A stretch of DNA of 64,000 bases from an uncultured Methanosarcinales archaeon (GTDB lineage: Archaea > Nanobdellota > Nanobdellia > Woesearchaeales > JACPBV01). Below are positions 1 to 64,000 of this stretch, in pieces. The stretch is from assembly GCA_964577685.1 (NCBI GenBank), contig CAZNZT010000008.1, forward strand, positions 761 through 64,760, in the 5' to 3' direction. The notes beneath the pieces were generated by a model. It was not told where the DNA came from. It saw nothing but the letters and a program-made list of their open reading frames with translations, and did no database searches. Positions within the stretch are counted from its first letter, which is position 1. Each line of letters starts with the position of its first letter. The translations under genes and the position numbers were made by a program.

Positions 1-1
1 T

Positions 2-631
2 AAAACTAGGGGAAGTTCTCCTAATGCATTTATTCCACTTGAAGGCTTTCCTGGAGAACCTATTGTAAATATTGGTCCTACTAATTACAAGTTCAATATA
101 ACAAGAGAAAGCACTTCCATAGGTTTAGGTCCACTTGTCCATATAGGAGACCTTGTAAACAGATTATCTGGAGAGGATAGAAAATGGTTAGGTAGAGGTA
201 GATTTGATCCGTATATTATAGCAATAGTAAGTTACAATTGGTCAAACTCTGATTTTGAAAGCTATATCCGTTTGCATGGAGGAGACGTATCATCACAATT
301 AGGGCTTCCTCAAGGTAGTATCATAGTACCACCGACCGTTATAAAAGATAAATCGCATAATAGTGGTAGAGGCCCAGGTCTTGCATTAGGCTTTGGCTTT
401 AATGCTCCATTATGGGGAAACTGGGACCTCACCACAACAGCTAGATACAACTGGGTACATCTAGATGGAAGGAATGGAGTTAATTTTGACTTAGATCAAT
501 GGACAGTAGCTATAGGGTTAGTTTATCCAATAGGAGGGCCAAAAAACAAAAAAAGATGGACTATAATAAATGGGATGGTAACCCCCTCTATTGAATATTT
601 CACAAGAAAAATGAGGGCCCTATTTAAATAA
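2..631 (+). CDS. Hypothetical protein, 5'-truncated at the window edge. The open frame runs from nt 2 and is Gly-rich, possibly secreted or beta-rich.
   Basis: Frame 2 stays open from position 2 to the stop at 629-631. The listed ORF at 272-631 is only its C-terminal part. No recognisable motif. Confidence 0.4.
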   Translation, partial: KTRGSSPNAFIPLEGFPGEPIVNIGPTNYKFNITRESTSIGLGPLVHIGDLVNRLSGEDRKWLGRGRFDPYIIAIVSYNWSNSDFESYIRLHGGDVSSQLGLPQGSIIVPPTVIKDKSHNSGRGPGLALGFGFNAPLWGNWDLTTTARYNWVHLDGRNGVNFDLDQWTVAIGLVYPIGGPKNKKRWTIINGMVTPSIEYFTRKMRALFK

Positions 632-633
632 CC

Positions 634-2418
634 CTAATACCCTCCATTCCTTTTTGGCACCATGGATTTTATTAAAGCAAAAAATGACATCAAGACACTG
701 AATACAATAAGTGTATTAACGAGGAGTTGTAGCAAAGAATAGCCAATAGTTGGGTGTGGAGGTAACTCAATAAATGCATTACCCACAATGTTATAGTTGC
801 CTAAAAAATTCATATACTTTGCACTAGATAAAATAAAACTTAAAAACAAAATTACCGCAACCTCAACAGGTTTAAAAATATACTTACGCTTTATTAAATT
901 ATATTCCTTAAACGGTCCAGTATGATATGGGTACAAAAGCACATGTGGATCTGCAGCTTTTTTATCCTTAAGATAAGATTCCTTAAAACCATCATTTATC
1001 TCAATCAGTTGTCTAAGAATGGTTCTATGATATTTCTCTCTAAGTTTTTTTGATGGTTTTATACCTTTCTTGAGTTCAAATAAAAGATAAAACTTAAAAT
1101 TTTGTTTTTCATCAAATTTTGTACTTATTTTAAAGGAATTTGTAATATCATGAAGCTCTTCATCCCTACTAAGAGAAAGATATATATGAGTAGGATAAAC
1201 ATTTGCACCATCAATTGAAACAGTTTCGTCTATTCTACCACTGACAAACAAAAAAGGCAATCTTAAGATATCTTCTTTTTTGAGTCCTTGTCTTTGGAGT
1301 TCTTCCATATAACCAGGTACAAATTTTCTAAGGATCTGGAGCATTTTATCAAAACTTATTGTTTTTCCTTCATCTTCCAAGCAGTACTTTACCTTAGGAG
1401 AAGCAACAACCGGATTAAGAAGAGTTATATGGAACGTTGGTTTTCCTTTCTTTTTTATATTCTCAATATAATGTTCTGTTATATCATACTGAAAAATAAC
1501 AGGATCCACATCCAAGCTACCAAAAATCTCTTTTCTTAATACCTTATTCTTTTTTGCAAGTTTCCTTATAAATATTGAGAATGGAGTTTCAAAGGCTATT
1601 CCAATATCAATATCTGAGGCTCCATAAGAGGATATTATTATAGAATCAGGGTTTCCTATTTTCCTTCTGATGTAATCTCTCCACTCTTCTATAAAAGGTT
1701 CTCCCCCAGTAACAAAATCGATTTTATAATCTTTCCATCTTATTTTTTTAGAGCCCTCATCTACAAGCTTTTTTATGAATGGAGGGTAAGCCCCTATAAG
1801 ATAATTATATTCTTTACCAAAAGTCTTAATAGTATTTACTATTTTATCAACATCTGGACCTATGCTCTTGACAATAGAAAAATTCTCTATAATTTCTGCA
1901 AATTTAACACCAGTTGTCCAAGCACCCATGGACCAAGCACCAATAATGATATATCTTTTGTTAGTTGGATTATATGTGTATTGATATTCAAATTGAGCTG
2001 CCTTAGCTAACCTTTCAACTTCTTCTTTAGAATGAATCCAATTTACTGGGGTTCCAGAAGAACCTGAACTCTCATCTATGTTCCCATAAGGGGGAAATCT
2101 TCCCTGAATACATCTCTCTTCATAAGTATATTTTCTAATATAGTTTTCCTTGGTTGTTATTGGAACTTTTTTAAAGTCTTCTATTGTTCTTATTTCATCA
2201 GGATTTATATTATGCTCTTCTAGAAATTTCTTATATGCAGGAACATTCCTTGCTGCTATTTTGAATACTTGTAACGCCTTCTTTCTAGAGATTTCCTCTA
2301 GTATTCTTGGATTAGTACTCGTAAGAAATTTTTTTGTTCTTTTATAATTCCTAAGTAAAAAAGATTCATAGAGATAAAGCAACCTCGTGGGTATAAGCCT
2401 TACAAATCTACTGATCAT
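634..2418 (-). CDS. PaaK/CapK/F390-synthetase-like adenylate-forming enzyme (phenylacetate-CoA ligase family) with a C-terminal hydrophobic membrane anchor
   Basis: N-terminal segment 'AARNVPAYKKFLEEHNINPDEIRTIEDFKKVPITTKENY' is typical of PaaK-like ligases. P-loop 'SSGSSGTP' (AMP-binding [ST]SG[ST][ST]G.P). The last ~70 aa are two predicted TM helices (VAVILFLSFILSS..., LLQLLVNTLIVFSVLMSFFALI). Confidence 0.7.
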   Translation of the reverse strand: MISRFVRLIPTRLLYLYESFLLRNYKRTKKFLTSTNPRILEEISRKKALQVFKIAARNVPAYKKFLEEHNINPDEIRTIEDFKKVPITTKENYIRKYTYEERCIQGRFPPYGNIDESSGSSGTPVNWIHSKEEVERLAKAAQFEYQYTYNPTNKRYIIIGAWSMGAWTTGVKFAEIIENFSIVKSIGPDVDKIVNTIKTFGKEYNYLIGAYPPFIKKLVDEGSKKIRWKDYKIDFVTGGEPFIEEWRDYIRRKIGNPDSIIISSYGASDIDIGIAFETPFSIFIRKLAKKNKVLRKEIFGSLDVDPVIFQYDITEHYIENIKKKGKPTFHITLLNPVVASPKVKYCLEDEGKTISFDKMLQILRKFVPGYMEELQRQGLKKEDILRLPFLFVSGRIDETVSIDGANVYPTHIYLSLSRDEELHDITNSFKISTKFDEKQNFKFYLLFELKKGIKPSKKLREKYHRTILRQLIEINDGFKESYLKDKKAADPHVLLYPYHTGPFKEYNLIKRKYIFKPVEVAVILFLSFILSSAKYMNFLGNYNIVGNAFIELPPHPTIGYSLLQLLVNTLIVFSVLMSFFALIKSMVPKRNGGY

Positions 2419-2528
2419 AAGTATATCTTAAAAGCATATTAGATATATAAATCTTTTTGAGTTATTTCGCTATTAAAGAGTAGTAAATATAGAAAGATTT
2501 AAATAAGATAAAAAAATCCCTAAGCTAT

Positions 2529-4154
2529 ATGCCAAGCGAAATAAGAAGAAGGATTGGAAGAATAGAAGATCTGTCTAAGGCTGATGTCACTTGTGAGTAT
2601 GCCATTACAGCTCTAAAACAAGTGGCGATGCTCTTAGAGGGTGGAGATAAAATAGTACTTGATATACTGCAGAGGGATCATCTACCTGATATTGAAAGAG
2701 ATGCACTAGAATCATACCTGAGAGATGAACATAGATGGTTTAGCGGATGGGCATATATAGCCCTATTAGAGATATCAGAAGAAATAACAACTGAAGAACA
2801 AAGAGCAGGAAAAAGCTTCTATGAAATAATCGGCCAGAACACATTTACTCCAACATTTTTTCAAATAAATGTAGCACGATTACTTTACTCTGTATCTAGA
2901 TTATACAAAAGAGCTAGTATGCACGTAGGTAATTTTACTGATCTGATCACTCTCCATTGTGAAGAAATAGGAAGAGGAGAAATAGTCATAACACGAAGGA
3001 CAAAGGATAGATGGAGAAAAGAACTTAAAAAAAGATTAGGGGATTTAGCATTAACTCAACTAAGACACGACTGCGAATTGACAAGAGAATTTCTTATTTC
3101 TGTCCCAACTATCTATACTGACAAACATGGAAATCCAAAACCACCCGCTGTGCTTATTGACCACTCTAAGTGTGAAGGAAAGGGAGACGGTGCCTGTGTC
3201 TATCATCTCAGATACAAACCCCAAACATTAGAGGAAAGGGCTATTTACTTGTGGGAGTTACCAAGACGTATAAAAAGATTTTTTGATGGTGTTGCAGAGA
3301 TGAATATAAGACTTCAACAAACTCAAGAAAGATTGCGTGTAAGTTATGAAAGGGAAGTAGAAGCTAAAACTGCAAGGGCAAGAATGGAAACGCTAGTAAG
3401 TACTATAGAAGGGATGGCTCATGATGTTGGCAATAGTCTAAATCTCCTTCTGGGTGCAAATAACATAATACTCAGTGATCTAGAAGAAATGTTAAAAAAA
3501 GTTAGAAAAAGATATAGTGAAACAATGGGCGATCAAGAAAGTGTAAATAAAGCAATGCAAGAATTATACCCGTATTTTCAACGAATTGGACAAGCTGTTA
3601 ACACTATTTATAATAGGGGTCAAGAGATAGCAAGTCTTGGAGAGAATATTCTAGATATGTCAAGAGGTGCGGAATCAAAGCCAGGACAATATACACTCCA
3701 AGAGGTTATAGAAGAAGCACTTGGATCGTGTATGGAAGAAGCTTATTTAAGAAAGGATAGTGGCATAGAGGTTAAAAAAAGATATGGCAACCCAATTGAA
3801 TTATTAGGTAGAAGAGGCCTTATAAAACAGATGTTTAGGAATATTATCCAAAATTGTTGTGAAGCAATGGACTACAAGGGAAAACTAAGTATAAACGTAA
3901 ACCCGAGGGGAAATGGTGTTGAAATTAGGATAGAAGATAATGGAAGAGGAATGACAGAAGAGCAACTTAGAATGGCATTCAAAGAAAGATTCACTACTAA
4001 AGATCCATCCTTACATAAATTTAGTGGCACTGGACTAATTCAAATCGCCAATATTGTCAGATTACATAATGGCAGTATTAGATTAGAAAGCAAAGTAGGA
4101 GAAGGGACAAGCTATGTAGTATGCCTACCTTACGAAAGGAAAAAAAATGCTTGA
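2529..4154 (+). CDS. Sensor histidine kinase (cytoplasmic, no obvious TM; HisKA plus HATPase_c)
   Basis: H-box 'MAHDVGNSL'. N/G boxes 'IQNCCEAM', 'EDNGRGMTEEQ', 'GTGLIQIANIV'. Its stop overlaps the start of the next gene (ATGCTTGA). Confidence 0.8.
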   Translation: MPSEIRRRIGRIEDLSKADVTCEYAITALKQVAMLLEGGDKIVLDILQRDHLPDIERDALESYLRDEHRWFSGWAYIALLEISEEITTEEQRAGKSFYEIIGQNTFTPTFFQINVARLLYSVSRLYKRASMHVGNFTDLITLHCEEIGRGEIVITRRTKDRWRKELKKRLGDLALTQLRHDCELTREFLISVPTIYTDKHGNPKPPAVLIDHSKCEGKGDGACVYHLRYKPQTLEERAIYLWELPRRIKRFFDGVAEMNIRLQQTQERLRVSYEREVEAKTARARMETLVSTIEGMAHDVGNSLNLLLGANNIILSDLEEMLKKVRKRYSETMGDQESVNKAMQELYPYFQRIGQAVNTIYNRGQEIASLGENILDMSRGAESKPGQYTLQEVIEEALGSCMEEAYLRKDSGIEVKKRYGNPIELLGRRGLIKQMFRNIIQNCCEAMDYKGKLSINVNPRGNGVEIRIEDNGRGMTEEQLRMAFKERFTTKDPSLHKFSGTGLIQIANIVRLHNGSIRLESKVGEGTSYVVCLPYERKKNA

Positions 4155-5424
4155 AACAAAAATACTGGTTGTAGATGATGAATTATATAGTCAAACAAAT
4201 AGTAAAAGAGATTTAATCCCAGAAGAAACTGTAAAAATATTATTTGGTGAAGATATCCAGAGGACAAGAGAAAGAGTATCCCAATTAAATCTAAAAGATA
4301 TCTTAATAGGACTCTTTAAAGGCAAACCGTACCAATTATTCTTTGCTAGTAACTATGAAGAAGCTGAAAGATTACTCAGAGAACATAGAGACATAGAAAT
4401 ACTCCTAACGGATATTAGAATGCCCCACGTAGATGGTTTTCAATTAATTGAGTTATTAAGGGCTATCAATCCTGATTTAGAGGCTATTCTACTAACAGCC
4501 TATGGGAGTATACCAAAATATAGAAAAAAAGCCTTAGAAAGCGGAGTTTTTGGTTTTGTAGACAAGCCGATAGAACTTAATAAAAACAAGCTTTTTGATG
4601 CCATTGAGAGAGCACAACGAAATTATGAAAGGAGACTTGGAGAAAAAGTTAAAAGAGAACTAGCGATAGCTAGAAATATCCAAATGAGATTAAACCCAAC
4701 ACCACCAAGAGATATTGGAGGGATCGAGTTTTCATGCTTCTACAATCCAGCGGATCACATAGGGGGGGATAGTTACGCAATAACATTATTCAGCGATGGA
4801 ACTATAGGCATCATGGTCGCTGATGTCTCAGGACATGGTATAAGTTCTGCTGTTATTAATTCTGCATTTGTAAAAGCTTCAGAATCTCTAAGCAAAACAT
4901 TAAATGATCCAGAAAGAATAGTAAAAATACTATGGAGATGTTTCTATGCACCCCTTTCTGAAGAAGATAGATTCATAACAGCATTATATGCAAAGATTGA
5001 TCCAAAAGAGAGAATCTTGTATGTAGTCAATGCTGGACATCCAAACCCAATTATCTACCGCCCAAGCGAGGATAAATTCTTAGAAGTTGATGGAGACGAG
5101 TATAAAGTATGCCCTATAGGGGTTTTACCATTTGAGAGTATAGAAAAAAAAAGAATTAGCTCACCTCCCCTCAGACTACAAGAAGGAGATATCCTACTTT
5201 TTTACACAGACGGTATTCTTGAACAATATAATAAAGATGAAGAAAAACAATTTAAAGATGTTAGAAATCTCTATGACCTGGTAAAAGCAAATAGAAAATC
5301 GCCATTATCAAAACTACCACAAGAAATTTATAGAAGCTTTATTGATTTTAAAGGAGCTATGCCGCAAGAAGATGATATCACGCTTCTTGCTCTGAGAATC
5401 ACACCATATAACAAACACAACTAA
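4147..5424 (+). CDS. Response regulator: receiver domain fused to a PP2C/SpoIIE-type Ser/Thr phosphatase (RsbU-like output)
   Basis: Receiver start 'KILVVDDE' and 'LLTDIRMPHVDG'. PP2C motifs 'GGDSYAI' and 'VADVSGHGISSA', C-terminal 'FYTDGILE'. Confidence 0.8.
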   Translation: MLETKILVVDDELYSQTNSKRDLIPEETVKILFGEDIQRTRERVSQLNLKDILIGLFKGKPYQLFFASNYEEAERLLREHRDIEILLTDIRMPHVDGFQLIELLRAINPDLEAILLTAYGSIPKYRKKALESGVFGFVDKPIELNKNKLFDAIERAQRNYERRLGEKVKRELAIARNIQMRLNPTPPRDIGGIEFSCFYNPADHIGGDSYAITLFSDGTIGIMVADVSGHGISSAVINSAFVKASESLSKTLNDPERIVKILWRCFYAPLSEEDRFITALYAKIDPKERILYVVNAGHPNPIIYRPSEDKFLEVDGDEYKVCPIGVLPFESIEKKRISSPPLRLQEGDILLFYTDGILEQYNKDEEKQFKDVRNLYDLVKANRKSPLSKLPQEIYRSFIDFKGAMPQEDDITLLALRITPYNKHN

Positions 5425-6659
5425 CCCAAAAAATCTCTAAGCCTCATCTGATTCTTACTTTTTTTCAAAATAACACTCCTTCTTAACAAAATATCTAGCT
5501 TATAATCAAATTTCTTTTTAACCAATTTTCTTGCATATTGCAACATCAAATCCTCTGACGAAAATTCTATTGGCTTATTTCTTAATGTTTTCCTAACTGC
5601 TTCCCTAACAACCCATACTCCTAAAGGAACAGCATACTCTCCTGTGATGAACCTAAAAACCAAAACAGAAGCTTGTCTCTTCTTCCTAAAAAGCTTTTCT
5701 AAAACAGCAAATCTGGCCGCATAATAACCGCCCCCACAGTTCTCTGCATAACCCTTTCTTCCATAATAAGACTCATAATCAGTCATGTACTTATACTGAT
5801 TAGAAAGATTCCATTCAGCACCGGGAGAATACATCTCAAACAACTCATAAGACCACACATCAGGAAAAAACAAGACAATAAAATAGTTGCCTAAATGACC
5901 TCCAAAGTAGGCTTCATAACCACAAAAATCATAATCCCTAACCTTGCCAAGCAAATACTTAGATATAGAATCATCAGTTGCTGTAATACTCCATCTTGTA
6001 GGCACTAATTTCCTGTTAGCCTTAATACCTAAGTTGCCTGTACTTAAAAGTTTTGTTAAGAAATTCTCGTTAAAACCATGCTTATAAAGATAAACCAAAG
6101 CCTGATTGGCAACAAGGTCAATATCAGAAACAACCTTTTCAATCCTAGAATCTACTCTTGGATTTTCCACAAGTTTTGCCTTCTTTAACCTCGCATTCGG
6201 ACCAGTTGGAGCTAAATAAGCGTCTGTTTTTAATCTAAATTTTGGTTTCTCCTTAAGCTCAATCTCAATATCAACAGGCTTAGAAGCCATACCAACCTCT
6301 CGGCTTATATCCAAGAATCTATTTTTTCCTTTAATATCTGCTCTAAACCTAGAATTTATTAGACTAGACCTATAATCTAATATTGTAGGAATAGTAAGGT
6401 TCTGTTCTACCCAACAATGTGGTGCATCATAAATCCAAGCATCATCTCTATGCTCTGGTGGGCTCAGTATCCCAACATAAAGCTTCGGATAAAAATTATG
6501 TCCAATAAACACAGTTGGAGAAGAGCCAACAAAATTATCTTTTGAGATTCTCCTGCCAACCTTAAGAATAGCTTCCGCCCTAGCAAGTATCGGACAAAAC
6601 ACCCGACCACAACTTTGCATGGGGGTTGCTCCTTTACACTTAATACAAGGAATATTCAT
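5421..6659 (-). CDS. Archaeal Nre-family (NreA-like) DNA-repair-associated protein
   Basis: N-terminal Cys cluster 'CIKCKGATPMQSCGRVFCP'. Conserved 'GGGYYAARFAVLEKL...LGVWVVREAV' block. About 400 aa, as is typical for the Nre family. The assignment rests on remembered family features and is not verified. Confidence 0.5.
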   Translation of the reverse strand: MNIPCIKCKGATPMQSCGRVFCPILARAEAILKVGRRISKDNFVGSSPTVFIGHNFYPKLYVGILSPPEHRDDAWIYDAPHCWVEQNLTIPTILDYRSSLINSRFRADIKGKNRFLDISREVGMASKPVDIEIELKEKPKFRLKTDAYLAPTGPNARLKKAKLVENPRVDSRIEKVVSDIDLVANQALVYLYKHGFNENFLTKLLSTGNLGIKANRKLVPTRWSITATDDSISKYLLGKVRDYDFCGYEAYFGGHLGNYFIVLFFPDVWSYELFEMYSPGAEWNLSNQYKYMTDYESYYGRKGYAENCGGGYYAARFAVLEKLFRKKRQASVLVFRFITGEYAVPLGVWVVREAVRKTLRNKPIEFSSEDLMLQYARKLVKKKFDYKLDILLRRSVILKKSKNQMRLRDFLG

Positions 6660-6747
6660 ACTAGATAAGATATTCTAATTAAATTAAATAATTTTTCCTA
6701 AAAACAATAAAAAGGCTTAAATAATAGTAACCTGCAAAACAATAGCT

Positions 6748-7776
6748 ATGTTAGAAAAGAACCAAGTAGAAAAGATTAAAAAAGAATTAGAAAGTTGTAA
6801 AAATCCGCTTTTCTTCTTCCATGATGACCCGGATGGACTTTCATCATTTCTACTCCTATATAGGTATATAAGAGAGGGACATGGAATAGTATTCAAAGCA
6901 AAACCAAGTCTAAATGCAAACTTTGTAAGAAAAGTAAGAGAATATCAACCAGATAAGATATTTATCCTAGATATACCTATCGTAGATCAGGAATTCATAG
7001 ACAAAGCCAATGTTCCAATAATATGGATAGACCACCACCCGCCATTAGAAAGAAAAAAAGTGAATTACTTTAATCCAAGAATAAAGAATAAGAATGACAG
7101 GACTCCTGTTACAAGAATATGCTATGATGTTGTAAACAAGGATATATGGATTGCTATGGTCGGATGTATTGGGGATTGGCACATCCCAGACTTTTTTCAG
7201 GAATTTAAAAAAAGGTATGGATACATGGTAGATAAAAAAACAGAAGATATAGGAAAAATCTACTTTAAAACAAAACTCGGACTACTTGTAAGAATTTTCT
7301 CCTATATACTAAAAGGAAAAACCAGCGAAACAAACAAGTGCTTTAAAATATTAACAAGAATAGATGATCCAAAAGAAATACTAGAAAAAAAAACACCAAG
7401 AGGAATTTTTATTTACAAAAAATTTGAAAGAGTAAACAAAGAATATGAAACTCTCCTAAATGAAGCATTAAAACACAAAAAAGAAGATAAACTACTAATA
7501 TACATATACAAAGAAAACAAAATGAGTTTTAGCAGTGATTTATCAAATGAACTAATATTTAGATTTCCAGAAAAGCTAGTGATTGTAGGAAGAGAAAAGA
7601 AAGATGAAATCAGAATGAGCCTAAGATCTACAAAATTATTATTACCAAAAATCATCCAAAGGGCATTGATTGGACTGGTAGGTTATGGGGGAGGCCACGA
7701 ACATGCTTGCGGGGTAAACATAAAAAAAGAAGATTTCGACATATTCATAAAAAGAATAAGAGAACAGATAGGTTAA
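6748..7776 (+). CDS. DHH/DHHA1 family phosphoesterase (NrnA/RecJ-like nanoRNase / pAp phosphatase)
   Basis: DHH motifs 'FFFHDDPDGLSS' and 'IWIDHHPP'. DHHA1 motif 'GYGGGHEHACG'. Confidence 0.75.
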   Translation: MLEKNQVEKIKKELESCKNPLFFFHDDPDGLSSFLLLYRYIREGHGIVFKAKPSLNANFVRKVREYQPDKIFILDIPIVDQEFIDKANVPIIWIDHHPPLERKKVNYFNPRIKNKNDRTPVTRICYDVVNKDIWIAMVGCIGDWHIPDFFQEFKKRYGYMVDKKTEDIGKIYFKTKLGLLVRIFSYILKGKTSETNKCFKILTRIDDPKEILEKKTPRGIFIYKKFERVNKEYETLLNEALKHKKEDKLLIYIYKENKMSFSSDLSNELIFRFPEKLVIVGREKKDEIRMSLRSTKLLLPKIIQRALIGLVGYGGGHEHACGVNIKKEDFDIFIKRIREQIG

Positions 7777-7777
7777 T

Positions 7778-7790
7778 TTTATAAATATCC
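7778..7790 (+). promoter_or_regulatory. Putative archaeal TATA box for tRNA-Gly
   Basis: 'tttataaatat' is centred about 27 nt upstream of the tRNA 5' end at 7811. Confidence 0.35.
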
Positions 7791-7810
7791 AAAAAAATCC
7801 TCAATGCTAA

Positions 7811-7893
7811 GCGTCGGTGGTCTAATGGATATATTACCATAAATGACAACGGCCTTCCAAGCCGTTTATCCGGGTTCAAGTCCCGGCCGACGC
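7811..7893 (+). tRNA. tRNA-Gly (anticodon UCC) carrying a roughly 12-nt insertion in the D-arm region
   Basis: Acceptor GCGTCGG/CCGACGC with discriminator A. Anticodon arm ACGGC-CTTCCAA-GCCGT. T-arm CCGGG-TTCAAGT-CCCGG. The D region is 30 nt where about 18 is expected. Confidence 0.7.
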
Positions 7894-7897
7894 ATTT

Positions 7898-10800
7898 TTA
7901 AACCTTCAAACTAACAACCTTGCTAACACCATTCTCATCCATACTCACACCATAAAGACAAGAAGCTTCAGAGATAACTCCGTCATTGTGGGAGATAATA
8001 ATATACTGTGCTCGTTCTGAATATTTTCTAATTAACTTAGCAAACTTCTCAGAATTTCTTTTATCCAATGCTGCATCTACTTCATCAAAAACATAAAACG
8101 AAGCAGGTTCATGCTCTTGAATAGCAAAAATAAAAGCCAAAGCTGTTAGGGTTTTTTCACCACCAGACAAACTTCTTATATCCAAAAATTTATGCCCAGA
8201 TATCCTAACTTTTATATCTAAGCCACCCTCAAACGGATTTTGTTTATTTTCCAAATCCAAATTTGCCTCCCCCTTTGTCGCTAACTGTGAAAAAATCTTT
8301 TTGAAATTATTATTAATAACCTCAAAAGTTTCCATAAAAAGGTCTCTCTTCTTTCCTTCAATTTCCTCCATCATTCTCAAGATATCATCTTTTTCTTTTT
8401 TTAGTTTGTCCTTCTTCTCCAATAAAGAATTATACTCTTTTTCAACTTCCTCGTAAATCTCCAAAGCCCTCATATTAACTGCCCCTATTTCATTCTTCAT
8501 TTTTTCAAATTTTGATATCTCATATCTTAATTGCTCTTCAGTTTTATCTGTAAACAATTGAACCCCCTCATACTGCTTGAACTCTTGTTGCAAACCAGCA
8601 AGCTCCGAAGATTTTTCTGCATGTTTTAGAGTCAGAGTATTAACCTTAATCTCAATCTTTCTACTCTCATCTATTTTCTTTAAGATTAAATTTTCATTAT
8701 TGGTAATCTCATCAGAAATCTTGTTTCTTCTTTCAAATAAAGCTTTAAACTTAGAATGAAAGTCTCTCATAATTATCTCTTTCTTTTTTAGTTCATCCTG
8801 CTTCTTTTCAATATCCTTTTTTATAAACGCAATCTCCTTTCTGAACTCTTCTTCCTCCTTTGAAATCTGCTTTTTGATTTTTTTAATCTTCTCTTTCTCA
8901 GGCACTATGATATCATTTATCTGGACATCTATACTTCTAAGCTCTCCGATAATTCTTGTAATTTCACTGTTAAGTTTGTTTCTTCTTTCCTCAAATGTCG
9001 CTAATTCAGCTAAAAGTGTGGGGTCTCTTAACTCTGCAATTTTATTTTTTAACTCCTGCTTCTTAATCCTATTACTAGTTAACTCCTTATTCTTATTTGA
9101 AATTTTCTCGGTAAGAAGCTTAATTTCTTTATCAAGATTTGAAGCTTCATTCAATAACTCCTCTTTCTTCTTTTTAGAAACATCTAAGTCTGTCGGTTCT
9201 AAATGCAAAGACCTCTCAAGCTTTATTATTTCCCCCTCTAAATTAGATTTTGAGTTTCTCAATCTTGTTATTTTTTCCTCATTCTCCTCTCTTCTTTTTT
9301 CTAAAAGACTTAACTTTTTTTCAAAATCCTTAATCTTTACACAAAGTTCATCTATATCTCTACTAAGCTTTTTTTCACTAAAACCAAAACCAGGTCTCTT
9401 TTTCCTAAACCCCCCATGAATAACTCCACTAAACTCGGCTATATCTCCATCCAAAGTAACCATCTTTGCCTTCCCGACACCCAATCTTTTTATAACATCC
9501 ACATTGTCAACAACAAGTGTATTGGCAAATACATACTCAAAAACACTCCTGAATTTCTTATCAAAATCTATTAAGTCTATTGCCAATCCATAACAACCCC
9601 TAGCGTCGCTAAGCTTCTTTACTTCAGAAGAAGTTTCAGCTTTTACCTTGTTAAGAGGTAAAAAAGTAGCAACCCCTAGCTTATTTTGTTTGAGATATTT
9701 TATCAAATCAATAGCAATTTTTTCATTTTCAACTACAATACTTTTTAATCTTTGTCCAGCTGCTATCTCTAAAGCAAGAGAATATTTTGAATTTACCTTA
9801 CCTAGCTCAGCTATAGTACCATAAACGCCTGGCTTTTTTTGCTCAAGAATCTTCTTAACAGCTAAATCAGATTTTATCATCTCCTTAATAGTAGTATGCT
9901 TAGCCTCAAGCTTTGCCAATTCATCCTTAAACTGATTTAGCTTTTTTTTGAGATTATCTATCTCTACAGCCAAGTATGAATCTTCATTTAAACACTTATT
10001 TAACTCCAAGGTTATACTCTTAAATTCCTCCTTTTTTTTCTTTAAAGAATTAATCTCCTCTCTATGTTCTTTCTCAACCTCTTCTATCTTCTTTATTTGC
10101 TCGTCTATAGTACTGATTCTATGCTCAACCAGATCTTTCTGTCTGATTAGATTATGTTGTTTTTCTCTTAAGGAATGAATTTCTTTCTGAATTTCTTCTG
10201 CTACCTTGTCCGTCTCTTCAATTTCTTTCTCTATATTTGCTAAGTCCATAAGTTTGTTTTTATCTCTAAATGCGCTTATCTTCAAAGACAACTCTTCCAT
10301 CTCCTTCTCGAGTTGTTCTTTTTTATTCTCTAACTTTTCTTTTTCTTTAGTTAAAGCATCAATTTTTTTATCTGACTCTTTTAGAGAATTATCCAAATCT
10401 ATTTTCCTTTGGTTTATTTTCCTTATTTCATTATCTAAAGTCTCTAATCTTGATTGTTTTTTTGTTAAACCAATCTTTAACCCTTCAATCTCCCTGTTTA
10501 ATGCTACTTGCTCTATCTCTCCTTTCTCTTCTATCTCTTTTGAAATTCTCTCAATTTCACTCTTTTTTTTAACATTTTTTTCTCTCAATTCATTAATTTC
10601 TTGATTTATTTTATTAAGATTCTCTTTATTCCTTTCTAATTCCTCATAAAGCTTGGATTTCTCTTTTTCTTTTTTTTCTATCTGTATCTTCAACAAAGAA
10701 GCCTTACTTTGATTTATCTTATCACTCATCTCTTTAAACTTCTTTGCTTGGTCCCTGTCTTTTTTTAATTCTTTCAAATAGGTGTTTCTCTCTGCCAAAA

Positions 10801-11362
10801 CAATTTCAGCCTCCTTTAGCCTTTCTTCTACCTTCTCCAACTGACTTAATGCTTTTTTCTTCTTCTCCTCATAAACAGAAATGCCAGATATCTCCTCAAT
10901 CAACATCCTTCTTTCAATAGGAGGCATTTCCACAAAATAAGTGATATCGCCTTGCAAGATAATATTATAACCATCTGGATTAATTTTCGCAAAACCCAAC
11001 AAATCAATAATCTCCTGCCTTGTCCTAACCTTATCATTTATTTTATATATTGATTGCCCGTTTTGCTTTACTATTCTTGTAATCTTTATTTCTGTATCAT
11101 CAGTAGGAAATTTCTTATTGGAGTTGTCAAAGTAAATTGAAACTTCTCCTTGCTTAGCTGGCTTTTTAAACTTTCCCCCATTATATATGAGATTCGAAGA
11201 CTTCTCAGCCCTCAATGATTTCGCAGAAGACTTACCTAAGACAAAACAAATAGCATCTAAAACATTAGATTTGCCTGAACCATTAGGGCCAAGAACACAA
11301 TTAAAATCTGGTCCAAACGCTATCTCTGTATACTTTGCAAAACTCTTAAATCCCCGCATCAC
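7898..11362 (-). CDS. smc: Chromosome segregation ATPase SMC
   Basis: Walker A 'GPNGSGKSN'. Very long K/E-rich coiled coils. C-terminal signature 'LSGGEKTLTALAFIFAI' and Walker B 'YVFDEVDAALD'. Confidence 0.9.
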   Translation of the reverse strand: MMRGFKSFAKYTEIAFGPDFNCVLGPNGSGKSNVLDAICFVLGKSSAKSLRAEKSSNLIYNGGKFKKPAKQGEVSIYFDNSNKKFPTDDTEIKITRIVKQNGQSIYKINDKVRTRQEIIDLLGFAKINPDGYNIILQGDITYFVEMPPIERRMLIEEISGISVYEEKKKKALSQLEKVEERLKEAEIVLAERNTYLKELKKDRDQAKKFKEMSDKINQSKASLLKIQIEKKEKEKSKLYEELERNKENLNKINQEINELREKNVKKKSEIERISKEIEEKGEIEQVALNREIEGLKIGLTKKQSRLETLDNEIRKINQRKIDLDNSLKESDKKIDALTKEKEKLENKKEQLEKEMEELSLKISAFRDKNKLMDLANIEKEIEETDKVAEEIQKEIHSLREKQHNLIRQKDLVEHRISTIDEQIKKIEEVEKEHREEINSLKKKKEEFKSITLELNKCLNEDSYLAVEIDNLKKKLNQFKDELAKLEAKHTTIKEMIKSDLAVKKILEQKKPGVYGTIAELGKVNSKYSLALEIAAGQRLKSIVVENEKIAIDLIKYLKQNKLGVATFLPLNKVKAETSSEVKKLSDARGCYGLAIDLIDFDKKFRSVFEYVFANTLVVDNVDVIKRLGVGKAKMVTLDGDIAEFSGVIHGGFRKKRPGFGFSEKKLSRDIDELCVKIKDFEKKLSLLEKRREENEEKITRLRNSKSNLEGEIIKLERSLHLEPTDLDVSKKKKEELLNEASNLDKEIKLLTEKISNKNKELTSNRIKKQELKNKIAELRDPTLLAELATFEERRNKLNSEITRIIGELRSIDVQINDIIVPEKEKIKKIKKQISKEEEEFRKEIAFIKKDIEKKQDELKKKEIIMRDFHSKFKALFERRNKISDEITNNENLILKKIDESRKIEIKVNTLTLKHAEKSSELAGLQQEFKQYEGVQLFTDKTEEQLRYEISKFEKMKNEIGAVNMRALEIYEEVEKEYNSLLEKKDKLKKEKDDILRMMEEIEGKKRDLFMETFEVINNNFKKIFSQLATKGEANLDLENKQNPFEGGLDIKVRISGHKFLDIRSLSGGEKTLTALAFIFAIQEHEPASFYVFDEVDAALDKRNSEKFAKLIRKYSERAQYIIISHNDGVISEASCLYGVSMDENGVSKVVSLKV

Positions 11363-11425
11363 AATCTTATTAATCTTGGTTATGATACATCACCTTACTA
11401 CATTTTATTGTTCTTAAATTATTTG

Positions 11426-13984
11426 TTAATAAAGCTTTTCATTTACATGAGAGTAATCCTCTACAACAAAATCTATCACTATTTTCGTTATTAAAATAGC
11501 AAGAAAATAACCTACAAGTGCTCCTATAACAAGAACTATCCATGGGTAAAATCCAAGAGAAACTACATGAAAAAACCTGTTGATAGGAGAATAAATAATT
11601 ACTAATTGCAGTAAAAACGAACAGATTAAGCTAAAAAGAAGCCATTTATTAGAAAGCCAATTTAATTTTTCTTGATGCCTTATACTTGCTACCCTTATAA
11701 ATTCATAAAAGACAAAACCCATAAAAAGAGTTGTTCTTGCCTTTTCAAATCCTAAGGGTAAAATCAAAAGGAATGTGGCGATAAGCATAAATGTCATTTC
11801 AAAACCAATAAGCACTATAATCCAGCTTAAACGCTTATCTACTATAGGCTCATCTTTTTTTCTTGGGGGGTCCTTCATAATATCTGCCCTAGCAGGATCA
11901 ATGCCTAATGCCAAAGCAGGCAGACCATCTGTCAGTAAATTAATCCACAAAAGATGTATTGGCAAGAGAATTGGTTCTTTAAGTGTTAAAAGCAAAGTAG
12001 CTAAAAACAATACCATGACCTCAGCAAGATTACATGTAAGCAGATAATTAATAAATTTCCTTATATTATCAAAAATCCGTCTACCTTCTTTTATTGCTCC
12101 TATGATTGTCACAAAGTTATCATCAAGCAAGATAATATCACTTGCCTCCTTAGCTACATCTGTTCCCCTGATTCCCATAGATATTCCCACATCAGCTTTT
12201 TTTAGTGCTAAAGCATCATTAACACCATCACCAGTCATTGCTACCCTATTCTCCTTTTTTAATATTTCAAGAATCCTCAATTTATGAAAAGGTGAAACCC
12301 TTGCAAAAATATTTACTCCTCGCTTTAGTTTTTCTTCAAGCTTACTATCACTAAGCTTATCTATATCACTACCTTGCATAATCCCCCTACTTTCTAGGCC
12401 TATTTCCTTAGCTATAGCCCTCGCTGTCAGAGGATTATCACCAGTGAGCATAATTACCCTTATACCTGCATTCCTACACTCTTGCAAAGCATTCTTAACT
12501 TCTTTCCTGGGGGGATCTATCATTGCTTGTAAACCAAGCCAGATTAGATTTGCCTCTACCTCCTTATTTAATTTTTTTACCTCTTTATAAGCAAATCCTA
12601 AAACACGCAATGCACTAGAAGCAAATTTCTTATTTTGTTTCAAAATCTTTTCTTTGTCCTTATTTGTTATTTTTCTAATCTTTCCTTTTTCATAAATCCT
12701 ATCGCATTTTTCTATTAGTACCTCAGGTGCGCCTTTTGAATAAACAAAATATTTATTATTATGACTATAAACAACACTCATCATTTTTCTCTTTGATGAA
12801 AAACTAATCTCACTTACCCTTCTATAAATCTTCTCTAAGCTTTCTTTCTCAAGTCCAAATTTTTCTGAAACCTTTCTTAAGGCTATCTCTGTTTGGTCAC
12901 CAATATATTTCTTATTCCCGTCCTTATCATAACCAACACTAGAATTATTACACAACAAACCACAAGTAAATAGTTGTTTTATCTTTTCGACCTTATTAAG
13001 TTTTGAAATATAAATAACTCTATTATCAAAAAACAACCTAGTCACTGTCATCTCGTTCTTAGTTAATGTTCCTGTCTTATCAGTACAGATGATATCAACA
13101 GCACCCATTGATTCTGAAACAGACAATCTCCTTATAAGTGCATTTTTCTTTGACATAACCCTTGCACCAACACTGAGCGTAAGAACTACAACAGCGGGTA
13201 GGCCCTCAGGAATAGCAGCAACAGCCAAAGATATTGCTGTAAGAAAAGATAAATAGAGACTATATCTAAATAAACTAACAAAAAGGATTACCAATACTAT
13301 ACCTATAATACCAAAGGCTATCTTTTTGCTTAACCTTGATAATTCACGCTGAAATGGTGTTTTTTCTTCTCTTAAACTTTGAAGTTTTCTAGCAATAGCT
13401 CCTACTCTTGTCCTCATACCAGTTCTTAAAACGATTGCCTTTGCACTACCAGTATTAATGAATGTATTCATAAACACCTCGTCACCTTCTTCTTTTTTAA
13501 TGCTTATAGATTCTCCTGTTAATATAGACTCATCAACCCTTAAGTCAAAAGACTCAACTAATCTTGCATCTGCAGGAACCACATCGCCAGACTCAATTAA
13601 AATCAAATCCCCCGGAACAATCTCTGTCGCATCTAATTGCATTTCTTTTCCATCCCTAATAACCTTCGCCTTAGGAACAGACATTCTTTGTAAGGCCTCT
13701 ATTGTCTTTTCAGCCTTATAATCCTGAAAAAAACCAGAAAGCCCAGAAATAAATACAATTAACAAAATCAAAATTGTATCAAAAATACTAGCTTCCTGCC
13801 CAGGAAGAAAACCAATCAAAGAAGAAACTATGGCAGCAATAATCAAAATAACAATCAAAGGAGAAGTAAATTGAGATATGAGTATCTTCAGTGGATTGGG
13901 CTTATAAAATCGCTTTATTTCATTCTTACCATATTCTTCTAATCTTTTTTCAGCTTCCCTAGTACTAAGCCCAGACAACCTCAT
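11426..13984 (-). CDS. P-type cation-transporting ATPase (type II, Ca2+/cation pump-like)
   Basis: Phosphorylation site 'ICTDKTGTLT', 'PEGLP', 'MLTGDNPLTA', hinge 'MTGDGVNDALALKKADVGISMG', about 8-10 TM segments. Confidence 0.9.
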   Translation of the reverse strand: MRLSGLSTREAEKRLEEYGKNEIKRFYKPNPLKILISQFTSPLIVILIIAAIVSSLIGFLPGQEASIFDTILILLIVFISGLSGFFQDYKAEKTIEALQRMSVPKAKVIRDGKEMQLDATEIVPGDLILIESGDVVPADARLVESFDLRVDESILTGESISIKKEEGDEVFMNTFINTGSAKAIVLRTGMRTRVGAIARKLQSLREEKTPFQRELSRLSKKIAFGIIGIVLVILFVSLFRYSLYLSFLTAISLAVAAIPEGLPAVVVLTLSVGARVMSKKNALIRRLSVSESMGAVDIICTDKTGTLTKNEMTVTRLFFDNRVIYISKLNKVEKIKQLFTCGLLCNNSSVGYDKDGNKKYIGDQTEIALRKVSEKFGLEKESLEKIYRRVSEISFSSKRKMMSVVYSHNNKYFVYSKGAPEVLIEKCDRIYEKGKIRKITNKDKEKILKQNKKFASSALRVLGFAYKEVKKLNKEVEANLIWLGLQAMIDPPRKEVKNALQECRNAGIRVIMLTGDNPLTARAIAKEIGLESRGIMQGSDIDKLSDSKLEEKLKRGVNIFARVSPFHKLRILEILKKENRVAMTGDGVNDALALKKADVGISMGIRGTDVAKEASDIILLDDNFVTIIGAIKEGRRIFDNIRKFINYLLTCNLAEVMVLFLATLLLTLKEPILLPIHLLWINLLTDGLPALALGIDPARADIMKDPPRKKDEPIVDKRLSWIIVLIGFEMTFMLIATFLLILPLGFEKARTTLFMGFVFYEFIRVASIRHQEKLNWLSNKWLLFSLICSFLLQLVIIYSPINRFFHVVSLGFYPWIVLVIGALVGYFLAILITKIVIDFVVEDYSHVNEKLY

Positions 13985-14129
13985 TTTACACTTATTCCTA
14001 TAAGTGAAAACTAGGATTATTTAAACCTATCCTTCAAATAAAAACCTTATTACAATAAAAAAGACAAGTTTTATAAAGATTTATAAAAAAATCTATTTTT
14101 GTTATTTACCAGCAAAAAACTTTATAAAA

Positions 14130-14693
14130 ATGTTTATCTCAATACAAGAAATAATTGATATAATAATAATGACATTTGCAATAGGTTACATTTTCTCAGA
14201 TGTGTTTAAAAAGCAACCAACAGGAAGCTATGACCCACTAGAGTATTACAAAAACCCATTATTGGAAAATATAAAATCGGGGGCAATAATAGCAGCACCA
14301 GCAATAGTATTACACGAACTAGCTCATAAATTCTCGGCAATCGCTTTCGGTGCAATAGCAACATTGCATGCCCCATACTTTTGGTATATACTTATTATAC
14401 TACTTAAACTGATGAGATTCCCAATATTATTCTTTGTAGGCGGTTATGTAAGCCATACTCCATTACCACCGCTGGAATCAGCCATAGTGGCAATAGCAGG
14501 TCCACTTGTAAATCTTCTCCTTTGGATTTTTTCTTTGATGGTAATCAAACACAACCTAATAAATAAAAAATACTATCACATCATAATACCATTCAGCAGA
14601 CTGAATATGCTCCTGTTTATTTTCAATATGCTTCCATTCCCAGGATTTGATGGATACCACTTTATCTCTGGAGTGTTAAATTATATTATTTAA
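14130..14693 (+). CDS. Minimal M50-like (site-2 protease family) membrane zinc metalloprotease
   Basis: Intramembrane 'VLHELAHKF' (HExxH) plus 'FNMLPFPGFDGYH' (the NxxPxxxLDG motif of the M50 family). About 5 TM helices. Confidence 0.55.
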   Translation: MFISIQEIIDIIIMTFAIGYIFSDVFKKQPTGSYDPLEYYKNPLLENIKSGAIIAAPAIVLHELAHKFSAIAFGAIATLHAPYFWYILIILLKLMRFPILFFVGGYVSHTPLPPLESAIVAIAGPLVNLLLWIFSLMVIKHNLINKKYYHIIIPFSRLNMLLFIFNMLPFPGFDGYHFISGVLNYII

Positions 14694-14828
14694 CTACCAC
14701 AAAAAAAGCTTTCAAACCCTATTCTGATTTGATATCCTTGATTCTTACTAGTATTATATTATAAAATATATTATATAATAGATTATAATAGAAAGTATTA
14801 TAAACTACATTTTATAATATACAAAAAG

Positions 14829-14984
14829 ATGGGCAAAAAACCAATTTCAGCTACAATTGATGAAGAACTTATAAGATGGATAAACAAAAAAATAGAAGAC
14901 AAAACAAGATTTAGGAATAAATCACATCTCATAGAAATCGCAATAAGTATGCTCAAAGAAAAAGATGAAGTAAAAAACAAATAA
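14829..14984 (+). CDS. Ribbon-helix-helix (CopG/Arc-like) small DNA-binding protein, 51 aa
   Basis: ORF not in the supplied track because it is under 60 aa. Translation MGKKPISATIDEELIRWINKKIEDKTRFRNKSHLIEIAISMLKEKDEVKNK has the RHH pattern (beta strand 'ISATID', then two helices). It lies directly upstream of the FlaI-like ATPase. Confidence 0.5.
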   Translation: MGKKPISATIDEELIRWINKKIEDKTRFRNKSHLIEIAISMLKEKDEVKNK

Positions 14985-15014
14985 AACCATCACTAAAAAA
15001 GAGCGTGATAGATT

Positions 15015-17306
15015 ATGGCTTTATTTAATAAAAAACCATTTGATTATGAAGTAATAACCCAAGGAGAAGACAGAATTCTACAAATTAATTGCGAAAATTA
15101 TACAAGGGTTCCGTCTCTAGAAGATGACCCGCAAACAATGCAAAAAACATGTGATATAATAAACGAGGTTGGAAATATTACAAAGATTACTTATTCTCAA
15201 AAAAGAAACTATGAATATGACTATCCACAAGCGATTCTAATCCAAGAAATAGCAAATCTCTATAAAAGGTTAACAAAACAAAAAGAAATATTTAACTATA
15301 GTGCGTTCATTTACAATAAAGAGTGTACAAAATGTGTTGGAAAATGGTATGCCGATGTCCAAAATATAATATCTAACCTTCTAAGATCAGACCCTATTGG
15401 TGCTTATGTAGAACTAAAAAGAATCCTAAGAGAGGAGAATATAAGATTGCAAAAAGCAATTGATTCTAGATGTAAGTTATGCGAGAAAAATTATATGTCT
15501 ATTCTAACAACACTGATAAATCTTCTAGATAAAACAAAACTGATCACCATAGCCAAACCAAACATAGCAGGATATAAAATAGGTGATAGAAACATTTACA
15601 GACAAATATTCAGCCCAATAATAAAACCAGATTTTCTATTTACAAAATTGATGGCAAAATATCCTGATGAGGGGGAAGAATTAGACTCATACACAGTCGG
15701 TTCAACAGAGGTCACCATCTTCAAACTACCAGATACAATTCAATACCTCTACCACATAATCCCTCCAGAATTTAGATTAAATGAAGAAAAATATGAAATA
15801 CTAGACACAGCAAGAAAAATAATGGCTGAATATAAACCAAAAAAAAGCGAATTTGTAGATCCAGAGAGGATGAGGTCTGTTTTCTCTAATATCGGCCGTG
15901 ATTTAATAGAAGAGCTAGCTGAATTTAAAAAAATAAGGCTAAATGAAAAAGACATTAATGAATTAACAAATATATTAGTCCGTTATACAGTTGGTTTTGG
16001 TTTAATAGAAGTATTGCTTCAAGATGAAAAGATACAAGACATAACGATAAATTCCCCAATGGGCGAAATTCCAATATTTATAGTCCATGAAGAATTCGGA
16101 GACTGCAAAACAAACATAATCCCAACAATTCCAGAAGCAGATTCTTGGGCATCAAAACTCAGAATGCTTTCCGGAAGACCATTAGACGAAGCTAATCCTG
16201 TCTTAGACACAGAATTAATACTGCCTGGGGCTACAGCTAGGGTTGCTGCAATAACTTCTCCCTTAAACCCCACTGGATTAGCTTATGCCTTTCGCAGACA
16301 CAGAGCAAAGCCATGGACTTTGCCATTATTTATACATAATAGAATGATTAATCCATTAGCAGCAGGGATTCTTAGCTTTCTTATTGATGGTTCAAGAACA
16401 ATACTAATAGCAGGAACACGGTCAGCAGGAAAGACATCACTTCTTGGAGCCCTCCTTACAGAAATTATGCGAAAATATAGGATAATAACAATTGAAGACA
16501 CACTAGAACTCCCTGCTCCTGCATTAAGAAAACTAGGCTATAATATCCAACAAATGAAAGTAGCAGCATCAATGACCAGTGGAACAACAGAAGTTCCTGC
16601 AGATGAAGGAATAAGAACAACGTTAAGAATGGGAGACTCATGCCTAATCGTAGGAGAAGTTAGAAGTACCGAAGCAAGAGCACTGTACGAAGCAATGCGT
16701 GTTGGTGCATTAGCAAATGTAGTGGCAGGAACTATACATGGAGACTCTCCATACGGTGTATTTGACAGAGTAGTTAATGACTTAGAAGTACCAAGGACAT
16801 CATTCAAAGCTACAGACATAATAGTAGTAGCAAATCCTGTAAGGTCTGCTGATGGATTACACAGATGGAGAAGAGTAACACAAATAACAGAAGTAAGAAA
16901 ACATTGGGAAAACGACCCGCTACTCGAGAATGGATTCTCAGATATAATGAAATATAACAGCAAAAGTGACGAGCTACAACCCTCAGATGACTTAATAAAT
17001 GGAGAAAGTGAAATCATAAAATCAATAGCTGGCAATGTAAAAGAATGGGCTGGGAACTGGGATATGGTTTGGGACAATATACTGCTAAGAGCCAAAATAA
17101 AAGAAACATTAGTAAATCATGCAATCAAACACAATATGCTAGATATTCTAGAAGCCCCGTTTGTCATAGCATGCAACGATGAATTCCATAGAATAAGTGA
17201 CAAAATAAAGGAAGAAGCAGGTGTCTTGGACTCAAAGAGAATCTTTTTTGAATGGAATGAATGGCTAAGAAGAAGTCTAAAGAAAAAAAGATTTGAGATT
17301 AAATGA
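15015..17306 (+). CDS. Archaeal type IV pilus/archaellum-type secretion ATPase (FlaI/PilB/GspE/VirB11 superfamily) with a long N-terminal extension
   Basis: Walker A 'LIAGTRSAGKTSLLGAL'. Typical 'IITIEDTLEL' and 'LRMGDSCLIVGEVR' (Asp box and His box regions). Confidence 0.85.
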   Translation: MALFNKKPFDYEVITQGEDRILQINCENYTRVPSLEDDPQTMQKTCDIINEVGNITKITYSQKRNYEYDYPQAILIQEIANLYKRLTKQKEIFNYSAFIYNKECTKCVGKWYADVQNIISNLLRSDPIGAYVELKRILREENIRLQKAIDSRCKLCEKNYMSILTTLINLLDKTKLITIAKPNIAGYKIGDRNIYRQIFSPIIKPDFLFTKLMAKYPDEGEELDSYTVGSTEVTIFKLPDTIQYLYHIIPPEFRLNEEKYEILDTARKIMAEYKPKKSEFVDPERMRSVFSNIGRDLIEELAEFKKIRLNEKDINELTNILVRYTVGFGLIEVLLQDEKIQDITINSPMGEIPIFIVHEEFGDCKTNIIPTIPEADSWASKLRMLSGRPLDEANPVLDTELILPGATARVAAITSPLNPTGLAYAFRRHRAKPWTLPLFIHNRMINPLAAGILSFLIDGSRTILIAGTRSAGKTSLLGALLTEIMRKYRIITIEDTLELPAPALRKLGYNIQQMKVAASMTSGTTEVPADEGIRTTLRMGDSCLIVGEVRSTEARALYEAMRVGALANVVAGTIHGDSPYGVFDRVVNDLEVPRTSFKATDIIVVANPVRSADGLHRWRRVTQITEVRKHWENDPLLENGFSDIMKYNSKSDELQPSDDLINGESEIIKSIAGNVKEWAGNWDMVWDNILLRAKIKETLVNHAIKHNMLDILEAPFVIACNDEFHRISDKIKEEAGVLDSKRIFFEWNEWLRRSLKKKRFEIK

Positions 17307-19483
17307 CCAATGAAGAAATTGTGAGGGGATTAATAGAAAAATATAAGAAAAGGCTGCAAGAAGAATTAGGTACAAAAATAGAAAAAAAACAGGAGAAGAT
17401 TAGTTCTAGGGAATATCAAGAATTCAAAAAAGCATATATGCCTGCCAAATTAACACTATATGAAAAACTATGTAACTTCAGTGAAAAGCTAGTAAAAATA
17501 ACACCAGAAAAAAATAAAGCAAACAAACTAAAAGAAGCAATAAACATATGCCACCTAAATATAACACCAACTGGTGCAACCTCATTTGCAATTGTGATAC
17601 CATTTTTTATCATCTTATTTTCTTCACTTATTTCAATAATCTTTCTAGGTTCAATTTTTTTCCCATTTTTCTTTATTATCTTAGGAATATCAATAATAAA
17701 ACCACTAGGAAACATACCAATATTTCTTGCTAACAACTGGCGTTTAAAGGCATCAAACCAAATGGTTCTATGTATATTCTACGTGGTAACCTACATGAGA
17801 CACACATCCAATTTAGAATTAGCAATTCGTTTTGCTTCAGAGCACATAGCACCTCCATTAAGTCTAGACCTCAAAAAAGTCCTATGGGATGTTCAAACAC
17901 AAAGATATTCTACAATAAAAGACTCGTTAGAAGCATATCTGCAAACATGGAAAAACTGGAACAATGAATTCATAGAGTCATTTCATCTTATAGGGGCGTC
18001 ATTGTTGGAGGGAAATGAAGAAAAAAGATTAGCTACCCTAGATAAGTCATTAGATGTTATATTAAGTGAAACTTATGAAAAAATGCTACATTACGCTCAA
18101 AATCTGAAATCACCTATTACTATGTTACACATGTTAGGAATAATATTACCAATTCTAGGCCTGGTAATACTACCTTTAGTCGTAAGCTTTCTCTCAGAAG
18201 TAAGATGGTATTATATAGCCCTTTTGTATAACATAGCACTACCAATAACAGTTTATTATCTAGGAAAAACAATACTAACAAAAAGGCCATCTGGGTATGG
18301 AAACACGGATATTAGTGAGTACCCTCAATTCAGAAAATACAAAAACATTATAATAAGAATAGGAAAATCAGAGATAAGAATAAATCCATTGGTAATAAGT
18401 GGAATAGTATTTTCCTTACTCTTTATTATAGGTATATCACCAATAATACTTCATTTATTTATTGAAGACGAAACAAATATTGGGCTTGGAGAAATAGATG
18501 AGTCCTCTACCTGCCTAAGAGAATACTGCCTATTAGACTACAGAGAAATAAACGGGGAAACAAAAGGGCCCTTCGGTCTTGGTTCTTCCATACTTAGCTT
18601 ATTTGTCACGCTTGCCTTTGGAGTTGGTTTTGGCACTTATTTCAGACTTATCTCAAAAAACTTGCTACAAATAAGAAAAAAAACAGAAACCCTTGAACAA
18701 GAGTTTGCTTCTGGACTTTTTCAATTAGGAAATAGACTTAGTGATGGATTGCCTGCAGAAACCGTGTTTGAAAAAGTAGCAACAAGTATGAAAGGAACAA
18801 TTTCTGGAGATTTCTTTAGTCTAGTCAGTAGAAATATAAAAAAAATTGGTATGGGTGTTCCAGAAGCAATATTTCATCCAAAATATGGAGCCTTGGTATA
18901 TTTCCCCTCAAACCTAATAGAAAGCTCAATGAAGGTACTAATTGAATCAATAAAAAAAGGACCAAAGATAGCTGCAATTGCATTAATAAACATTTCAAGA
19001 TACGTAAGAGAGATGCACAAAGTAAATGAAAGATTACGAGACCTGATGGCAGATGTCATATCCTCAATGACATCCCAAATAAAATTTCTGACTCCTACTA
19101 TAGCAGGAATAGTAATAGGTATTACATCAATGGTAACAAGTATTTTAGGTAAACTCTCAATACAAATGAAGCAATTTAGTGCTCTGCAGACAGAGGGAAT
19201 AAGCAGCAGTAGTATGCTAGTAGGGCAGCTAGTCAGTGAAGGGGTCCCAACCTATTACTTTCAGATAGTAGTTGGTATTTATGTCATACAGATTACATAT
19301 ATACTAACTGTATTAGCAAACGGGATTCAAAATGGCACTGATAAACTCAACGAAAGATACATGCTAGGTAAAAACCTAACAAGATCTGCTCTACTATATT
19401 GCGTAATAGCTGCTATTATAATGCTAATATTCAATTTTATAGCAACAGCGATAGTCGGAGTCGGTACTATGGAGATAACTTAA
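17303..19483 (+). CDS. Polytopic membrane protein, FlaJ/TadC/GspF-like platform partner of the secretion ATPase
   Basis: Start overlaps the stop of the FlaI-like gene (ATGA). 726 aa with many TM helices and two cytoplasmic domains, the usual organisation of FlaJ/TadC. Confidence 0.7.
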   Translation: MTNEEIVRGLIEKYKKRLQEELGTKIEKKQEKISSREYQEFKKAYMPAKLTLYEKLCNFSEKLVKITPEKNKANKLKEAINICHLNITPTGATSFAIVIPFFIILFSSLISIIFLGSIFFPFFFIILGISIIKPLGNIPIFLANNWRLKASNQMVLCIFYVVTYMRHTSNLELAIRFASEHIAPPLSLDLKKVLWDVQTQRYSTIKDSLEAYLQTWKNWNNEFIESFHLIGASLLEGNEEKRLATLDKSLDVILSETYEKMLHYAQNLKSPITMLHMLGIILPILGLVILPLVVSFLSEVRWYYIALLYNIALPITVYYLGKTILTKRPSGYGNTDISEYPQFRKYKNIIIRIGKSEIRINPLVISGIVFSLLFIIGISPIILHLFIEDETNIGLGEIDESSTCLREYCLLDYREINGETKGPFGLGSSILSLFVTLAFGVGFGTYFRLISKNLLQIRKKTETLEQEFASGLFQLGNRLSDGLPAETVFEKVATSMKGTISGDFFSLVSRNIKKIGMGVPEAIFHPKYGALVYFPSNLIESSMKVLIESIKKGPKIAAIALINISRYVREMHKVNERLRDLMADVISSMTSQIKFLTPTIAGIVIGITSMVTSILGKLSIQMKQFSALQTEGISSSSMLVGQLVSEGVPTYYFQIVVGIYVIQITYILTVLANGIQNGTDKLNERYMLGKNLTRSALLYCVIAAIIMLIFNFIATAIVGVGTMEIT

Positions 19484-19509
19484 CAAGAACTATATTAAAA
19501 ATTTAAAAA

Positions 19510-19655
19510 TGGGGACGCCGGAATTTGAATCCGGGACACCTAGATCTCCATTCTTCATTGGCCCAAAGCCTCAACAGATCATAGGAACTTCAGTCTAGCG
19601 CTCTCCCAGGCTGAGCTACGTTTATGGTTTTGGAACAATCAATTCCAAAATCCCC
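19510..19655 (-). tRNA. tRNA-Phe (GAA) with two introns: a 30-nt intron in the acceptor stem (after nt 5) and a 42-nt canonical 37/38 intron
   Basis: Minus-strand exons: GGGGA|CG TA GCTC AGCCTGGGA GAGC G CTAGA CTGAAG|A TCTAG GTGTC CCGGA TTCAAAT TCCGG CGTCCCC A. Inserts lie at plus 19621-19650 and 19546-19587. Confidence 0.75.
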
Positions 19656-19799
19656 ACAATGCCCAGCCCTAGATCGGAGAATAAAGAAACAATATATAAA
19701 TATTTTTGTTTTTATTAGATAAAGAATCGCTAATTTAAAATCAAAAGATTTAAATAACAAAAAAGACTGAAAACTAGGAAAGAAAAAAGAGGGAGATAG

Positions 19800-22190
19800 A
19801 TGGAAAAAAACAAAAGATTTATTCTTTGGTTTAATGAAATAGGTATTAATGACGTGCCTCTAGTGGGGGGCAAAAACGCTTCTTTAGGTGAAATGTATAG
19901 AAACTTAACAAAAAAAGGAGTAAATATCCCAAACGGATTTGCTATAACCTCATACGCATATAACTATTTCCTAGAAGAAGCTGGAATAAAAGAAAGACTA
20001 AGAAAAATATTGTCAAACATCCACATAAAAAGTGTTAAAAGCCTAGCTAAGTGGGGTGAAGAAGCAAGGCAACTAATCATAAACTCTGAATTTCCCCCAG
20101 TCCTAAAAGCTTCAATAACAGACGCCTATAAAAAGCTATGTAGAATATATGGAAGAAATACAGATGTAGCCGTAAGGAGTTCTGCTACAGCAGAAGACCT
20201 ACCTGATGCAAGTTTTGCAGGACAACAAGAAACATACCTAAACATAAGGGGAGAAGGAGCATTAATTGACGCTTGTAAGAAATGTTTTGCTTCACTTTTC
20301 ACAAATAGAGCGATTCACTATAGAATTGATAAGGGGTTTGACCATTTCAAGGTAGCCTTATCTATTGGTATTCAAAAAATGGTAAGAAGTGACTTAGCAT
20401 GTTCTGGGGTAATGTTTTCTATTGACACAGAAACAGGATTCAGGGATGTGGTCTTAATTAACGGTATTTATGGTCTAGGTGAAAATATCGTCCAGGGTAG
20501 AGTAAATCCAGATGAGTTCTATGTATTCAAACCTACTCTAAGAAAAGGATTCAAACCAATACTAAGTAAAGTAATAGGTGACAAAAAAATCAAAATGATT
20601 TATACCCCAGAGGGTGCTAAAAGTTCTGTAAAAAATATTGAAACAACCGAAAAAGAACAAAAAAAATTTGTTCTGGAAGATAAGGAAATATTAAAACTAG
20701 CTAAATGGGCTTGCATTATTGAGGAGTATTATAAGAGACCAATGGATATGGAATGGGCAAAAGATGGCAAATCAAAAAAATTATTCATTGTGCAAGCAAG
20801 ACCAGAAACAGTACAAAGCCAGAAAGATAGAACAATCCTAGAAGAGTATATCCTAAAAAAGAGAGGTAAGATTCTTTGTGTTGGAAGAAGCATAGGTTCA
20901 AAAATAGGACAAGGTAAAGCACAGATAATTGAGAATATACAAGAAATAGATAAATTTGATAAAGGAAATATACTAGTTACAGATATTACAGATCCAGATT
21001 GGGAACCTATAATGAAAATTGCTTCAGCAATAGTAACAAATAAAGGAGGCAGAACATGCCATGCTGCCATAGTCTCTAGAGAACTTGGAATTCCTTGTGT
21101 GGTAGGAACAAATAATGCCACTTCTATTATAAAAAACGGTCAAAAAATAACAGTAAGCTGTGCTGAGGGCGAAGAAGGATTCATTTATGATGGAATACTG
21201 CCATACCAAATAAAGAAGCACAACCTAAGGAATCTTAAGAGGCCAAGAACAAAAATAATGATGAATATAGGGAATCCAGAACAGGCGTTTGAATTAAGTT
21301 TTATACCCAATGACGGAGTTGGACTAGCAAGGGAAGAGTTCATAATCAATGAATACATAAAAATCCATCCTAAAGCACTAATCAATTTTGATAAAATTAA
21401 GAATGAAAATATAAAAAAAGAGATAGAAAAGCTGACATACGGATATAAAGACAAAAAGAAATTCTTTATAGATAAACTAGCCCAAGGAGTTGCGATGATT
21501 GCTGCGGCTTTCTATCCAAAAGATGTTATAGTAAGGCTTAGTGACTTTAAAAGCAATGAATATGCAAACCTAATAGGGGGGAACCTTTTTGAGCCAAAAG
21601 AAAGTAATCCAATGATTGGCTGGAGAGGAGCATCAAGATATTATTCTGAAGAGTATAAAGATGCTTTTGCACTGGAATGCCTAGCTATGAAAAAGGTCAG
21701 AGAAGAAATGGGTTTAACAAATGTAAAGCTTATGATACCCTTTTGCAGAACAATAGAGGAAGGAAAAAAAGTTCTAAAGGAGATGGAAAAAAATGGACTA
21801 AAAAGAGGAGTAAATCAGTTAGAGGTATATGTCATGTGTGAGATTCCATCTAATGTAATACTAGCAGATGAGTTCTGTGATATCTTTGATGGATTCTCCA
21901 TTGGAACTAATGACCTAACACAACTTACACTTGGACTAGACAGAGATTCTGAGTTAGTGAGTCATGTTTATGATGAAAGAAATGACGCCGTTAAGAGTCT
22001 CGTTTATAGTGTAATAAAAAAAGCAAAATCAAACAAGAAAAAAATAGGCATATGTGGTGAAGCTGCATCAATACCAGAATTTACTAGATTCTTAATAGAG
22101 TGCGGGATAGATTCAGTTTCTGTTGCTCCAGACTCTGTTATCAAGACAACATTAGTAGTACTGGAAGAAGAAGAAAAACTAAAAAAATAG
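19800..22190 (+). CDS. ppsA: Phosphoenolpyruvate synthase (pyruvate, water dikinase)
   Basis: 796 aa. Mobile phosphohistidine domain 'GGRTCHAAIVSRELGIPCVVG'. PEP-utilising TIM barrel at the C-terminus. The N-terminal ATP-grasp is typical of PpsA. Confidence 0.9.
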   Translation: MEKNKRFILWFNEIGINDVPLVGGKNASLGEMYRNLTKKGVNIPNGFAITSYAYNYFLEEAGIKERLRKILSNIHIKSVKSLAKWGEEARQLIINSEFPPVLKASITDAYKKLCRIYGRNTDVAVRSSATAEDLPDASFAGQQETYLNIRGEGALIDACKKCFASLFTNRAIHYRIDKGFDHFKVALSIGIQKMVRSDLACSGVMFSIDTETGFRDVVLINGIYGLGENIVQGRVNPDEFYVFKPTLRKGFKPILSKVIGDKKIKMIYTPEGAKSSVKNIETTEKEQKKFVLEDKEILKLAKWACIIEEYYKRPMDMEWAKDGKSKKLFIVQARPETVQSQKDRTILEEYILKKRGKILCVGRSIGSKIGQGKAQIIENIQEIDKFDKGNILVTDITDPDWEPIMKIASAIVTNKGGRTCHAAIVSRELGIPCVVGTNNATSIIKNGQKITVSCAEGEEGFIYDGILPYQIKKHNLRNLKRPRTKIMMNIGNPEQAFELSFIPNDGVGLAREEFIINEYIKIHPKALINFDKIKNENIKKEIEKLTYGYKDKKKFFIDKLAQGVAMIAAAFYPKDVIVRLSDFKSNEYANLIGGNLFEPKESNPMIGWRGASRYYSEEYKDAFALECLAMKKVREEMGLTNVKLMIPFCRTIEEGKKVLKEMEKNGLKRGVNQLEVYVMCEIPSNVILADEFCDIFDGFSIGTNDLTQLTLGLDRDSELVSHVYDERNDAVKSLVYSVIKKAKSNKKKIGICGEAASIPEFTRFLIECGIDSVSVAPDSVIKTTLVVLEEEEKLKK

Positions 22191-23234
22191 CTAAGACAAA
22201 ACAAGAATCTTTCTTGTCAAACTTTTATGAACAAATTGTGAAAATTCTTTTTTTATATTAAAACCAGCTTTTTTTACTAATTCCCTATATTTAACATAAT
22301 GAGGAAATAAAACTACTGCCCTCTTGCCTAAGATCCTTCTCAAATTTCTTAGGAATCTAAAATAAAAATTTTCTAGATTTTTTATTTTTTCATTTTTACC
22401 ATCTTGCTTCAAAGATATTTTTTTGTTTCTTCCATCCTCGCTAACCCAAATTGATGTATTCAATCCATATGGTAAATCAGTTACAACAAAATCATATCTT
22501 TTTTTTATACTGAGCGCATCTCCGTTAAATAGTCTATAATCCCTTATACCAAAAAAGTCAAGATTCACTCTCGCTCTTCTTAACATCTCATCATACAAGT
22601 CATAACCAACAGGCCTTAATCCCATCAAACCAGCTTCAATAAGAATTCCCCCGGCACCACAAAATGGGTCCATAACCTCGCCCCTAGCACCGCACAGATT
22701 AATCAAAGCTCTTGCTAATCTTGGGTCTAAGGCAGTTGGATGTTGTTCTGGTCTTTTATGTGCCCTTCTAGATTCAAAATCATGTTTTATCTCCATAATA
22801 AGTCTTGTAACATAAATCCTTTTATTCGTTGAAAAAAACTCAATTAATGTTTCTGGGTCCTTAAGATTAACCTTGGGTGTACTGAGTTGATTCCATATAA
22901 GCTCCCCAAGCTTACTCTCGCTTATTCTTTTCATAGATTTCTCCAATCTATAGAACCTCACACAAAAATTTTTTTTGTAAATGGGTTCCCAATCAAAATT
23001 TTTTATATCAGAGAACAAATCACCAAAAGTTGTTTCAAACAAAAGCCGATATATTCTCTTTGTATAAGATAATCTATTGGCTTCATCTATATTATCTGTC
23101 TCTAAGAACAACAAGTTATTAATCAACCTATACCTTGTTACATCTAACAAGGACAAAACCTCTTCTTTAGATAAATCCAGATTTTCCTTTGACAACAAAA
23201 ACACATATACCATACAGACAAAAATAAAAGACAA
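22191..23234 (-). CDS. THUMP-domain tRNA (guanine-N2)-methyltransferase (Trm11/Trm14 family)
   Basis: SAM-MTase motif I 'DPFCGAGGILIEAG' and motif IV 'VVTDLPYG'. N-terminal THUMP-like region. The true start may be the internal Met 'MVYVFLLSKEN'. Confidence 0.75.
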   Translation of the reverse strand: MSFIFVCMVYVFLLSKENLDLSKEEVLSLLDVTRYRLINNLLFLETDNIDEANRLSYTKRIYRLLFETTFGDLFSDIKNFDWEPIYKKNFCVRFYRLEKSMKRISESKLGELIWNQLSTPKVNLKDPETLIEFFSTNKRIYVTRLIMEIKHDFESRRAHKRPEQHPTALDPRLARALINLCGARGEVMDPFCGAGGILIEAGLMGLRPVGYDLYDEMLRRARVNLDFFGIRDYRLFNGDALSIKKRYDFVVTDLPYGLNTSIWVSEDGRNKKISLKQDGKNEKIKNLENFYFRFLRNLRRILGKRAVVLFPHYVKYRELVKKAGFNIKKEFSQFVHKSLTRKILVLS

Positions 23235-23311
23235 ATATAAAAAATTATCATTTTCACAACAATTAGATAATCACAAAAAGTATATAAAGAAAGATTATAT
23301 CCCATAAGCCT

Positions 23312-23653
23312 ATGGGAAGAGGTAGACCTCCAAAAAGCCAAATAAGACAGAATATTATTGAGATTTTATACTTCCTAAGAGAAGGATATGGATACAACAT
23401 TCATAGAATATACAACAAAATATTCCCTTCTGTCACGATGAGGGTGATATATTACCACCTCAAAAAAGGGTTAAACTTAGGTGAATTTAAAATAAAAAAA
23501 ATAGAAAAAGAAAAGGGGAACTTCTCATGGGGTTCTGAAGCTGAAAAAATTTATTATACGCTTGGAAAAGAAGCTAGACCAACCGGAAACCTAAGAGTTA
23601 AAGAGTTCCTTGAAAAAAATAAACCAGATCATCTTTCTTTTAACAAATTATAA
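23312..23653 (+). CDS. Winged helix-turn-helix DNA-binding protein (putative transcriptional regulator)
   Basis: 'IIEILYFLREGYGYNIHRIYNKIF...RVIYYHLKKGLNLGEF' fits a wHTH recognition helix plus wing. Convergent with, and 25 nt overlapping, the large Cys-rich gene. Confidence 0.45.
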   Translation: MGRGRPPKSQIRQNIIEILYFLREGYGYNIHRIYNKIFPSVTMRVIYYHLKKGLNLGEFKIKKIEKEKGNFSWGSEAEKIYYTLGKEARPTGNLRVKEFLEKNKPDHLSFNKL

Positions 23654-26600
23654 ACAAAAGAATGTTTATTTTCATTTCTTCTAATATAAGTAGTATCCTT
23701 ACATTCAATATTTATGCTTAAATCAGTAAAATTTAAAGGGATAGTTGTATTACAATAAAAAGCACCTATATCGAACTTATCAGACCCTTCACACTGACTA
23801 AATGAACCTTGCATCTTTTCAAAATGTTCTTTATCGCTTGAAAACCTACACTGCATATCATCATCAATATACATTATAAGAGTAACATTGCTAGTATTAT
23901 AATTCACAGCATAATTTGAATTCAATAAATCTCCATCGGCAGCAATAATATTTGGTGGTGTCAAATTGAAATACCTATGAAAAAGCTCCCTATTCCTACT
24001 AATACCCATATTAACTGACTTATTCATACTAAATGAAGTAGAATTGACCAAATATAACTTATATTTCCTCCTTTTGGGGGGATTATCTTTACACTTAAAA
24101 TACAACTTAAGATTATTACCAGAAAATGGAATTTCACCAGTACACTCATAGCTGCCTCCTAAAACAGGGCTTATCTTATAAGATGAAATTGGACATTCCA
24201 ATAGTCCTTGCATATAGGCATAATCCACATCATAATTACTATACCTACACTCTGATGGTTTATTTACATACAATTTAAGACTAACTTGCTTTGTATTCTT
24301 AGGTAAAATAGAATTATTCTCTGGAACTATTTTTAAAATAAGGGGTGGCTCTATATTAGCTGCCGTCCTATTAATGGTAAATTTTATAAAAAAATCCTCA
24401 GTATTCTCATTCCCTGCCATATCTTTGCACCTTACAAAAAAATAATAAGTATTTTGTTCAAAAGCAGAAAGTAAAATCCTAGACAACTCCTTGATATAAG
24501 GAAATAAATGAGAATATTTATTTACAATATTCATAACTATTGCAAAAAAGAAGTCAGCTGTGCTTAGTATGTCATTTCCTGTGAAATACTCGTATAAATC
24601 TAATTCATCCTCCAATGATGCCCTATAACTTCTATATGCAGCTTGCAAATCATCTATTATTCCGATTAAATCTACAATAGCTGTGATATTCAAATAATAG
24701 TACACCCTCTCTGGTATAACCAGACCTGCAGGCAACCTTATAGTCATATTATGAGTCAAACTAAATGTTGGCTTATCAAACCAAACAGATGGCAAAAACC
24801 GGTAGCTTATATTAGGTAAATAAGCCAACTTACATTTAGCTGGCTCGTTAGTTTTTATTCCAAATTTAAATGGCGCATATGGTTTAATGGCTGGTTCAAT
24901 CTCATAACCATCAATTGACTTATCTAGAATCTTCAACCTAGCCCTATAAGCCCTATACCCTGGGCTTAAGGCATCTGTATTAAAATCTATTTCTGGTTCT
25001 TCTTTGTCATCAGTATTAAATGGAAAACACCTACCAACACCATCAACCAGCTCAAACCTACAAAGCTGTCCTAAACTTTTACATTTATATTCCGTACATG
25101 GCTCCAAAGGATCCTCATCACATAAATAACAATCCTCACCCCCATAGGGGGCACTCCACAATGAACAAAAAGAATAGTCTAAGACCTTTATCTCGGGTGG
25201 TTCTTTAAAAGGATTAATAAAATCTGATATAGATAAATCTGAAATATAATCAAGATAATTAAAAGCAGCACTTAAAAGATAAGGTAATCTCTCCATGACC
25301 ATAGGAAATTCCACTTTTTTACTATCCCTCTTCCTCTTGTACAAATCAAGATGAAGTGGACTCCTACCTATTTCTGCTGGATTTTTATTTAATCCGTCTT
25401 GATGATAAACATAGTCTCTTACTGAATCGGTTGGATCAGAATTAAAAAAGCCTTCCTTTGTTAGTCTGTCTGCAATATTTCTATAATTACCACAATCCCC
25501 CTGAAAATAACAATACAATGCTGAATGGTCAACCCAGACATTAGGACAACTGAAATCATCACATAATGCATAATTTGTTGCTATATTACAAACCTCTTCT
25601 CCATTCCCTTCCCAAAATCTAAACCCTGGCGGAACCTTTGGGTAGCACCTAGATACATCACTATAGTCTATACCAGGGAGTGGTCTAAAAAGAAAATCTG
25701 ACCACTTACAATCTCTCACACTTGAATTTTCACAACATTCCCTTGTCTTACATAACCAGCAATCTTGCCACCTATTCGGTCTACACATGGCTTTACTTAA
25801 TCCATTTATATTCTTCTCCGTACATAATTCCTCTCTGAAATCTCTACATTCCTCAACATATTCCTTTCCATTAATGCACATATGTCTATAGTGTCTACCA
25901 CCAACATAATCCATCCCCCCATGCCCCCTCTTTGATTCCACTATACTATCATAAGCACACCATGACTCTCCATGTCTCCTTGGAGGGCCAGTAAACGACT
26001 TTGTCTCATGTTCATAAGTAGCTACACAATCCTTACAACCTCCATCTCCACATTCTCTATCGCCATAATCTAAACCGATTGCTGGACAGATACATTCTGT
26101 ATTAGGATTATAAGTCCCTCCTTTCTTCTCACACTCTTCTTTTGGTGCGTTCTTAAAACAAAATCCATCATAACTATTAAAACAACAACCATAAACCAGA
26201 CGAGTTTGCTCCAAATTGGGCAATAAGCTAACTGTATCCTCTCCCTGTAAAGCAAACAAAAATGAATAATTCTCTCTACCAATTATAGTTAATTTATAAA
26301 CTATGTCCGGGTAAGGCCTGTGTTTCTCAATCAATATATGGGCTCCATGTTTCATCATAAAATCATTCTGATCAAAAAATCCAAACTCTATTTCACTATT
26401 TACAATCTCGTTAGCAAGAGCATACAATTTTCCTAGAGGAATATCTATATTAGAACTAAACATACTTTGTTTTATCGTTGAACCAGCTTTCTTTAGTGTT
26501 ATAGGATAATCCAAGATTACTCTTACTTCTTCAACACCAATTCTGACCGTTACATTTAAAGTGCCAGTGTCTACTTTATAACCCTTTTCTCTGAAGACAT

Positions 26601-27000
26601 CAAGATTTATACAGCTCTCAAGCCCTTGCTTTATTCTATTCTGAAGCTCTTTTTCCATTTCTTGCCTTAAAAAAATAGCATTAACACAACCATGAGTATG
26701 TTGATTATAACAGAAGTACCTATATTTTTCATTGTAATACCAAACAAAATCTTTTTCTGATAAATTAAGAGTCCCTCCTTGTTCCATTAGAAGTTTAATA
26801 ATAGGATAGCTAACAATATCGATACAACTGATAACATATCTATCCAATGGCTTTTTCTCAAATCTCTTCTCATTTACTAACTCCGAATCCACCTTTACTC
26901 TTTCCAAAGAAACATTCCTGATATAATTAAGAGAAAAGAAAAATACCAACAATAGAACACCAACCAAAACAAAATAGCTTACCTGACCTCTTTTTTTCAT
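23629..27000 (-). CDS. Large (1123 aa) cysteine-rich, N-glycosylation-sequon-rich secreted/surface protein with an N-terminal signal anchor. Function unknown.
   Basis: N-terminus 'MKKRGQVSYFVLVGVLLLVFFFSL' is hydrophobic. The central ~350 aa is extremely Cys-rich (e.g. 'CICPAIGLDYGDRECGDGGCKDC', 'CWLCKTRECCENSSVRDC'). Many N-x-S/T sequons. No catalytic motif seen. Confidence 0.6.
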   Translation of the reverse strand: MKKRGQVSYFVLVGVLLLVFFFSLNYIRNVSLERVKVDSELVNEKRFEKKPLDRYVISCIDIVSYPIIKLLMEQGGTLNLSEKDFVWYYNEKYRYFCYNQHTHGCVNAIFLRQEMEKELQNRIKQGLESCINLDVFREKGYKVDTGTLNVTVRIGVEEVRVILDYPITLKKAGSTIKQSMFSSNIDIPLGKLYALANEIVNSEIEFGFFDQNDFMMKHGAHILIEKHRPYPDIVYKLTIIGRENYSFLFALQGEDTVSLLPNLEQTRLVYGCCFNSYDGFCFKNAPKEECEKKGGTYNPNTECICPAIGLDYGDRECGDGGCKDCVATYEHETKSFTGPPRRHGESWCAYDSIVESKRGHGGMDYVGGRHYRHMCINGKEYVEECRDFREELCTEKNINGLSKAMCRPNRWQDCWLCKTRECCENSSVRDCKWSDFLFRPLPGIDYSDVSRCYPKVPPGFRFWEGNGEEVCNIATNYALCDDFSCPNVWVDHSALYCYFQGDCGNYRNIADRLTKEGFFNSDPTDSVRDYVYHQDGLNKNPAEIGRSPLHLDLYKRKRDSKKVEFPMVMERLPYLLSAAFNYLDYISDLSISDFINPFKEPPEIKVLDYSFCSLWSAPYGGEDCYLCDEDPLEPCTEYKCKSLGQLCRFELVDGVGRCFPFNTDDKEEPEIDFNTDALSPGYRAYRARLKILDKSIDGYEIEPAIKPYAPFKFGIKTNEPAKCKLAYLPNISYRFLPSVWFDKPTFSLTHNMTIRLPAGLVIPERVYYYLNITAIVDLIGIIDDLQAAYRSYRASLEDELDLYEYFTGNDILSTADFFFAIVMNIVNKYSHLFPYIKELSRILLSAFEQNTYYFFVRCKDMAGNENTEDFFIKFTINRTAANIEPPLILKIVPENNSILPKNTKQVSLKLYVNKPSECRYSNYDVDYAYMQGLLECPISSYKISPVLGGSYECTGEIPFSGNNLKLYFKCKDNPPKRRKYKLYLVNSTSFSMNKSVNMGISRNRELFHRYFNLTPPNIIAADGDLLNSNYAVNYNTSNVTLIMYIDDDMQCRFSSDKEHFEKMQGSFSQCEGSDKFDIGAFYCNTTIPLNFTDLSINIECKDTTYIRRNENKHSFVYNLLKER

Positions 27001-27066
27001 TAAATGTAAAAGAAAATAATAAAGATATAAATTTTTTTGTTTTCATAGGATTAAAAACACAGAAAG

Positions 27067-27969
27067 CTAATCAATATAGGTCAACCAAGCTCTATACCTT
27101 TCATCCCTTCCATTAACTACATTCAAAAATAAATCTCTCAGATTAGATGTAATTGGCCCTGGTGCTTCTTCTCCTATTTTTTTATCATCCAATGATTCTA
27201 TTGCCGTTATCTCAGCAGCTGTTCCTGTAAAGAAAGCCTCATCTGCACTGTATATGTCATCCAGAGTAATTACTTTTTCCTCTACATTAATGCCCTGATC
27301 TCTTGCCAATTGAATTACAGAAGACCTAGTAATTCCGCTTAGAATCATACCCAGCGGAGGCGTCATTAAAGTGTTACTTTTTACTATGAAGATATTCTCG
27401 CCTGGTCCTTCTGCAACATTGCCCATATAATCTAACAATAAAGCCTCATCATAACCTGCCTCTTTTGCCTCTATTGAAGCAAAAATACTATTGACATAAT
27501 GACCACATATCTTTGCATCCGCCTTAGTAGTTTTAGGATGGATTCTAGTATAGCTTGATGTTTTAACCCTAACAGCCCCCTCTCCTAAATACTTACCCCA
27601 TGGCCAAACCGCTATTGCGCATCTAACAGGAGCGCCTTCTGGGTTTAAACCCATCTTACCATACCCAAAAAAACAGATTGGTCTTATATAACCTGATTTT
27701 AATTTATTAACCTTAACAAGCTCTTTAACAGCCTGAATAAATTCCTCCTTAGAAAAAGGAATTCTCATTCTCAATACTCCAGCAGAATAATACAATCTTT
27801 CTATATGCTCCTTCAATCTAAATACAGCAGGTCCTTCTTCGGTTTCATAAAACCTAATACCTTCAAAAACACCTGCACCATAGTGTAATGTATGGGATAA
27901 AACATGGATTTTAGCCTCATCCCAGGGAAGCAATTTACCATCAAACCATATAAACTCTGTTTTCTCCAT
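27067..27969 (-). CDS. ilvE: Branched-chain amino acid aminotransferase (class IV)
   Basis: 'FIWFDGKLLPWDEAKIHVLSHTLHYGAGVFEGIRFY', then 'EAGYDEALLLD' and 'GTAAEITAI'. Classic IlvE signature. Confidence 0.85.
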   Translation of the reverse strand: MEKTEFIWFDGKLLPWDEAKIHVLSHTLHYGAGVFEGIRFYETEEGPAVFRLKEHIERLYYSAGVLRMRIPFSKEEFIQAVKELVKVNKLKSGYIRPICFFGYGKMGLNPEGAPVRCAIAVWPWGKYLGEGAVRVKTSSYTRIHPKTTKADAKICGHYVNSIFASIEAKEAGYDEALLLDYMGNVAEGPGENIFIVKSNTLMTPPLGMILSGITRSSVIQLARDQGINVEEKVITLDDIYSADEAFFTGTAAEITAIESLDDKKIGEEAPGPITSNLRDLFLNVVNGRDERYRAWLTYID

Positions 27970-28029
27970 TTTTAAATCAACAGAAGAACCACCATATTTA
28001 AAAATTTTTTGTTAGAATCCTAACAAAAA

Positions 28030-28683
28030 CTAAAAATCACTTAGGTTTCTCTGAAAAGTTTTATTTTTTTGATTTTTATAAGAAATCCAACTATGCCTAA
28101 ATATCTCAGGATATTTTTTCCAGTTTCTCTCTAAGAAATCCTTCGTTATAGGGTTAGACATATAACCTGGGCCACAATCTCCATATTTCTCCTTCATATT
28201 ATCTATCTCCCTATCCCTGATTACTTTAGCAATAATTGAAGCTGCAGCAACATGAGGATACCTCACATCAGCTTTATGGGTACATTCCAATTTAATATCC
28301 TTATTGACTATCAATCTCTTAAGATAGTCTGAGTAGCTTTTATGATTAACAGAAGGGCTATCTACTATTGCTTTATCTGGTTTAAGTTTATTAATAATCT
28401 CAGCTGTTTTATGTGCCTCCAACAAGTTCAAGTTCATTTGTTTTGACTCTACCGCCATATCAATCTCTCTCGGACTTACAATAATAAACTCATAGGCGTT
28501 TACAATTCTTTTTACCATCTCAAACAGAGCCTCCCTTCTCTCCCTTGATAATAACTTAGAATCTTTTACCCCAATCTTCCTTAATTTCTTTATGTCCTTC
28601 TCATCTAATAAAACTCCTGCTATCACCATAGGTCCTATTACGGGACCTCTGCCAGCCTCATCAATTCCACAAATAACTACCAT
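28030..28683 (-). CDS. rnhB: Ribonuclease HII
   Basis: 'VICGIDEAGRGPVIGPMVIAGV' N-terminal active-site block and 'HKADVRYPHVAAASIIAK'. Confidence 0.9.
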   Translation of the reverse strand: MVVICGIDEAGRGPVIGPMVIAGVLLDEKDIKKLRKIGVKDSKLLSRERREALFEMVKRIVNAYEFIIVSPREIDMAVESKQMNLNLLEAHKTAEIINKLKPDKAIVDSPSVNHKSYSDYLKRLIVNKDIKLECTHKADVRYPHVAAASIIAKVIRDREIDNMKEKYGDCGPGYMSNPITKDFLERNWKKYPEIFRHSWISYKNQKNKTFQRNLSDF

Positions 28684-28745
28684 TCTAAGAAGATTATAAT
28701 AGCTAATATTTTAAATTTTGTTTTAGAAATCCACAATCTATATAA

Positions 28746-29093
28746 ATGAGTAAATTTGCTACACTTAATTTAAACAAAAAGACTACTAAAAAAGTCAAAA
28801 TGCCAACAATACAAGTAGTAGGCAAAGAAAAAATAGAAAAGGAAAAGATTGAGAGAGTAATAAGCAATCACTACAAAAGAATCAACAAGAAGATAAAGAA
28901 CATAATATCTCTAAAGGTACATGTTAAAGTCCACTCTAAAGGTGGAAAAAGAAAAAAATGGGATTTTAGGGTTAAGCTAACAACTACAAAAGGAAACTTT
29001 GAAGCTCAAGAGAGTGATTGGAATCTAACAAAAGCCTTACACAAAGTATTCACAAATATTGAAAAAGAAGTAAAGCATAAACTAAAAGAATAA
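28746..29093 (+). CDS. Ribosome hibernation factor-like protein (RaiA/HPF/YfiA, sigma-54 modulation protein family). The probable true start is the internal Met at 28800.
   Basis: From 'MPTIQVVGKEKIEKEKIERVISNHYKRINKKIKNIISLKVHVKV...EAQESDWNLTKALHKVFTNIEKEVKHKLK' the pattern lines up with E. coli HPF/RaiA: I.I.G..VE...., V.L.V.K, A....D...AID.L.DKL..QL.KHK.K. Confidence 0.45.
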   Translation: MSKFATLNLNKKTTKKVKMPTIQVVGKEKIEKEKIERVISNHYKRINKKIKNIISLKVHVKVHSKGGKRKKWDFRVKLTTTKGNFEAQESDWNLTKALHKVFTNIEKEVKHKLKE

Positions 29094-29143
29094 AAAACCA
29101 ACAAAGAATTCTAATGCTAAAAAGTAAAACATAGATAGCATAA

Positions 29144-29256
29144 TAGCGGAGGATGGATTTGAACCATCGACCTATGGGTCTCTGAGGCAATTTCCGAGCC
29201 TTATGAGCCCATCGGGCATACAGGCCTTAATGGTCTCCTGGCTGCCCCACTCCGCT
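29144..29256 (-). tRNA. tRNA-Met (CAU), initiator-like (A1:U72, GGG/CCC anticodon stem), with two introns: about 17 nt in the D-loop and 22 nt at the canonical 37/38 site
   Basis: Minus strand: AGCGGAG TG GGGC [AGCCAGG..insert..TAT] GCCC G ATGGG CTCATA|AGGCTCGGAAATTGCCTCAGAG|A CCCAT AGGTC GATGG TTCAAAT CCATC CTCCGCT A. Confidence 0.7.
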
Positions 29257-29370
29257 ATTAACAAAGACAGAAAAGAATTATTATTTATAAAACTATTGGA
29301 AATAGCCATATAAAATCTTAACGAAAAGTTTTAAATAGTCACAAAAAATTCTAAACAAGTATGCAAGTAT

Positions 29371-29518
29371 GCCGCGGTGGCACAACATAGAGTGGTGCTT
29401 CCATTTTATGTGCAATCTGGTACTGCGCGAGATTGCTAAGCACAACTAAGTGCTTATGATTCCTCCGCAGATATCTCGTGTCCGAAAGGACTTCTGGGTT
29501 CAAATCCCAGCCGCGGCG
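29371..29518 (+). tRNA. tRNA-Ser (GCU), 148 nt: a 34-nt canonical intron plus a roughly 28-nt insertion in the D-arm region. Long variable arm.
   Basis: GCCGCGG ... CGAGA TTGCTA|AGCACAACTAAGTGCTTATGATTCCTCCGCAGAT|A TCTCG TGTCCGAAAGGACTT CTGGG TTCAAAT CCCAG CCGCGGC G. Two D-arm-like hairpins (GCAC..GTGC and GCA ATCTGGTAC TGC) show that extra sequence was inserted 5' of the anticodon stem. Confidence 0.65.
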
Positions 29519-29580
29519 TTTTTTGAAAAACTACTTAGGTAACAAAAAACTTATAAACAAAAAATATTAATTCTATAAAA

Positions 29581-31554
29581 ATGAAAAAATTTTTAATATT
29601 ATTATTCTTATTAATAATTCCTGTTATTTCTGCACAGGATTGGATTTATAACTCTGAGTCTTTAACAGTAGAGTTAGATATTTCTTCTTCTTTAAGACTG
29701 ATCCAAAAAAGCCCTGACTTTAGAGTAGAATATATCTCAGTAAATCTATCGCTTGTACCACAAGATTCATCCCAGCAAGAAGTTTTAGTGCTAAAAACAA
29801 ATCCTAAAGGAGAAAAAAAAGAAGGTGTAATAGAATTCAAATGGGATAAACCAGAAAAAGAATTACTTGAATTTAAAGTTAATTCTAGAATAATAAGCCT
29901 TAACGATATAATAAAACTAAAAGAAAAAATAAAATTCCCACTAACGGAAATACCAAAAGAAATAAAAAAATACACGCAGCCCTCTAAGACTATAGACTCA
30001 AACAATGAAAACATAATAAGGCTTGCTTCAAAATTAATAGAAGGAGAAGATGATTTATATTTTGTTGTCTTTAAATTAGCAGAATGGACTAAGGAAAATA
30101 TAAGATATGACCTCACAACCTCAACAGGACAAACAACACAAAAAGCATCCTGGGTTCTAGATAACAAAGAGGGAGTATGTGATGAACTGACAAATCTATT
30201 CATAGCCTTATGTAGAGCCCTTGGCATTCCTGCAAGATTTATTTCTGGAGTTTCATATACTAATGTTGAAAGTTCAAAAGAAGGCTGGGGACCACATGGT
30301 TGGGCTGAAGTCTATTTTCCAAAATATGGATGGGTCCCTTTTGATGTAACATATGGGCAATTTGGTTTTGTTGATGCTACGCATATAAAACTAAAAGAAA
30401 GTATGGACCCGGACGAACCATCTACAAGACTACAATGGTTTGGTTCAGACATAGAAGTAGAAATGTCAAAGTTAGAGATAAAAACAAAATTAATAGAAAA
30501 AAAGGGTAAAACACTAAAACCAATCTCTATAGAAGGAAAAGCAATCAGAAATAATATAGATTTTGGTTCTTATAATATCATAGAAGCAAAAGTAAAAAAC
30601 CTAAATGACTATTACATAAGTACAGATTTAACCATATCTAAACCAAAAGAAATAGAAGTGATAGACAAAGAAATAAAAACAATCGTATTAGAACCAAATG
30701 AAGAAAAAAAAATTTATTGGATTATAAAGGTAAATGAAAACTTAGAGGAGGAATATATCTATACATTTCCTATTATGATATACTCAACAAGAAATGTTAG
30801 TTCTATCACAAGATTTGACGCAAGAAAAGGTGAAAAAAAATTAGATTTAAAGTATATAGAAGAGATACTAGAAGAAGAAAAAGAAGAAAAAAACATCTCT
30901 AAAAACATAAAATTGGACTGTCAAACAAAAGAAAAAGAAATATATGAATATCAAACATCAAAAATAAAGTGTGAAATAGAAAACACAGGCAATACTTATA
31001 TAGAAAAATTAAATGTTTGCTTAGAAGAAGATTGCAAAGAAGTAGATTTAGGAATCACACAAAAGAAAGATTTAAACTTTAATTTCTCTCCAAAAAAAAT
31101 AGGAAAACAAGAAATAAAAATAACGGCAAAAAACAAAGACCTTATCAGATCTTCTAGTTTAGATATGACTGTATATGATACCCCTTCATTAGAGATTAGA
31201 AATATTACTTTCCCAAAGAAAGTAGCCTATAAAGGAGAATACAAAATATCCTTCATATTAAAAAAGAAATCTCAATACCCACCCTACAATATCACAATAA
31301 AACTTAGTCCATTTCTTAGTGAATGGAAACTTAGTCAGTTAAATGTTGATAGGCTCTTTAATATAAACTTCTATGGGAAAGAATTAGATATTGGAGAGAA
31401 CAAATTTATCTTAACAATAAACTATCAAGACAAAAATGGAAGGAAATATACTACAAACAAAAAGTTCATAATATCTCTTTCAGATGTAAATATAATGGAG
31501 AGGATTATCATATACTTAAAAAAGATTTTAAAGAAAACTTCAAAACTACTCTAG
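29581..31554 (+). CDS. Secreted transglutaminase-like cysteine protease domain protein with a C-terminal beta-rich (Ig-like?) extension
   Basis: Signal peptide 'MKKFLILLFLLIIPVISAQ'. Transglutaminase core 'GVCDELTNLFIALCRALGIPARFISG', 'HGWAEVYF', 'PFDVTYG' (Cys-His-Asp triad). Confidence 0.75.
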   Translation: MKKFLILLFLLIIPVISAQDWIYNSESLTVELDISSSLRLIQKSPDFRVEYISVNLSLVPQDSSQQEVLVLKTNPKGEKKEGVIEFKWDKPEKELLEFKVNSRIISLNDIIKLKEKIKFPLTEIPKEIKKYTQPSKTIDSNNENIIRLASKLIEGEDDLYFVVFKLAEWTKENIRYDLTTSTGQTTQKASWVLDNKEGVCDELTNLFIALCRALGIPARFISGVSYTNVESSKEGWGPHGWAEVYFPKYGWVPFDVTYGQFGFVDATHIKLKESMDPDEPSTRLQWFGSDIEVEMSKLEIKTKLIEKKGKTLKPISIEGKAIRNNIDFGSYNIIEAKVKNLNDYYISTDLTISKPKEIEVIDKEIKTIVLEPNEEKKIYWIIKVNENLEEEYIYTFPIMIYSTRNVSSITRFDARKGEKKLDLKYIEEILEEEKEEKNISKNIKLDCQTKEKEIYEYQTSKIKCEIENTGNTYIEKLNVCLEEDCKEVDLGITQKKDLNFNFSPKKIGKQEIKITAKNKDLIRSSSLDMTVYDTPSLEIRNITFPKKVAYKGEYKISFILKKKSQYPPYNITIKLSPFLSEWKLSQLNVDRLFNINFYGKELDIGENKFILTINYQDKNGRKYTTNKKFIISLSDVNIMERIIIYLKKILKKTSKLL

Positions 31555-31562
31555 TAGTAAAT

Positions 31563-32420
31563 ATGAACATAAAAGCCAAAATAGCAACAATTATGAACAT
31601 AATAGGAAATGGGCTATTGTTCATACTAAAATTGATAGTAGGACTAGCCTATAACAGTATTGCTATAATATCTGATTCGTTAAATTCACTCATGGACATA
31701 ATTGCATCTATAATAGTATTTCTGTCTGTTAAAACATCCTATAAAAAAGCAGACAAAAAACACCCATTTGGTCACTATAGAGCAGAACCAATAGCTAGCT
31801 TAGTAGTAGCAATATTCACAGGGATTCTAGGGTTTGAAGTAATCAAGACTTCTATTGAAAGATTACTTGATGGGGAAACAATCACAAAAAGTGTTTTCCC
31901 TATAGCAGTGATGCTATTAGTATTAGCTATTAAATCAACAATGTATGTATATGCAAAAAAAGTTGGAAATATTACAAAAAGTTCTGCCATACTAGCAAGT
32001 GCTATTGACAATAGAAACGATATCTTAATTTCTAGTACCGTCTTACTAGGGGTCCTTGGCTCGTATCATGGCTATAATTTTTTAGACCCCCTATTTGCAT
32101 TATTTGTTGGTATATGGATATTATATGCTGGATACAAATTAGCTATGCAGAACTTAAAATTTCTTATTGGAGAAGCACCAAAAAAGGAATTATTAAGGAA
32201 AATAAAAGATATAGCACTAAGAATAGATGGAGTAAAAGGAGTACATGATATTAAGGCCCATTATGTTGGTACTGTCGTACAAGTAGAGATTCATATTAAT
32301 GTTAGCAAAAAATTATCAATCCAAGAAGCCCATATAATTGGCAAAAATGTAGCTAGGCAATTAGAGAAAATAGAAAAAATTGATAGGGCATTTATCCACA
32401 TAGATCCAATAGAAATATAG
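31563..32420 (+). CDS. Cation diffusion facilitator (CDF) family metal efflux transporter
   Basis: 'LIVGLAYNSIAIISDSLNSLMDIIASII' (TM2 metal-site HxxxD-like 'SDSLNSLMD'). Six TM helices plus the C-terminal cytoplasmic domain 'VHDIKAHYVG...IHID'. Confidence 0.8.
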   Translation: MNIKAKIATIMNIIGNGLLFILKLIVGLAYNSIAIISDSLNSLMDIIASIIVFLSVKTSYKKADKKHPFGHYRAEPIASLVVAIFTGILGFEVIKTSIERLLDGETITKSVFPIAVMLLVLAIKSTMYVYAKKVGNITKSSAILASAIDNRNDILISSTVLLGVLGSYHGYNFLDPLFALFVGIWILYAGYKLAMQNLKFLIGEAPKKELLRKIKDIALRIDGVKGVHDIKAHYVGTVVQVEIHINVSKKLSIQEAHIIGKNVARQLEKIEKIDRAFIHIDPIEI

Positions 32421-32491
32421 TCTCAAAACTTTAAATCACAAAATTTTTATAGGAGTTTAAATAAAAAGTTCAATAAAAGAGGAATCTGACT

Positions 32492-32785
32492 ATGAAATAT
32501 ATAGAAGGCATTTTAAAAATAGCAAATCTATTTCTAGCGTTAGTTGCAGGGACTATAGCTATTAATCTTTTTAAAATTTTAAGTAGAAAGAAGGGTAAAA
32601 AGGAAATTATAGTATGGAAGCTCCTTGCTGTTGCTTTGATCTTTTTTGCTATGCAAATGGTTTTTGGAGCCCTAAGAGCATTTAGAATATTTGAAAGTCC
32701 TTATATAACCCATATTATACCCACAGTTATACTTACATTAATTATTATAGCTATTGTTTTTCAGATAAACATACACAAAAATTAA
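32492..32785 (+). CDS. Small 3-TM membrane protein (paralog of the next gene)
   Basis: 97 aa. Shares its architecture and the central 'KK..I..WKLLAVALIFFA' block with the 32787 ORF ('KPWKILFLAILVYIV'). Translationally coupled to it (1-nt gap). Confidence 0.4.
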   Translation: MKYIEGILKIANLFLALVAGTIAINLFKILSRKKGKKEIIVWKLLAVALIFFAMQMVFGALRAFRIFESPYITHIIPTVILTLIIIAIVFQINIHKN

Positions 32786-32786
32786 A

Positions 32787-33086
32787 ATGTCAAGCATAGG
32801 ATATTGTCTAGGTATTGTAGCACCTTATTATAATCTAGCACTCGTGATAATTGTCACTATTTTATTTCTGAGGCTGTTTAGCTTATCAAACAAAGGAGTG
32901 TATATAAAACCATGGAAAATATTATTCCTAGCAATCCTAGTATATATAGTAGAAGAAATAATAAACATTATGGAAACAGCAAATCTGATTACAGTATCAA
33001 GTCTTTTATTTCCTTTTCTTGAGATGATAATAATTAGTTTATTTATATATATGCTTCTCTTACAGAAAGAGCATACAAAAAAATGA
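32787..33086 (+). CDS. Small 3-TM membrane protein (paralog of the preceding gene)
   Basis: 99 aa, tandem duplicate. Its stop overlaps the start of the pilin-like gene. Confidence 0.4.
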   Translation: MSSIGYCLGIVAPYYNLALVIIVTILFLRLFSLSNKGVYIKPWKILFLAILVYIVEEIINIMETANLITVSSLLFPFLEMIIISLFIYMLLLQKEHTKK

Positions 33087-33337
33087 ATAAAAAAGCATTG
33101 TCTCCTCTAGTAGCAACGATACTATTAGTCTTATTTTCCCTAATAATAGGCACAATAACAATGAACTGGGGAAAAAGCTATGTTGAAAAAATAGAAGAAG
33201 AACCAAAAATAAGAGAAAGTGCCATAATCATAAGCATTAAAGACATTGATACACCGCTGAAGGAATTGCAAATTCAATATATAACAGGGAAAATAACAAA
33301 AGAAGAATATCTAAAAAAAGAAAAAGAGCTAATCTAA
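33083..33337 (+). CDS. Archaeal type IV pilin-like protein (class III signal peptide) fused to a C-terminal SHOCT-like motif
   Basis: N-terminus 'MNKKALSPLVATILLVLFSLIIG' matches the archaeal prepilin pattern (KK-[GA]-x-SP-[VIL]-[VI]-ATxLL, cleavage after the K/A). C-terminus 'ITGKITKEEYLKKEKELI' resembles SHOCT. Confidence 0.5.
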   Translation: MNKKALSPLVATILLVLFSLIIGTITMNWGKSYVEKIEEEPKIRESAIIISIKDIDTPLKELQIQYITGKITKEEYLKKEKELI

Positions 33338-33588
33338 TGATTAATTTTTTCTAAGATTGAAACAACATGCCATATTTGAGTCCTTATATAGGGCTCAAGA
33401 TTATTATCATCGGAAATTTCCTCAAACTCGCTCAAAACCTTATTTACCTTTATTGGTAATTCTATATCACTTTTTAGTATAGAAACAGCTTCCTGTATTT
33501 TGTTTCTAATATTTTTCGGAAGACTACTCTCTTTATTTAACTCCTCTAGTATTACTACAGCTTCTTCAATAGACTTACCTAGATCCAT
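33334..33588 (-). CDS. UPF0147-family archaeal protein
   Basis: 'SLPKNIRNKIQEAVSIL....LEPYIRTQIWHVVSILE' matches the remembered conserved UPF0147 pattern (LP.N.R..A.EA...L......P..RT.IW). Confidence 0.55.
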   Translation of the reverse strand: MDLGKSIEEAVVILEELNKESSLPKNIRNKIQEAVSILKSDIELPIKVNKVLSEFEEISDDNNLEPYIRTQIWHVVSILEKINH

Positions 33589-33590
33589 TT

Positions 33591-33920
33591 TTATTTAATT
33601 TTTTCAGAAACTTCTTCTTGTAATTTCTTTGCTTTTTCTTTTATTTGGTTTTCTTGTTTTTCTAATGTCTTTATCCTCAATTCATTCATTTCTTTTTTTG
33701 AATTCAATTCTTTCTTTAAATCCTCCTTATTAGAAAAGACCATAATGTTACCTATTATCTTGTAAGCTTCCTTTGTTTTTTCTAACTCACTAAGAGCCGA
33801 CTGTATCTCAGCAAGCTGTGATTGGAATTGTTGTTTCTGAACTAAAATATTCTGAAGCGTCTGTTCATACAGCTGTAATTGATTTATTTTTTGTTGGGTT
33901 TCTTTAGATATTTCAGTCAT
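33591..33920 (-). CDS. pfdB: Prefoldin beta subunit
   Basis: Two heptad-repeat coiled coils flank a central beta hairpin 'YKIIGNIMVFSNKEDL'. Q-rich N-terminal helix 'QLQLYEQTLQNILVQKQQFQSQLAEIQSALSELE'. Confidence 0.75.
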   Translation of the reverse strand: MTEISKETQQKINQLQLYEQTLQNILVQKQQFQSQLAEIQSALSELEKTKEAYKIIGNIMVFSNKEDLKKELNSKKEMNELRIKTLEKQENQIKEKAKKLQEEVSEKIK

Positions 33921-33923
33921 TTT

Positions 33924-34061
33924 TTACCTCGCTTTTACTTTCGTTATAACAGTTCTTGGCTTAAACAATATCTTGCCACCACAATAAGGGCATCTCACCC
34001 TCTTCCTTATATAATCTTTACTTACCCTTTTATTACAATCAAAACATTTGTATTCTACCAT
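33924..34061 (-). CDS. rpoP: DNA-directed RNA polymerase subunit P (Rpo12/RpoP), 45 aa
   Basis: 'MVEYKCFDCNKRVSKDYIRKRVRCPYCGGKILFKPRTVITKVKAR' is a C4 zinc ribbon like RpoP. The listed 85-aa ORF (to 34181) is an upstream in-frame extension. Confidence 0.8.
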   Translation of the reverse strand: MVEYKCFDCNKRVSKDYIRKRVRCPYCGGKILFKPRTVITKVKAR

Positions 34062-34062
34062 T

Positions 34063-34332
34063 TTATTCCTCCTTCTTTTGTTCTTCTTTGGATCCCTCCT
34101 CCTTAAAAGATATCTTTTCGGTAACAGAATAAGCCTTACCGGTAAACTTAGATTTACATTTCCTACACTCCCATATGCCAATGGCCAATCTCTTCACACT
34201 AACAGAGGAACAATAGGGACACTTATGTCTTTTTCTTTGTTCCGATTCTATTTTACCGAATCTGTGCTTTACCGTCCTACCATAACGAGCCCCAAATCTT
34301 CTTATAGAACCTAATTTTTTTGTTTCTACCAT
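34063..34332 (-). CDS. rpl37ae: 50S ribosomal protein L37Ae (eL43)
   Basis: 'MVETKKLGSIRRFGARYGRTVKHRFGKIESEQRKRHKCPYCSSVSVKRLAIGIWECRKCKSKFTGKAYS' follows the eL43 consensus (KKVG..G.YG.RYG, C4 zinc ribbon). Start taken at the internal Met. Confidence 0.85.
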   Translation of the reverse strand: MVETKKLGSIRRFGARYGRTVKHRFGKIESEQRKRHKCPYCSSVSVKRLAIGIWECRKCKSKFTGKAYSVTEKISFKEEGSKEEQKKEE

Positions 34333-34363
34333 TTTTACATTGTTCTGTTGAAAAATATTCAAA

Positions 34364-34486
34364 TGGGGCTACTCGGATATTCAGTCGCTAACTTTGATTA
34401 ACGACATTTGAACCGAGGTCGTCCGCTTTTTTTTAGACAACTCTAACCCAAAGCGGAAAGGATATTCCAAGCTACCCCATAGCCCC
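34364..34486 (-). tRNA. tRNA-Pro (UGG) with two introns: 19 nt at the canonical 37/38 site and 29 nt inside the T-arm (between T-loop and 3' T-stem, about position 60/61)
   Basis: Minus strand: GGGGCTA TG GGGT AGCTTGGAATA TCC TT TCCGC TTTGGG|TTAGAGTTGTCTAAAAAAA|A GCGGA CGAC CTCGG TTCAAAT|GTCGTTAATCAAAGTTAGCGACTGAATAT|CCGAG TAGCCCC A. Confidence 0.7.
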
Positions 34487-34547
34487 ACTCTCCTTTAGAA
34501 AATAGAAACGATTTATAAATTTAACGGAATTTATTAATCAAGAAAAA

Positions 34548-34560
34548 CCTTTATAAATAT
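34548..34560 (+). promoter_or_regulatory. Putative TATA box for aRF1. The spacing implies a leaderless or near-leaderless transcript.
   Basis: 'cctttataaatat' lies 23-33 nt upstream of the ATG at 34582. Confidence 0.3.
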
Positions 34561-34581
34561 TCCTCTTTCTCTCAAGATAAT

Positions 34582-35679
34582 ATGAGCGTAACAGAACAAC
34601 AAAAATACAAACTCAGAAAATTCATAAGGGAACTTTCTCAATATAAAGGACGCCATACAGAATTAGTTAGTGTTTATATACCAGAAGGTTATAATATCAA
34701 CAAGATAATACAACATCTACAACAAGAATCAAGCACAGCCACAAACATAAAAGATTCTTCTACAAGAAAAAATGTAATTGACGCTCTAGAAAAGATGATA
34801 CAACATCTTAGACTATACAAAAAAACACCAGAGAATGGTCTAGCTGTATTTTCAGGTAATGTTGCTGCTCAAGTAGGAAAACAAAACTTTAGGGTATGGA
34901 GTATAGAACCTCCTGCTCCACTAAAAACAAGAATATATAGATGTGATAAGCAATTCGTTCTTAATCCCTTAGAAGAAATGTTAGAAACAAGAGAGGTCTA
35001 TGGCCTAGTTGTTCTAGACAGAAGAGACGCTGATATAGCATACCTTAAGGGTAAAACGATAGTTCCGATAAGAAAGACACATTCTGAGGTTCCAGGCAAA
35101 TTCAAAGCAGGGGGACAATCTGCTGCCAGATTCGCTAGAATAAGAGAAGGAGCTGCGAAAGAACATTACAAAAAAGTAGCTGAATATGTAAAAGAAGAAT
35201 TTTTGAAAAATAAAAATCTAAAAGGGATAATAATCGGAGGTCCAGGGCCAACCAAATACGAGTTCATAGAAGGAGGATACCTTACAAACGAAATTAAGAA
35301 AAAAGTGATAGCAATAAAGGATTTAAGCTATACTGGTGAATTTGGTTTACAAGAACTTGTAGATAAAAGTGAAGATGTACTAAGTAATGAGGAAATAATA
35401 GAAGAAAAAAAGATTATGGGAAGGTTTTTTGACTTACTGGCAAAGAAACCGAATCTAGTCAGCTATGGTGAAAATGAAGTCATGACGCATCTGAAAAACG
35501 GAGCTGTAGATATATTGTTACTCTCTGAGAAATTAGAAGACGAAAAAATTGAAAAATTTGAGGAAGAAGCAAGAAAAGTAAGTACAGAAGTAAGGATAAT
35601 ATCAACGGAAACAAGAGAAGGAATCCAGCTAAGAGATCTTGGAAAAGTTGCGGCTATTCTTAGATATGAGATGAAATAA
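34582..35679 (+). CDS. prf1: Peptide chain release factor aRF1 (eRF1 homolog)
   Basis: NIKS-type motif 'TATNIKDSS'. GGQ motif 'KAGGQSAARFARIRE'. Three-domain eRF1 layout. Confidence 0.9.
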   Translation: MSVTEQQKYKLRKFIRELSQYKGRHTELVSVYIPEGYNINKIIQHLQQESSTATNIKDSSTRKNVIDALEKMIQHLRLYKKTPENGLAVFSGNVAAQVGKQNFRVWSIEPPAPLKTRIYRCDKQFVLNPLEEMLETREVYGLVVLDRRDADIAYLKGKTIVPIRKTHSEVPGKFKAGGQSAARFARIREGAAKEHYKKVAEYVKEEFLKNKNLKGIIIGGPGPTKYEFIEGGYLTNEIKKKVIAIKDLSYTGEFGLQELVDKSEDVLSNEEIIEEKKIMGRFFDLLAKKPNLVSYGENEVMTHLKNGAVDILLLSEKLEDEKIEKFEEEARKVSTEVRIISTETREGIQLRDLGKVAAILRYEMK

Positions 35680-35686
35680 AGGCACG

Positions 35687-36373
35687 ATGGAGGATACAAT
35701 AGCAGAAGCCTTTAAGGAAATATATGGTAAACCACCAACATATGAAACATCCATTAGATATAGCAATAGATTTAAACCATACAATGCTTGTGTAAGTTTA
35801 AGGGGAAACAAATTAGAATTTAAACTAAGCAAGAAATGGAAAAGTATCAGTGACGATATAAAGATAGGCCTAATACAAGAGCTAATGCTAAAGATATTCA
35901 GAGAAAAAATAAGACCATTGAAAACAAAGACACAAAGAATGGAACTCTATAATATTTTTATAAAAAAAATACACATAGCAATTCCAAAAACAAAAATAGA
36001 TGTAACACTAAAAGACTCTTTTGACAGAGTTAATAAAAAATATTTTTATGGTCTAATGGAAACGCCAAACCTTGTCTGGGGGAATTATTCAACTTCTAAG
36101 CTTGGTTCCTATGAGTATGGTTCTGATACAATAACAATAAGTAAAGTCCTAAGAGATGCAGAACAAGAACTTCTTGATTATGTTATGTACCATGAAATGT
36201 TACACAAAAAATACAAATTCAAGAGAGTAGGTAACAGATGCTATCATCACACAAAAAAATTTAAAATTGAAGAAAGGTCCTTTGAAAACAGCAAAAGAAT
36301 AGAAAAAAAACTAAAGAAACTAGCAAGAAAAAAAAGATTTGAAATTCTATTCGGGTTTAATCAAAAGTTTTAA
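35687..36373 (+). CDS. YgjP/DUF45-like (M48-related) metal-dependent hydrolase
   Basis: 'LLDYVMYHEMLHKKYKFKRVGNRCYHHTKKFKIEE' is an HExxH zinc site in the usual DUF45 C-terminal position, followed by the H...F segment. Confidence 0.6.
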   Translation: MEDTIAEAFKEIYGKPPTYETSIRYSNRFKPYNACVSLRGNKLEFKLSKKWKSISDDIKIGLIQELMLKIFREKIRPLKTKTQRMELYNIFIKKIHIAIPKTKIDVTLKDSFDRVNKKYFYGLMETPNLVWGNYSTSKLGSYEYGSDTITISKVLRDAEQELLDYVMYHEMLHKKYKFKRVGNRCYHHTKKFKIEERSFENSKRIEKKLKKLARKKRFEILFGFNQKF

Positions 36374-36436
36374 ATATCACTCATATTTCCAGAAAATAAA
36401 GATAGTCTTACTTACAAGAAACAGAAGGTGATTTTC

Positions 36437-36652
36437 ATGTCAGAAAAACTATTACCTTTAGCAGCTATGGAAAAAATAATAAAGAAAGTCGGAGGCTCGG
36501 ATATAAGGGTATCCGATAAAGCAAAAGTAGCACTAAAAGAAATTGTTGAAGAGAAAGCAGAAGAGATAGCAGAAAGAGCATGGAGACTTGCAACCCATGC
36601 TGGTAGAAAAACTGTGAAAGAGAGAGATATAAAACTAGCGGCAAAGGGGTGA
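36437..36652 (+). CDS. Archaeal histone (HMf-like histone fold)
   Basis: 'LPLAAMEKIIKKVGGSDIRVSDKAKVALKEIVEEKAEEIAERAWRLATHAGRKTVKERDIKLAAK'. SD-like 'GGTGA' 7 nt upstream. The track ORF starts 9 nt earlier at a GTG. Confidence 0.85.
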   Translation: MSEKLLPLAAMEKIIKKVGGSDIRVSDKAKVALKEIVEEKAEEIAERAWRLATHAGRKTVKERDIKLAAKG

Positions 36653-36658
36653 TAGGAT

Positions 36659-37051
36659 ATGGCTACAAAACCAGTGGATGTTGGTTCACTAAAGAAAGGT
36701 AACTATGTCGTAATAGATGGAGCAGCTTGTATAGTAACAGAAACACAAGTATCAAGACCAGGTAAACATGGTCATGCAAAGGTAAGATTAAGCGCAGTTG
36801 GCATAATAGATGGTAAAAAGAGGGTGGTTGTTATGCCTGCTCATGATAAATTAGAACAACCAATAATAGAGAAAAAAACAGCACAGGTCCTATCAATAAG
36901 TGGAGACATAGCAAATGTGATGGACAATGAAACCTATGAAACATTCGACTTGAAGATTCCAGAAGAACTAAATGGGAAGGTTGTAGAGGGTGGAAAAGTA
37001 TTATACTGGATAATACTAAATGAAAAAATAATGAAATCTGTACAAGGTTAA
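36659..37051 (+). CDS. eif5a: Translation initiation factor 5A (aIF5A)
   Basis: Hypusination loop 'SRPGKHGHAKVRL'. 130 aa. Confidence 0.9.
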   Translation: MATKPVDVGSLKKGNYVVIDGAACIVTETQVSRPGKHGHAKVRLSAVGIIDGKKRVVVMPAHDKLEQPIIEKKTAQVLSISGDIANVMDNETYETFDLKIPEELNGKVVEGGKVLYWIILNEKIMKSVQG

Positions 37052-37052
37052 G

Positions 37053-37214
37053 ATGGCTAAATTCCAAGAAGCAGAAGCAAGAAAATATCGTAATGTTTTT
37101 GTTTGCAAAAGGTGCAAACAAAAGATAAGGGGTCAAAACCTCAAAATTCTTGCAGGAAAAGTAAAATGCAGGAGATGTGGTGGTAGTGCCTTTAGGCCCA
37201 TAAGAAAAAAATAG
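37053..37214 (+). CDS. rpl40e: 50S ribosomal protein L40e, 53 aa (ORF not in the supplied track)
   Basis: 'MAKFQEAEARKYRNVFVCKRCKQKIRGQNLKILAGKVKCRRCGGSAFRPIRKK' matches L40e (FPEAEAR...C.RC....R......C..CG...LRP). Exactly fills the gap between aIF5A and the next gene. Confidence 0.8.
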   Translation: MAKFQEAEARKYRNVFVCKRCKQKIRGQNLKILAGKVKCRRCGGSAFRPIRKK

Positions 37215-37215
37215 A

Positions 37216-38397
37216 ATGAACATTCAATACTTAGGTGTAATTGTATTCATTCTCTTGATGGTATTATTTCTATTGATAAAAAGAAAGAAGATAACAATCC
37301 AAAAAATCTTCTTTCCATTTATATATGTAATCATGTACAAAACCAAATCTGGAGTAAGGTTTATGGAAAACTTTGCAAAAAAGTTTTCTAAACAAATAAA
37401 ATATATAAGTTATTTATCGATTGTAATTGGATTCCTAGGGATGTTTCTAATCTCCTTTGCACTGCTTCAGAATACATATAGACTAATAACAAAATCAAAG
37501 GCAGTAGCTAGTTTTGGAATAGTATTACCTGTTGAAGCAAGAGGTGTATTCTATGTTCCATTCTTCTATTGGATAATATCGATTTTCATTGTTGCAGTAG
37601 TCCATGAATTCTCACATGGTATCTTTGCAAAGAAATACGGGATAAAAATAAAATCAAGTGGATTAGCATTTTTAAGCATTATTATTCCGATTGTACCAGC
37701 AGCTTTTGTTGAACCAGAAGAAGAAAAACTAAGAAAGAAAGAAGCAATAAAACAGCTAAGTGTTTTCTCTGCTGGTCCGTTCTCAAATATTTTGTTAGCA
37801 TTTATAGTAATAGGTGTAACAATATTGTTAAGCATACCAATCTCAAATAAAATAATTGAAGCAGATGGAGTATTAATCACAGGAGTAATAAATAATGTCT
37901 CCTACCCAGCAAAAAAAGTTGGAATCACAGAAAATGAATTAATCCAAAAAATAGACAATATCGCTGTAAATTATCTAGAAAATTTTTCTTCAATACTAGA
38001 AAACAAAAGGCCCGGGGATAAAATAACAATAGAAACAAATAAATCCTCTTACAACTTGATATTAACCGAAAATCCCAACAACAAAAGCAAACCATACCTT
38101 GGTATTTATGTACAACAACATACTAAAATAAAAAAAGAGTTTATCAGCAAATATGGAAAAATCATTCCATCAACTATTCTATGGTTTATGGGATTATTAT
38201 ATTGGCTATATGTCTTAAACTTTGGAATTGGTCTAGTCAATTTAGCACCAATGGGACCACTAGATGGTGGAAGAATGTTGCTTGTAATATTGGAAAAAAT
38301 ATTCACCAAAGAAAAAGCACGAAGATATTGGAAAAACATAGGAATCTTATTCTTATCACTTTTCCTCATCAATATAATGTTTTCTTTCTTGGGATAA
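37216..38397 (+). CDS. Site-2 protease (M50 family, RseP-like) with an internal PDZ-like domain
   Basis: 'IVAVVHEFSHGIFAKKYG' (HExxH in a TM helix). PDZ-like segment 'DGVLITGVINNVSYPAKKVGITENELIQKIDNIAV'. 'NFGIGLVNLAPMGPLDGGRML' (NxxPxxxLDGG). Confidence 0.75.
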   Translation: MNIQYLGVIVFILLMVLFLLIKRKKITIQKIFFPFIYVIMYKTKSGVRFMENFAKKFSKQIKYISYLSIVIGFLGMFLISFALLQNTYRLITKSKAVASFGIVLPVEARGVFYVPFFYWIISIFIVAVVHEFSHGIFAKKYGIKIKSSGLAFLSIIIPIVPAAFVEPEEEKLRKKEAIKQLSVFSAGPFSNILLAFIVIGVTILLSIPISNKIIEADGVLITGVINNVSYPAKKVGITENELIQKIDNIAVNYLENFSSILENKRPGDKITIETNKSSYNLILTENPNNKSKPYLGIYVQQHTKIKKEFISKYGKIIPSTILWFMGLLYWLYVLNFGIGLVNLAPMGPLDGGRMLLVILEKIFTKEKARRYWKNIGILFLSLFLINIMFSFLG

Positions 38398-38418
38398 ATA
38401 AAGCAAAAACAGACTATT

Positions 38419-39840
38419 CTAATTAGAAGAGTATCTCAAATCCGGATTTCTAGCAGCTCTAACAGCATCTAATCTACCAACTGGCATACTAAACGGAGCA
38501 TTATGTAATAGTTCTGGTTTATTCTCAGCCTCAGCCCTAATCTTCCCCATTACCCTGATAAAATAATCCAATGTTTCTTTGCTTTCAGTTTCAGTAGGTT
38601 CTATCATCATGGCTCCATGAACAATTAGCGGAAAATATATTGTCATAGGATGTATTCCATAATCAATCAATCTTTTGGCTATATCTGTGGTAGTAACACC
38701 ATTAGGTAAAGCTTCATCACTTAAGACAAATTCATGTTTACATAAGGAATTATAAGGAAGCACATAAACGTCCTTTAATTTCTCTTTTAGGTAGTTTGCA
38801 TTCAAAACAGCATTTTCTGCAACTTTTCTTAAACCATCCGAACCAACAGCCCTAATATAAGAATAGGCTTTCACCGTAACACCAAAATTACCATAAAAAG
38901 ACTTTACCTTCCCAATTGATTTGGGGTTATTAATAAGATTATATTTGCCTTCTTTAAATATAATCCTCGGATTAGGTAAAAATCTTTCTAAGGTCTTTAC
39001 AACACCTACTGGCCCAGAACCAGGACCCCCACCACCATGTGGAGTTGAAAAGGTTTTATGGAGATTTAGGTGGATAATATCTATTCCCATATCTGCTGGT
39101 TTCGTTACACCTAGAAGAGCATTCATATTTGCTCCATCCATATAAACTAGACTTCCATTTTTGTGCATAATCTTTGTTATTTCTAATATATGCTCTTCAA
39201 ATATACCCAAGGTGTTTGGTATTGTTAACATTATAGCTGCAACATCTTTGTTGATAATCTTTTTCAATTCATCCAAGTCAATTTGTCCTTTATCGTTACT
39301 TTTTAAGGTCATATTCCTAAAACCACACATAGTAGAAGATGCAGGATTTGTCCCATGAGAGCTATCTGGTGTGATTATTATTTTCCTGTCTTCCCCTTTT
39401 TCATTAAAATATGCTTTTATAATCATGAGTCCTGTTAATTCGCCATGTGCTCCTGCAGCAGGTTGTAAAGTGAAAGCGTCCATCCCAGTAATCTCACATA
39501 ACATATTCTCGAGTTCATACATCAATCGCAAACAACCCTGCGCATTCGGCTGTAATGGATGACACTCAACGAAGCCCTCTAATTTAGCAATATCTTCATT
39601 TATCTTAGGGTTATACTTCATAGTGCAAGAACCAAGTGGATAGAAACCATTATCAACCCCAAAATTTCTTCTTGACAACTCTATATAATGCCTTATCAAT
39701 GTTACCTCATCAACCTCTGGTAATTCTAATTCATCTCTTAAATTATCTTTACTTATTATACCATCTCTTTTAGGAACATCCAACTCTGGTAAAGAAACTC
39801 CTATCCTACCTGCTCTGCTTTTTTCAAATATCAATTGCAT
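38419..39840 (-). CDS. gcvPB: Glycine dehydrogenase (decarboxylating) subunit 2
   Basis: PLP-lysine region 'IIHLNLHKTFSTPHGGGGPG'. 473 aa. Confidence 0.9.
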   Translation of the reverse strand: MQLIFEKSRAGRIGVSLPELDVPKRDGIISKDNLRDELELPEVDEVTLIRHYIELSRRNFGVDNGFYPLGSCTMKYNPKINEDIAKLEGFVECHPLQPNAQGCLRLMYELENMLCEITGMDAFTLQPAAGAHGELTGLMIIKAYFNEKGEDRKIIITPDSSHGTNPASSTMCGFRNMTLKSNDKGQIDLDELKKIINKDVAAIMLTIPNTLGIFEEHILEITKIMHKNGSLVYMDGANMNALLGVTKPADMGIDIIHLNLHKTFSTPHGGGGPGSGPVGVVKTLERFLPNPRIIFKEGKYNLINNPKSIGKVKSFYGNFGVTVKAYSYIRAVGSDGLRKVAENAVLNANYLKEKLKDVYVLPYNSLCKHEFVLSDEALPNGVTTTDIAKRLIDYGIHPMTIYFPLIVHGAMMIEPTETESKETLDYFIRVMGKIRAEAENKPELLHNAPFSMPVGRLDAVRAARNPDLRYSSN

Positions 39841-41159
39841 TTTCTTATTATTTCAACAAGCCTGTCCATCTCCTCTTTTGTATTTAACTCGGTAACACAA
39901 AACAACAAACAATTATTTAGCTCTGGATAATAAACACCAATATCTAATCCCCCAAGTATACCACTATCCAAGAGCTTTTTACTAACAGTTTTAGCATCTT
40001 TTACCTTCACTAAAAACTCATTGTAAAATTCTTGTTCAAAAACTATACTACAACCTATTTCCTCCAATCTATCAGCCAAATAATGTGCCTTATATAAACA
40101 CAACTCAGCAAGTTTTCTTAACCCATTTTTTCCAAGAGCAGAAAGATAAACAGTAGCAGCCAAAGCACATAATGCCTCATTACTACATATATTTGAAGAG
40201 GCTCTCTCTCTTCTTATATGCTGTTCCCTAGCCTGTAAGGTCAGTATATATCCAATATTACCGTTTCCATCTGTTGTCTTACCAACTAACCTTCCAGGAA
40301 GCTGTCTTAGATATCTATGTTTTGTAGCCATAATACCCAAATATGGTCCTCCAAAGCTAACTGGATTACCAAGGCTTTGTCCTTCACCAACCACAATATC
40401 AGAATGCTCTCCAGGAGGTTTTAATATACCCAAAGAAGTTGGTTCAATAACACATACATTTAACAAACTTCCATTCCTATGTAGAATATCAGAGATTCCT
40501 CTAAGATTTTCTACACAACCAAAAAAATTAGGTTGCTGTAATAAAAGGGTGGCTGTCCTTTTGTTTATCTTTAATTTTAAATCATCTATAGAAGTTACTC
40601 CATCAGAATAATCCACTTCTACAAATTTAAGGTTATGTGCCCAACAGTAAGTTTTTACAACCTGTCTATAGTCTGGATGTATGGCTCTAGACACAAGTAT
40701 TTCATTTCTCTTTGTAATATTTGAAGCCATTATACAGCTCTCAGCCAAGGCTGTTGCACCGTCATATAATGAAGCATTTGAGACATCCATACCAAATAAA
40801 TTACATATCATTGTTTGATACTCGTATATAGCTTGCAATATCCCCTGAGACATCTCAGGCTGATATGGGGTGTAAGTAGTATAAAATTCACTTCTAGCTA
40901 CAATATGCTTCACAACAGAAGGGATAAAATGTTTATATGCACCAGCTCCAATAAAGTAAGAGAAATCTACTTTATTCATCTTACTTATCCCCTTCAACAA
41001 TTCAAATAATCCGACCTCAGACATAGAAGCTGGAATCTTTAGTTTATCCTTTAAAATAATCCTATCAGGTATATCCCTAAATAACTCGGATATGCTCTTT
41101 AATCCAATTTCTTTGAGCATTGCTTCTCTATCCTTATTAGTATTAGGAATAAAATCCAT
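39831..41159 (-). CDS. gcvPA: Glycine dehydrogenase (decarboxylating) subunit 1
   Basis: 'YTPYQPEMSQGILQAIYEYQTMICNLFGMDVSNASLYDGATA', typical of the GcvPA N-terminus. Overlaps gcvPB by 10 nt. Confidence 0.9.
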   Translation of the reverse strand: MDFIPNTNKDREAMLKEIGLKSISELFRDIPDRIILKDKLKIPASMSEVGLFELLKGISKMNKVDFSYFIGAGAYKHFIPSVVKHIVARSEFYTTYTPYQPEMSQGILQAIYEYQTMICNLFGMDVSNASLYDGATALAESCIMASNITKRNEILVSRAIHPDYRQVVKTYCWAHNLKFVEVDYSDGVTSIDDLKLKINKRTATLLLQQPNFFGCVENLRGISDILHRNGSLLNVCVIEPTSLGILKPPGEHSDIVVGEGQSLGNPVSFGGPYLGIMATKHRYLRQLPGRLVGKTTDGNGNIGYILTLQAREQHIRRERASSNICSNEALCALAATVYLSALGKNGLRKLAELCLYKAHYLADRLEEIGCSIVFEQEFYNEFLVKVKDAKTVSKKLLDSGILGGLDIGVYYPELNNCLLFCVTELNTKEEMDRLVEIIRKCN

Positions 41160-41172
41160 ATTACACCCAAGG

Positions 41173-41574
41173 TTATTTGTGCTCCTTTAAGAAATTTTCA
41201 TATTCTTCAGCACTCATTAGTCTTTCTATCTCTTCCTTATTCTCAATCTTTAACTTCACAATCCATCCTTTCCCGTATGGATCCTGATTGATAATTTCTG
41301 GCTTTTCTCCAAGTTCATTATTCACTTCTAAAACCTCTCCACTAACTGGAGAAAAAACATCTGAAACAGATTTTACACTTTCAATTGTAGCTATTTGTTT
41401 GCCCTGCTCTACTCTCTTACCTTTTTCTGGCAACTCAACAAACACAATATCTGTAAGTTGTTTCTGAGCAAAATCAGTTATGCCTACTATTCCTATATCC
41501 TGTTCTATCCTAATCCACTCATGCTCTTTTGTATACTTCAATTCTCTTGGATTTTCCATATTACCACCCCACAC
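41173..41574 (-). CDS. gcvH: Glycine cleavage system H protein
   Basis: Lipoyl-lysine block 'IATIESVKSVSDVFSPVSGEV'. Confidence 0.9.
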   Translation of the reverse strand: MWGGNMENPRELKYTKEHEWIRIEQDIGIVGITDFAQKQLTDIVFVELPEKGKRVEQGKQIATIESVKSVSDVFSPVSGEVLEVNNELGEKPEIINQDPYGKGWIVKLKIENKEEIERLMSAEEYENFLKEHK

Positions 41575-41589
41575 AAAACCACTCAGTTA

Positions 41590-42702
41590 TTATTTATTAA
41601 GTTTTCCTTTATACTTATAAAACGGTCTTTCAACAATCTTAGCTTTATGCAGTTCTCCCCTTATTTTAATCTCAATCAAACTCCCAACATCAGCTTCAGC
41701 AATATCAAGGATAGCTAAACCAATTGGTTTTTTAAAAGTAGGGGAAAACGTTCCTGAGGTGACTAATCCTATCTTTCTATTATTCTTAAAGACATCATAG
41801 TTAAATCTGGGAATGGCTTTGTCTAAAAGCTCAAACGGAACAACAATCCTTTTTAGATCCCTCTTGGCTTCCAAAAGTGCTTCCTTACCTATAAAATCCT
41901 TAGAAAAATCAACAACAAACCCTATTCCTGCTTCAAAAGGATTTATATTTTCATTAAGCTCATGCCCGTAGAGACTATAACAAGCCTCTATTCTTAATGT
42001 ATCTCTTGCTCCAAGGCCAACAGGTTTTAATCCTAAATCTTTTCCACACTTTAGAAGCCTATTCCACACATCAATGGCTCTCCCTGAGTTAAAATATATC
42101 TCAAACCCATCCTCAGCTGTATAGCCTGTTCTTGATATCACAAAATTTTCATTGAAAAAAAATTTTTCAATAAAATCAAATCTCTTCAACAAAGAAAAAT
42201 CAAAATCAAAACTATCATTGATTATCTGTTCAGAAAAAGGTCCTTGTAAATCTATCTTCGCTATGTTATTGCTTATATTAATAATAGTAACATCATCAAA
42301 AAAATCCTTATTCTTCATAAGCCAACCAAAGTCCTTGTCAACATTACTCGCGTTTACAACCAGCATAAATTTTTTATCATTAAATTTATAAACAAATAAA
42401 TCATCAATAACACCACCCATCGGATTGCATAAACAACAATAAAAAGACTTATTACAATCAAACTTACTTATGTCTCTTGTTACCATTTTTTGCAAAAAAT
42501 CATGAGCTCTCTCACCTTCAACAAGAATCTCACCCATATGGGAAACATCAAAGAGTCCTGCTTTATTTCTTGTTGTATTATGTTCTTCAATAATACTCGT
42601 ATAAGAAACAGGCATTAGCCATCCACCGAACTCTATAATTCTTGCTCCAAGTTTTAAATGTAAGTCGTACAGTGGTGTTTTCTTTAAATCAGGCATAAAC
42701 AA
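41590..42702 (-). CDS. gcvT: Aminomethyltransferase (glycine cleavage system T protein)
   Basis: 'KKTPLYDLHLKLGARIIEFGGWLMPVSY' N-terminus and GcvT folate-binding domain. Confidence 0.9.
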   Translation of the reverse strand: MFMPDLKKTPLYDLHLKLGARIIEFGGWLMPVSYTSIIEEHNTTRNKAGLFDVSHMGEILVEGERAHDFLQKMVTRDISKFDCNKSFYCCLCNPMGGVIDDLFVYKFNDKKFMLVVNASNVDKDFGWLMKNKDFFDDVTIINISNNIAKIDLQGPFSEQIINDSFDFDFSLLKRFDFIEKFFFNENFVISRTGYTAEDGFEIYFNSGRAIDVWNRLLKCGKDLGLKPVGLGARDTLRIEACYSLYGHELNENINPFEAGIGFVVDFSKDFIGKEALLEAKRDLKRIVVPFELLDKAIPRFNYDVFKNNRKIGLVTSGTFSPTFKKPIGLAILDIAEADVGSLIEIKIRGELHKAKIVERPFYKYKGKLNK

Positions 42703-42807
42703 AAAAGAAAAAAATTAAGTTTAAAAACATTATTATTCTCAAATATATGGCTCAGGTAGTATAGAAGCATCCAAAGAAATTTAAATGGTCTAAAAATAAA
42801 GTTTAAT

Positions 42808-43509
42808 ATGATAAGCGTTATCCTAATAGAACCAGAAAATCCAGGAAACATAGGGGCTATTGCAAGAGTAATGAAAAATTTTAATTTTAAGGATTTAATT
42901 CTAATCAATCCAAAATGCAATCATTTATCAAAAGAAGCACAGGATAGAGCAACACATGCAAAAAAAATACTAAAAAAAGCAAAAACAAAACCAATCTCTT
43001 ACCTAAGAGGCTTTGATTATATAATCGCCACAACAGCAAAACTAGGAACTGACTTCAATATAGCAAGGCAGCCTATAAGCCCAAAAGACTTAGCACGAAA
43101 GCTAGAAAAAATAAACAAAAACATGAAAATAGGCCTAATGTTTGGCAGAGAAGGAACAGGCTTAAGAAACAAAGAAATTTTAATGTCAGATTTTGTTGTT
43201 ACAATCAACACATCCAAAGAATATCCAACCATGAATATAAGTCATGCAGTAGCTATTGTGTTATATGAAATATTTCAAATATCAAAACAAAAGAAGATAA
43301 ATCAGCATATTCTTTTTGCAAAGAAAAAAGAGAAAGAGAACATATTAAAACTTCTAAATGAGATATTAAATAGGCTTAATTTTAAAACAGAATCAAAAAA
43401 GAAAACCCAGGTATTAGTCTGGAAAAGAGTCTTAAATAAAGCATTCCTAACGAAAAGAGAAGCATATGCCATATTCGGGTTCCTGAGAAAGTTGGAAAAG
43501 TTTAAATAA
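42808..43509 (+). CDS. SPOUT-class RNA 2'-O-methyltransferase (TrmJ/TrmH-like)
   Basis: 'ISVILIEPENPGNIGAIARVMKNFNF' N-terminus like TrmJ. Knot region 'GLMFGREGTGLRN' and 'NISHAVAIVLYEI'. Confidence 0.7.
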   Translation: MISVILIEPENPGNIGAIARVMKNFNFKDLILINPKCNHLSKEAQDRATHAKKILKKAKTKPISYLRGFDYIIATTAKLGTDFNIARQPISPKDLARKLEKINKNMKIGLMFGREGTGLRNKEILMSDFVVTINTSKEYPTMNISHAVAIVLYEIFQISKQKKINQHILFAKKKEKENILKLLNEILNRLNFKTESKKKTQVLVWKRVLNKAFLTKREAYAIFGFLRKLEKFK

Positions 43510-43531
43510 TAAAAAAATCAGCATAGTAAAA

Positions 43532-44116
43532 ATGGATTTAGTAACAAAAAATATTATAAATGGCTTTGCCAATATTAGAAAATCAATCTTCTCTGACCCA
43601 TCAATATTCTGGTTCTTAACACCAATCTTTCTCTTCTGGTTAATATTGGAAATATACTTCAGCAAGTATAAAAAAGAAAAACTTGGTTGGAATACAGCTC
43701 TCGGAAATGGATTAAGCATATTCTGGCTTTTGATAATCTGCCTTAGACATCTATTTGAAAACAGGATGGAAAATTTCAGCTGGGGTAGGTTTATAGCGCT
43801 TATCTTAATTCTTTGTTATGTAGTTTTTATAATATTCAACTCATTCACCCATAAATTAAAGGAAAGTATATCTTTCCTGCTAGCAGCACCAACATTAGTA
43901 TATTATTTATCAGCCGTAACTATACTTTGGACATTCGGAGGTCTGGAAATAACCTTTTGGGTAACAATAGACCTAATACTCATATACATAGTTATTCTCC
44001 TGATTGATTTAATATTAAGAAAGCTAATAAAAGGAAAAGAACAGAGCATAAATGGGCTTGATATTAGCCTTTTGGATAATAATTCAGTGGACCTAAATAA
44101 AAGACAAAAATTCTAA
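43532..44116 (+). CDS. Hypothetical polytopic membrane protein
   Basis: 194 aa, 5-6 predicted TM helices, no motif recognised. Confidence 0.35.
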   Translation: MDLVTKNIINGFANIRKSIFSDPSIFWFLTPIFLFWLILEIYFSKYKKEKLGWNTALGNGLSIFWLLIICLRHLFENRMENFSWGRFIALILILCYVVFIIFNSFTHKLKESISFLLAAPTLVYYLSAVTILWTFGGLEITFWVTIDLILIYIVILLIDLILRKLIKGKEQSINGLDISLLDNNSVDLNKRQKF

Positions 44117-44121
44117 GTCTC

Positions 44122-44901
44122 CTAAAAAGAAGCTCTATTTTTTTTATAAAAAACAAAAAAAGAAATAGAAAAAACAAAGATACTAACAATCTGTGATGCT
44201 GTCAAAAAACCAAACAGATACCAATTATACGACCTAAAAAACTCTATCGCAAACCTTGTAGCAGAGTAATACATTAAAACAAATAATGTCAAAAAACCAT
44301 CGTATCTCTTTTTTTTGTCCAACCACCTTAATATAAAAAATAAAACAAGTAAATTAGCTATAATATATAATCTAGCAGGATGAAGTGGCTCAGTGATAAT
44401 CTTGGTGTTAGAATATCTAACAATAGCCCATGGTAGGTTTGTTGGTTTGCCTCTACAACTATCATTCGATACAAAACAACCTAGCCGAGCAATAGACAAT
44501 ATAATAGGAAAATATAAAGCAAAAACATCAGAATATTTCCAAAAATTTATTTTTTTGAACTTACAATAAGAATAAATAGAAAGTACAGCACCCAAAAGCC
44601 CACCATAAAGAACAAGACCAGAACGCCAAAACATAAAGAACTTAATTATCCTCTGAAAAAATGTATAGCTTCTATTCCATGTCCAAGGACCAAAATAATA
44701 AAAAAGCCTTGCACCAGCTATGATACCAACTATTGAAAATAAAATAAGATAAAACATATCTCTCTTGTTAAGTTTTCTCTTTTTCGCTTCATGAAATACA
44801 AGAAAAATCCCTACTAGAGTAGCAAGATAAGCAAATGTTCTATACACCTCTATCCTAAAAAAAATAAAATCAAATCTTTTTAATTGTGGAAAATAGAACA
44901 T
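44122..44901 (-). CDS. lgt: Prolipoprotein diacylglyceryl transferase (bacterial-type Lgt)
   Basis: Lgt blocks: 'GARLFYYFGP' (G.R.GY..), 'FWRSGLVLYGGLLGAV' (W.GG...HGGLIG), signature 'ARLGCFVSNDSCRGKPTNLPWAI' (GR.G(N/C)F.N.E..G.PT.LPW), and C-terminal 'HPARLYIIANLLVLFFILRWL...GFLTLFVLMYYSATRFAIEFFR', which aligns closely with E. coli Lgt '[22 protein letters not shown]...GLFLIGYGAFRIIVEFFR'. Confidence 0.8.
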   Translation of the reverse strand: MFYFPQLKRFDFIFFRIEVYRTFAYLATLVGIFLVFHEAKKRKLNKRDMFYLILFSIVGIIAGARLFYYFGPWTWNRSYTFFQRIIKFFMFWRSGLVLYGGLLGAVLSIYSYCKFKKINFWKYSDVFALYFPIILSIARLGCFVSNDSCRGKPTNLPWAIVRYSNTKIITEPLHPARLYIIANLLVLFFILRWLDKKKRYDGFLTLFVLMYYSATRFAIEFFRSYNWYLFGFLTASQIVSIFVFSISFFVFYKKNRASF

Positions 44902-44902
44902 C

Positions 44903-45124
44903 TTAGGATTCTACTTCACTTTCATCTGTAATATTGTCTTCCTCATCATCATCATTGCAAGAATCACAACTATCACAGTCATCACAGCTATCACAGTCAT
45001 CACAGCTATCACAACCTTCACAGCCACTTAAAGTAGTTGTTATAAAGAATAAAGAGATATACAATAATATAAATACCAAAGCACACAATTTCTTGTAATC
45101 TATTTTATCTGGTTTAGCACCCAT
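44903..45124 (-). CDS. 73-aa putative lipoprotein: signal peptide plus lipobox (L-S-G-C), then a Cys/Asp repeat (CDSCDDCDSCDDCDSCDSC) and an acidic tail
   Basis: 'KKLCALVFILLYISLFFITTTLSGCEGCDSCDDCDSCDDCDSCDSCNDDDEEDNITDESEVES'. Ends 1 nt before the lgt start on the same strand. Cys-x-x-Cys repeats suggest metal binding. Confidence 0.55.
   Translation of the reverse strand: MGAKPDKIDYKKLCALVFILLYISLFFITTTLSGCEGCDSCDDCDSCDDCDSCDSCNDDDEEDNITDESEVES
44958..45020. repeat. Tandem roughly 12-nt repeats (GTCATCACAGCT-like) that encode the CDSCDD repeats of the mini-lipoprotein
   Basis: 'tatcacagtcatcacagctatcacagtcatcacagctatcaca' is directly visible. Confidence 0.5.
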
Positions 45125-45168
45125 ATTACTAAAATTGTTTATAATATTGCTTATATATAAAATTTACC

Positions 45169-46068
45169 TTAAAAAAATTGCACAACATAAAGAAAGAAGG
45201 GTATTGAAAATAAGCCAATAAGTGTGGTTACAAGAACCACTGAGGCAACTATATCTGCATTTCTTTTATATTTTTGACATAAAATCATAGACATCACTGC
45301 AGAAGGCATTGAGGCTTGAAACAATATAATCTTCCTCGCTAAACTACTTACAGAAAACAGGTTTATAACAAAAAGTGCAACTAAAAAACCAAAAAATATC
45401 CTAAATAATGAAGCAAAAAGCGATAATCTTATTGAACTCAGCCTTGTCTCTGTTAACTTATAACCCAAAACCAATAACGCCAATGGGATAGTTATAGAGC
45501 CTATCATCTGAATTGGCTTAAATATCAATTCCGGAATAGATATCTTAAGTAAACTAAAAAACAATCCAACAACAACAGAATAAATCAACGGAACTTTAAA
45601 AATTTCTTTAACTTCACTCCTATGGTGGACAATATAAATTCCAAAACTAAATAAAAGAAGAGAATTCATCATATCATAAACAACTGCCCTTGATAGCCCA
45701 GCAACTCCAAAAGAAAACAAAGCAACTGGGTACCCTAAATAACCTGTATTCCCAATCACCATCGGTAAGTATAAACCAACCTTTCCTGATTTAGTCGTCC
45801 TAAGAATCAAAAAAACAAAAAACCAAAGAATCAATGCTACAAAGACTGCGGATGATGCTATCTTAAAAAAATCTATCAAGTCTATATTGCTTCTAGATAT
45901 TGAGGAAAATATCAAACATGGTGCTGAAAGATATACAATTAAATCAACCATTGGCTGGATATTTATTTTTATAAATTTCCCAATAATATAACCTACAAGA
46001 ATAATCAAAAAAACAGGAACAATCGTCTGTAATATTGGTATAAAAACCATAAGAAAAGCAAAAAACAA
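45169..46068 (-). CDS. AEC-family (auxin efflux carrier / malate permease-like) membrane transporter
   Basis: Ten TM helices. 'MVIGNTGYLGYPVALFSFG' and N-terminal 'IVPVFLIILVGYIIGKF' are typical of PF03547. Confidence 0.7.
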   Translation of the reverse strand: MFFAFLMVFIPILQTIVPVFLIILVGYIIGKFIKINIQPMVDLIVYLSAPCLIFSSISRSNIDLIDFFKIASSAVFVALILWFFVFLILRTTKSGKVGLYLPMVIGNTGYLGYPVALFSFGVAGLSRAVVYDMMNSLLLFSFGIYIVHHRSEVKEIFKVPLIYSVVVGLFFSLLKISIPELIFKPIQMIGSITIPLALLVLGYKLTETRLSSIRLSLFASLFRIFFGFLVALFVINLFSVSSLARKIILFQASMPSAVMSMILCQKYKRNADIVASVVLVTTLIGLFSIPFFLYVVQFF

Positions 46069-46087
46069 GATTCATATTAAAAGTTTA

Positions 46088-47734
46088 TTATTTGCCATAA
46101 CAATTTTTACCTTTGAACTTTTGCCTATACGCTTCCAATAAAGGAGTAAGATTTCTTCTTGGTGGTTTTGACTCATTTAGCCTCTTCTTTATTTCCTCTT
46201 CGCTTAGTCTTACATCCAATTTTCTATTAGGTATATCAATATCTATTATATCATTGTCTCTTATTGCTGCTATTGGGCCATTGTTATACGCCTCCATCTC
46301 AACATGACCTATACATGGTCCTGAAGTCCCTCCAGAAAATCTTCCATCTGTAATCAAAGCAACCCTCTTGTAGCCAGCACCTTTTATGGCATCTGTTGGT
46401 GTTAACATCTCTGGCATTCCAGGTGCTCCAGCAGGTCCTTGATAAGGTAAAACAACAACATCCCCTTCGTTTATATCTTTTGATTCTATTGCCTCCAACA
46501 GTTCTTCTTCAGTATAAAAAACCTTTGCTGGCCCAGAATGTTTCATCATACTTGGATCAACTGCTGTTTGTTTAATAATAGCACTATTAGCAAGATTCCC
46601 CTTCAAAACAGCTATCCCTCCTTCTTTCATATATGGATTATCTAAACCCCTTATTATCTCTCCATCAAGAACTTTTCCTTCTTCTGCTATTTGTTTTATT
46701 GACTTCAAATTAACAGTAACAGAATCTTTTAATAAGCTCTTTAATCTATTCAATACAGCAGGTATTCCACCAGCTTTGTCTAAATCAGCTATTTCATATG
46801 GCCCTGCGGGAATTATCTTGCAGATATTAGGTGTTTCTCTTGATATTTTATCAAAAATTTCAACATCAATCTCAATCCCTGCTTCTCTTGCTATAGCAGG
46901 TATGTGCAATACTGTATTTGTAGAACCACCCATTGCCATATCCACCCTTATTGCATTTTCGAAGGCATTTTTAGTCATTATATCTCTTGGCTTAATATCC
47001 TTCTTAACCAACTCAACTATCCTCCTCCCGGTTTCATATGCCTGTTTCTTCTTTAGCGGATTTAAAGCTGGAGTAGTAGCACATCTTGTTAGTGACATTC
47101 CAAGTACCTCAGTAACAACAGCCATAGTATTAGCTGTATATAATCCAACACAAGAACCAGCACCACAACACATCAAAGATAACATACCCTCAGCTTCCTC
47201 TGCCTTGAGTTTACCAGCCTTAACCTCACCAACTAAACCAAAACCCTCAATCGGATGATGTTTCTTCCCCTCCACTACATTCGCTTTCATTGGCCCACCA
47301 GTAAGTATAATAGCTGGTAAATTTAATCTTCCAGCGGCCATTAACATTCCAGGTGTTATTTTATCACAATTTGTTACACCAACCCATCCATCAAGAGAAT
47401 GGGATAAAGTCATGATTTCAATATTATCAGCTATGTGTTCTCTAGAAGGCAAACTCAAACGCATTTCTACATGCATAGCGATACCATCACATACCCCAGG
47501 AACCCCCCATACAAAGGGAATACCGCCAGCATCCCTAATCCCATTCATTACCTCTTCAGTCAATTCATTTAGGTGTATGTGTCCTGGTATAATATTATTA
47601 TAGCTGTTGGCTACTCCTATAAAAGGCTTATCAGATTCCAAATCATCTTTTTTTACACCTGCAGAAAGCAATAACGCCCGATGGGGTAGTGTTTCTATTC
47701 TTTTCTTTAAAACATCTGATCGCATATTAATCAC
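46088..47734 (-). CDS. ilvD: Dihydroxy-acid dehydratase
   Basis: 'CDKITPGMLMAAGRLNLPAIILTGGPM', 'TDGRFSGGTSGPCIGHVEMEA' (IlvD/EDD signatures). Confidence 0.9.
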   Translation of the reverse strand: MINMRSDVLKKRIETLPHRALLLSAGVKKDDLESDKPFIGVANSYNNIIPGHIHLNELTEEVMNGIRDAGGIPFVWGVPGVCDGIAMHVEMRLSLPSREHIADNIEIMTLSHSLDGWVGVTNCDKITPGMLMAAGRLNLPAIILTGGPMKANVVEGKKHHPIEGFGLVGEVKAGKLKAEEAEGMLSLMCCGAGSCVGLYTANTMAVVTEVLGMSLTRCATTPALNPLKKKQAYETGRRIVELVKKDIKPRDIMTKNAFENAIRVDMAMGGSTNTVLHIPAIAREAGIEIDVEIFDKISRETPNICKIIPAGPYEIADLDKAGGIPAVLNRLKSLLKDSVTVNLKSIKQIAEEGKVLDGEIIRGLDNPYMKEGGIAVLKGNLANSAIIKQTAVDPSMMKHSGPAKVFYTEEELLEAIESKDINEGDVVVLPYQGPAGAPGMPEMLTPTDAIKGAGYKRVALITDGRFSGGTSGPCIGHVEMEAYNNGPIAAIRDNDIIDIDIPNRKLDVRLSEEEIKKRLNESKPPRRNLTPLLEAYRQKFKGKNCYGK

Positions 47735-47761
47735 CTTAATCTAATTTTTTATTAATATTAT

Positions 47762-48385
47762 TTATTTAACATAATTCTTTAGGGTCCCTATCCCCTCAAT
47801 TTTAATCTCTATTGTATCTCCTTTCTGCATTGGACCAATACCTGCAGGAGTTCCTGTAGAAATAATATCACCAGGCAATAAAGTCATTACCCTTGATATA
47901 AAAGATACCAACTCCTCAACCTTAAATATAAAATTTGAAGTACTAGAATCTTGTTTTAACTCTCCATTAAGAAAACTTTGAATTTTAAGATTATTGGGAT
48001 TTACATCCTTAACAACAGTTGGGCCAACCGGACAGAATGTATCAAAAGACTTTGCCCTTGTCCACTGTCCATCTTTTTTTTGTAAATCTCTCGCTGTTAC
48101 ATCATTTATACAGGTAAAGCCATCAATATGTTCCATAACCTCTCCTTCCCCGATATCTTTTATCCTATCTTTTATTATAACTCCAAGCTCTGCTTCATAA
48201 TCAACCCTTCTAGACATTTCTGGGTAGATTATATTTTCCTCCGGGCCTATCAGTGTTGTAGGTGGTTTAATAAATAATATTGGCTCTTCCGGCAAAGGCA
48301 TCCCTAATTCTTCAGCATGATCCCTATAATTCAAACCAACCAAAACTATCTTAGAAGGTTTATTTTTTAAAAAAGAAATATTCAT
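47762..48385 (-). CDS. Fumarylacetoacetate hydrolase (FAH) family protein
   Basis: '[17 protein letters not shown]', '[12 protein letters not shown]', '[14 protein letters not shown]' (FAH-fold metal and substrate motifs). Confidence 0.8.
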
Positions 48386-48390
48386 TTTAG

Positions 48391-49398
48391 TTATCTTTTT
48401 TTAAAGAGGTTTCTTATTTCTTCGCCGGTTATCTCAATTTGATGTTTTCCAATTTTTTCTCTGCTTTCCTTTAAAAAAGGCATTCCTTTTTTGTATTCTT
48501 CAACCCACTCCTTAGCAAATTCTCCACTCTCTATTTTCCTTAACGCCTCCTTCATCCTCTCTTTAACATCTTCCCCTATAATCCTATGTCCGACAGCCCA
48601 CATTCCATACTCTGCTGTATTGCTAATAACCTCTGCCATTCTTTTAATTCCTCCTTCCCATATAAGATCCACAATAAGTTTCATTTCATGCACGCACTCA
48701 AAGTACGCCATCTCTGGAGGATAACCAGCTTCTACCAAAACCTCAAAACCATTTTTCATTAATTCAACTAGACCTCCACATAAAACACACTGTTCACCAA
48801 ATAAATCCTCATATGTTTCCTGCTCAAAGGTACACTCCAGAACGCCTGCTTTTGTAAAATGCATAGCCTTAGCCAATGCTAAAGCCATTTCTCTCGCTTT
48901 TCCAGAAGCATTTTGGTAAACTGCAACTAGTGCTGGAACACCAAAACCTTCAAGATAGGCTTTTCTTTCTTCTGTTCCTGGAGCTTTTGGTGCAACCATG
49001 ATAACATCCACATCACTCGGAGGTATTATTCTCTTAAAACAAATATTAAAACCATGGGAAAAATAAAGCGTCTTTCCTGCTTTTACATAAGGCTTGATTT
49101 GATTTTCATAAATATCTGGTTGAACTTCATCCGGCAAAAGGATTTGGATAATATCAGCTTTTTCTGCGGCCTTGTCTATTGAAAATACCTCAAACCCATC
49201 TTCCTTTGCTTTATTCCAACTAGGATTTTGTTTCCCACCTATAACCTCCGTTTCTCCAATTATTACACTAACCCCAGAATCTCTAAGCATATTTGCTTGG
49301 GCAGACCCCTGTGCTCCGTAACCAATAGTTGCAACCACTTTACCCTTTAAAATACCTTCATCTATATCTTCATCATACAATACTTTCATAACAACCAA
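48391..49398 (-). CDS. ilvC: Ketol-acid reductoisomerase
   Basis: NADPH Rossmann '[21 protein letters not shown]'. '[39 protein letters not shown]'. Confidence 0.9.
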
Positions 49399-49601
49399 CC
49401 CCCTAGACTATTTGATTTTTTATTAAAAATTTTCTATTAGAGGTAATCATACTCCATTTATAAATATTGCTCTTACTTAAATCTCTCAAGGACATCTTCA
49501 CCCGCCATTCCTTTCCTAACACCTAGCTCTTTTGCTCCTGTTGGCTTTTGTTGAAACACCACAAAAACAAATCCCCCTAACAATCACTTTTTCTACTTTT
49601 A

Positions 49602-50729
49602 TCATTTTAATTTTTTTATTATAGCATCCCCCATTTCAGAAGTCTTCGCTGTCCCACCAAGGTCTTTTGTTTTCACTTTCCCTTCTTTTAAAACTTCTTC
49701 TATTGCTCTAATTACCTGCTTAGCTGATTCCTCCTCTCCAAGTTCTTCTAACATCATAGAACCAGCCCAAATTGTTGCTATTGGATTTGCTATACCTTTT
49801 CCCTTATATTTTGGAGCAGAACCATGTATTGGCTCAAACATTGAAATACCATCTGGGTTAATATTTCCTCCAGGAGCAAGTCCTAATCCACCCTGAATCA
49901 TAGCACCGAGGTCTGTTATTATGTCCCCGAACATATTTGGAGTCACAATCGTTTGAAACCATTCTGGATTTTTAACAAACCACATAGTTATAGCATCAAC
50001 AAAATTAAACTCATAATTTATCCCGGGATAATCCCTAGCAACTTCTTCTAAAATCTCACGCCAAAAAGAATAAACATAATCTAAAACATTTGCCTTATCA
50101 ACAGATGTAAGTTTATCCCTCTTCTTCCTCTTTGTTAATTCAAAAGCATATTTTATAACCCTCTTTGCTCCTTCTCTACTTATAACCCCAATCTGATATG
50201 CTATCTCTGAACCCTGTGTATCTATATCCAATCCAAATTTTATTTTATAAAGACTCCTTACTATTTCAAGTTCTTGTTTCGATTTTCCTATTTTGGCTCT
50301 ATTTCCAATACCGACATAAAAGTCTTCTGTATTCTCTCTAACTACATCAAAGTTTATATCAGTAGGCCCTTTATCTCTCAACGGAGTTTTAACCCCCCCT
50401 AATAGCCTCACAGGCCTTAGATTAATAAATTGATCAAAATAAAATCTCATCTTAAGTAAAATCCCCTTCTCTAGAATTCCTGGCTTAACCCTAGGATCGC
50501 CCAAAGCACCTAAGTAAATAGCATTACATTTCTGTTCAATCTCTTTTAGGGTTTCTTCCGTTATAAGTTCTCCTGTCTTTAAATATTTCTCTGCCCCATT
50601 ATCATATTCCCTCCATTCAATATCAAAACCATTAAGATCAGCTACTCTTTCTATTACCTTAACTCCTTCTGCTATTATCTCTGGACCTATACCATCCCCC
50701 GGAATTAAAGCAATTCTATATTTTTTCAT
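49602..50729 (-). CDS. leuB: 3-isopropylmalate dehydrogenase (isocitrate/isopropylmalate DH family)
   Basis: '[15 protein letters not shown]', 'NLRPVRLL', '[26 protein letters not shown]'. Operon context with leuCD. Confidence 0.8.
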
Positions 50730-51213
50730 ATTGAGTCTTTATATAGTTTAACAAACCTCCTGCCTTTATAATATCCAAAGCAAATTTAGGAAAAGGATTA
50801 AATTTAAATTCTTTCCCATTATTCAAATTTTTTATTATTCCCCTCCTTAAATCGATTTCTAAATTATCTCCATCATTGACTTTATTTACAACATCCTTAC
50901 ACTCTATGGCCAAAAATCCATTGTTAATAGCATTCCTAAAAAATATCCTTGCAAAACTTTTAGCAATTACTGCACTTATACCAGCTCCCTTCAAAGCCCA
51001 TACGGCGTGCTCTCTAGAAGAACCACAACCAAAATTTTCACCAACAACGATAAAATCTCCCTTACTAACTTTTTTAACAAAATCCCTATCCAAATCCTCC
51101 ATAGCATGTTTTGCAAGTTCTTCCTCTTTATCTATATTCAAATATCTAGCAGGGATTATCTCATCAGTATTTATATGATCCTTCTTATAAACATGTGCTT
51201 TACCTTTCATCAT
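50716..51213 (-). CDS. leuD: 3-isopropylmalate dehydratase small subunit
   Basis: '[22 protein letters not shown]', '[17 protein letters not shown]'. Overlaps the leuB start by 14 nt and the leuC stop by 4 nt. Confidence 0.8.
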
Positions 51214-52469
51214 AAGTACTCCCTCGGGTCAGTAATTTTTCCTTCTATGGCTGAGGCCGCTACTGTTGCAGGACTAGCCAAATATACCTTAGAATCTGGA
51301 TGACCCATTCTCCCAGTAAAATTTCTATTGGTTGAACTAATACAAACCTCTCCCTCAGCTAAAATACCCATATGACCACCCAAACAAGCCCCACATGTTG
51401 GAGTTGAAACTACTGCACCAAACTCTATAAATATGTCTATCAGGCCTTCCTTATTTGCTTGCTTCCATATCTCTGTTGTCGCAGGAACTATAATCATTCT
51501 TGTCCCTTTCGCTATTTTATTTCCATCTAAAATTGAAGCAGCAATCCTCAAGTCTTCAATTCTTCCATTCGTACAGCTTCCTAGATATGCTTGATCTATC
51601 TTAATATTCTTAATCTTAGAAATAGGAACCCCATTACTTGGCAAATTAGGAAAAGCCACAATAGGTTCTAAATCGGATATATCATACTCCTTAATCTCTC
51701 TATACACAGCATCTTTATCTGATTTAAACATTTCAAATTTTTCTTTTGTTCTTTCTTTAACATACTCCAAAACTTTTTTATCTGGTTCCATTATACCAGA
51801 TTTAGCACCTGCTTCTATTGCCATATTTGTTATTGTCATCCTAGCTTCTACCGAAAGTTGCTTTACGACCTCTCCAGTAAATTCCATAGCTTTGTATAAT
51901 GCCCCATCTACCCCAATATCTGATAATATGTGTAATATAATATCTTTTGAATAAACACCTTCAGGTACCTTTCCATCCAATACGAACTTTATTGACTCAG
52001 GAACCCTAAACCACAGCTTGCCAGTAGCAATAGCTGCAGCTATATCAGTCGAACCAACCCCTGTTGAGAATGCTCCAAAAGCACCATATGTACATGTATG
52101 AGAATCTGCTCCAACAATCAAACTACCAGGTACCACATACCCTTGCTCTGGCAATAGAGCATGGCATATTCCATGATTACCCACCTCATAATAATTCCTG
52201 ATATGAAACTCCTCAACCCATTTTCTTAATCTTTTGGTTAATTGTGCTGACTTTATATCCTTATTAGGCACAAAATGATCAGGTGTAACAACTATCTTAT
52301 CAGGATTAAACGCTTTCTTAATACCAAACTTATAAAGCATATCTATAGCCGGAGGAGTAGTTACATCATGACAGACTATTACATCAATATCTGCATTAAT
52401 TAATTCTCCAGGCTTGACTTTATCCTTATTCGCGTGTTTTGCAAGTATTTTCTCTGTTATTGTTTGCAT
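51210..52469 (-). CDS. leuC: 3-isopropylmalate dehydratase large subunit (aconitase family)
   Basis: '[11 protein letters not shown]', '[11 protein letters not shown]', '[11 protein letters not shown]', Fe-S ligands '[11 protein letters not shown]' and '[10 protein letters not shown]'. Confidence 0.85.
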
Positions 52470-52471
52470 TT

Positions 52472-52744
52472 TTAACCAAACTTATAATATTTTTTTACGG
52501 GCTTATTAATTTTCCATTTACATTTTAAGCCTCTAGGGAAAACAACTAAATCTCCTTTTCCAAACTTCACATGCTCGCCATCCTCTGTTATTACTTCAAC
52601 ATCTCCCTCAATTAGTAAACAAGTTTCCTTCTCATCGTACTCCCACGGAAACTCTGAAATCCCTTTCTCCCATATACCCCATGATTTTGCTTCTTCTTTT
52701 TCTTTTTCAGTTGGTTTTCTTACTTCTATCCTCACCAAAATCAC
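52472..52744 (-). CDS. Small cupin-fold protein embedded in the leu/ilv operon
   Basis: 90 aa. '[31 protein letters not shown]' is a cupin beta-barrel motif pair. Translationally coupled on both sides. Confidence 0.5.
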
Positions 52745-53226
52745 CCCCTAGATATAGCAGTTACGCCAGTTCTAGATATTTCTCTTATCCCAAATTGCTT
52801 CATTAATTCAATAAAAGCATCAATCTTAGCAGGAACACCTACTAATTCCGCTGTTACAGACTTAGGAGTTATATCTACAATCTTTGTCTTATATATTTTA
52901 GTATAACGTAAAATATCCTCTTTTGCTTTCTTATTAGGTATGGCTATCTTAACTAAACAAAGTTCTCTTATAACTGATCTTTCCTCCGGCATTTCTATAA
53001 CTTTTATCGTATTTATTAACTTATTAATTTGTTTTTTAACTTGCTCAACTGTTTTATCATCACCAAAAACAGTAATTACCATCTTTGATATTCCAGGGGT
53101 TATTGTCTTGCCAACAGTAATCGTATCTATGTTAAAGCCCCTCCTAGCAAACATACCTGCTATTTTTGTCAACACACCAGGTTGATCTTCAACAAGCATA
53201 GCTATAACATTCCTTCTTTCCTTCAT
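52741..53226 (-). CDS. ilvN: Acetolactate synthase small (regulatory) subunit, ACT domain
   Basis: 'RNVIAMLVEDQPGVLTKIAGMFARRGFNIDTITVG' (IlvH/IlvN ACT signature). Confidence 0.8.
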   Translation of the reverse strand: MKERRNVIAMLVEDQPGVLTKIAGMFARRGFNIDTITVGKTITPGISKMVITVFGDDKTVEQVKKQINKLINTIKVIEMPEERSVIRELCLVKIAIPNKKAKEDILRYTKIYKTKIVDITPKSVTAELVGVPAKIDAFIELMKQFGIREISRTGVTAISRG

Positions 53227-53228
53227 TT

Positions 53229-54944
53229 TTATTCCCTCTCAAAAAATTTACCAGGTGCAGGCATACATCCTCCAAAAGCATCCTTCAAATGTCCTCCAGG
53301 TGCCAACATTGGTAAGATGTTCACTTCTTCTTCTACCTGAACATCAATAATTGTAGTAACATCATTACTAATTGCTTTCTTTATTGCCGGTTCAAGCTCA
53401 GATTCTCTCTCAACTCTTATTCCCTCTAATCCATAAGCTTCTGCTACCTTAACGAAATCAGGAGTTCTACCTAGATAGACATTTGAGTATCTCTTACCCA
53501 AAAAAAGTTCTAACCACTGTCTAACCATCCCTAGATACGAATTATTCATTATAATAGGTATTATCTTGATATTCTCCTCTTTTATTGTCCCCAATTCTTG
53601 TATAGTCATTTGGAAAGAACCATCACCATCTATTAAAAAAACATTTGAACTTGGTTTTGCAACTTTTGCTCCTATTGCCGCTGGTAAACCAAACCCCATC
53701 GTCCCTGCACCACCAGAGCTTATGAATGTTCTTGGTTTTGAACATTTAATAAAATGTCCTGCAAACATCTGATGCTGACCAACACCAGTAACCACAATAT
53801 CATCTGGCTTCATTATCTTATTTATATTGCTCATAACAACTCTTGGATGTATTTTCTTTGTTTTATGCAATGGAACACAACCATCACAAATTTGTTTGTA
53901 CCTCTTTATTTTATTTATCCAACCTTCTTTCTCCTTTATAGTTTTCTTTTTGATAGTATTTATTAATGCAATTAGTACCTCTTTTGCATCACCAACTATA
54001 GGTATATCCACCTCAACATTTTTTCCAATTTCAGCAGGATCAATATCTGCATGTATAATCTTTGCATTTTCTGCGTATGTCTTCAAATTTCCAGTTATCC
54101 TATCACTAAACCTACAACCGATTGCTATTAGAAGGTCTGCATTCAATGTTGCATAATTTGCTATCTTCCTTCCATGCATCCCAACCGTCCCTAAACTCAA
54201 AGGATGTCTCTCATCAAATACCCCTTTACCCATGAAGGTAGTAGTAACTGGAATCTTAGTTAAATTAACAAACTCCCTCAACTCCTTATGTGCATTTGAT
54301 ATAACAACTCCCTGACCAACCAACAATAAAGGCCTTTCTGAGTTTAATATTGCCTCTACAGCAAGTTTTATCTGGACTGGATTTGGTTTTATAGTTAATT
54401 TAAAGCCAGGGATTGCAACATCTCTAGGAATCGGTTCTGTTACTTCCTCTACCTGAATATCTTTAGGCAAATCAATATAAACAGGACCAGGCCTACCGCT
54501 TTGTGCTATCTTAAAAGCTTTCATGATAGTTTCAGCAATTTTATTTGCATTTCTAATCTGAAAATTATGTTTTGTTATTGGCAATGTTATACCCATCATA
54601 TCTGTTTCTTGGAATGCATCATTTCCAATTAGAGTTGTGGGAACCTGTCCACCAAAGGCTATTATTGGAACAGAATCCATATAAGCGTCCGCTATTCCAG
54701 TAACCAAATTACAAGCACCAGGACCAGAAGTTGCTATACATACACCTGCTTTCCCAGATGCTCTTGCATATCCTTCTGCTGCATGTGCTGCCCCTTGCTC
54801 ATGTCTCACTAAAACGTTCTTTATTTTATCTTTATGCTCTAAAAAAGCATCAAACAACGGTATAACTGCCCCACCTGGAAATCCAAATGTGACATTTGTT
54901 TTTTCCCTTATCAACATCTTAATTATCATATTTGCTCCATTCAT
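53229..54944 (-). CDS. ilvB: Acetolactate synthase large (catalytic) subunit
   Basis: TPP enzyme. 'GFPGGAVIPLFDA', TPP motif 'IDGDGSFQMTIQELGT...NNSYLGMVRQWQ'. Confidence 0.9.
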   Translation of the reverse strand: MNGANMIIKMLIREKTNVTFGFPGGAVIPLFDAFLEHKDKIKNVLVRHEQGAAHAAEGYARASGKAGVCIATSGPGACNLVTGIADAYMDSVPIIAFGGQVPTTLIGNDAFQETDMMGITLPITKHNFQIRNANKIAETIMKAFKIAQSGRPGPVYIDLPKDIQVEEVTEPIPRDVAIPGFKLTIKPNPVQIKLAVEAILNSERPLLLVGQGVVISNAHKELREFVNLTKIPVTTTFMGKGVFDERHPLSLGTVGMHGRKIANYATLNADLLIAIGCRFSDRITGNLKTYAENAKIIHADIDPAEIGKNVEVDIPIVGDAKEVLIALINTIKKKTIKEKEGWINKIKRYKQICDGCVPLHKTKKIHPRVVMSNINKIMKPDDIVVTGVGQHQMFAGHFIKCSKPRTFISSGGAGTMGFGLPAAIGAKVAKPSSNVFLIDGDGSFQMTIQELGTIKEENIKIIPIIMNNSYLGMVRQWLELFLGKRYSNVYLGRTPDFVKVAEAYGLEGIRVERESELEPAIKKAISNDVTTIIDVQVEEEVNILPMLAPGGHLKDAFGGCMPAPGKFFERE

Positions 54945-54954
54945 ACTTAATCCC

Positions 54955-56502
54955 TCACTTGAAATTATTTTTTCTCTGAAAATTAAGAGCTTTATTTATT
55001 CCTTTTATCAAAGCCCCTGCAGATGCCATAATAACATCACTATTAACAGACTCCGCTTTGAATAAATTTCCCTTATTATCCTGCACCTTTATAGAAACCT
55101 CTGCTAAGGCATCTGTTCCACCAGTTATAGCTTTCAATTCATATTCCTTTAACCTTATCGATGAACCAACTATTTTCTTGATAGCATCACTAACAGCATC
55201 AACAGGCCCTACCCCAGAGCCCTTACTAATTTTCTTTTTTCCATCAATTACTAAGACAACTATTGCCTCTGGCTTTATTTTATTTCCAGTCAAAACTTTT
55301 ATTTCCTCCAATCTTATTATTTCATCTTCTTCTAATTCACCTATGATATCAGTTGCAATTGCAATTACATCCTCCCTCATAATCTGTTTTTGTTTATCTG
55401 CTAATTCCTTAACCTTAGATGTGATTTTATTTATTTGCTCTTCATTAAGGTCGTAACCAGAATCTCTTAAAATAGCTTCAATTGCGTGTCTTCCGGAATG
55501 CTTACCAATCACAAGATTCGTACCAGTCCATCCTATATCTTCTGGATTCATAATCTCATATGTAAATTTATGGCTTAGAACACCATGCTGATGAATTCCT
55601 GCTTCATGAGCAAAAGCATTTTGACCAACAATAGCCTTATTTCTCTGCACAGCTATTCCAGTCAGAGATGAAACAAGTCTTGATGTCCTAAATATTTCTT
55701 TTGTATTTACGCTAGTATAAAATCCTCTAAAAAAGTCCTTTCTCGTCTTTATATTCATCACAACCTCTTCCAAGCTACAATTCCCTGCTCTTTCTCCAAT
55801 CCCATTTATTGTACACTCTATCTGGGTCGCTCCATTTCTTATTGCTTCCAATGAATTCGCAACAGCCAGACCTAAATCGTTATGACAATGCACACTAACC
55901 ACAACACCCCTTCTTCTTATTATATCGCCAATCTTATCAAAAACATACTTTATTCTCTTACCAAATTCTTCTGGTTCTGCATACCCTACAGTATCTGGGA
56001 TATTTATTGTATTAGCTCCAGCCTCAATTGCAGCCTTAATTACATCACACATATAATCCAAATCCGTCCTTGCTGCATCTTCTGGAGAAAACTCAATATC
56101 CCTACATAGAGATTTAGCATATTTCACAGCCCTAACAACAATATCTATTACCTCCTCCTTAGTCTTTCTTAATTTCTCTTTTATATGGATATCAGATGTA
56201 GCTATAAAAGTATGAATTCTTGGCTTTTTTGAATACATCAATGCTTCCCATGCCCGTTTAATGTCTTCTTTCTTTGTCCTAGCTAAGCCACATACTATTG
56301 GCTTCTTTATCTCCTTAGCTATAAGCCTTACTGCCTCAAAATCACCATCAGAGCTTATAGGAAACCCAGCCTCAATCACATCAACACCCAACCTCTCAAG
56401 CTGCTTAGCTATTATAAGCTTCTCTTTCACTGTAAGAGAAGCGCCAGGAGATTGTTCGCCATCCCTTAATGTAGTATCAAAAATTATTATTTTCTTCTTC
56501 AT
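54955..56502 (-). CDS. leuA: 2-isopropylmalate synthase (LeuA/CimA family, with C-terminal regulatory domain)
   Basis: 'IFDTTLRDGEQSPGASLT', 'VHCHNDLGLAVANSLEAIRNGATQIECTINGIGERAGN'. 515 aa including a LeuA dimerisation/allosteric domain. Confidence 0.85.
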   Translation of the reverse strand: MKKKIIIFDTTLRDGEQSPGASLTVKEKLIIAKQLERLGVDVIEAGFPISSDGDFEAVRLIAKEIKKPIVCGLARTKKEDIKRAWEALMYSKKPRIHTFIATSDIHIKEKLRKTKEEVIDIVVRAVKYAKSLCRDIEFSPEDAARTDLDYMCDVIKAAIEAGANTINIPDTVGYAEPEEFGKRIKYVFDKIGDIIRRRGVVVSVHCHNDLGLAVANSLEAIRNGATQIECTINGIGERAGNCSLEEVVMNIKTRKDFFRGFYTSVNTKEIFRTSRLVSSLTGIAVQRNKAIVGQNAFAHEAGIHQHGVLSHKFTYEIMNPEDIGWTGTNLVIGKHSGRHAIEAILRDSGYDLNEEQINKITSKVKELADKQKQIMREDVIAIATDIIGELEEDEIIRLEEIKVLTGNKIKPEAIVVLVIDGKKKISKGSGVGPVDAVSDAIKKIVGSSIRLKEYELKAITGGTDALAEVSIKVQDNKGNLFKAESVNSDVIMASAGALIKGINKALNFQRKNNFK

Positions 56503-56801
56503 CTCCTCACCTTAGTCCTTTTCTTTTTGTTCCATTTTAAATCTTTTTTGGTTTAAAAGTTAAAAGAACAGATAAACAATGCAATCACCCCAGAATCAAT
56601 GGGGTTAATTATAACAGCAGAAGTAGAACTAATAAAACACATAAAACATATTTATTCCTCATAGCAAACCTAAACTCACTCATATTCAAAAGGAAAATAA
56701 AAAATTATATTTAAACCTTACGATTCCTGTACAAGGATAGGGGCATAAAATCAAAAAAACAAAAACAAACTTTTTTATATATACCTAAATAACATACTTT
56801 T

Positions 56802-58052
56802 ATGCAAGAGATACTGGAAAAAGTTCTAAAAAAAATAAAACCAACAAAAGAAGAGGAACTAAAGATAAATAAAAAAATAGAAGGCCTCATAAAAAAAATA
56901 AACAAAAACCTAAAAGATGCCAAAGCAATCCTAGGGGGGTCTGGTATCAAGGGAACATGGCTAAAAAATGCCTATGACTCAGATATATTTGTAAAATTTA
57001 ACTACAAGAAATATAAGAACAGAAGCAATGAGTTATCTGATATACTAGAGAAAATTCTCAAAAAAAGAAGAATAAAATTCACAAGACTGCATGGTTCCAG
57101 AGATTATTTCCAGATTAAAGAAAAAAATTTTACATTCGAAATAGTACCCATACTAGATATTAAAAAAGTAGAAGAAGCAAAGAATATTACTGATGTAAGT
57201 CCACTACACGCAGATTGGGTGAACAAAAAAGTAAAAGGCCTCAAAGACGATGTAAGGCTATTAAAACAATTCTGCAAAGCAATAAATGTATATGGTGCAG
57301 AGAGTTATATAAAAGGGTTCTCAGGTTATGTCTGTGAAATATTAACAGCATACTACAAAGGATTTACAAATGTAATTAAAAATGCATCAAAATGGAAAGA
57401 AAAAACGATAATAGATACCGAAGGATACTGGAAAGGGAAAAACATCTTATCCGAACTTAATAAATCCAAAACAAGATCACCAATAATAATAATAGACCCT
57501 GTCCAACCAGATAGAAACGCTGCTGCTGCTGTAAGCCGAGAGAATTTCATTAAGTTTATAGAAAGATGTAGGGAATTCCTAAAAAACCCTTCAGAAGAAT
57601 TCTTTGAAATTAAGAAAATAAATAAAAAAACCTTAGAAGAGAAGTCAGGAAAAAACCACCTGATAATAATAGAAGCAAAAACAAAAGAGGGCAAAAAAGA
57701 CATCGTTGGTTGTAAATTAATAAAAGTAATAGAATTCATCAAGAAAGAATTAAAAAAACATGAATTCAATATACTAGATTATGGGTGGGAATGGAATAGA
57801 AAAGTTTTATTTTACTTTATCATTAAAAATGAAAAAAAGCCAGATACAATAAAAATAACAGGACCACCAATAAAAGAGAAATTTCATACCAAAAACTTCA
57901 AAAAAAAGCATAGAAATACATTCATAGAAAAAGGGAGAATATACGCCAAAGTAAAAAGAAAATTCAAGGAACCACATAGCCTAATCAGATTCTTATTAAA
58001 AAGTGAATATATAAAGGATAAAGTTAGCTCAATAAGGATAAAAAATGAATGA
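56802..58052 (+). CDS. cca: Archaeal class I CCA-adding enzyme (tRNA nucleotidyltransferase)
   Basis: 'AILGGSGIKGTWLKNAYDSDIFVKF' (pol-beta NT motif GS...D.D) plus a long C-terminal tRNA-binding region. Confidence 0.8.
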   Translation: MQEILEKVLKKIKPTKEEELKINKKIEGLIKKINKNLKDAKAILGGSGIKGTWLKNAYDSDIFVKFNYKKYKNRSNELSDILEKILKKRRIKFTRLHGSRDYFQIKEKNFTFEIVPILDIKKVEEAKNITDVSPLHADWVNKKVKGLKDDVRLLKQFCKAINVYGAESYIKGFSGYVCEILTAYYKGFTNVIKNASKWKEKTIIDTEGYWKGKNILSELNKSKTRSPIIIIDPVQPDRNAAAAVSRENFIKFIERCREFLKNPSEEFFEIKKINKKTLEEKSGKNHLIIIEAKTKEGKKDIVGCKLIKVIEFIKKELKKHEFNILDYGWEWNRKVLFYFIIKNEKKPDTIKITGPPIKEKFHTKNFKKKHRNTFIEKGRIYAKVKRKFKEPHSLIRFLLKSEYIKDKVSSIRIKNE

Positions 58053-58521
58053 AATAGCTGAATTGATACTTGTGACATTATTACCCTTTCTAGAACTAAG
58101 GGCATCTATACCATATGGGATATTTAAAACAAATTTAAATCTACTAACTATTTTTTCTATTTGTATAATAACGAATATAATTCTAGGAGTATTAATATAT
58201 TTGTTAATAGACTATATTATAAAAAACATTACAAAAATAAAACCAATAAAAAAGATTTGGGAGAAATACATAAAAAGAACACAAAAAAGGATACATAGCT
58301 ATGTAAACAAATACGGTGAATTTGCACTCGCCTTTTTCATAGGCATTCCTCTTCCTGGAAGCGGAGTTTACTCTGGAGCAATAGCAGCTTATCTTCTAGG
58401 TTTAAACTACAAAAAATTTGTAATTGCCAATATAATCGGTGTTTTGATTGCTGGAACAATTGTAACAATAATAAGCTTCACAGGCTTCCAAGCGCTAAGG
58501 ATATTCGTAAAAGTAATATAA
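58045..58521 (+). CDS. Small membrane protein, COG2426 / 'small multidrug export'-like
   Basis: 'LPFLELRASIPYGIF' N-terminal motif and 4 TM helices. Overlaps the cca stop. Confidence 0.4.
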   Translation: MNEIAELILVTLLPFLELRASIPYGIFKTNLNLLTIFSICIITNIILGVLIYLLIDYIIKNITKIKPIKKIWEKYIKRTQKRIHSYVNKYGEFALAFFIGIPLPGSGVYSGAIAAYLLGLNYKKFVIANIIGVLIAGTIVTIISFTGFQALRIFVKVI

Positions 58522-58548
58522 ACAAAAATAAAATTAAAACATTAAAAA

Positions 58549-59109
58549 CTATTCAAAAAAATTTGCACCTTTTTTTAATGCCTCCTTATTAATAGCAATC
58601 AAATCCTGTTTACTTTTAGAAAAAAACTTATGTAGATTATCAAGGATTGTAGCCAAATTAACAATCTTAGTTTCTTTAACAAACGCACCAACAAGAACCA
58701 TATTAGCAACCTTTGTATTTCCCATTTTATTTGCAATCTCTGTTGCAGGTATACTTAATACCTTAATATCGCTTCTCTTAGGCTCTCTCTCAATCAGGGA
58801 TTTATTTATCACCGCTAGACCATTGCTTTTTATCTTACTCTCAAATCTATCAAAAGAGGGTTGATTAAGGATTATAACTGAACTAGGAACATCAACAACA
58901 GGGCTGTATATATCACTATCAGAAATAACTACTGTACAATTGGCAGTTCCTCCTCTCATCTCAACACCATAACTAACCATAGCTGTAACATTCTTACCCT
59001 CTATTAATGCAGTCTGAGCAAGAACATTACCTGCCAAAACAACTCCTTGCCCACCAAACCCTGCTATGATTATTTTTTCTTCCATTTTATCCCCTATCCT
59101 TAAAGACAC
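58549..59109 (-). CDS. porG: 2-oxoacid:ferredoxin oxidoreductase gamma subunit (POR/VOR family)
   Basis: '[22 protein letters not shown]'. Confidence 0.8.
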
Positions 59110-59827
59110 CCAATGGAAAATACTCCATCATTTTATCAACAAAAGATAATGAATCGCTAGGAGACATCTTCCAGTTCGTAGGACACATTGACAAAACTTC
59201 AACAAAACCAAATCCTTTATTATTAAGCTGATACTCAAAAGCCTTTTTTATAGCAAACTTTGCCTTTATAACATTATTAGGCGAATTAACAGCAACTCTC
59301 TCTATATATGCTGGACCATCAAAAGTCGATAACAACTCACAAATCCTCAATGGAAATCCTTCAATATCATTCCTCCTACCAAATGGTGTTGTAGTGGTTT
59401 TTTGTTCAAGTAGGGTAGTTGGTGCCATCTGTCCCCCAGTCATGCCATAAACAGCATTATTCACAAAGATAGTAGTAAAATTTTCACCCCTATTAGCAGC
59501 ATGTATAATTTCGTTTGTACCAATCGCTGCTAAATCACCATCCCCCTGATAAGTGAATATCACTCTATCAGGCATTAACCTCTTCATTGCTGTTGCTACA
59601 GCTGGAGGCCTTCCATGTGCACACTCAATAATATCACATCTAAAATAATTATAAAGTAAGACAGCACAACCAACAGGCGCTGTCCCAATTGTCTTCTCTC
59701 TTATTCCAAGTTCATCCAAAACCTCTGCAATTAATCTATGAACTATCCCATGCCCACAACCAGCACAATAATGAGTCTCTCTTTCCCTTAAGCTGGATGG
59801 TCTTTTTAAATACATTTTAATATACAT
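59087..59827 (-). CDS. porB: 2-oxoacid:ferredoxin oxidoreductase beta subunit (TPP-binding)
   Basis: '[14 protein letters not shown]', '[39 protein letters not shown]'. Confidence 0.85.
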
Positions 59828-60872
59828 CCCTTATCTTTTTATAAATATTCTGAGGTGAAGGATACCACCCACCACCATATCCAAAGTGCTCAACAAAAAC
59901 ATTCTCCTTACCAAATAAAGAAAGCTTAACATCCTCAATAAGCTGACCATTACTCATTTCTACTACTAAAAACTTATTAGCCCTCTCCGTAGCTTTAGCT
60001 ATAACATCTGAAGGAAACGGCCACACAGTGATAGGTCTTATTAAACCAACTCTAATGCCGTCTCTCCTTGCTTCATCTATTGCTCCCTTTGCTATTCTTC
60101 CACTGATTCCATAAGCAACTATAATAAGGTCAGCATCCTCTGTTTTATATTCCTCAAACAAACACAACTCTTTTTTTATTTTCTCGTATTTTTCTGTTAA
60201 ATGAATATTATGCTTAACCAATAAGTCTGGTGGTTGCAATAACAGAGTTTTAATAACTCTTGGTTCCCTACCTTTACAGCCATCTAGTACAAAATTCTTG
60301 TTTGGAAGCTTAAATAGTGGCTTGTATGGTTTAATCTCTACAGGTTCAAACATCTGCCCCAAAATACCATCGCCAAGAATCATAACAGGGTTTCTATAAT
60401 AATCTGCATAATCAAAGGCATTCATAGTTAAATCATATAACTCTTGTAATGTTGATGGTGCAATAACAATCATATGATAATCTCCATGTCCACCCCCTTT
60501 TGTAGCTTGAAAATAATCAGCTTGAGATGCCCTGATATTACCTAATCCAGGCCCACCCCTTACCATATTCACTATAACACATGGCAATTCCGCAGCTGCA
60601 ATATAACTTATACCTTCTTGTTTTAGTGCAATACCAGGACTACTAGAAGAAGTCATACATCTAAAACCAGCAGCTGCGGCACCAAATAGCATATTTATCG
60701 CAGAAAGCTCTGCTTCCGCCTGTATAAAAACAGCATTAAAATCTGGAGCCCTTTTTGCCATATATTCTGGAGCTTCATTCTGAGGTGTTATAGGATAACC
60801 AGCATAGAACTTACAACCTGCCTGCAAAGCGGCTTCAATAAAAACCTCATTACCTTTCATTATCCTTTTCAT
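59817..60872 (-). CDS. porA: 2-oxoacid:ferredoxin oxidoreductase alpha subunit
   Basis: '[29 protein letters not shown]', '[22 protein letters not shown]'. Confidence 0.85.
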
Positions 60873-61137
60873 TTTTTATTTCTATGCACAAGTCAGGACA
60901 CATCTGAAAACACATACCGCATCCACTACAGTTCTTTTCACTTATGATTTCAGCATAGTGATAGCCCTTCTTATTAAGCTTAGAGGAAAGCCTAATATTT
61001 TTTTTAGGGCAAACTATAACACAATAACCACAGCCCTTACATTTTTCTGAATTTATATTAATCTCTACCATGACAAACGAATCAAAATCAAAAAACCAAT
61101 ATTTCATTAAAAATCTTTCGTTTAACAACCAAATCAA
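60850..61137 (-). CDS. porD: 2-oxoacid:ferredoxin oxidoreductase delta subunit (2x[4Fe-4S] ferredoxin)
   Basis: 'CKGCGYCVIVCP' and 'CSGCGMCFQMCP'. Confidence 0.85.
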   Translation of the reverse strand: MIWLLNERFLMKYWFFDFDSFVMVEININSEKCKGCGYCVIVCPKKNIRLSSKLNKKGYHYAEIISEKNCSGCGMCFQMCPDLCIEIKNEKDNER

Positions 61138-62558
61138 ATAACATGCCTAAATTTCCTCTCATAATCTATTTCCATTTGGTGCAAGAATTCATAGAACTCA
61201 TGTAACCTAACAGGCAAACTAAAGCCCTTTAGCTCTTTTATGGCATTTTTTATTTTCTTAACAAGAGCCTTAGTCTTCCTTTTACCTCTTTTAAGCTGAA
61301 ATTCAACCTTAATTCCATTCCGCGTGTCTATAATGAAATTGCCACTAATAGAGCTTGCTACATCATGATACCGATAAACAGCCTCTTTTATATCACTTGG
61401 GGATATCTTCCTTTTACCAATACTTATGATATCTTTCTTTCTTCCACCAACACAAACAACAGGTAACTTATACTTCGGAATAAGATATTTATAACCAGCC
61501 TTTATTAGAACATCTTTAAATTCCTCATATCTAAAAATCTTTCCACAATCATTTGTATTATACCTAATCAAAGGCATTTTCATTTTTGTGTCCAACATAG
61601 AAAAAACCAATTCAGAATAAAGAGAATTACTAGGTAAAGACTCAAGAAAAATTTTATTTGGAAAATATTGGAAAATAAAAGGACAAGCGTCAACATCTTC
61701 CTTGAATAGAGCATATCTTAATTTTTCATCTTTTTGTGCTATGTTTCTTATTCTTGCGGTCTCAAATGTTTCAAGAAATAACCCAATCCCACCAAGCTCT
61801 GTAACACCATATGTTGCTAAATAAAGCCCTTTACTCGGGTTTGAAAAATCCATACCCATAAGGTCCATTATGTATTCTCTAAAGCTCTCTGAAAACCAAT
61901 AGCCGCCAGTAATCACCCAAACATTAAGAGATTTCCAATCAATACCATTTTCAATTCCATCTTCCACTATTTTCTTCAAAAAACTTGAATCACCAGCTAT
62001 TATAAACTGGTCAACAACATCTTTCATTTGTTTCACTAAAGCAATTACGCTGTCACTTCTCACGCTTGTTTCTGCAAAAAGCAAACTAGTTTCAACCCTA
62101 ACTGCCATAGGCTCAAAGTTTATTAGAAAAGTTTTTTTCTCACTCGTATTACAAAACAAATCCAATAACAAATCAACTTTCTTCTTAGTCATTTTTCTAT
62201 CATCCTCAGTAACAACATTAAAAGAAAATTTTTTTGAATGACCAGAACTTAACATTATAAATTCAACATCTTTATATCCATCAATGCACAATTCCTCTAA
62301 AGGAAACCTAACAAATGTCGCTTCTTTATCAATAATCGGAACTAATTTCCTAAAGCTTGCAATATCTTTTACCTTATCTATGTCAACCTTTTTTTCTTCT
62401 AGAATTTTTCTATAAGCAGGCACATTCAATGCTGCTCTTCTAAATGACTTAATAAGTTTTTTTTCTCCTTCTTCTACTATCTTATCCGGATTGGAAGTAG
62501 TTAAAAACTTGACTAACAATTGTTTCTTTTTTTTTCTTATAAAGTCCGCTATACTCAT
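61134..62558 (-). CDS. PaaK/CapK-like adenylate-forming family protein (second copy, degenerate P-loop)
   Basis: 'AALNVPAYRKILEEKKVDIDKVKDIASFRKLVPIIDKEATF' is paralogous to the 634-2418 N-terminus. The P-loop position reads 'LSSGHSKKFSF' in place of SSGSSGTP. Confidence 0.65.
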   Translation of the reverse strand: MSIADFIRKKKKQLLVKFLTTSNPDKIVEEGEKKLIKSFRRAALNVPAYRKILEEKKVDIDKVKDIASFRKLVPIIDKEATFVRFPLEELCIDGYKDVEFIMLSSGHSKKFSFNVVTEDDRKMTKKKVDLLLDLFCNTSEKKTFLINFEPMAVRVETSLLFAETSVRSDSVIALVKQMKDVVDQFIIAGDSSFLKKIVEDGIENGIDWKSLNVWVITGGYWFSESFREYIMDLMGMDFSNPSKGLYLATYGVTELGGIGLFLETFETARIRNIAQKDEKLRYALFKEDVDACPFIFQYFPNKIFLESLPSNSLYSELVFSMLDTKMKMPLIRYNTNDCGKIFRYEEFKDVLIKAGYKYLIPKYKLPVVCVGGRKKDIISIGKRKISPSDIKEAVYRYHDVASSISGNFIIDTRNGIKVEFQLKRGKRKTKALVKKIKNAIKELKGFSLPVRLHEFYEFLHQMEIDYERKFRHVI

Positions 62559-62559
62559 T

Positions 62560-63987
62560 CTAACCTCTTTCTAAGGTAAAAAACTCAGAGGGCTTCTTAA
62601 GTGGAGGGTATTTCCCATACTTAGGTATCCTATTCTGGGTCCTTGTACTATTAAAATTTTCAATGGCAATTCTAGCAAGCTCGCTCACCATCCTCTTATA
62701 CCTAGTGCCAATACCATGATAATTAAAAAAAAGATAAGGGTATATGGTCTTGCTCTTATCAAGGTACCTATAATAAGCATGGTCAGCCCTCCTGCCACCA
62801 GTATAAGTAGAGACAGGCAAAACACCACAAAGATAAAAATTATTCTCTTCTAAAAATTTACATATAGAAGGTGCTTTTTTCTCTGTCAAATCAACAAAAA
62901 AACAACCAACACCTTTATTTTTTATCTCCTTAACTTTACTTTTTAGAGAACTATCAATTACAGGACTAGGATTTTTATATTTAACAATAAATCTTTTACA
63001 TCCAAGAATTTTATATATTAGCTTTATCATTTCATAGTCTTTGTAATAAACAAAAACAATATCAATAGAACTTCTAATGTAATCCCTAAGATCACAAAAC
63101 ATCGTCAAATAATTACTATAATCAGAATTACCAAAACCTGGTTCCGTATATCCCTGGTAGTCTTCATATCCCCCCAATTCAAAAAACAATGGCTTGTATC
63201 CTGTACGCTCTACTATATGAATCGTAATAGGATGTAAAGTGGTAGCAAAAACAACAAAGTAATCTGCATAAGTGGTATCTTTCATGATATCATAACCATA
63301 GAGATTTAAGTTTTCAGCTATTCCAAATCCCCTGTACCTTGGATCAACAATCAAATTTCCACATTCCGCAATATTTTTCCATCTTACTCCCAACTCCAAC
63401 AAAGAACCTAAACCAAAACCAACAACTTTGTCTTTATGGATGGCTAGAACACACCTAGAAGATTTTTCTTTTATTCTTTTCCTAAGATAGAAATAATTTG
63501 CAAATGGATGTTTCTTAAAGCTTTTTTTCTTAATGGCTTTTCTTGATAAAGAAAACTCCTTATAATAATCCCTAAACAAATTAGAAATCTGTTTTGTATA
63601 AGGTAAAATCTTTGATTTATCATTAGTTTTTATTACTATATACCTGATTACATAATCATCAAGCATATCTGTAACAGACTTAACATTCCTAGCTATCTTA
63701 TGCAAACATTGAAAAATCCTTACATACCATCCCTCCCCCAAAAAAGATTTTTTAAAAAAACTAAATCTAAGCATTGATTTTATAGCAAAAGCATAATCAC
63801 CAAAAGAGGTTTTTTTGATATGCTCCAAGAATGATAAAAAGGACTTGTGCCTGACAATCTTATCAATCTTATTATGAATAAATCTAACTAAATAATTCTT
63901 CTTTTCATAATAAAAAAACATTAACAAGGCATAAAAGTCCCTACTACATTCTCTAAGTGCCAATTCAACAATTTCTTTGTCAGACAT
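62560..63987 (-). CDS. GNAT-fold acyltransferase domain protein (FemAB-like size, 475 aa)
   Basis: Central 'VVGFGLGSLLELGVRWKNIAECGNLIVDPRYRGFGIAENL' carries the GNAT acyl-CoA motif A (R-x-x-G-x-G/A). Its stop is 1 nt from the start of the PaaK-like gene. Confidence 0.5.
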   Translation of the reverse strand: MSDKEIVELALRECSRDFYALLMFFYYEKKNYLVRFIHNKIDKIVRHKSFLSFLEHIKKTSFGDYAFAIKSMLRFSFFKKSFLGEGWYVRIFQCLHKIARNVKSVTDMLDDYVIRYIVIKTNDKSKILPYTKQISNLFRDYYKEFSLSRKAIKKKSFKKHPFANYFYLRKRIKEKSSRCVLAIHKDKVVGFGLGSLLELGVRWKNIAECGNLIVDPRYRGFGIAENLNLYGYDIMKDTTYADYFVVFATTLHPITIHIVERTGYKPLFFELGGYEDYQGYTEPGFGNSDYSNYLTMFCDLRDYIRSSIDIVFVYYKDYEMIKLIYKILGCKRFIVKYKNPSPVIDSSLKSKVKEIKNKGVGCFFVDLTEKKAPSICKFLEENNFYLCGVLPVSTYTGGRRADHAYYRYLDKSKTIYPYLFFNYHGIGTRYKRMVSELARIAIENFNSTRTQNRIPKYGKYPPLKKPSEFFTLERG

Positions 63988-64000
63988 TATTATTCAAATC

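Follow-up and report, generated by a model that had tools for sequence, protein, structure and literature searches.

A conserved three-gene module of Woesearchaeota-type archaea encodes two three-helix membrane proteins and a small protein that joins a pilin-type N-terminus to a SHOCT-like tail

Introduction

Does a small archaeal protein that carries a prepilin-type signal have to belong to a pilus? This question is raised by three short, closely spaced genes, here called ORF1, ORF2 and ORF3, in a 64-kb stretch of archaeal DNA that we refer to as the window. An initial annotation, read from the letters, described the first two as three-helix (3-TM) mini-proteins and clear tandem duplicates, and the third as a protein with an archaeal class III (prepilin) signal and a SHOCT-like ending. 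The locus was proposed to be a surface-appendage or membrane-anchoring module, and ORF3 to represent a pilin architecture that has not been described. Here, we follow up these proposals using relatives of the locus, profile searches, structure models and the literature.

Results

The three reading frames form a compact operon under selection

The layout of the locus is as first reported: 1 nt lies between ORF1 and ORF2, and ORF3 begins inside ORF2 with an ATGA overlap of 4 nt, both read from the sequence (Table 1). The ORF3 protein starts with MNKKALSPLVATILLV and ends with ITGKITKEEYLKKEKELI. The AT-rich leader in front of ORF1 contains TATA-like boxes (e.g. TTTTTATA at 32444-32451) as well as a GAGG at 32479-32482, 9 nt upstream of the ORF1 ATG, and represents a putative promoter region. 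At the other end, the stop codons of ORF3 and of the convergent UPF0147 gene overlap (CTAA). In the window, a cation-diffusion-facilitator gene is located directly upstream of the operon.

Substitution rates for the three genes were 0.10-0.27 per site for pN and 0.70-0.90 for pS, the synonymous sites being saturated, with the lowest pN found for ORF3. Strong purifying selection acts on ORF1, ORF2 and ORF3. Chance or spurious reading frames were ruled out by the conservation of homologs together with pN/pS.

Table 1. Coordinates of the features of the operon (32492-33337) and its borders, given as positions in the window.
Feature	Position	Strand	Description	Basis
Intergenic leader	32421-32491	+	AT-rich, 71 nt	Read directly from sequence
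ORF1	32492-32785	+	97 aa, three-helix membrane protein	
ORF2	32787-33086	+	99 aa, three-helix membrane protein, distant ORF1 paralog	
ORF3	33083-33337	+	84 aa, single-pass; pilin-type N-terminus and SHOCT-like C-terminal hairpin	
ORF3 residues 1-27	33083-33163	+	Leader and hydrophobic helix	TIGR02537, UpsA and 8fk7_A matches
ORF3 residues 28-36	33164-33190	+	Membrane-proximal NWGKSYVEK	Invariant W29, G30, Y33, V34 (alignment)
ORF3 residues 58-84	33254-33334	+	SHOCT-like/GvpG-like helix-turn-helix, PLKELQIQYITGKITKEEYLKKEKELI	Profiles, motif count, AF2
UPF0147	33334-33588	-	Convergent neighbour, outside operon	Pfam PF03685, E 1.5e-18

The module is kept as a unit across relatives

Homologs were obtained for ORF3 (n = 125, 53-85% identity) and ORF1 (n = 371). 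The order ORF1-ORF2-ORF3 was found at 14 of 14 genome loci and at essentially all of those among the 65 examined metagenome loci that were long enough, and at about 60 of 61 evaluable loci overall. Synteny in relatives had been named in the initial annotation as a check, and a three-gene arrangement that is not kept, together with a missing class III signal, as evidence against its reading; the arrangement proved to be conserved. Most loci also retain the ATGA overlap of ORF2 and ORF3. At one locus (L084), ORF1 and ORF2 are present with no detectable ORF3. All loci with the module originate from Nanoarchaeota/Woesearchaeota-type MAGs (DPANN, uncultivated).

In most related loci, the module is followed by a block of UPF0147, prefoldin beta, RpoP and L37ae, in which UPF0147 comes first. 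The module is also intact where both flanks differ, for example beside FtsY, Spt5, methylases or a hydrolase. Because the upstream gene varies among relatives, the three genes constitute a unit of their own. A functional tie to the upstream cation-efflux gene was considered and dropped because this neighbour is conserved in no relative. Median identity to relatives is 64% for ORF3, 61% for L37ae, 67% for prefoldin beta and 51% for UPF0147; ORF3 changes at about the rate of the neighbouring ribosomal (L37ae) and chaperone genes.

ORF1 and ORF2 are distant paralogs with a predicted common orientation

The AF2 model of ORF1 (pLDDT 88.8, pTM 0.76) places helices at residues 2-33, 36-63 and 70-96 and predicts a three-helix bundle with confidence, in keeping with the 3-TM mini-protein described at the outset. 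Pairwise BLASTP hardly relates ORF1 to ORF2 (E = 1.5), so calling them "clear" tandem duplicates was an overstatement. However, comparison of the family profiles using hhalign aligned 84 columns at 18% identity (probability 97%, E 4e-11), with a score of 60.3 compared to at most 17.8 for column-shuffled and 9.3 for reversed controls. ORF1 and ORF2 are distant paralogs, a relationship detectable at the profile level only.

Invariant residues of the ORF1 family include E5, G6, K9, N12, W42, Q55, the G59-A-L-R62 run, F64, T73 and H74, and those of the ORF2 family include A12, P13, Y15, N16, P42, W43, E56, E79, the F86-I-Y88 run and Q93. The K+R bias over N-terminus, loop 1, loop 2 and C-terminus is 1.1, 4.9, 1.5 and 1.9 for ORF1 and 0.2, 4.7, 0.6 and 3.0 for ORF2. 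Both proteins are predicted from sequence to share an N-out/C-in membrane orientation.

Neither ORF1 nor ORF2 matched a Pfam or NCBIfam family. The ORF1 search yielded only 64 cluster representatives among 1.84 billion proteins; none of the 371 ORF1 homologs has a Pfam family, and a Pfam scan of ten distant ORF1-like proteins likewise gave none. One distant ORF1-like protein (E 2.7e-4) is found in a Patescibacteria locus near a TM-SHOCT gene and a P-type ATPase. When the ORF1 model was searched against the PDB using Foldseek, only generic three-helix bundles were returned (best E 0.46), with TM-scores of about 0.6 to small three-helix subunits. Like ORF1, the small proteins Vtc1/DUF202, NuoK/NdhE, MrpF and OST4-like comprise about 100 aa and three TM helices; these subunits work as part of larger assemblies. 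ORF1 has no significant structural or sequence match to them, and the resemblance is one of generic fold.

ORF3 opens with a class III-type N-terminus

The leader of ORF3, MNKK-A, is short and charged, and is followed by the hydrophobic helix LSPLVATILLVLFSLIIGTITM. ORF3 has [KR][GAS] at positions -2/-1 and, in its N-terminal ~35 residues, a hydrophobic stretch about 20 residues long; prepilin-peptidase cleavage is predicted after Ala5. The same arrangement is found in archaeal type IV pilins and archaellins, which share with ORF3 a short basic leader, a [KR][GA] motif and SP(L/V)(I/V)AT opening a hydrophobic helix of about 22 residues.

Profile searches support the class III signal assigned initially. 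TIGR02537 matched 27 of 28 ORF3 family members at E<=1 (best E 1.3e-6), with 17.8 bits for the ORF3 of the window (curated cut-off 20), and the N-terminus of UpsA from Sulfolobus matched 23 of the 28. Pfam Pilin_N (PF07790) matched one of them. The type IV pilin 8FK7 of Pyrobaculum calidifontis (PDB 8fk7_A) gave a further match, to its N-terminus (E 1.3e-3). Matches to pilin profiles span the N-terminal 17-52 residues of ORF3. The pattern [KR][GAS]xSPxxAT is present in 111 of 120 ORF3 homologs, most of the others being truncated gene calls, and NCBI naming labels two homologs as containing a type IV pilin/archaellin N-terminal domain.

The orientation of ORF3 is not fixed by the positive-inside rule alone because the K+R counts on the two sides of the helix are close (about 2.1 in the 4-residue N-flank and about 2.4 in the following 15 residues). 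The membrane-proximal NWGKSYVEK motif is also kept in a subclade with a different tail.

The ORF3 tail is SHOCT-like and exchangeable

In the AF2 model of ORF3 (pLDDT 81), a helix at residues 8-38 is followed by a flexible linker (39-57) and two helices (58-67 and 73-83). SHOCT domains are characterized by a C-terminal segment, some 28-30 residues long, that forms two helices and shows a hydrophobic pattern as well as a conserved Gly and a conserved Glu (PMC3581485). ORF3 residues that fit this pattern are G70, E74/E75, Y76 and L59/L62/I67, and the tail motif is present in 98 of 120 homologs. What ORF3 shares with SHOCT (PF09851) is a C-terminal two-helix unit of about 28 residues, L..L...Y..G.I..EE[YF]...K.L; with bacterial TM + SHOCT mini-proteins of about 73 aa it shares one TM helix, a linker, a hairpin and a similar size.

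The Pfam model PF09851 matched 7 of 28 family members, all below threshold (best 24.2 bits; gathering 27), and gave no SHOCT match at E<=1 for the ORF3 of the window. Comparison of the ORF3 family with true PF09851 proteins in hhalign gave a probability of 79.5% and an E of 1.5e-5 (score 25.3; shuffles <=11.7). The ORF3 tail is a two-helix SHOCT-like unit, below the Pfam threshold but supported by the profile-profile comparison and consistent with the modelled helix-turn-helix; to this extent the SHOCT-like ending first noted stands. The ORF3 family differs from SHOCT proteins in being sub-threshold in every member and in having a linker of about 20 residues and an invariant NWGKSYVE that are peculiar to it; moreover, its membrane helix is of the pilin type, for which the reverse orientation is predicted, and the tail would face outward.

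Among Pfam families, GvpG (PF05120) scored highest for the tail, with 23 of 28 members matching (best E 9.3e-6). GvpG resembles ORF3 in its length of about 80 aa, hydrophobic N-terminus and type of C-terminal motif. Yet bit scores of 19.7 for the ORF3 of the window and at most 26.2 within the family are below the cut-off of 30.6, and no gvp genes were present among the neighbours checked. A gas-vesicle GvpG identity was rejected, the match being limited to the common hairpin motif. Weak matches of the ORF3 family to CdvA and VbhA were taken as coiled-coil or compositional noise, and a Foldseek search of the ORF3 model against the PDB returned no informative match (best E 2.3).

One subclade has a conserved Cys-pair motif in place of the tail, and in other subclades a Cys-rich segment is added to it, with no change to the N-terminal half in either case. 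The ORF3 tail is probably modular and located outside the cytoplasm, where disulfides can form, which fits the Cys-bearing variants. In published work, SHOCT-like domains are assigned mainly to the cell interior (PMC11237479), opposite to this proposal.

The surroundings of ORF3 differ from those of pilins

Compared with archaeal pilins, the mature part of ORF3, about 79 aa, is all-helical in the AF2 model and has no beta-rich or Ig-like globular head. ORF3 also differs from them in that it is not encoded with assembly genes, evolves at a housekeeping rate and comes coupled to a pair of 3-TM proteins in every case. In related loci, the immediate neighbours checked included no gene for a pilus ATPase, platform or peptidase, and relatives with divergent context had only housekeeping neighbours (FtsY, Spt5, methylases, a hydrolase and an SLT-domain protein). 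In the 64-kb window, no prepilin peptidase (A24-type or GxGD membrane protease) was found, and ORF3 is single copy. Also in the window, 13 kb upstream of the operon and unlinked to it, the gene for a T2SSE/FlaI-like ATPase overlaps the gene of an 8-TM partner.

Small size alone is no bar to forming a filament because very short archaeal pilins have been reported, and the major pilin of M. maripaludis is itself small. That protein is MMP1685 (PMC4858521). In the literature, we found no paper joining SHOCT with archaeal pilins. We did not find the combination of a pilin-type helix, a SHOCT-like tail and 3-TM partners in the SHOCT papers or the archaeal pilus census searched (PMC3581485, PMC11237479, PMC4858521), and the architecture of ORF3 is undescribed, as had been suspected.

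Discussion

Overall, the module resembles a fixed membrane complex more than it does a classical pilus. We propose, with a probability of roughly 0.4, that it encodes a lineage-specific DPANN (Woesearchaeota/Nanoarchaeia-type) membrane complex in which a parallel 3-TM pair would hold a pilin-signal subunit with an exchangeable, probably extracytoplasmic tail. As ancient paralogs, ORF1 and ORF2 would be inserted alike, with the N-terminus outside and the basic loop 1 and C-terminus inside, and would most likely come together as a six-helix core with pseudo-symmetry. ORF3 would enter the membrane N-in/C-out via its archaeal class III (prepilin-type) signal, would probably be trimmed after Ala5 by the prepilin peptidase of the cell, and would then remain in the membrane beside the ORF1/ORF2 core instead of being polymerised into a long filament. 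Its invariant MNWGKSYVE motif would be located at the outer membrane face, together with the best-conserved portions of ORF1 and ORF2. From there, the flexible linker would present the exchangeable tail, usually a SHOCT-like helical hairpin, which may serve as a handle for interaction or oligomerisation. That the proteins associate physically, that the signal is cleaved, how each is oriented in the membrane and what they do downstream are all inferred.

Of the two roles suggested originally, membrane anchoring fits better, as does a membrane complex; the appendage is disfavoured by the missing head, the lack of pilus genes among the neighbours checked and the slow evolution, which, being close to that of the ribosomal and chaperone neighbours, makes ORF3 unlike exposed pilins. 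ORF3 might still be a genuine mini-pilin that is built, as a major or minor subunit, into a type IV pilus-like filament, with a FlaI/TadA-type ATPase and platform encoded elsewhere and with ORF1 and ORF2 acting, for example, as an accessory dock or chaperone for the prepilin pool. The class III N-terminus speaks for this, as does the T2SSE/FlaI-like ATPase with its 8-TM partner 13 kb away, and a variable or swapped tail on a constant N-terminal helix is typical for pilins. Pilins that are all-helical or very short exist as well, such as the Flp pilins of bacteria and the short major pilin of Methanococcus. We consider a mini-pilin possible but unlikely, given that the neighbours checked in related loci include no pilus genes, that ORF3 is as slow as L37ae and has the lowest pN of the three genes, that it is single copy in the window and headless, and that its tight translational coupling to two polytopic proteins is without counterpart in described archaeal pilus loci (PMC4858521).

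The near-invariant [KR][GA]LSPL[VI]AT would be hard to account for if the pilin-like N-terminus were a mere anchor, left uncleaved, with the tail in the cytoplasm as in bacterial TM-SHOCT mini-proteins. The module would then be an inward-facing device for, e.g., ion or metal homeostasis or membrane stress. Such bacterial proteins of about 73 aa do match ORF3 in size and layout, SHOCT-like domains are predicted to be active at the inner membrane face (PMC11237479), and the charge bias flanking the ORF3 helix is weak. Conserved Cys pairs and Cys-rich extensions in the tail variants suggest an extracytoplasmic site instead. As to the genomic hints, the cation-diffusion-facilitator gene directly before the operon in the window is conserved in no relative, and the Patescibacteria ORF1-like protein, found close to a TM-SHOCT gene and a P-type ATPase, is only very remotely related (E 2.7e-4). 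An uncleaved anchor appears unlikely to us. Very improbable is an ion-conducting or ion-driven device that uses the membrane carboxylates of ORF2 and has an architecture like that of 3-TM + 1-TM stators (ExbB/ExbD, TolQ/TolR) or of NuoK/Mrp-type 3-TM subunits. In its favour are the invariant E56 and E79 in the ORF2 helices and Q55 and R62 in ORF1, the layout of two 3-TM proteins with one single-pass N-in/C-out partner, and the weak resemblance of ORF1 to Vtc1, NdhE/NuoK and MrpF in Foldseek. However, none of the Foldseek matches is significant (E >= 0.46) and a bundle of three helices is a generic fold, the sequences show no similarity to stator, NuoK or Mrp families, and the ORF3 helix has no acidic residue.

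A bolder reading, which we regard as improbable, would be an unrecognised and near-universal surface machine of Woesearchaeota-type archaea, in which a pilin-like subunit and its own 3-TM pair would work independently of a canonical ATPase and platform. Such a machine might be a minimal platform for holding and presenting pilins or a stator-like ion-coupled device, and its outer tail, whether SHOCT-like, Cys-pair or Cys-rich, might contact the envelope or the host cell.

DPANN archaea, which are uncultivated and host-dependent, have very small genomes in which most conserved membrane proteins lack an assigned function. The intact gene order and strong selection across a broad clade, together with a slow rate similar to that of ribosomal genes, imply that the module likely has a basic role at the membrane or cell surface. 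An archaeal pilin-type signal and helix is here joined to a tiny helical SHOCT-like tail and to dedicated 3-TM partners; if this tail is truly outside the cell, that would be an unusual site for a SHOCT-like domain.

Layout and conservation of the module

The three ORFs lie on the forward strand exactly as the initial annotation had described them, with ORF1 and ORF2 1 nt apart and ORF2 and ORF3 sharing an ATGA overlap. On direct reading, TATA-like boxes can be seen in the AT-rich 71-nt spacer 5' of ORF1, along with a GAGG 9 nt ahead of the ATG. Same-strand genes for a transglutaminase-like protein and a cation-diffusion-facilitator transporter precede the module, and convergent genes for UPF0147, prefoldin beta, RpoP and L37ae, then aRF1, follow it. 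The stop codons of ORF3 and UPF0147 share 4 nt (CTAA), tail to tail, and the same overlap was seen again in two relatives. No second copies of the module genes were found in the window.

Coordinates of the features discussed (L numbers, homologous loci in other genomes or metagenomes)
Feature	Source	Position	Strand	Description
tRNA-Tyr	window	7811-7894	+	84 nt
FlaI/TadA-like secretion ATPase	window	15015-17306	+	763 aa, PF00437
ATPase with overlapping 8-TM ORF	window	15015-19483	+	8-TM ORF, 726 aa
Large ORF	window	23629-27000	-	1123 aa
ORF1	window	32492-32785	+	97 aa
ORF2	window	32787-33086	+	99 aa
ORF3	window	33083-33337	+	84 aa
ORF3/UPF0147 stop overlap	window	33334-33337
ORF3/UPF0147 stop overlap	L001	5264-5267
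ORF3/UPF0147 stop overlap	L003	2065-2068
Glycine-cleavage and ilv/leu-like genes	window	38419-42702 and 46088-56502	-
Lgt homolog and 73-aa ORF	window	44122-45124	-	Lgt, PF01790
P0300 and surroundings	L022	3001-6402		Patescibacteria contig
Long ORF3 homolog	L038	761-1195		~145 aa
Long ORF3 homolog	L048	4929-5366		~145 aa
Variant Cys-pair ORF3	L046	2745-2990
Variant Cys-pair ORF3	L053	4569-4817
Variant Cys-pair ORF3	L056	1141-1380
Variant Cys-pair ORF3	L069	884-1132
Variant Cys-pair ORF3	L085	492-731
Region with hydrolase gene 5' of ORF1	L073	3028-3945
Locus lacking ORF3	L084	3977-4587

ORF3 has 125 homologs from Nanoarchaeota MAGs (79-133 aa, 53-85% identity), some annotated as 'archaellin/type IV pilin N-terminal domain-containing protein' or 'flagellin-like', and the ORF1 profile retrieved 371 proteins of ~95 aa, none with a Pfam domain. 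The family is narrow: of 1.84 billion cluster representatives searched exhaustively by HMM, only 64 matched at E<=1e-3. A one-genome-per-species scan yielded 14 loci. Their records name MAGs of Nanoarchaeota, Nanoarchaeia or Woesearchaeota; a few carry the title 'uncultured Methanosarcinales' and are probably mislabelled. The gene order was kept in all 14, and a metagenome scan added 65 further loci. On the evidence of tblastn and motif checks, ~60 of the 61 loci with enough downstream sequence contain all three genes, in most cases with the 4-nt overlap retained, so that the arrangement noted in the initial annotation is conserved in relatives. The sole exception, L084, has ORF1 and ORF2 without ORF3; nothing recognisable as ORF3 lies downstream, and its ORF1 is the most divergent (39% identity).

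The convergent UPF0147-PfdB-RpoP-L37ae block comes after the module in most loci, and the module stays intact even where both flanks have changed (FtsY, Spt5, methylases, alpha/beta hydrolase, SLT-domain protein). In one locus (L073) a hydrolase gene lies immediately 5' of ORF1 on the same strand, and one 411-aa protein (P0245) has an alpha/beta-hydrolase domain fused to, or called jointly with, an ORF1-like C-terminus. In comparisons with three closer relatives, pN was 0.10-0.27 per site against a saturated pS of 0.70-0.90, and was lowest for ORF3. Median identity to 14 independent genome-derived loci (L005-L018, with L001 and L003 standing in for the duplicates L010 and L008; n = 5-14 by gene) was 64% for ORF3, 55% for ORF1 and 54% for ORF2, compared with 61% for L37ae, 67% for prefoldin beta, 51% for UPF0147 and 74% for aRF1.

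Other features of the window

The window has a G+C content of 33%. A clear homolog of Lgt (prolipoprotein diacylglyceryl transferase, E 1.6e-46) occurs in this archaeal-looking genome, directly downstream of a 73-aa ORF that has a lipobox-like LSGC and ends in a tail rich in Cys and Asp. The sole tRNA reported by ARAGORN in the 64 kb is a tRNA-Tyr with anticodon 'ata', an odd call that possibly reflects an intron or mis-assignment. By eye, N-terminal sequences in two regions resemble genes for glycine cleavage and a long cluster for branched-chain amino-acid (ilv/leu) biosynthesis, which, if true, would be an unusual gene content for a genome of the reduced DPANN type.

ORF1 and ORF2 are distant paralogs with a predicted common orientation

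ORF1 and ORF2 had been called clear tandem duplicates, a wording that is too strong because pairwise BLASTP gives E = 1.5. Their likeness emerges at the level of family profiles, which can be aligned across 84 columns (probability 97%, E 4e-11, 18% identity) with a score of 60.3, against <=17.8 for column-shuffled and 9.3 for reversed controls. Both share an early Asn in helix 1, a (P)W opening helix 2, a Gln or Glu mid-helix 2 and a Gln closing helix 3. AF2 confidently predicts a bundle of three helices for ORF1 (pLDDT 88.8, pTM 0.76). The Foldseek hits to this model (Vtc1, NINJ1, NdhE, MrpF, OST subunits) were all generic 3-TM subunits, and none had a significant E. Neither protein matched a family in Pfam or NCBIfam, nor did ten distant relatives match Pfam; by these searches ORF1 and ORF2 are members of no described family. 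In both, the K+R counts put loop 1 and the C-terminus on the inside, and the two proteins are therefore predicted to share one orientation; a dual-topology pair was rejected on the same counts.

A very distant ORF1-like protein with a signal peptide and three TM helices (P0300) was seen on a Patescibacteria contig. A 73-aa TM-SHOCT gene and one for a P-type ATPase lie 2.5 kb downstream of it, and it is surrounded by thiol/disulfide-type membrane proteins.

ORF3 joins a pilin-type N-terminus to a SHOCT-like tail

The ORF3 N-terminus (MNKKA/LSPLVATILLV...) matches the archaeal class III pattern and behaves like those of archaeal pilins. The window protein itself scores 17.8 bits against TIGR02537 (cut-off 20), and the model matches 27 of 28 family members (best E 1.3e-6); the N-terminus of the UpsA pilin matches 23 of the 28, and the motif is present in 111/120 homologs. 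The family profile also aligns with the type IV pilin 8FK7 of Pyrobaculum calidifontis over that protein's first 52 residues (E 1.3e-3). The proposed pilin-type signal stands. In the AF2 model (pLDDT 81) residues 8-38 form one long helix, a linker of low confidence follows, and residues 58-67 and 73-83 make a helix-turn-helix; there are no beta strands. Typical pilins, according to a census of archaeal pilus loci, are beta-rich/Ig-like (PMC4858521).

For the tail, Pfam SHOCT gave no match to the window ORF3 at E<=1, and GvpG scored 19.7 bits, below its threshold of 30.6. Across the 28 members, GvpG matched 23 and SHOCT 7, all sub-threshold (best 26.2 vs 30.6 and 24.2 vs 27 bits, respectively). 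We compared the tail profile with the SHOCT segment of true members of PF09851, from a Patescibacteria family whose proteins carry a single TM helix besides SHOCT. The two aligned over 28 columns (probability 79.5%, E 1.5e-5), pairing PLKELQIQYITGKITKEEYLKKEKELI with ALDILKERYAKGEINKEEFEKMKKDLV, and scored 25.3 against <=11.7 for shuffled controls. All SHOCT-defining features, namely ~30 residues, two helices, a Gly and a Glu that are conserved, and placement at the C-terminus (PMC3581485), were found in the tail, which behaves like SHOCT/GvpG hairpins. Because profile match and features agree, yet scores stay sub-threshold, the label 'SHOCT-like' given initially is justified, and formal Pfam membership is not. 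In size and layout ORF3 resembles bacterial TM-SHOCT mini-proteins; unlike them, it has a pilin-type helix and is probably oriented the other way round.

One subclade (L046, L050, L053, L056, L069, L085) keeps the N-terminal half and the membrane-proximal motif, with the tail swapped for Y.C...TK.C..WEL[VI], in which two cysteines are conserved. In two long homologs (L048, L038) a C-terminal extension of ~50 residues comes after the SHOCT-like tail (Cys-rich in L048, the one whose sequence we inspected), and ORF2 and ORF3 are 147-344 nt apart. Since variants keep the N-terminal half while the tail differs, the tail is a replaceable module on a constant anchor.

Filament subunit or retained membrane subunit

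The window encodes a FlaI/TadA-like ATPase, and the last 4 nt of its gene are shared with the beginning of an 8-TM ORF with no family match; the two are probably a type IV filament ATPase and a very divergent platform. Type IV filament machinery is therefore probably present in this organism, and ORF3 could be a true pilin served by it. This pair, however, lies 13 kb from the module, no filament-machinery genes were found beside the module among the related loci inspected, and the search for a prepilin peptidase gene suggested in the initial annotation found none in the 64-kb window. ORF3 itself evolves slowly, lacks a pilin head, is single-copy in the window and is obligatorily coupled to two polytopic partners, which makes a retained membrane subunit likelier than a filament subunit; we consider a true pilin unlikely, and the proposed surface appendage is not supported. 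Many class III genes stand alone in the same census (PMC4858521). A further apparent class III signal begins the 1123-aa ORF (MKKRGQVSYFVLVGVLLLVFF), a very large protein without a match in Pfam or NCBIfam.

Charge counts by themselves leave the orientation of ORF3 undecided. SHOCT-like domains are predicted to act at the inner membrane face (PMC11237479), so an external tail would be unusual. The variant cysteines suggest that the tail lies outside the cytoplasm, in agreement with N-in/C-out class III insertion, and an inverted ORF3 with a cytoplasmic tail appears somewhat less likely still than a pilin. An analogy with a stator or ion device is very improbable.

Our preferred reading, to which we assign a probability of about 0.4, is that ORF1 and ORF2 would form a parallel pseudo-symmetric core. 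ORF3 would insert through its class III signal, probably be cut after Ala5 and dock on this core, its flexible linker presenting the small tail as a possible interaction handle. The most conserved segments would then lie at the outer membrane face: the N-terminal helix and GALRAF...LTH loop of ORF1, the N-terminal APYYN motif and Glu residues of ORF2, and MNWGKSYVE of ORF3.

We found no paper tying SHOCT to archaeal pilins. Known kinds of part are here put together in an uncharacterised, strongly conserved module, which represents a well-defined, conserved and testable unknown of DPANN cell biology.

Follow-up and report, generated by a model that had tools for sequence, protein, structure and literature searches.

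A segment of 123 nucleotides on the minus strand of the 64-kb window (the whole stretch of DNA analyzed here; G+C 33%) carries the parts of a proline tRNA with the anticodon UGG, interrupted once in the anticodon arm and once in the T arm. This raises the question of whether the locus is a working gene whose transcript would be spliced at both places and, if so, to which class of introns the two inserts belong. We find that the best explanation, to which we assign a probability of about 0.9, is a functional woesearchaeal tRNA-Pro(UGG) gene with two introns of the archaeal BHB type, one of 19 nt at position 37/38 and the other of 29 nt at position 59/60.

The interrupted tRNA-Pro(UGG) gene

We parsed the locus into three exons and two inserts:

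34364..34486, minus strand: the whole tRNA-Pro(UGG) gene, with a pre-tRNA body of 123 nt, from reading of the sequence and in-silico splicing
34447..34486, minus strand: exon 1, Sprinzl positions 1–37, with the acceptor 5′ strand, the D arm, the anticodon stem 5′ strand and U32 U33 U34 G35 G36 G37
34428..34446, minus strand: intron 1, 19 nt, at the canonical site 37/38, UUAGAGUUGUCUAAAAAAA, parsed by hand and checked by script
34407..34427, minus strand: exon 2, positions 38–59, with A38, GCGGA, the variable loop CGAC, the T-stem strand CTCGG and U54 U55 C56 A57 A58 A59
34378..34406, minus strand: intron 2, 29 nt, in the T-loop at 59/60, UGUCGUUAAUCAAAGUUAGCGACUGAAUA, from a strict hBHBh′ motif and ortholog covariation
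34364..34377, minus strand: exon 3, positions 60–73, with U60, the T-stem 3′ strand CCGAG, the acceptor 3′ strand UAGCCCC and A73

Joined end to end, the parsed parts reproduce the 123-nt sequence exactly. They supply an acceptor stem (GGGGCTA/TAGCCCC), an anticodon stem (TCCGC/GCGGA) and a T-stem (CTCGG/CCGAG); on the 5′ side, the acceptor strand GGGGCUA is followed by UG, a D arm composed of GGGU, an 11-nt loop that holds G18 G19 and A21, and UCCU (with a G10:U25 pair), and then by U26. The gene ends at the discriminator A73 (position 34364), and CCA is not encoded. The anticodon loop is interrupted as TTTGGG|19 nt|A, and the T-loop TTCAAAT is split by 29 nt. Deletion of both inserts yields a 75-nt RNA that regains the canonical cloverleaf, in which anticodon loop and T-loop are 7 nt each, and that ARAGORN calls tRNA-Pro(tgg); with one insert left in place, the program returns either no call or a wrong one. 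The calls obtained once only the T-loop intron is removed, namely tRNA-?(ttgg), or Phe(aaa) with the -i option, are mis-parses of this kind. Brute-force single deletions followed by ARAGORN were uninformative, as many wrong splices were accepted. The spliced RNA aligns end to end with intron-free orthologs from related loci (numbered with the prefix L; 88% identity to that in L014 and 90.7% to that in L042), and the pre-tRNA has a predicted folding energy of −52.1 kcal/mol (z = −5.75), with 0/200 shuffled sequences folding equally well. A preliminary description had given the coordinates, the insert lengths of 19 and 29 nt and the anticodon UGG as they are found here, on what is the minus strand, and its identification of the gene as tRNA-Pro(UGG) agrees with the ARAGORN call on the 75-nt product.

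A split, tri-split or permuted tRNA is ruled out by the three exons, which are contiguous and collinear within 123 nt, and group I or group II self-splicing introns are ruled out by the lengths of the inserts, just 19 and 29 nt. Introns of the latter kinds in tRNA genes span hundreds of nucleotides with a catalytic core and are represented by models in Rfam; no Rfam intron model matched in or around the locus. On this sequence evidence, 34364–34486 is a real tRNA-Pro gene with two short introns, in the anticodon loop and the T-loop, of the kind predicted to be spliced by proteins.

The T-loop intron at position 59/60

Intron 2 and its flanking exons form a strict 3-4-3 hBHBh′ motif. Its outer helix h is the 5-bp T-stem; its central helix H (UUCA/UGAA) is paired at 4/4 positions between U54–A57 (34412..34409) and the intron UGAA (34383..34380); the two bulges are A58 A59|U (5′) and UA|U60 (3′); and the inner helix h′ is an 8-bp hairpin stem (GUCGUUAA/UUAGCGAC, 34405..34384). 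This is the layout of a non-canonical 59/60 intron, with the T-stem as its outer helix and positions 54–57 on the 5′ side of its central helix. In the isolated T arm, the BHB fold (−15.2 kcal/mol) lies just 1.6 kcal/mol above the minimum free energy structure (−16.8 kcal/mol) and is thus readily accessible. Upon shuffling of the 29-nt intron, a 4/4 central helix arose in 2% of trials, and one combined with a 4-bp inner helix in 0.04%. We also scanned the whole window for strict BHB motifs and submitted each of the 65,041 resulting spliced sequences to ARAGORN; the sole match was the T-loop intron of tRNA-Pro, in a scan that is not a census, as it passed over intron 1 with its G·A mismatch and the window's other tRNA genes with their relaxed motifs. 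We considered whether the intron might hold cargo such as a C/D-box guide RNA and dismissed this by eye, given that the 29 nt are too short and comprise only the BHB and the hairpin.

The junctions (AAAU|G...AUAU|C) are such that cuts at 58/59, 59/60 or 60/61 all generate an identical mature RNA, and the choice of 59/60 among these three registers comes from BHB geometry. The preliminary description had written the intron at 60/61, and that register, like 58/59, gives the same mature sequence as 59/60. However, with the cut position of EndA within a bulge as known from the literature, only the 59/60 register puts both cuts symmetrically after the second nucleotide of the 3-nt bulges around a fully paired 4-bp helix (UUCA/UGAA), and in this register the central helix is paired at 4/4 positions in 17/18 orthologs. 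We accordingly consider either of the other registers improbable, and BHB geometry locates intron 2 inside the T-loop at 59/60 and not between the loop and the 3′ strand of the T-stem. Hence, the 29-nt T-arm intron of the preliminary description exists, whereas the position assigned to it, after the complete T-loop, has to be revised.

The anticodon-loop intron at position 37/38

The length of intron 1 is exactly what the BHB requires (1+4+4+4+4+2 = 19 nt). Its 5′ bulge is G36 G37|U, its inner hairpin UAGA-GUUG-UCUA and its 3′ bulge AA|A38; in the central helix, the intron 3′ strand AAAA is paired with U32, U33 and U34 and opposes G35 in a G·A mismatch. The motif is therefore slightly relaxed, with exact 3-4-3 geometry and 3/4 pairs plus the G·A. 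The lowest-energy fold in silico is instead one in which the A-run has slipped, with an 8-bp helix and a 3x3 internal loop (−15.5 kcal/mol, versus −5.2 kcal/mol for the BHB register). Owing to the G35·A mismatch, an endonuclease of relaxed specificity may be needed at this site. Seven of the compared orthologous genes, this window among them, have a 37/38 intron: in 4/7 (L013, L026, L045, L046) G35 pairs with a C and the central helix is 4/4, and in 3/7 (this window, L008, L011) the 19-nt layout with the G·A mismatch is seen. The canonical 19-nt intron proposed earlier is thus confirmed with exact BHB geometry and one mismatch, and its removal is needed for the tRNA-Pro(UGG) call. The absence of a BHB-like structure at the junctions had been named at the outset as what would speak against the two introns; instead, a 3-4-3 BHB spans each splice-site pair, strict in intron 2 and slightly relaxed in intron 1.

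Host, gene neighborhood and promoter

Pfam searches place the gene, as described earlier, between rpl37ae and aRF1 in a ribosomal/translation-related cluster. Downstream on the same strand are rpl37ae, a weak match to RpoP, prefoldin beta and UPF0147; divergent from tRNA-Pro are aRF1 (upstream), a SprT-like protein, a histone and aIF5A. Two candidate transcription elements flank the gene:

34512..34525, minus strand: putative promoter, with a BRE-like GTTAAA followed by the TATA box TTTATAAA, at −39..−26 from the mature 5′ end
34350..34363, minus strand: T-rich 3′ trailer UUUGAAUAUUUUUC, of putative role

In L004, L016, L056, L030 and L032, a TTTATAAA/TTTAAAAA box likewise precedes the orthologous gene by approximately 30–40 nt. 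The T-rich trailer may serve as an oligo-T terminator, or it may be removed by RNase Z. The likely start of rpl37ae, an ATG at 34332 (minus strand), lies ~31 nt past the 3′ end of tRNA-Pro, and an alternative TTG start at 34362 would abut the tRNA. The rpl37ae-rpoP-prefoldin genes may be co-transcribed with tRNA-Pro, or a promoter overlapping the tRNA 3′ end may be used. The putative BRE/TATA promoter, together with the ortholog covariation presented below, supports the expression and splicing of tRNA-Pro.

The aRF1 of the window is identical to that on the JGI metagenome contig Ga0190334_1010636, and the same contig has an identical tRNA gene. When metagenome sequence was scanned for exact copies of the T arm, both uninterrupted and split by the insert, only the intron-bearing Ga0190334_1010636 was recovered, and no intron-free allele. 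Beyond this, we retrieved 73 related aRF1 loci, almost all from MAGs, with identities of up to 76% and labeled for the most part Candidatus Woesearchaeota, Nanoarchaeota or Nanoarchaeia. As judged from these aRF1 relatives, the host is a member of the Woesearchaeota (DPANN, class Nanoarchaeia). Many TPA_asm bins (L004, L008, L012, L015 and others) with an aRF1 62–76% identical to that of the window are labeled 'uncultured Methanosarcinales archaeon'; from its neighbors in the match list, this label on related MAGs looks like a taxonomic mislabel.

Orthologs, covariation and intron history

Using spliced alignment and motif searches in the aRF1-related loci, we compared 30 genes, including the one in this window. 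The orthologous tRNA-Pro(UGG) was found in 29 related loci, in 28 of which it is on the opposite strand upstream of aRF1, and in one (L044) downstream on the same strand. A loose regular expression for 59/60 introns produced mostly false positives in coding sequence, from which the real ones were chosen by their tRNA context; L023 was one false match, removed before alignment. The census of introns is as follows:

T-loop intron at 59/60 (19–91 nt): 19/30 genes
Anticodon-loop intron at 37/38: 7/30 genes
D-loop intron (17–37 nt): 4/30 genes (L003, L015, L021, L034)
Acceptor-stem intron: 3/30 genes (L008, L011, L037), identified by eye

Three introns per gene are present in L008 (~3730–3910, minus strand) and L011 (minus strand), where an acceptor-stem intron (GGGGCU|~48 nt|...GCUA) accompanies those at 37/38 and 59/60; in L037 (~3093–3230, minus strand), the acceptor-stem intron is the sole one.

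We then aligned the trimmed T arm and intron ends of 18 genes selected by T-arm consensus and T-stem complementarity. Pairing of the central helix was not among the selection criteria, and the covariation in it is hence not circular. In this alignment (n=18), pairing is complete (100%) in the T-stem, where two pairs show compensatory change, and reaches 98.6% in the central helix; the pair between position 57 and the intron is A:U in 11 genes and G:C in 7, without a single mismatch. The covariation score is 0.350, as against 0.153±0.022 in shuffles, of which 0/500 reach it, and has its maximum at slide 0. The inner helix h′ is paired in 64% of cells in the strict register, which indicates that many of the orthologs are of the relaxed type. 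The intron interiors (19–91 nt) are of unrelated sequence; that is, across the 18 orthologs the motif is kept by compensatory change while the interior of the intron drifts. The exons flanking both introns also show compensatory changes: across intron 2, the T-stem has U50:A64 in this gene versus C:G elsewhere, and across intron 1, the anticodon stem is TCCGC/GCGGA versus TCTGG/CCAGA in orthologs.

In a neighbor-joining tree of aRF1, carriers of the 59/60 intron appear in nearly every clade, interleaved with intron-free genes, a distribution that fits either an ancient intron lost several times over or a hot spot of recurrent insertion. Some of the T-loop introns are long, G+C-rich and contain internal hairpins far beyond what a BHB needs (89–91 nt in L013 and L046, 85 nt in L056 and 68 nt in L058). 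In L010, from a related Nanoarchaeota MAG, a tRNA(CAU) gene (6981–7117, plus strand) has a 24-nt intron at 59/60 (H = UUCA/UGGA) and further inserts, and the 59/60 site is thus used in more than one tRNA family of this lineage.

Other tRNA genes of the window and their detection

The window has in total about 9 introns in 5 tRNA genes, the other four of which are:

7811–7894, plus strand: tRNA-Gly(UCC), with a 12-nt D-loop intron ATATTACCATAA; central helix AUGG/CCAU, fully paired
19510–19655, minus strand: tRNA-Phe(GAA), with a 30-nt acceptor-stem insert after nucleotide 5 (GGGGA|UUUUGGAA...CCAUAAA|CG) and a 42-nt intron at 37/38
29143–29257, minus strand: initiator-like tRNA(CAU), AGCGGAG...CUCCGCU A, anticodon stem GGG/CCC, interrupted in the D-loop and immediately 3′ of the anticodon loop; parsed by hand only
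29371–29518, plus strand: tRNA-Ser(GCU), class II, with variable arm GUCCGAAAGGAC, G73, a 28-nt D-loop intron and a 34-nt anticodon-loop intron

Once spliced, tRNA-Gly (72 nt) and tRNA-Ser (86 nt) are called Gly(tcc) and Ser(gct), respectively; unspliced, the former is miscalled tRNA-Tyr(ata) by ARAGORN and the latter is missed by both ARAGORN and Rfam, as is the initiator-like tRNA. For tRNA-Phe, Rfam matched only model positions 5–66 (at 19515–19621); the BHB motifs of this gene appear relaxed when parsed by hand, and the strict-BHB search gave no solution for it. As for standard finders, then, two of these four genes are missed, one is miscalled and one is matched in part. The unspliced tRNA-Pro locus had no match in ARAGORN, with or without intron options, and none in Rfam, either at gathering thresholds or at E<=10 on a 351-nt slice. 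The same split is seen among its orthologs: ARAGORN recognizes the 7 intron-free genes as tRNA-Pro(tgg), with scores of 54–56 bits against the Rfam tRNA model for the three examined in this way (L014, L029, L042), whereas of the intron-bearing genes ARAGORN misses 9/9 tested and Rfam 3/3 tested among these. The non-canonical-intron models of tRNAscan-SE 2.0 were trained on Crenarchaeota/Euryarchaeota and Thaumarchaeota, and not on DPANN (PMC8450103).

Alternative explanations of the locus

The locus might instead be a decaying pseudogene, or a gene with insertions that are never removed, with a working tRNA-Pro(UGG) elsewhere in the genome. Its rejection by standard tRNA finders and the imperfect central helix of intron 1 would be in keeping with this, and the inspection covers 64 kb of the genome, beyond which a second, intron-free copy is possible. 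However, all four stems are intact and display compensatory substitutions relative to orthologs, the boundaries of the inserts fit BHB geometry exactly, R57 covaries with the 3′ end of the intron across 18 genomes, and the syntenic position is conserved along with the promoter-like element. Moreover, all 5/5 tRNA genes in the window are similarly interrupted, so that in this genome interruption is the usual state and does not point to decay. Against this evidence we hold a pseudogene, or unremoved insertions, to be highly improbable.

Integration classically targets the 3′ half of tRNA genes, which would suit a view of the T-loop insert as an integration scar and not a spliced intron. The literature, too, lists integration among the ways in which tRNA genes may have become disrupted (PMC3239211). 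Yet the insert is not flanked by direct tRNA repeats and has no integrase nearby; it is a compact hairpin with a perfect BHB; and clades throughout the aRF1 tree carry unrelated inserts of 19–91 nt at precisely the same nucleotide. We give an integration scar almost no weight as an account of the insert; integration may bear on the origin of the intron, and not on its present nature. A functional tRNA-Pro(UGG) gene with two BHB introns remains the reading that we adopt in what follows.

Predicted maturation of the pre-tRNA

From the established archaeal pathway, we infer the following steps, along with their enzymes, their order and the expression of the gene. Transcription would start from the BRE/TATA promoter ~30 nt upstream, with possible read-through into rpl37ae. 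The pre-tRNA would fold into a cloverleaf in which the anticodon arm and the T arm are each lengthened by an intron hairpin, presenting at the exon-intron junctions two 3-nt bulges around a 4-bp helix, a structure that EndA would recognize wherever it is placed in the tRNA. EndA would cut once per bulge (37|i1, i19|38, 59|i1 and i29|60) to leave 2′,3′-cyclic phosphate and 5′-OH ends, and a ligase of the RtcB type would join the three exons. The ends would be trimmed by RNase P and RNase Z, and CCA would be added by the CCA-adding enzyme encoded in the window (56802–58052). With U54–A57 paired to intron 2, the elbow between the T-loop and the D-loop is unable to form in the precursor, and steps that depend on the elbow probably come after splicing. 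For the strict T-loop BHB, even an enzyme of strict specificity might suffice in principle; the mismatched 37/38 motif is more likely than the T-loop BHB to require relaxed specificity.

Neither EndA nor RtcB was detected among the 20 ORFs of the 64-kb window scanned with Pfam, and a tblastn search with M. jannaschii EndA as the query returned no match in the window or the fetched loci. Genes for tRNA maturation that the window does encode include a THUMP + UPF0020 methyltransferase (Trm-G10/Trm11-like; 22191–23213, minus strand), a SpoU-family methyltransferase (42808–43509, plus strand) and the above CCA-adding enzyme, which Pfam assigns to class I (plus strand).

Relationship to known archaeal tRNA introns

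Multi-intron tRNA genes of the Crenarchaeota/Thermoproteales and Thaumarchaeota have reportedly been described by Sugahara et al. (2007/2008) and by Marck and Grosjean (2003); they are reviewed in PMC4090602, and tRNAscan-SE 2.0 handles them (PMC8450103). The gene described here is like these in its use of recurrent non-canonical sites, including 59/60 and often in company with 37/38, in the variable presence of introns among relatives and in being missed by generic finders; unlike it, they belong to a different superphylum and mostly have an (alpha-beta)2 EndA with the Crenarchaea-specific loop. Intron 1 resembles the canonical archaeal/eukaryal 37/38 intron in its site and its minimal hBHBh′ layout, where intron and anticodon pair, but differs from it in having G35·A plus three A:U pairs and an A-run that permits the slipped, non-BHB fold, 10 kcal/mol more stable in silico.

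The site 59/60 is itself a listed position of non-canonical tRNA introns in archaea (PMC4090602), and non-canonical BHB introns are well known in Crenarchaeota, Thaumarchaeota, Nanoarchaeota and some others, with up to three per gene (PMC4090602; PMC8450103). In ARMAN-2, another DPANN archaeon, strict-BHB introns interrupt the pre-tRNA-Pro(GGG) at 53/54 and 59/60, and in vitro the cognate endonuclease cleaved a 59/60 intron in the pre-tRNA-Cys of this archaeon (PMC3239211). The present gene shares with that of ARMAN-2 a DPANN host, the proline tRNA family, a T-loop intron exactly at 59/60 and a strict hBHBh′ motif. It differs in belonging to the Woesearchaeota rather than the Micrarchaeota, in its anticodon (UGG versus GGG) and in the site of the second intron (37/38 versus 53/54); the EndA of ARMAN-2 is of the epsilon2 type. 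DPANN lineages more generally show raised tRNA gene disruption (PMC5829648). Kaneta et al. (2018) predicted tRNAs for one Woesearchaeon, took incomplete predicted tRNA sets to suggest undetected disrupted genes and reported an alpha4 EndA with an L3 loop in several DPANN lineages (PMC5829648). The novelty that the preliminary description implied for the arrangement is therefore overstated, two-intron tRNA genes being unusual neither for the lineage nor for archaea.

In terms of its sequence, the gene has all the features of the archaeal BHB tRNA intron family, and it leaves the established picture of archaeal tRNA splicing unchanged. A bolder proposal, which we put forward tentatively and consider more doubtful than probable, is that the 59/60 intron is an ancient, selected feature of the Woesearchaeales (e.g., a splicing checkpoint ahead of elbow formation, or a shield of the 3′ half against integrating elements), with an intron load in the lineage as high as that of the Thermoproteales and an alpha4-type EndA. 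If true, such a load together with an alpha4-type EndA would make the accepted tie of non-canonical introns to EndA subunit architecture less secure, and the tRNA complements of DPANN MAGs would be systematically under-called.

For Woesearchaeota MAGs, tRNAs would be under-counted in inferences of completeness and codon usage unless BHB-aware models trained on DPANN are used. The tRNA-Pro locus offers a data set for intron gain and loss, in which the combinations at four sites (acceptor stem, D-loop, 37/38 and 59/60) vary while synteny is kept, and the series of its orthologs informs the substrate range of the little-studied splicing endonucleases of DPANN archaea.

Follow-up and report, generated by a model that had tools for sequence, protein, structure and literature searches.

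Prolipoprotein diacylglyceryl transferase (Lgt) is described as absent from archaea (Nat Commun 2025, PMC12462473; mBio 2026, PMC13251419; JBC 2026, PMC13631571); the case made there rests in part on the view that, for archaeal lipids, a separate system, AliA/AliB, had to be invented (PMC12462473, PMC13251419, PMC13631571). In Haloferax volcanii, AliA and AliB (arCOG02177/02178) take part in the lipidation of lipoproteins (PMC12462473, PMC13631571); they are missing in some archaea with predicted lipoproteins (PMC12462473). In the literature that we searched, Lgt was nowhere described for an archaeon, DPANN included. The stretch of DNA analysed here (64,000 nucleotides; hereafter the window) carries an Lgt-like ORF directly behind an ORF for a small Cys-rich protein with a lipobox (the mini-protein). 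This raises the question of whether a bacterial-type Lgt is genuinely encoded by an archaeon and, if so, whether the mini-protein is its substrate.

A bacterial-type Lgt-family protein in an archaeal contig

The ORF in question is the following:

44122..44901, minus strand: 259-aa integral membrane enzyme of the Lgt family (prolipoprotein diacylglyceryl transferase-like), from PF01790 and an AF2 model

In a profile search, residues 12-251 of this ORF aligned with positions 6-238 of the 240 positions of the Pfam LGT profile (PF01790), that is over its full length, with an E-value of 1.6e-46 and 159 bits at a gathering score of 24.9. The NCBIfam equivalog model TIGR00544 gave 97.7 bits at a cut-off of 118.9, and the ORF also stayed below every cut-off of the remaining NCBIfam Lgt models. 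Profile searches are thus positive for the Pfam family and negative for the equivalog. E. coli Lgt (5AZB) was matched by phmmer with an E-value of 5e-11. An AF2 model of the ORF (pLDDT 79.3, pTM 0.76) displayed the 7-TM body, arms and head of the Lgt fold, and its sole significant Foldseek match in the PDB was again 5AZB (E-value 5.6e-7, probability 1.00, TM 0.75/0.69). Together, these data show membership of the Lgt family and, in the model, its fold: as the initial annotation had proposed for the 259-aa ORF, this is a genuine bacterial-type Lgt-family protein, and its enzyme activity is predicted. As AliA has merely marginal similarity to PF01790 (PMC12462473) and the match of the window protein is clear, the comparison argues for Lgt proper rather than AliA. 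The presumed outcome would be shared with AliA/AliB, namely an archaeal surface protein whose lipobox Cys carries a lipid in thioether linkage, and the use of two conserved arginines proposed for AliA/AliB is likewise proposed for the window Lgt.

The likeness to bacterial Lgt (E. coli 5AZB/5AZC, PF01790) covers family, fold and the 7-TM body, and the alignment shows most catalytic-core residues to be kept. The core residues Y26, R143, G154 and R239 of E. coli correspond to Y25, R139, G151 and R216, and the further network residues Y235, E243 and R246 to Y212, E220 and R223; the Arg-Arg/Glu/Tyr hydrogen-bond network of the bacterial enzyme (R143, R239, E243, R246, Y235, Y26) is therefore predicted in the window Lgt as well. 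At the position of H103 (HGGL motif) the ORF has Tyr, as do 92 of 127 aligned homologues, and at that of N146 (signature motif) it has Cys, as do 105 of the 127; both are also the majority state in the nearest bacterial homologues. Such YGG and GCF variants are common in non-proteobacterial Lgt, and natural variants at H103 and N146 like those of the window ORF are found in bacteria (PMC13251419). In E. coli, Lgt H103Y gave no complementation (PMC4728403).

The signature itself reads A-R-L-G-C-F-V-S-N-D-S-C-R-G, compared with G142-R-L-G-N-F-I-N-G-E151-L-W-G154 in E. coli. Of the GR.G(C/N)F motif initially recognised here, the GCF part is present and the first residue is not (A-R-L-G-C-F, not G-R-x-G-C-F). 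An intact E. coli-type signature is absent from the ORF, with Ala in place of G142 and Ser, next to an Asp, in place of E151; in addition, the equivalents of E202 and G27 are Ile and Arg, respectively. The subclade that contains the window's Lgt (P0001-P0004) has NDSCRG instead of NGELWG or NGCCxG and Arg instead of G27, whereas G142 to Ala and E202 to Ile are confined to the window's Lgt within our comparison, Gly being retained at the G142 position in the close relatives P0002 and P0003. The window Lgt thus differs from bacterial Lgt in its subclade-specific signature changes and in falling below the TIGR00544 cut-off. As G142, E151, G27 and E202 are all sites where mutation abolishes function of E. 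coli Lgt (PMC4728403), activity or specificity of the homologue may be altered. These four substitutions, the TIGR00544 score and host lipids that are probably unusual or scavenged (PMC8421398) would also suit a homologue recruited elsewhere, for lipid remodelling or a non-protein acceptor, with the mini-protein as a partner or regulator. However, R143, R239, E243, R246, Y235, Y26 and G154 are all kept, and the conserved h-region followed by Gly-Cys in the partner corresponds exactly to the features of an Lgt acceptor, which makes such a recruitment highly improbable.

The contig itself is archaeal (Woesearchaeota, DPANN). Genes for aRF1, aIF5A, Nre and the archaeal CCA-adding enzyme are present on both sides of the mini-protein/Lgt pair, RpoP, eL43 and prefoldin were recognised from their sequences in the window, and the aRF1 shares 72-80% of its residues with named Woesearchaeota/Nanoarchaeota proteins. 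The archaeal surroundings first read from aIF5A, aRF1 and RpoP are therefore borne out, and Nre, the CCA enzyme and eL43 can be added. Given a family known otherwise from bacteria and a contig assembled from a metagenome, we considered an assembly artefact or contamination, in which a bacterial segment was mis-joined into archaeal sequence. However, four independent assemblies (ENA, two JGI samples and Logan), which differ in sample and assembler, show one and the same gene order around the pair, including the junctions. Archaeal genes flank the pair within a few kb, and a divergent relative keeps the synteny on a contig of 223 kb. Promoter type, GC (0.291, window mean 0.334) and GC3 (0.223, window mean 0.257) are host-like. 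As the four assemblies agree and base composition is uniform, the contig is not chimeric, and a mis-join can be regarded as effectively refuted.

How old is the pair in this lineage? The gene order Lgt-SpoU-M50-aIF5A is common to the window and the related locus L058, at 57% identity for SpoU and only 47% for Lgt, and this shared synteny indicates that the pair is old in the lineage. The diphthine synthase gene of L005 and its copy of the 1123-aa protein described below (50% identity) likewise point to old, vertical inheritance. Of the horizontal acquisition that had been suggested, a bacterial origin of lgt is most parsimonious, the rest of the family being bacterial; a recent transfer is contradicted by the host-like GC and GC3 and by the synteny with L058. 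Trees were inferred by NJ from 384 Lgt sequences, and a bootstrap was run on 117 taxa with 60 replicates. Only the innermost clade, P0001/P0002/P0003/P0133/L058, was supported (73% NJ bootstrap); deeper nodes appeared in 0 to 9 of 60 replicates, and a grouping with Patescibacteria was seen in only 37% of replicates. Among GTDB representatives, a scan detected Lgt in a single archaeal genome, that of Ca. Woesearchaeota Meg22_1618_Bin_98, and a metagenome scan added just three further loci.

The lipobox mini-protein and its putative promoter

The ORF upstream of Lgt and its associated elements are as follows, where a slash stands before the +1 residue of the lipobox:

44903..45124, minus strand: 73-aa lipobox mini-protein, reading MGAKPDKIDYKKLCALVFILLYISLFFITTTLSG/CEGCDSCDDCDSCDDCDSCDSCNDDDEEDNITDESEVES
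45020..45031, minus strand: lipobox codons Leu-Ser-Gly-Cys, with the Cys35 codon at 45020-45022, read from the sequence
44963..45024, minus strand: 18-nt tandem repeat, 3.4 copies, encoding CDSCDD repeats with Cys at every third residue
44906..44962, minus strand: acidic C-terminal tail with an N-I-T sequon, read from the translation
45154..45168, minus strand: putative archaeal promoter of the mini-protein/Lgt pair, an A-rich BRE-like stretch plus a TTTATATA box whose end lies 29 nt upstream of the ATG

The stop codon of the mini-protein ORF (TAA) is separated by one nucleotide from the Lgt ATG on the same strand, and both ORFs, including the signal peptide and lipobox of the 73-aa product, are where the initial annotation had placed them. 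The mini-protein consists of a Lys-bearing n-region, a hydrophobic h-region, the lipobox L-S-G-C (Cys35) and a mature part of 39 aa that contains 8 Cys, 19 Asp/Glu and zero Lys/Arg. Its n-region (KK), hydrophobic stretch and LSG/C agree with the architecture of an Lgt acceptor (lipobox [LVI][ASTVI][GAS]C), that is with the lipobox-type signal peptide on acceptors of bacterial Lgt. When the 64-kb window was scanned, this was the only credible ORF with a signal peptide plus lipobox.

No significant Pfam or NCBIfam family match was obtained for the mini-protein, orthologues included, and no metallothionein family in either collection matched it even at E<=1. Like metallothioneins and Cys-rich bacterial lipoproteins (TIGR04201), it is small, has about 20% Cys and shows CxxC spacing. 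It matches neither kind of family and, in contrast to cytosolic metallothioneins, is extremely acidic and, carrying a lipobox, predicted to be exported. Metal binding by the mini-protein is our guess from its composition.

The position of the putative promoter, 29 nt before the ATG, would imply that the mRNA of the pair is leaderless or has a very short leader. The motif occurs at 1.7% of random positions, compared with 8 of the window's 48 gene starts; these include ilvC, and the starts of ilvD, AEC and Lgt are without it. Equivalent BRE/TATA elements were present 21-29 nt upstream of the ATG in all six mini-protein ORFs, and this own-promoter layout recurs in all five relatives, in which the upstream genes differ. 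As each mini-protein ORF is preceded by its own BRE/TATA promoter, the pair is not the tail of the ilvC-FAH-ilvD-AEC transcription unit to which it had been assigned. A scan of the locus for sigma-70 promoters and terminators was uninformative, with fewer promoter-like sites than in shuffled sequences.

Conservation of the pair and its neighbours

The pair of mini-protein and Lgt is kept in six related loci, with Lgt identities of 40-53%. A Cys-rich signal-peptide ORF is located directly upstream of Lgt in all loci having upstream sequence (6/6), and the mini-protein orthologues at this position are those of L005, L010, L057 (two copies), L058 and L059. The spacing between the mini-protein stop and the Lgt start across the six loci is 1, 1, 2, 4, 24 and about 200 nt. 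In the aligned mini-proteins, Gly is found at -1 in 7/7 and Cys at +1 in 6/7, and the orthologues have the lipoboxes LSG/C, IAG/C, FTSG/C and FTTG/C; three lipoboxes, those of L010 and of both L057 copies, have Thr instead of Leu/Val/Ile at -3. In the L005 mini-protein (LSGADGC), Ala occupies +1 and the first Cys follows only after A-D-G, resulting in a poor lipobox, and the repeat is kept. The CxxC periodicity is preserved in the orthologues though their DNA differs. An N-x-S/T sequon is present in the tail of five of the seven mini-proteins (NIT in the window, NSS in L005, NTS in L010, and NVS plus a long sequon-rich tail in L057), suggesting that the tail may be N-glycosylated.

Scanned in the same way as the relatives, none of 41 bacterial lgt loci had a Cys-rich lipobox ORF beside lgt. 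About 30 of these 41 loci have lspA directly upstream of lgt (tblastn, E. coli LspA query), whereas the same query matched neither the window nor any locus of the archaeal clade, the search covering the loci only. The window Lgt is thus set apart from bacterial Lgt by its archaeal host, its archaeal promoter, its translational coupling to one tiny putative substrate gene and a locus without lspA. Because the pairing is conserved across six divergent loci, the reading of the mini-protein as an Lgt substrate, which we infer, is much stronger than it was from a single locus. Its earlier description as a textbook substrate gains from this pairing and loses from L005, in which the lipobox Cys is Ala.

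In L005, where the mini-protein is without a +1 Cys, Lgt is flanked by a second, larger Cys-rich protein with a canonical LIA/C lipobox, which matches TIGR04201 (Myxo_Cys_RPT). This second lipobox protein beside Lgt could point to a housekeeping enzyme that lipidates all lipobox proteins of the archaeon, the mini-protein being one abundant co-transcribed substrate. Likewise, four members of the clade (P0130, P0143, P0005 and P0006) have Lgt without a mini-protein partner, and DPANN genomes are predicted to encode many lipobox proteins (PMC12462473). However, tight stop-start coupling and gene order are maintained at 40-53% identity, with nothing alike at the 41 bacterial loci, and no second credible lipobox ORF was found in the 64-kb window. 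We consider a general housekeeping role less likely.

The repeat allows a different view of the mini-protein. With Cys at every third residue, beside Asp/Ser, it might be a multi-Cys modified or RiPP-/cofactor-like peptide, carrying several lipids attached by the Lgt homologue or ranthipeptide-type thioether cross-links, rather than a single-site lipoprotein. The L005 orthologue, which has the repeat and no +1 Cys, and the changed Lgt signature (NDSCRG) in subclade P0001-P0004 would be compatible with this. However, the N-terminus is a typical Sec/lipobox signal rather than a RiPP leader, and no radical-SAM (SPASM) or other maturase was called at any locus. A weak NCBIfam match to a freyrasin-like ranthipeptide (E 0.01) was non-significant, concerned one of the seven members and was judged to be noise. 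We consider such a peptide unlikely.

A third Cys-rich gene accompanies the pair in relatives:

23629..27000, minus strand: 1123-aa orphan Cys-rich protein with an N-terminal membrane anchor, whose homologues abut the pair in relatives

In the window, this gene is 17 kb from the mini-protein/Lgt pair. Its homologues adjoin the pair in L005 (50% identity; this locus also carries diphthine synthase), L058 (40%), L057 (36%) and L010 (N-terminus only), and all 42 Cys of the L005 copy have an aligned counterpart among its 46 Cys. The 1123-aa protein had no Pfam, NCBIfam or PDB match, and its single-sequence AF2 model (pLDDT 33) was unusable. The ~1100-aa Cys-rich protein and the poly-Cys lipobox peptide represent two unannotated families, both with a likely place at the DPANN cell surface. 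With this large surface protein as a third neighbour in relatives and no Lsp at the locus, the module is not fully self-contained, as had been supposed. A 194-aa membrane ORF convergent with Lgt (43532-44116, plus strand) had no family match and no tblastn match in L005, L058 or the other relatives; it resembled neither E. coli LspA nor, detectably, the ORF that takes its place in L005. For these reasons it was left out of the module.

A model for the pair and its implications

Overall, we favour a model, at a probability of roughly 60%, in which a lineage within Woesearchaeota has long held a bacterial-type Lgt whose gene, under an archaeal promoter, follows that of a tiny secreted substrate in a two-gene operon. 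The mini-protein would enter the membrane via Sec by its signal peptide. The Lgt homologue would bind an anionic glycerophospholipid (phosphatidylglycerol or archaetidylglycerol, its counterpart in archaea), with Arg139 and Arg216 (E. coli R143 and R239) holding the phosphate, and would transfer the glyceryl moiety of the lipid in a thioether to Cys35, the first Cys past the h-region (LSG/C). A hyper-acidic poly-thiol peptide of 39 residues, probably N-glycosylated, would thereby be tethered at the outer face of the membrane, where it would most likely bind metal cations or carry out thiol chemistry together with the large Cys-rich surface protein. In this model, the lipid that serves as donor, what becomes of the signal peptide and the metal or redox function are all inferred. 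To our knowledge, bacterial Lgt chemistry has never been demonstrated on sn-glycerol-1-phosphate ether lipids. Woesearchaeota have been reported to be without core archaeal lipid synthases (PMC8421398). Beyond this model, it is a tentative proposal that Lgt co-evolved with and is dedicated to hyper-acidic poly-Cys peptides and forms, with the large Cys-rich protein, a surface module for metal capture, redox or attachment.

The Lgt gene call is not new, as automated pipelines label such MAG proteins Lgt; its archaeal context and the conserved module are, and the locus is an archaeal variant of a known enzyme system. A conserved, promoter-equipped Lgt coupled to a putative substrate in Woesearchaeota contradicts the published absence of this enzyme from archaea and indicates that a bacterial Lgt can persist long-term inside an archaeal cell. 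It also provides a natural test case for Lgt chemistry on archaetidylglycerol versus bacterial-type or scavenged lipids in lipid-auxotrophic DPANN, and the operon of one enzyme and one tiny putative substrate is a handy minimal system for acceptor recognition by Lgt. If the enzyme and the Cys-rich proteins indeed form a dedicated module, it would be the first time that an enzyme of bacterial lipoprotein biogenesis was seen to work in Archaea, acting on ether or host-scavenged lipids.

The Lgt homologue and its conserved residues

The initial annotation had described a bacterial-type prolipoprotein diacylglyceryl transferase (Lgt) preceded by a small lipobox protein. The ORF listing placed both genes where it had put them, with one nucleotide between the stop codon of the mini-ORF and the ATG of lgt:

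44122-44901, minus strand: Lgt-family ORF, 259 aa
44903-45124, minus strand: mini-ORF, 73 aa

The family assignment held up, as the Lgt ORF matched Pfam LGT (PF01790) end to end (E 1.6e-46). Its TIGR00544 score was 97.7 bits, below the equivalog cut-off of 118.9 bits, and a PDB sequence search retrieved E. coli Lgt (E 5e-11). An AlphaFold2 model computed from six clade sequences (pLDDT 79, pTM 0.76) had a single significant PDB match, E. coli Lgt 5AZB (probability 1.00, TM 0.75). Alignment to E. coli Lgt, whose numbering is used here, and 127 homologues showed that the equivalents of Y26, R143, G154, Y235, R239, E243 and R246 are all kept. H103 is replaced by Tyr and N146 by Cys, each the majority state in the nearest bacterial homologues and known as a natural Lgt variant (PMC13251419). 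Throughout the subclade that includes the window's protein (P0001-P0004), E151 is Ser within a subclade-specific NDSCRG motif and G27 is Arg; in the window's own Lgt, G142 is Ala (Gly in its close relatives P0002 and P0003) and E202, which varies across the subclade, is Ile. Mutation at G27, G142 or E151 inactivates E. coli Lgt (PMC4728403). Judged from its sequence, the window's Lgt is probably active and its specificity may be altered. We place it as a divergent protein within the bacterial Lgt family and probably outside AliA/AliB, the Haloferax volcanii lipidation components, whose resemblance to PF01790 is marginal (PMC12462473).

Within the same broad clade, one short metagenomic contig (L062) carries tandem Lgt-family genes, 136-882 and 897-1751 (248 aa and 284 aa). 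Separately, six Desulfobacterota-type bacterial lgt ORFs (L015 from 6007, L017 6004, L020 5971, L022 5971, L023 5902, L025 5926) have an in-frame TGA at the first signature Cys, GRLGCFSAG-[TGA]-CYG, corresponding to E. coli E151. Lgt homology runs on downstream to the normal stop in all six, which probably encode selenocysteine-containing Lgt.

A Cys-rich putative substrate and a possible third partner

The mini-protein carries the claimed signal peptide and lipobox (Lys-rich n-region, hydrophobic h-region, L-S-G-C), and a six-frame scan found no other credible ORF of this kind within 64 kb. Its mature part of 39 residues contains 8 Cys and 19 Asp/Glu with no Lys/Arg, and an 18-nt tandem repeat in the DNA underlies its Cys repeat. 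An exhaustive profile-free Lgt search gave 22 cluster representatives at E<1e-30; the proteins nearest to the window's Lgt, from short metagenomic contigs, were 45-53% identical. Wherever loci of this clade have upstream sequence, a small Cys-rich signal-peptide ORF lies upstream of Lgt.

Mini-proteins of the related loci (slash, boundary between positions -1 and +1)
L005: LSGADGCDSCDDCESC..., no Cys at +1, the sole such case among seven
L010: FTTG/CSDCSYCEDC...
L013: C-terminal end alone preserved
L057: two copies, FTSG/CEGCQSC... and FTTG/CGGCDIC...
L058: IAG/CSESGCSGGC...
L059: LSG/CDCSCDD...

When aligned, the mini-proteins have an invariant Gly at -1 and Cys at +1 in six of seven, and most end in an acidic tail with an N-x-S/T sequon. 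From these tails we infer that the mini-proteins are extracytoplasmic and glycosylated. L005, the locus whose mini-protein lacks the +1 Cys, encodes a second Cys-rich protein of 204 aa (5804-6418, minus strand), just after Lgt and convergent to it, with a canonical lipobox (LLIA/C) and a match to TIGR04201 (Myxo_Cys_RPT, E 6e-7).

As a control, 41 bacterial lgt loci were scanned in the same way, and in none did a Cys-rich lipobox ORF adjoin lgt. With E. coli LspA as tblastn query, the signal peptidase II gene lspA was located immediately upstream of lgt in ∼30 of the 41 related bacterial loci (L015-L054), and neither the window nor the other loci of the archaeal clade gave a match. The slot of the signal peptidase gene in related bacteria is thus held here by the putative substrate gene.

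A further Cys-rich protein is encoded 17 kb from the pair in the window, and its homologues abut the pair in relatives:

23629-27000, minus strand: orphan 1123-aa ORF, N-terminal membrane anchor, 46 Cys
L005, 1396-4719; L058, 6-3092; L057, 2615-3334; L010, 5-217: homologues

All 42 Cys of the L005 homologue align with Cys of the window's protein (42 of its 46), which had no match in family and PDB searches. The conserved neighbourhood in relatives suggests that the putatively lipidated peptide works together with this large surface protein.

Transcription, age and host of the module

Upstream of the mini-ORF lies a 44-nt spacer with an A-rich stretch and TTTATATA, which stops 29 nt short of the ATG. 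An equivalent element lies 21-29 nt upstream in all five orthologous loci, despite differing upstream genes. Across the window, 8 of 48 genes (starts such as 2418, 2529, 27969, 34582, 43532, 45124, 49398 and 56802) have an A-rich BRE with a TTTAWATA box 18-32 nt upstream of the start codon, and the motif occurs at 1.7% of random positions. This arrangement indicates that transcripts from the marked starts would be mostly leaderless or short-leader, and the motif marks likely operon starts, among them ilvC; the starts of ilvD, the AEC gene and Lgt lack it. Given the conserved element and its enrichment at gene starts, the pair most plausibly forms an archaeal transcription unit by itself, leaderless or with a short leader, rather than the tail of the ilvC-FAH-ilvD-AEC unit initially proposed. 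At four of the six loci, Lgt is predicted to be translationally coupled to the mini-ORF.

On the 223-kb contig L058, the mini-ORF, Lgt, SpoU (57% identical), an M50 protease and aIF5A follow the same order as in the window, and L005 encodes diphthine synthase as well as a copy of the 1123-aa ORF with 50% identity. This shared gene content indicates that the ancestor common to these Woesearchaeota already had the module. In Ca. Woesearchaeota Meg22_1618_Bin_98, another Lgt of more classical type (GRIGCFFNGCCFG) is encoded beside a tRNA-splicing endonuclease. Neighbour-joining (NJ) analysis supported the inner clade at 73% and no deeper node; a link to Patescibacteria (37%) is suggestive at best. 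We infer a bacterial origin of Lgt from the distribution of the family, not from the tree.

As claimed, the surroundings are archaeal: the window encodes archaeal Nre, aRF1, aIF5A and CCA-adding enzyme, and an eL43/RpoP/prefoldin cluster. Among the proteins to which the aRF1 is 72-80% identical, every named one comes from Candidatus Woesearchaeota or Nanoarchaeota, which identifies the host, by homology, as a DPANN archaeon. GC stays at ∼0.33 along the whole window, and the GC/GC3 values of Lgt (0.291/0.223) and the mini-ORF (0.329/0.230) fall within the spread of other genes (means 0.334/0.257). An identical Lgt in the same gene order (AEC transporter, mini-ORF, Lgt, 194-aa ORF, SpoU, GcvT) recurred in independent ENA, two JGI-sample and Logan assemblies, which together with the archaeal genes and matching GC rules out a mis-join for practical purposes.

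The window also encodes two over-long tRNAs, probably intron-containing archaeal tRNAs: an 84-nt 'tRNA-Tyr (ata)' called by ARAGORN (7811-7894, plus strand) and a 107-nt Rfam call missed by ARAGORN (19515-19621, minus strand). At 2529-5424 (plus strand), a histidine kinase precedes a response regulator that carries a fused SpoIIE/PP2C phosphatase, a bacterial-style signalling pair within a DPANN genome. ORF order and sequences indicate that the glycine-cleavage system is complete and that ilv/leu genes for branched-chain amino-acid biosynthesis are present (38419-42702 and 46088-56502), a predicted metabolism unusually rich for Woesearchaeota and recalling their 'subgroup J' (PMC8421398). An 84-aa ORF (33083-33337, plus strand) beginning MNKKALSPLVATILLVLFSL looks like a protein with an archaeal class III (type IV pilin-like) signal peptide; a T2SSE-type ATPase is encoded nearby (15015-17306).

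Proposed lipidation route and relation to known systems

We propose that Sec would export the mini-protein, that the Lgt homologue would lipidate Cys35 with the glyceryl-lipid moiety taken from an anionic phosphoglycerol lipid, and that the membrane surface would then display an acidic poly-thiol peptide, which would probably bind metals or join thiol chemistry beside the large Cys-rich protein. GGGP and DGGGP synthases are reportedly missing in Woesearchaeota (PMC8421398). According to recent papers, archaea lack Lgt or have yielded no reported homologue (PMC12462473, PMC13251419, PMC13631571); the surveys behind this covered RefSeq or arCOG genomes, not MAGs. Our literature search turned up no published account of Lgt in an archaeon. 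Public domain databases contain some archaeal PF01790 entries derived from MAGs, so the gene call alone is not new. The new elements are its verified setting in an archaeal genome, the conserved operon that pairs it with a putative substrate behind an archaeal promoter, the absence of lspA from the locus and the possible third partner. Overall, the initial observation is confirmed and its interpretation partly supported; the system would be a new form, in archaea, of a known one, of relevance to lipoprotein biogenesis and DPANN biology.

Follow-up and report, generated by a model that had tools for sequence, protein, structure and literature searches.

Two adjoining genes in the window (the whole 64-kb stretch of DNA analysed here) encode a GNAT-superfamily protein of 475 residues, referred to below as GNAT-475, and a divergent adenylate-forming enzyme, referred to as the ligase. 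We tentatively propose that the two enzymes work together as a module for acyl activation and acyl transfer, fed by the acyl-CoA pool, whose product would be a small molecule or lipid bearing an amide-linked N-acyl group. The features on which this proposal is based are collected in Table 1. The sequence-only reading of this DNA had correctly picked out the gene pair, while missing both the four 2-oxoacid:ferredoxin oxidoreductase (OFOR) genes that follow it and the rarity of the GNAT-475 family.

Table 1. Features of the GNAT-475/ligase locus and its surroundings, with positions in the window.
Feature	Position	Strand	Basis or remark
GNAT-475 gene	62560..63987	(-)	475 aa; first gene of unit; ORF map
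GNAT core domain, including acyl-CoA pyrophosphate-binding loop	63088..63516	(-)	Pfam stretch 158-238; PDB profile matches over 159-240
Ligase gene	61134..62558	(-)	474 aa; ORF map; starts 1 nt past GNAT-475 stop
Modified P-loop (A3 motif) SSGHSKKFSFN	62217..62249	(-)	Alignment columns
OFOR delta subunit, 2x[4Fe-4S] ferredoxin	60850..61137	(-)	Fer4 families; OGOR_delta/PorD-like
OFOR alpha subunit, VorB type	59817..60872	(-)	NF005507 (VorB) 503.5 bits, cutoff 399; POR_N, PFOR_II
OFOR beta subunit, TPP-binding	59087..59827	(-)	TPP_enzyme_C; 2-oxoacid Fd oxidoreductase beta models below cutoff
OFOR gamma subunit, last in same-strand run	58549..59109	(-)	PF01558 POR; TIGR02175 89.4 vs cutoff 81.1
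ilvD, ilvC, leuB, leuD, leuC, cupin, ilvN, ilvB, leuA	46088..56502	(-)	Called genes; Pfam

The ORF map places the two genes exactly where the sequence-only reading had put them, and the homologues found for each indicate that both are real and conserved. Their junction reads GGT TAG A ATG, and a Shine-Dalgarno-like element, AGAGGT, lies 8 nt upstream of the ligase ATG. The 1-nt spacing together with this element argues for selected co-expression of GNAT-475 and the ligase. The pairing itself is conserved rather than accidental, since three independent archaeal genomes have members of both families less than 10 kb apart. An absent GNAT fold or an unconserved neighbourhood had been named as grounds for abandoning the pairing; the fold is present (see below), and so is the conserved neighbourhood. 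It should be noted that a transposase-like C-terminus is encoded 59 nt upstream of GNAT-475, so that the arrangement seen in the window may be recent. In comparison with a related MAG, the ligase is 49% and the GNAT 42% identical to their counterparts, against 70-86% for housekeeping enzymes.

Homologues of the ligase fall into 93 clusters, with E-values down to 1e-122. The protein has no match in Pfam, and in NCBIfam it matches PaaK models weakly; neither the ligase family nor the GNAT-475 family has a curated model. The AF2 model of the ligase (pLDDT 92.8) gives TM scores of 0.70/0.77 to PaaK1, and Foldseek returns BT_0428, PaaK1/2, HCL, NatL2, AjiA1 and ClxA, with an E-value of 1e-23 to BT_0428 and PaaK1. 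The best of these structural matches are CoA ligases (BT_0428, PaaK1/2 and HCL), and the relatives as a whole also cover amide- and ester-forming enzymes (NatL2, AjiA1 and ClxA). The fold of the ligase is assigned with confidence to the PaaK-like subfamily (COG1541) of the adenylate-forming ANL superfamily, in which the protein is a divergent member. Identity with PaaK itself is not supported: the PaaK equivalog model (TIGR02155) gives 38.9 bits against a cutoff of 646, and there are no paa genes nearby.

The degenerate P-loop SSGHSKKF that had been pointed out in the ligase is real, and the altered loop is common to the whole family, with the consensus SSG[FH]SGxFS[FY]G in the alignment as opposed to the canonical SSGTTGxP. 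In the window ligase, the second glycine of the loop is replaced by lysine, at a position where three other members carry R or E; the distant members P0092-P0094 keep the canonical SSGSTGxPT. None of the motifs A5, A7 and A8 is lost, nor is the A10 lysine (conserved residues G251/E254, R332/Y333/D337, G372/R373 and K469), and by these residues the ligase looks active. Its C-terminal motif is LDYERKF rather than PxxxxGK.

GNAT-475 belongs to the GNAT superfamily, i.e. it has the acyl-CoA N-acyltransferase fold. It scores 28.3 bits with Pfam Acetyltransf_1 (PF00583; cutoff 20.7), and its RxxGxG acyl-CoA loop is intact as R217-Y-R-G-F-G222, with G222 invariant in the family. The AF2 model is of moderate confidence (pLDDT 75); in Foldseek it matches SpeG, PaiA and PA4794 (probability 1.00, ~190 columns) and also GCN5, the fold matches being small GNATs (small-molecule N-acyltransferases) only. 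The earlier description of a large GNAT-fold protein holds for residues ~158-300. The rest consists of a helical domain at the N-terminus (aa 1-141) and, at the C-terminus, an alpha/beta domain that is conserved (aa ~308-450); neither matched a recognised family, and the invariant residues of the family lie in the GNAT and C-terminal domains alike. The label FemAB-like has to be dropped, as neither PF13480 nor TIGR03019 matches GNAT-475. Neither Pfam nor the fold comparison shows similarity to malonyl-CoA decarboxylase. TIGR03694 does not match either, and profile comparison with that family is not significant (hhalign probability 3%); a short local resemblance between the two can be seen, namely: IGGxEDYYGYxEP vs IGPExDYYGPVxPY. 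About five relatives of GNAT-475 were found among 1.84 billion (1.84e9) representatives, with E-values from 9e-103 to 5e-40, and it appears to represent a very rare, archaea-only acyltransferase family.

Downstream of the pair, the ligase strand continues with four OFOR genes (delta, alpha, beta and gamma), no gap exceeding ~63 nt, and the gene after gamma (58045-58521) is convergent. The true start of the delta gene is possibly an ATG at ~61070, which would leave a spacer of ~63 nt after the ligase. We infer that the pair is co-transcribed with the OFOR genes; a T-run and a TATA-like element in the spacer mean that the latter may also be transcribed separately. The delta and beta subunits are recognised by family and fall below equivalog cutoffs. 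As judged from its subunit families, the enzyme would be a VorB-type, four-subunit 2-oxoisovalerate:ferredoxin oxidoreductase (VOR), with a putative substrate specificity. Next to this run lies a full set of branched-chain amino acid biosynthesis genes (the ilv/leu block), which shows 70-86% identity to its equivalent in the related MAG. The 2-oxoacids of the OFOR could plausibly come from this block or feed into it, and ilvE is also found within the window; we regard the block as context, its membership in the unit being putative. The OFOR link is unique to the window, as no OFOR is present at the other ligase loci (~70) or the other GNAT-475 loci.

In the Methanosarcinales-labelled MAG, one strand carries ThiF-Amidohydro_2-ligase-3HCDH-CARDB-MacB/FtsX-ABC-CT-BCCP-BC-GNAT-475, in which the CARDB gene encodes a CARDB-like protein and the ABC genes a MacB-type exporter. 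At a second locus (L015, assigned archaeal by Kae1), a ligase homologue (E 7e-81) is the first gene of an operon that also holds genes for FabZ-like dehydratase, thiolase, KR, biotin ligase and BioY, and this operon is convergent on CT-BCCP-BC-GNAT-475. At a third (L013), BCCP-BC-GNAT-475 adjoins KR and a FabA-like gene. The carboxylase CT of these clusters is PccB/MmdA-like. The tightest conserved partner of GNAT-475 outside the window is biotin carboxylase: in three non-paralogous relatives, the end of the biotin carboxylase gene and the start of GNAT-475 behind it are 1-9 nt apart, with the ligase 6-8 genes off. The ligase family shares a cluster with GNAT-475 in two other archaeal genomes, and a paralog in the related MAG (P0097) stands alone beside ilv genes. 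Within the 64-kb window, no ThiF, Amidohydro_2, ABC exporter or ACC partners were found, nor CT, BCCP, BC, thiolase, KR or FabZ-like dehydratase genes. The archaeal context is one of acyl-CoA metabolism and fatty-acid-type genes, not of polysaccharide or surface-polymer genes. Archaea have a CoA-based, ACP-independent fatty acid synthesis (bioRxiv 10.1101/2024.07.05.601840), which the carboxylase/FAS clusters of the GNAT-475 relatives fit.

Outside the archaeal clusters the ligase family is bacterial, with hosts among Planctomycetes, Omnitrophota, Desulfobulbia, Halieaceae and methanotrophs. Its commonest neighbour is TIGR03694 (190 bits; cutoff 112), a GNAT-superfamily N-acyl amino acid synthase associated with PEP-CTERM/exosortase systems, which is present at 32 of the 52 bacterial loci and directly upstream and co-directional in 15 of them, so that these 15 share the GNAT-then-ligase order of the window. 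The bacterial loci also hold MacB/FtsX-ABC, LolA-like, AMP-ACP-acyltransferase and PEP-CTERM/exosortase genes, the last including XrtA, PrsT, EpsI and Bac_transf. In Nitrosospira (loci L048 and L054), ligase-family members lie beside PEP-CTERM proteins, PrsT and an exosortase, and a ‘possible CapK protein’ was tied to PEP-CTERM by phylogenetic profiling (NE2015 group, with Nmul_A0291; Haft et al. 2006). For the bacterial members of the ligase family, the parallel with exosortase loci drawn in the sequence-only reading stands. In the window itself, no exosortase, PEP-CTERM, LolA-like or AMP-ACP-acyltransferase genes were found. The search that had been suggested for an archaeosortase and its substrates gave nothing in the 64-kb window: the ~38 larger ORFs contain no match to PF09721, and a regex for a C-terminal P[GE][FP] plus hydrophobic tail picked up no PGF/PEF-CTERM-like C-terminus, ORFs of <140 aa being partly covered.

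In the proposed module, the ligase would adenylate a carboxylic acid and then either form its CoA thioester or couple the acid to a nucleophile. GNAT-475 would N-acylate an amine acceptor, perhaps an amino acid or an amine, from acyl-CoA, and the two steps could take place in either order. The acyl-CoA would be supplied here by the downstream VorB-type OFOR, acting on branched-chain 2-oxoacids of the adjacent ilv/leu genes, and in related archaea by acyl-CoA carboxylase and CoA-based fatty-acid-synthesis-like enzymes. The module might then be the archaeal counterpart of the bacterial pair formed by TIGR03694 and a CapK/PaaK-like ligase in PEP-CTERM/exosortase loci, where the equivalence of GNAT-475 and TIGR03694 would be one of position and fold class only. 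We further consider a broader scenario, which is speculative and on the whole rather doubtful. A lineage of archaea without cultured members, its nearest genome bearing the label Methanosarcinales, would have taken the ligase core from a bacterial exosortase-associated N-acyl amino acid pathway and rewired it with an archaea-only GNAT and a CoA-based acyl supply (OFOR or carboxylase/FAS), making fatty- or branched-acyl amide lipids or surfactants. GNAT-475 would then stand for a hitherto undescribed family of N-acyl amino acid (or amine) synthases that had been recruited by convergence. To our knowledge, such compounds are a class not known from archaea.

It is unlikely, in our view, that the locus serves the salvage of organic acids instead. 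Here the ligase would make branched or aryl acyl-CoA from exogenous isobutyrate, isovalerate or 2-methylbutyrate, the VorB-type OFOR would reductively carboxylate it to a 2-oxoacid, the ilv/leu/ilvE enzymes would lead on to valine, leucine and isoleucine, and GNAT-475, acting as a lysine acyltransferase, would turn off the ligase. Such a route would suit the close same-strand run of the ligase and OFOR genes, the alpha subunit above the VorB cutoff, the adjoining leuA-ilvBN-leuCD-leuB-ilvC-ilvD block with ilvE, and the CoA ligases at the top of the structural matches. In anaerobes, PaaK-type ligases are known to be paired with indolepyruvate or 2-oxoacid oxidoreductases; furthermore, Pat and AcuA switch off acetyl-CoA synthetase, and the ligase has the A10 lysine (K469) at which acetylation usually takes place. 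However, none of the other ligase-family loci (~70) is near an OFOR, the conserved partners being N-acyl synthases, exporters, ThiF and Amidohydro_2. In other genomes GNAT-475 tracks acyl-CoA carboxylase and not the ligase, a pattern hardly to be expected of a regulator dedicated to the ligase, and the ligase C-terminus lacks the PxxxxGK recognised by Pat-type enzymes. In addition, the known archaeal protein acetyltransferases are small and do not resemble a three-domain protein of 475 aa whose C-terminal domain is highly conserved.

The link of GNAT-475 to the carboxylase could also be read as primary, in that the protein is an accessory of the acyl-CoA carboxylase/malonyl-CoA node (perhaps a malonyl/methylmalonyl-CoA-dependent transferase, a GNAT of decarboxylase type or a regulator that senses acyl-CoA), and its place next to the ligase and OFOR genes a side effect of rearrangement beside a mobile element, with no joint pathway. 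The biotin carboxylase spacing in the three relatives, the transposase-like gene end, the strong divergence of the pair relative to housekeeping enzymes and the solitary paralog beside ilv genes are all consistent with this. We nevertheless hold it to be improbable, given the signs of selected co-expression at the gene junction, the ligase family in the GNAT-475 cluster of two other genomes and the lack of malonyl-CoA decarboxylase similarity in Pfam and fold searches. Least probable, to our mind, is the model of the sequence-only reading, in which a CapK-like ligase and a FemAB-like acyltransferase put an amide-linked substituent on a surface polymer or sorted protein in an archaeosortase-type system. 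The exosortase loci around the bacterial homologues, the ‘possible CapK protein’ of Haft et al. (2006) and the CARDB-like protein and MacB-type exporter of the related archaeal cluster would agree with it. Against it stand the missing FemAB signal, the small-molecule character of the fold matches, the negative archaeosortase and sorting-signal searches in the window (larger ORFs, with those of <140 aa partly covered), and the absence of glycosyltransferase or polysaccharide genes beside the pair. With OFOR genes in the window and carboxylase, KR, FabZ-like dehydratase and thiolase genes in relatives, the acyl-CoA/fatty-acid context makes an acylated small amide or lipid a likelier product than a tailored surface polymer.

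If the proposed N-acylating module is real, it would offer a first clue to the function of the uncurated ligase family found with N-acyl amino acid synthases in the exosortase loci of many environmental bacteria. It would also define a new family of acyltransferases that is specific to archaea and linked to genes for acyl-CoA carboxylase and fatty-acid-type enzymes, bear on the use to which archaea put fatty acids, now that their synthesis in this domain is known, and make the compact six-gene unit (GNAT, ligase and OFOR) a possible source of new acyl-amide products. Under acid salvage, the locus would be an ordinary assimilation operon with an unusual regulator.

Among known systems, PaaK and the PaaK-fold enzymes (BT_0428, HCL, NatL2, AjiA1 and ClxA) share with the ligase the two-domain ANL fold (TM 0.67-0.77) and the conserved A5, A7, A8 and A10 motifs, but are only 13-19% identical to it, and the ligase differs in its rewritten P-loop and in having no Pfam match. 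As with the Pat/AcuA lysine acetyltransferases, the gene for a GNAT adjoins that for an ANL enzyme with an A10 lysine; unlike them, GNAT-475 has no NDP-forming acyl-CoA synthetase-like domain and follows the carboxylase elsewhere, and its neighbour has no PxxxxGK. The FemAB/FemX-type proteins that accompany CapK in exosortase loci follow the same general principle, in which an adenylating enzyme is combined with a transferase of the GNAT superfamily. The substrate of FemAB enzymes is aminoacyl-tRNA, whereas GNAT-475, which resembles them in neither sequence nor fold, keeps the acyl-CoA-type RxxGxG loop. The archaeal CoA-based FAS/carboxylase clusters are similar in that relatives of GNAT-475 lie amid PccB/MmdA-like CT, BCCP, BC, thiolase, KR and FabZ-like dehydratase genes, although such genes are absent from the 64-kb window; we know of no GNAT or PaaK-like component described for this type of fatty acid synthesis. 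Finally, the bacterial pair of TIGR03694 (FeeM/LuxI-like GNAT) and CapK/PaaK-like ligase differs from the window in that GNAT-475 is of another family (475 aa, three domains, archaea-only), that OFOR genes take the place of the exosortase-associated partners, and that the acyl donor is presumably acyl-CoA, because archaea, as far as we know, lack ACP. In common with that pair, the window ligase is a true homologue over its full length (30-47% identity), a GNAT-superfamily gene lies directly upstream and co-directional, and the ThiF, Amidohydro_2 and MacB/FtsX-ABC partners are shared with the related archaeal cluster.

Two minus-strand genes, GNAT-475, which encodes a three-domain acyltransferase, and a PaaK-like adenylate-forming ligase, form a pair at the positions given in the sequence-only reading. 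The GNAT-475 stop is separated from the ligase start by 1 base (GGT TAG A ATG), and the ligase ATG is preceded ~8 nt upstream by an AGAGGT element. Homologs show both genes to be genuine: those of the ligase form 93 clusters, the best at E 1e-122, and GNAT-475 has full-length relatives with E-values of 9e-103 to 5e-40. The four genes of a 2-oxoacid:ferredoxin oxidoreductase (OFOR), a context absent from the sequence-only reading, follow directly downstream of the ligase on the same strand, and this run terminates at a convergent gene at 58521.

Features of the window discussed in the text
Feature	Position	Strand	Length	Remarks
GNAT-475	62560-63987	-	475 aa
Ligase	61134-62558	-	474 aa
OFOR delta subunit	60850-61137	-		2x[4Fe-4S]; likelier ATG at ~61070, giving a ~63-nt spacer after the ligase
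OFOR alpha subunit		-		NCBIfam VorB, 503.5 bits (cutoff 399)
OFOR beta subunit		-		TPP-binding
OFOR gamma subunit		-		closes the OFOR run
Lgt homolog	44122-44901	-		PF01790, E 1.6e-46
Long ORF	23629-27000	-	1123 aa	no Pfam match at E<=1e-5
Long ORF	17303-19483	+	726 aa	no Pfam match at E<=1e-5; preceded by a T2SSE-type ATPase gene (15015-17306)
tRNA match	19515-19621	-	107 nt	32.6 bits; sole Rfam match in the window
Distant ligase paralog	634-2418	-	594 aa	28% identity, E 3e-36
Putative sensor histidine kinase and response regulator-PP2C/SpoIIE-type phosphatase fusion	2529-5424	+		adjacent ORFs, from translations

Past the gene for an archaeal CCA-adding enzyme lies a complete branched-chain amino acid (BCAA) block, namely leuA, ilvB, ilvN, a cupin gene, leuC, leuD, leuB, ilvC and ilvD, with ilvE more distant from the pair. 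The window is marked as archaeal by aRF1, the CCA enzyme, and the ribosomal and RNAP small subunits, all of archaeal type. Upstream of GNAT-475, beyond window position 64000 (L001:1-182 in the locus with its flank), is the C-terminal end of a transposase/integrase-like ORF (...WFNRKRFHRGINAIPCELYT), from which GNAT-475 is separated by a 59-nt AT-rich spacer carrying the TATA-like elements TTAATATA and TTATATAT ~25-35 nt before the ATG. This makes GNAT-475 the apparent first gene of the unit; the spacer suggests a promoter, and the transposase-like remnant possibly reflects a recent rearrangement. The window also encodes a clear homolog of Lgt (prolipoprotein diacylglyceryl transferase), a bacterial enzyme whose occurrence in an archaeal genome is unusual, and a tRNA match whose length suggests an intron-containing archaeal tRNA.

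GNAT-475 is recognisably a GNAT protein over residues ~158-300 only, where Pfam Acetyltransf_1 scores above cutoff and the RxxGxG loop occupies residues 217-222. Profile matches in the PDB are confined to this core and are to small acetyltransferases. Modelled by AlphaFold from five sequences (pLDDT 75, pTM 0.71), the protein has a helical domain at its N-terminus, then the GNAT core, then an alpha/beta domain at its C-terminus; in Foldseek the core alone aligns, to SpeG, PaiA, PA4794 and GCN5-type enzymes. The GNAT fold proposed earlier for this ORF thus holds for the core and not for the rest, and the FemAB-like assignment fails, with no match to PF13480 or TIGR03019 and no FemX-like fold match. 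Malonyl-CoA decarboxylase-like, Eis-like and FemX-like architectures were rejected, having no Pfam or Foldseek support. The many invariant residues of the C-terminal domain, including D366, F384, Y385, G388, P391, D402, Y405 and R407-L409, indicate that the domain is no vestige but has a function.

Members of the GNAT-475 family are extremely rare: an exhaustive HMMER search of 1.84 billion representatives yielded five relatives, one of which shares the C-terminal part only; a profile search added P0099 alone, a word-indexed search returned only the query, and pattern scans of JGI metagenomes gave zero matches. P0099 (495 aa; L075:3018-4505) joins an RsbW-like HATPase_c_2 domain and a GNAT domain to a GNAT-475-type C-terminal domain, with the common motifs FVDL.., GFY/F..G..P and D....YL; it shows this C-terminal domain to be a separable module.

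The ligase has no Pfam match and gives only weak PaaK-type matches to NCBIfam (38.9 bits vs. a cutoff of 646). With 52 family members as input, AlphaFold gives a confident model of it (pLDDT 92.8, pTM 0.92), which best matches PaaK-family ANL enzymes, namely BT_0428, PaaK1/2 (TM 0.70/0.77) and 2-hydroxyisobutyryl-CoA ligase, as well as the amide/ester-forming NatL2, AjiA1 and ClxA. The earlier assignment as a PaaK-like adenylating enzyme is thus upheld by structure but not by the PaaK model score. PDB sequence searches with either protein gave nothing useful. The P-loop, previously described as degenerate, does depart from the canonical form, but as a family trait that is not peculiar to the window protein: the family consensus is SSG[FH]SGxFS[FY]G, the most distant members retain the canonical SSGSTGxPT, and the second Gly, replaced by Lys in the window ligase, is Arg or Glu in three other members. 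Motifs A5, A7 and A8 are conserved, as is the A10 lysine (K469). We read the ligase as a presumably active adenylating enzyme, which may or may not use CoA. No curated model covers the family, bacterial or archaeal.

In the second, distant ligase paralog of the window, the P-loop is canonical (SSGSSGTP), matches to PaaK/F390-synthetase are weak, and the C-terminus is extended by a hydrophobic, apparently membrane-anchored stretch. A homolog of this paralog in a metagenomic locus (L074) is directly upstream of the ligase-family member P0011, and in the window the putative histidine kinase and phosphatase-fusion ORFs lie beside the paralog.

In a related, Methanosarcinales-labelled MAG, the GNAT-475 relative P0095 (42% identity) and the closest ligase homolog, P0003 (49%), are encoded on the same contig and strand, in a cluster with the order ThiF, Amidohydro_2, ligase, 3-hydroxyacyl-CoA dehydrogenase, CARDB-like, MacB/FtsX, ABC ATPase, carboxyltransferase, BCCP, biotin carboxylase, GNAT-475. 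P0096 lies downstream of BCCP and BC, opposite KR and a FabA-like dehydratase. P0098 lies downstream of CT-BCCP-BC in a locus (L015) that is archaeal by Kae1, and here a convergent operon starts with an unannotated 473-aa ORF belonging to the ligase family (33% identity, E 7e-81), followed by a FabZ-like dehydratase, thiolase, KR, biotin ligase and BioY. P0097 (431 aa; L014:10001-11296), a GNAT-475 paralog from the same MAG as P0095, is found beside an ilvB/ilvC/leuBCD/ilvN/leuA block. The surroundings of GNAT-475 are thus always of acyl-CoA or fatty-acid type. Except at the paralog's locus, a ligase-family gene lies no more than 10 kb from GNAT-475 wherever the flank is long enough. By tblastn, the 64-kb window contains no homologs of ThiF, Amidohydro_2, acyl-CoA carboxylase (ACC), KR, FabA/Z, thiolase, 3HCDH or MacB, and the ABC partners known from the relatives' clusters are absent from it.

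The window organism and the Methanosarcinales-labelled MAG are fairly closely related, their BCAA enzymes being 70-86% identical; the ligase and GNAT-475 are much more diverged. GNAT-475 genes are near BCAA genes in these two genomes (P0097 in the MAG). L015 also carries genes for a LuxC/LuxE-type acyl-protein synthetase and fatty-acyl reductase and an MFS transporter (2759-5493, minus strand), suggesting that this archaeon has a fatty aldehyde or alcohol chemistry.

Scanning species-representative genomes for the ligase family gave 58 loci, 57 of them bacterial, from Planctomycetia (including Brocadiaceae), Omnitrophota, Desulfobulbia, Bacteroidales, Alpha- and Gammaproteobacteria, Acidobacteriota, Nitrosospira and methanotrophs. 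When all neighbours were clustered, the commonest family by far was TIGR03694 (190 bits vs. a cutoff of 112), which NCBIfam calls 'PEP-CTERM/exosortase system-associated acyltransferase'. It occurs in 32 of 52 bacterial ligase loci and is directly upstream and co-directional in 15. Other recurrent neighbours are MacB/FtsX (22 loci), ABC ATPase (18), TP_0789/LolA-like protein (16), AMP-binding-ACP-acyltransferase fusions (15), PEP-CTERM proteins (15 + 8), ThiF-like (13), Amidohydro_2 (12), PrsT (9) and exosortase (6). The exosortase echo drawn in the sequence-only reading holds, with PEP-CTERM and exosortase genes recurrent. The presence of a ThiF/TcdA-like enzyme in a cluster of this kind is on record, and a 'possible CapK protein' is among the PEP-CTERM-linked families of Haft et al. 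2006.

The triad of ThiF-like, Amidohydro_2 and ligase genes is conserved in bacterial loci L017, L019, L022, L024, L025, L028, L032, L033 and L063 and in archaeal L016; NCBIfam has no model for its Amidohydro_2 member or for the ~390-aa putative outer-membrane protein. Many bacterial ligase genes are preceded by one for an unannotated protein of ~380 aa, which was rejected as a GNAT-475 relative; it is unrelated and, with its signal peptide, resembles an outer-membrane protein. Neither GNAT-475 nor the OFOR has a homolog in any of the ~70 bacterial or metagenomic ligase loci. A neighbour-joining tree groups the window ligase with that of the MAG, L015 being close by, and nests them within the bacterial family; since the tree carries no support values, inter-domain transfer of the ligase is taken only as a hint.

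The local gene context of the window makes it attractive to see the ligase and the VorB-type OFOR as salvaging branched acids into BCAA, with GNAT-475 as a Pat-like regulator, but this arrangement is seen in no other ligase-family member, and we consider it unlikely. That GNAT-475 is a carboxylase or malonyl-CoA accessory, incidentally adjacent to the ligase, appears slightly less likely still. The tightest partner of GNAT-475 in other genomes is biotin carboxylase, which weighs against the module favoured below. Tailoring of a surface polymer, as the sequence-only reading proposed, is supported by the exosortase context of the bacterial ligase homologs but contradicted by the absence of FemAB features, of sorting signals in the window ORFs scanned and of polysaccharide genes next to the pair, and we think it quite improbable. 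The pairing logic of that interpretation stands along with its exosortase echo, whereas its family assignments and its product class are probably mistaken.

Common to both domains is a GNAT-superfamily acyltransferase beside the ligase, surrounded by exporters and acyl-supply genes. In the archaeal version, the acyltransferase role would be filled by GNAT-475, and acyl supply would be CoA-based, through ACC and FAS-like genes in the relatives and the VorB-type OFOR in the window. To our knowledge, archaea have no ACP. A CoA-based supply fits this absence as well as the recent demonstration of CoA-based fatty acid synthesis in archaea (bioRxiv 10.1101/2024.07.05.601840). On the strength of this theme and supply, we tentatively favour, at slightly less than an even chance, an acyl-activation and N-acyl-transfer module making an acyl-amide small molecule or lipid; its step order, substrates and product are what we infer. 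Against such a module, the OFOR link is found in the window alone, the OFOR may be a separate transcript, and the transposase remnant lies upstream of GNAT-475. Compared with TIGR03694, GNAT-475 has no detectable homology beyond the common superfamily (hhalign probability 3%), so the equivalence of the two is positional.
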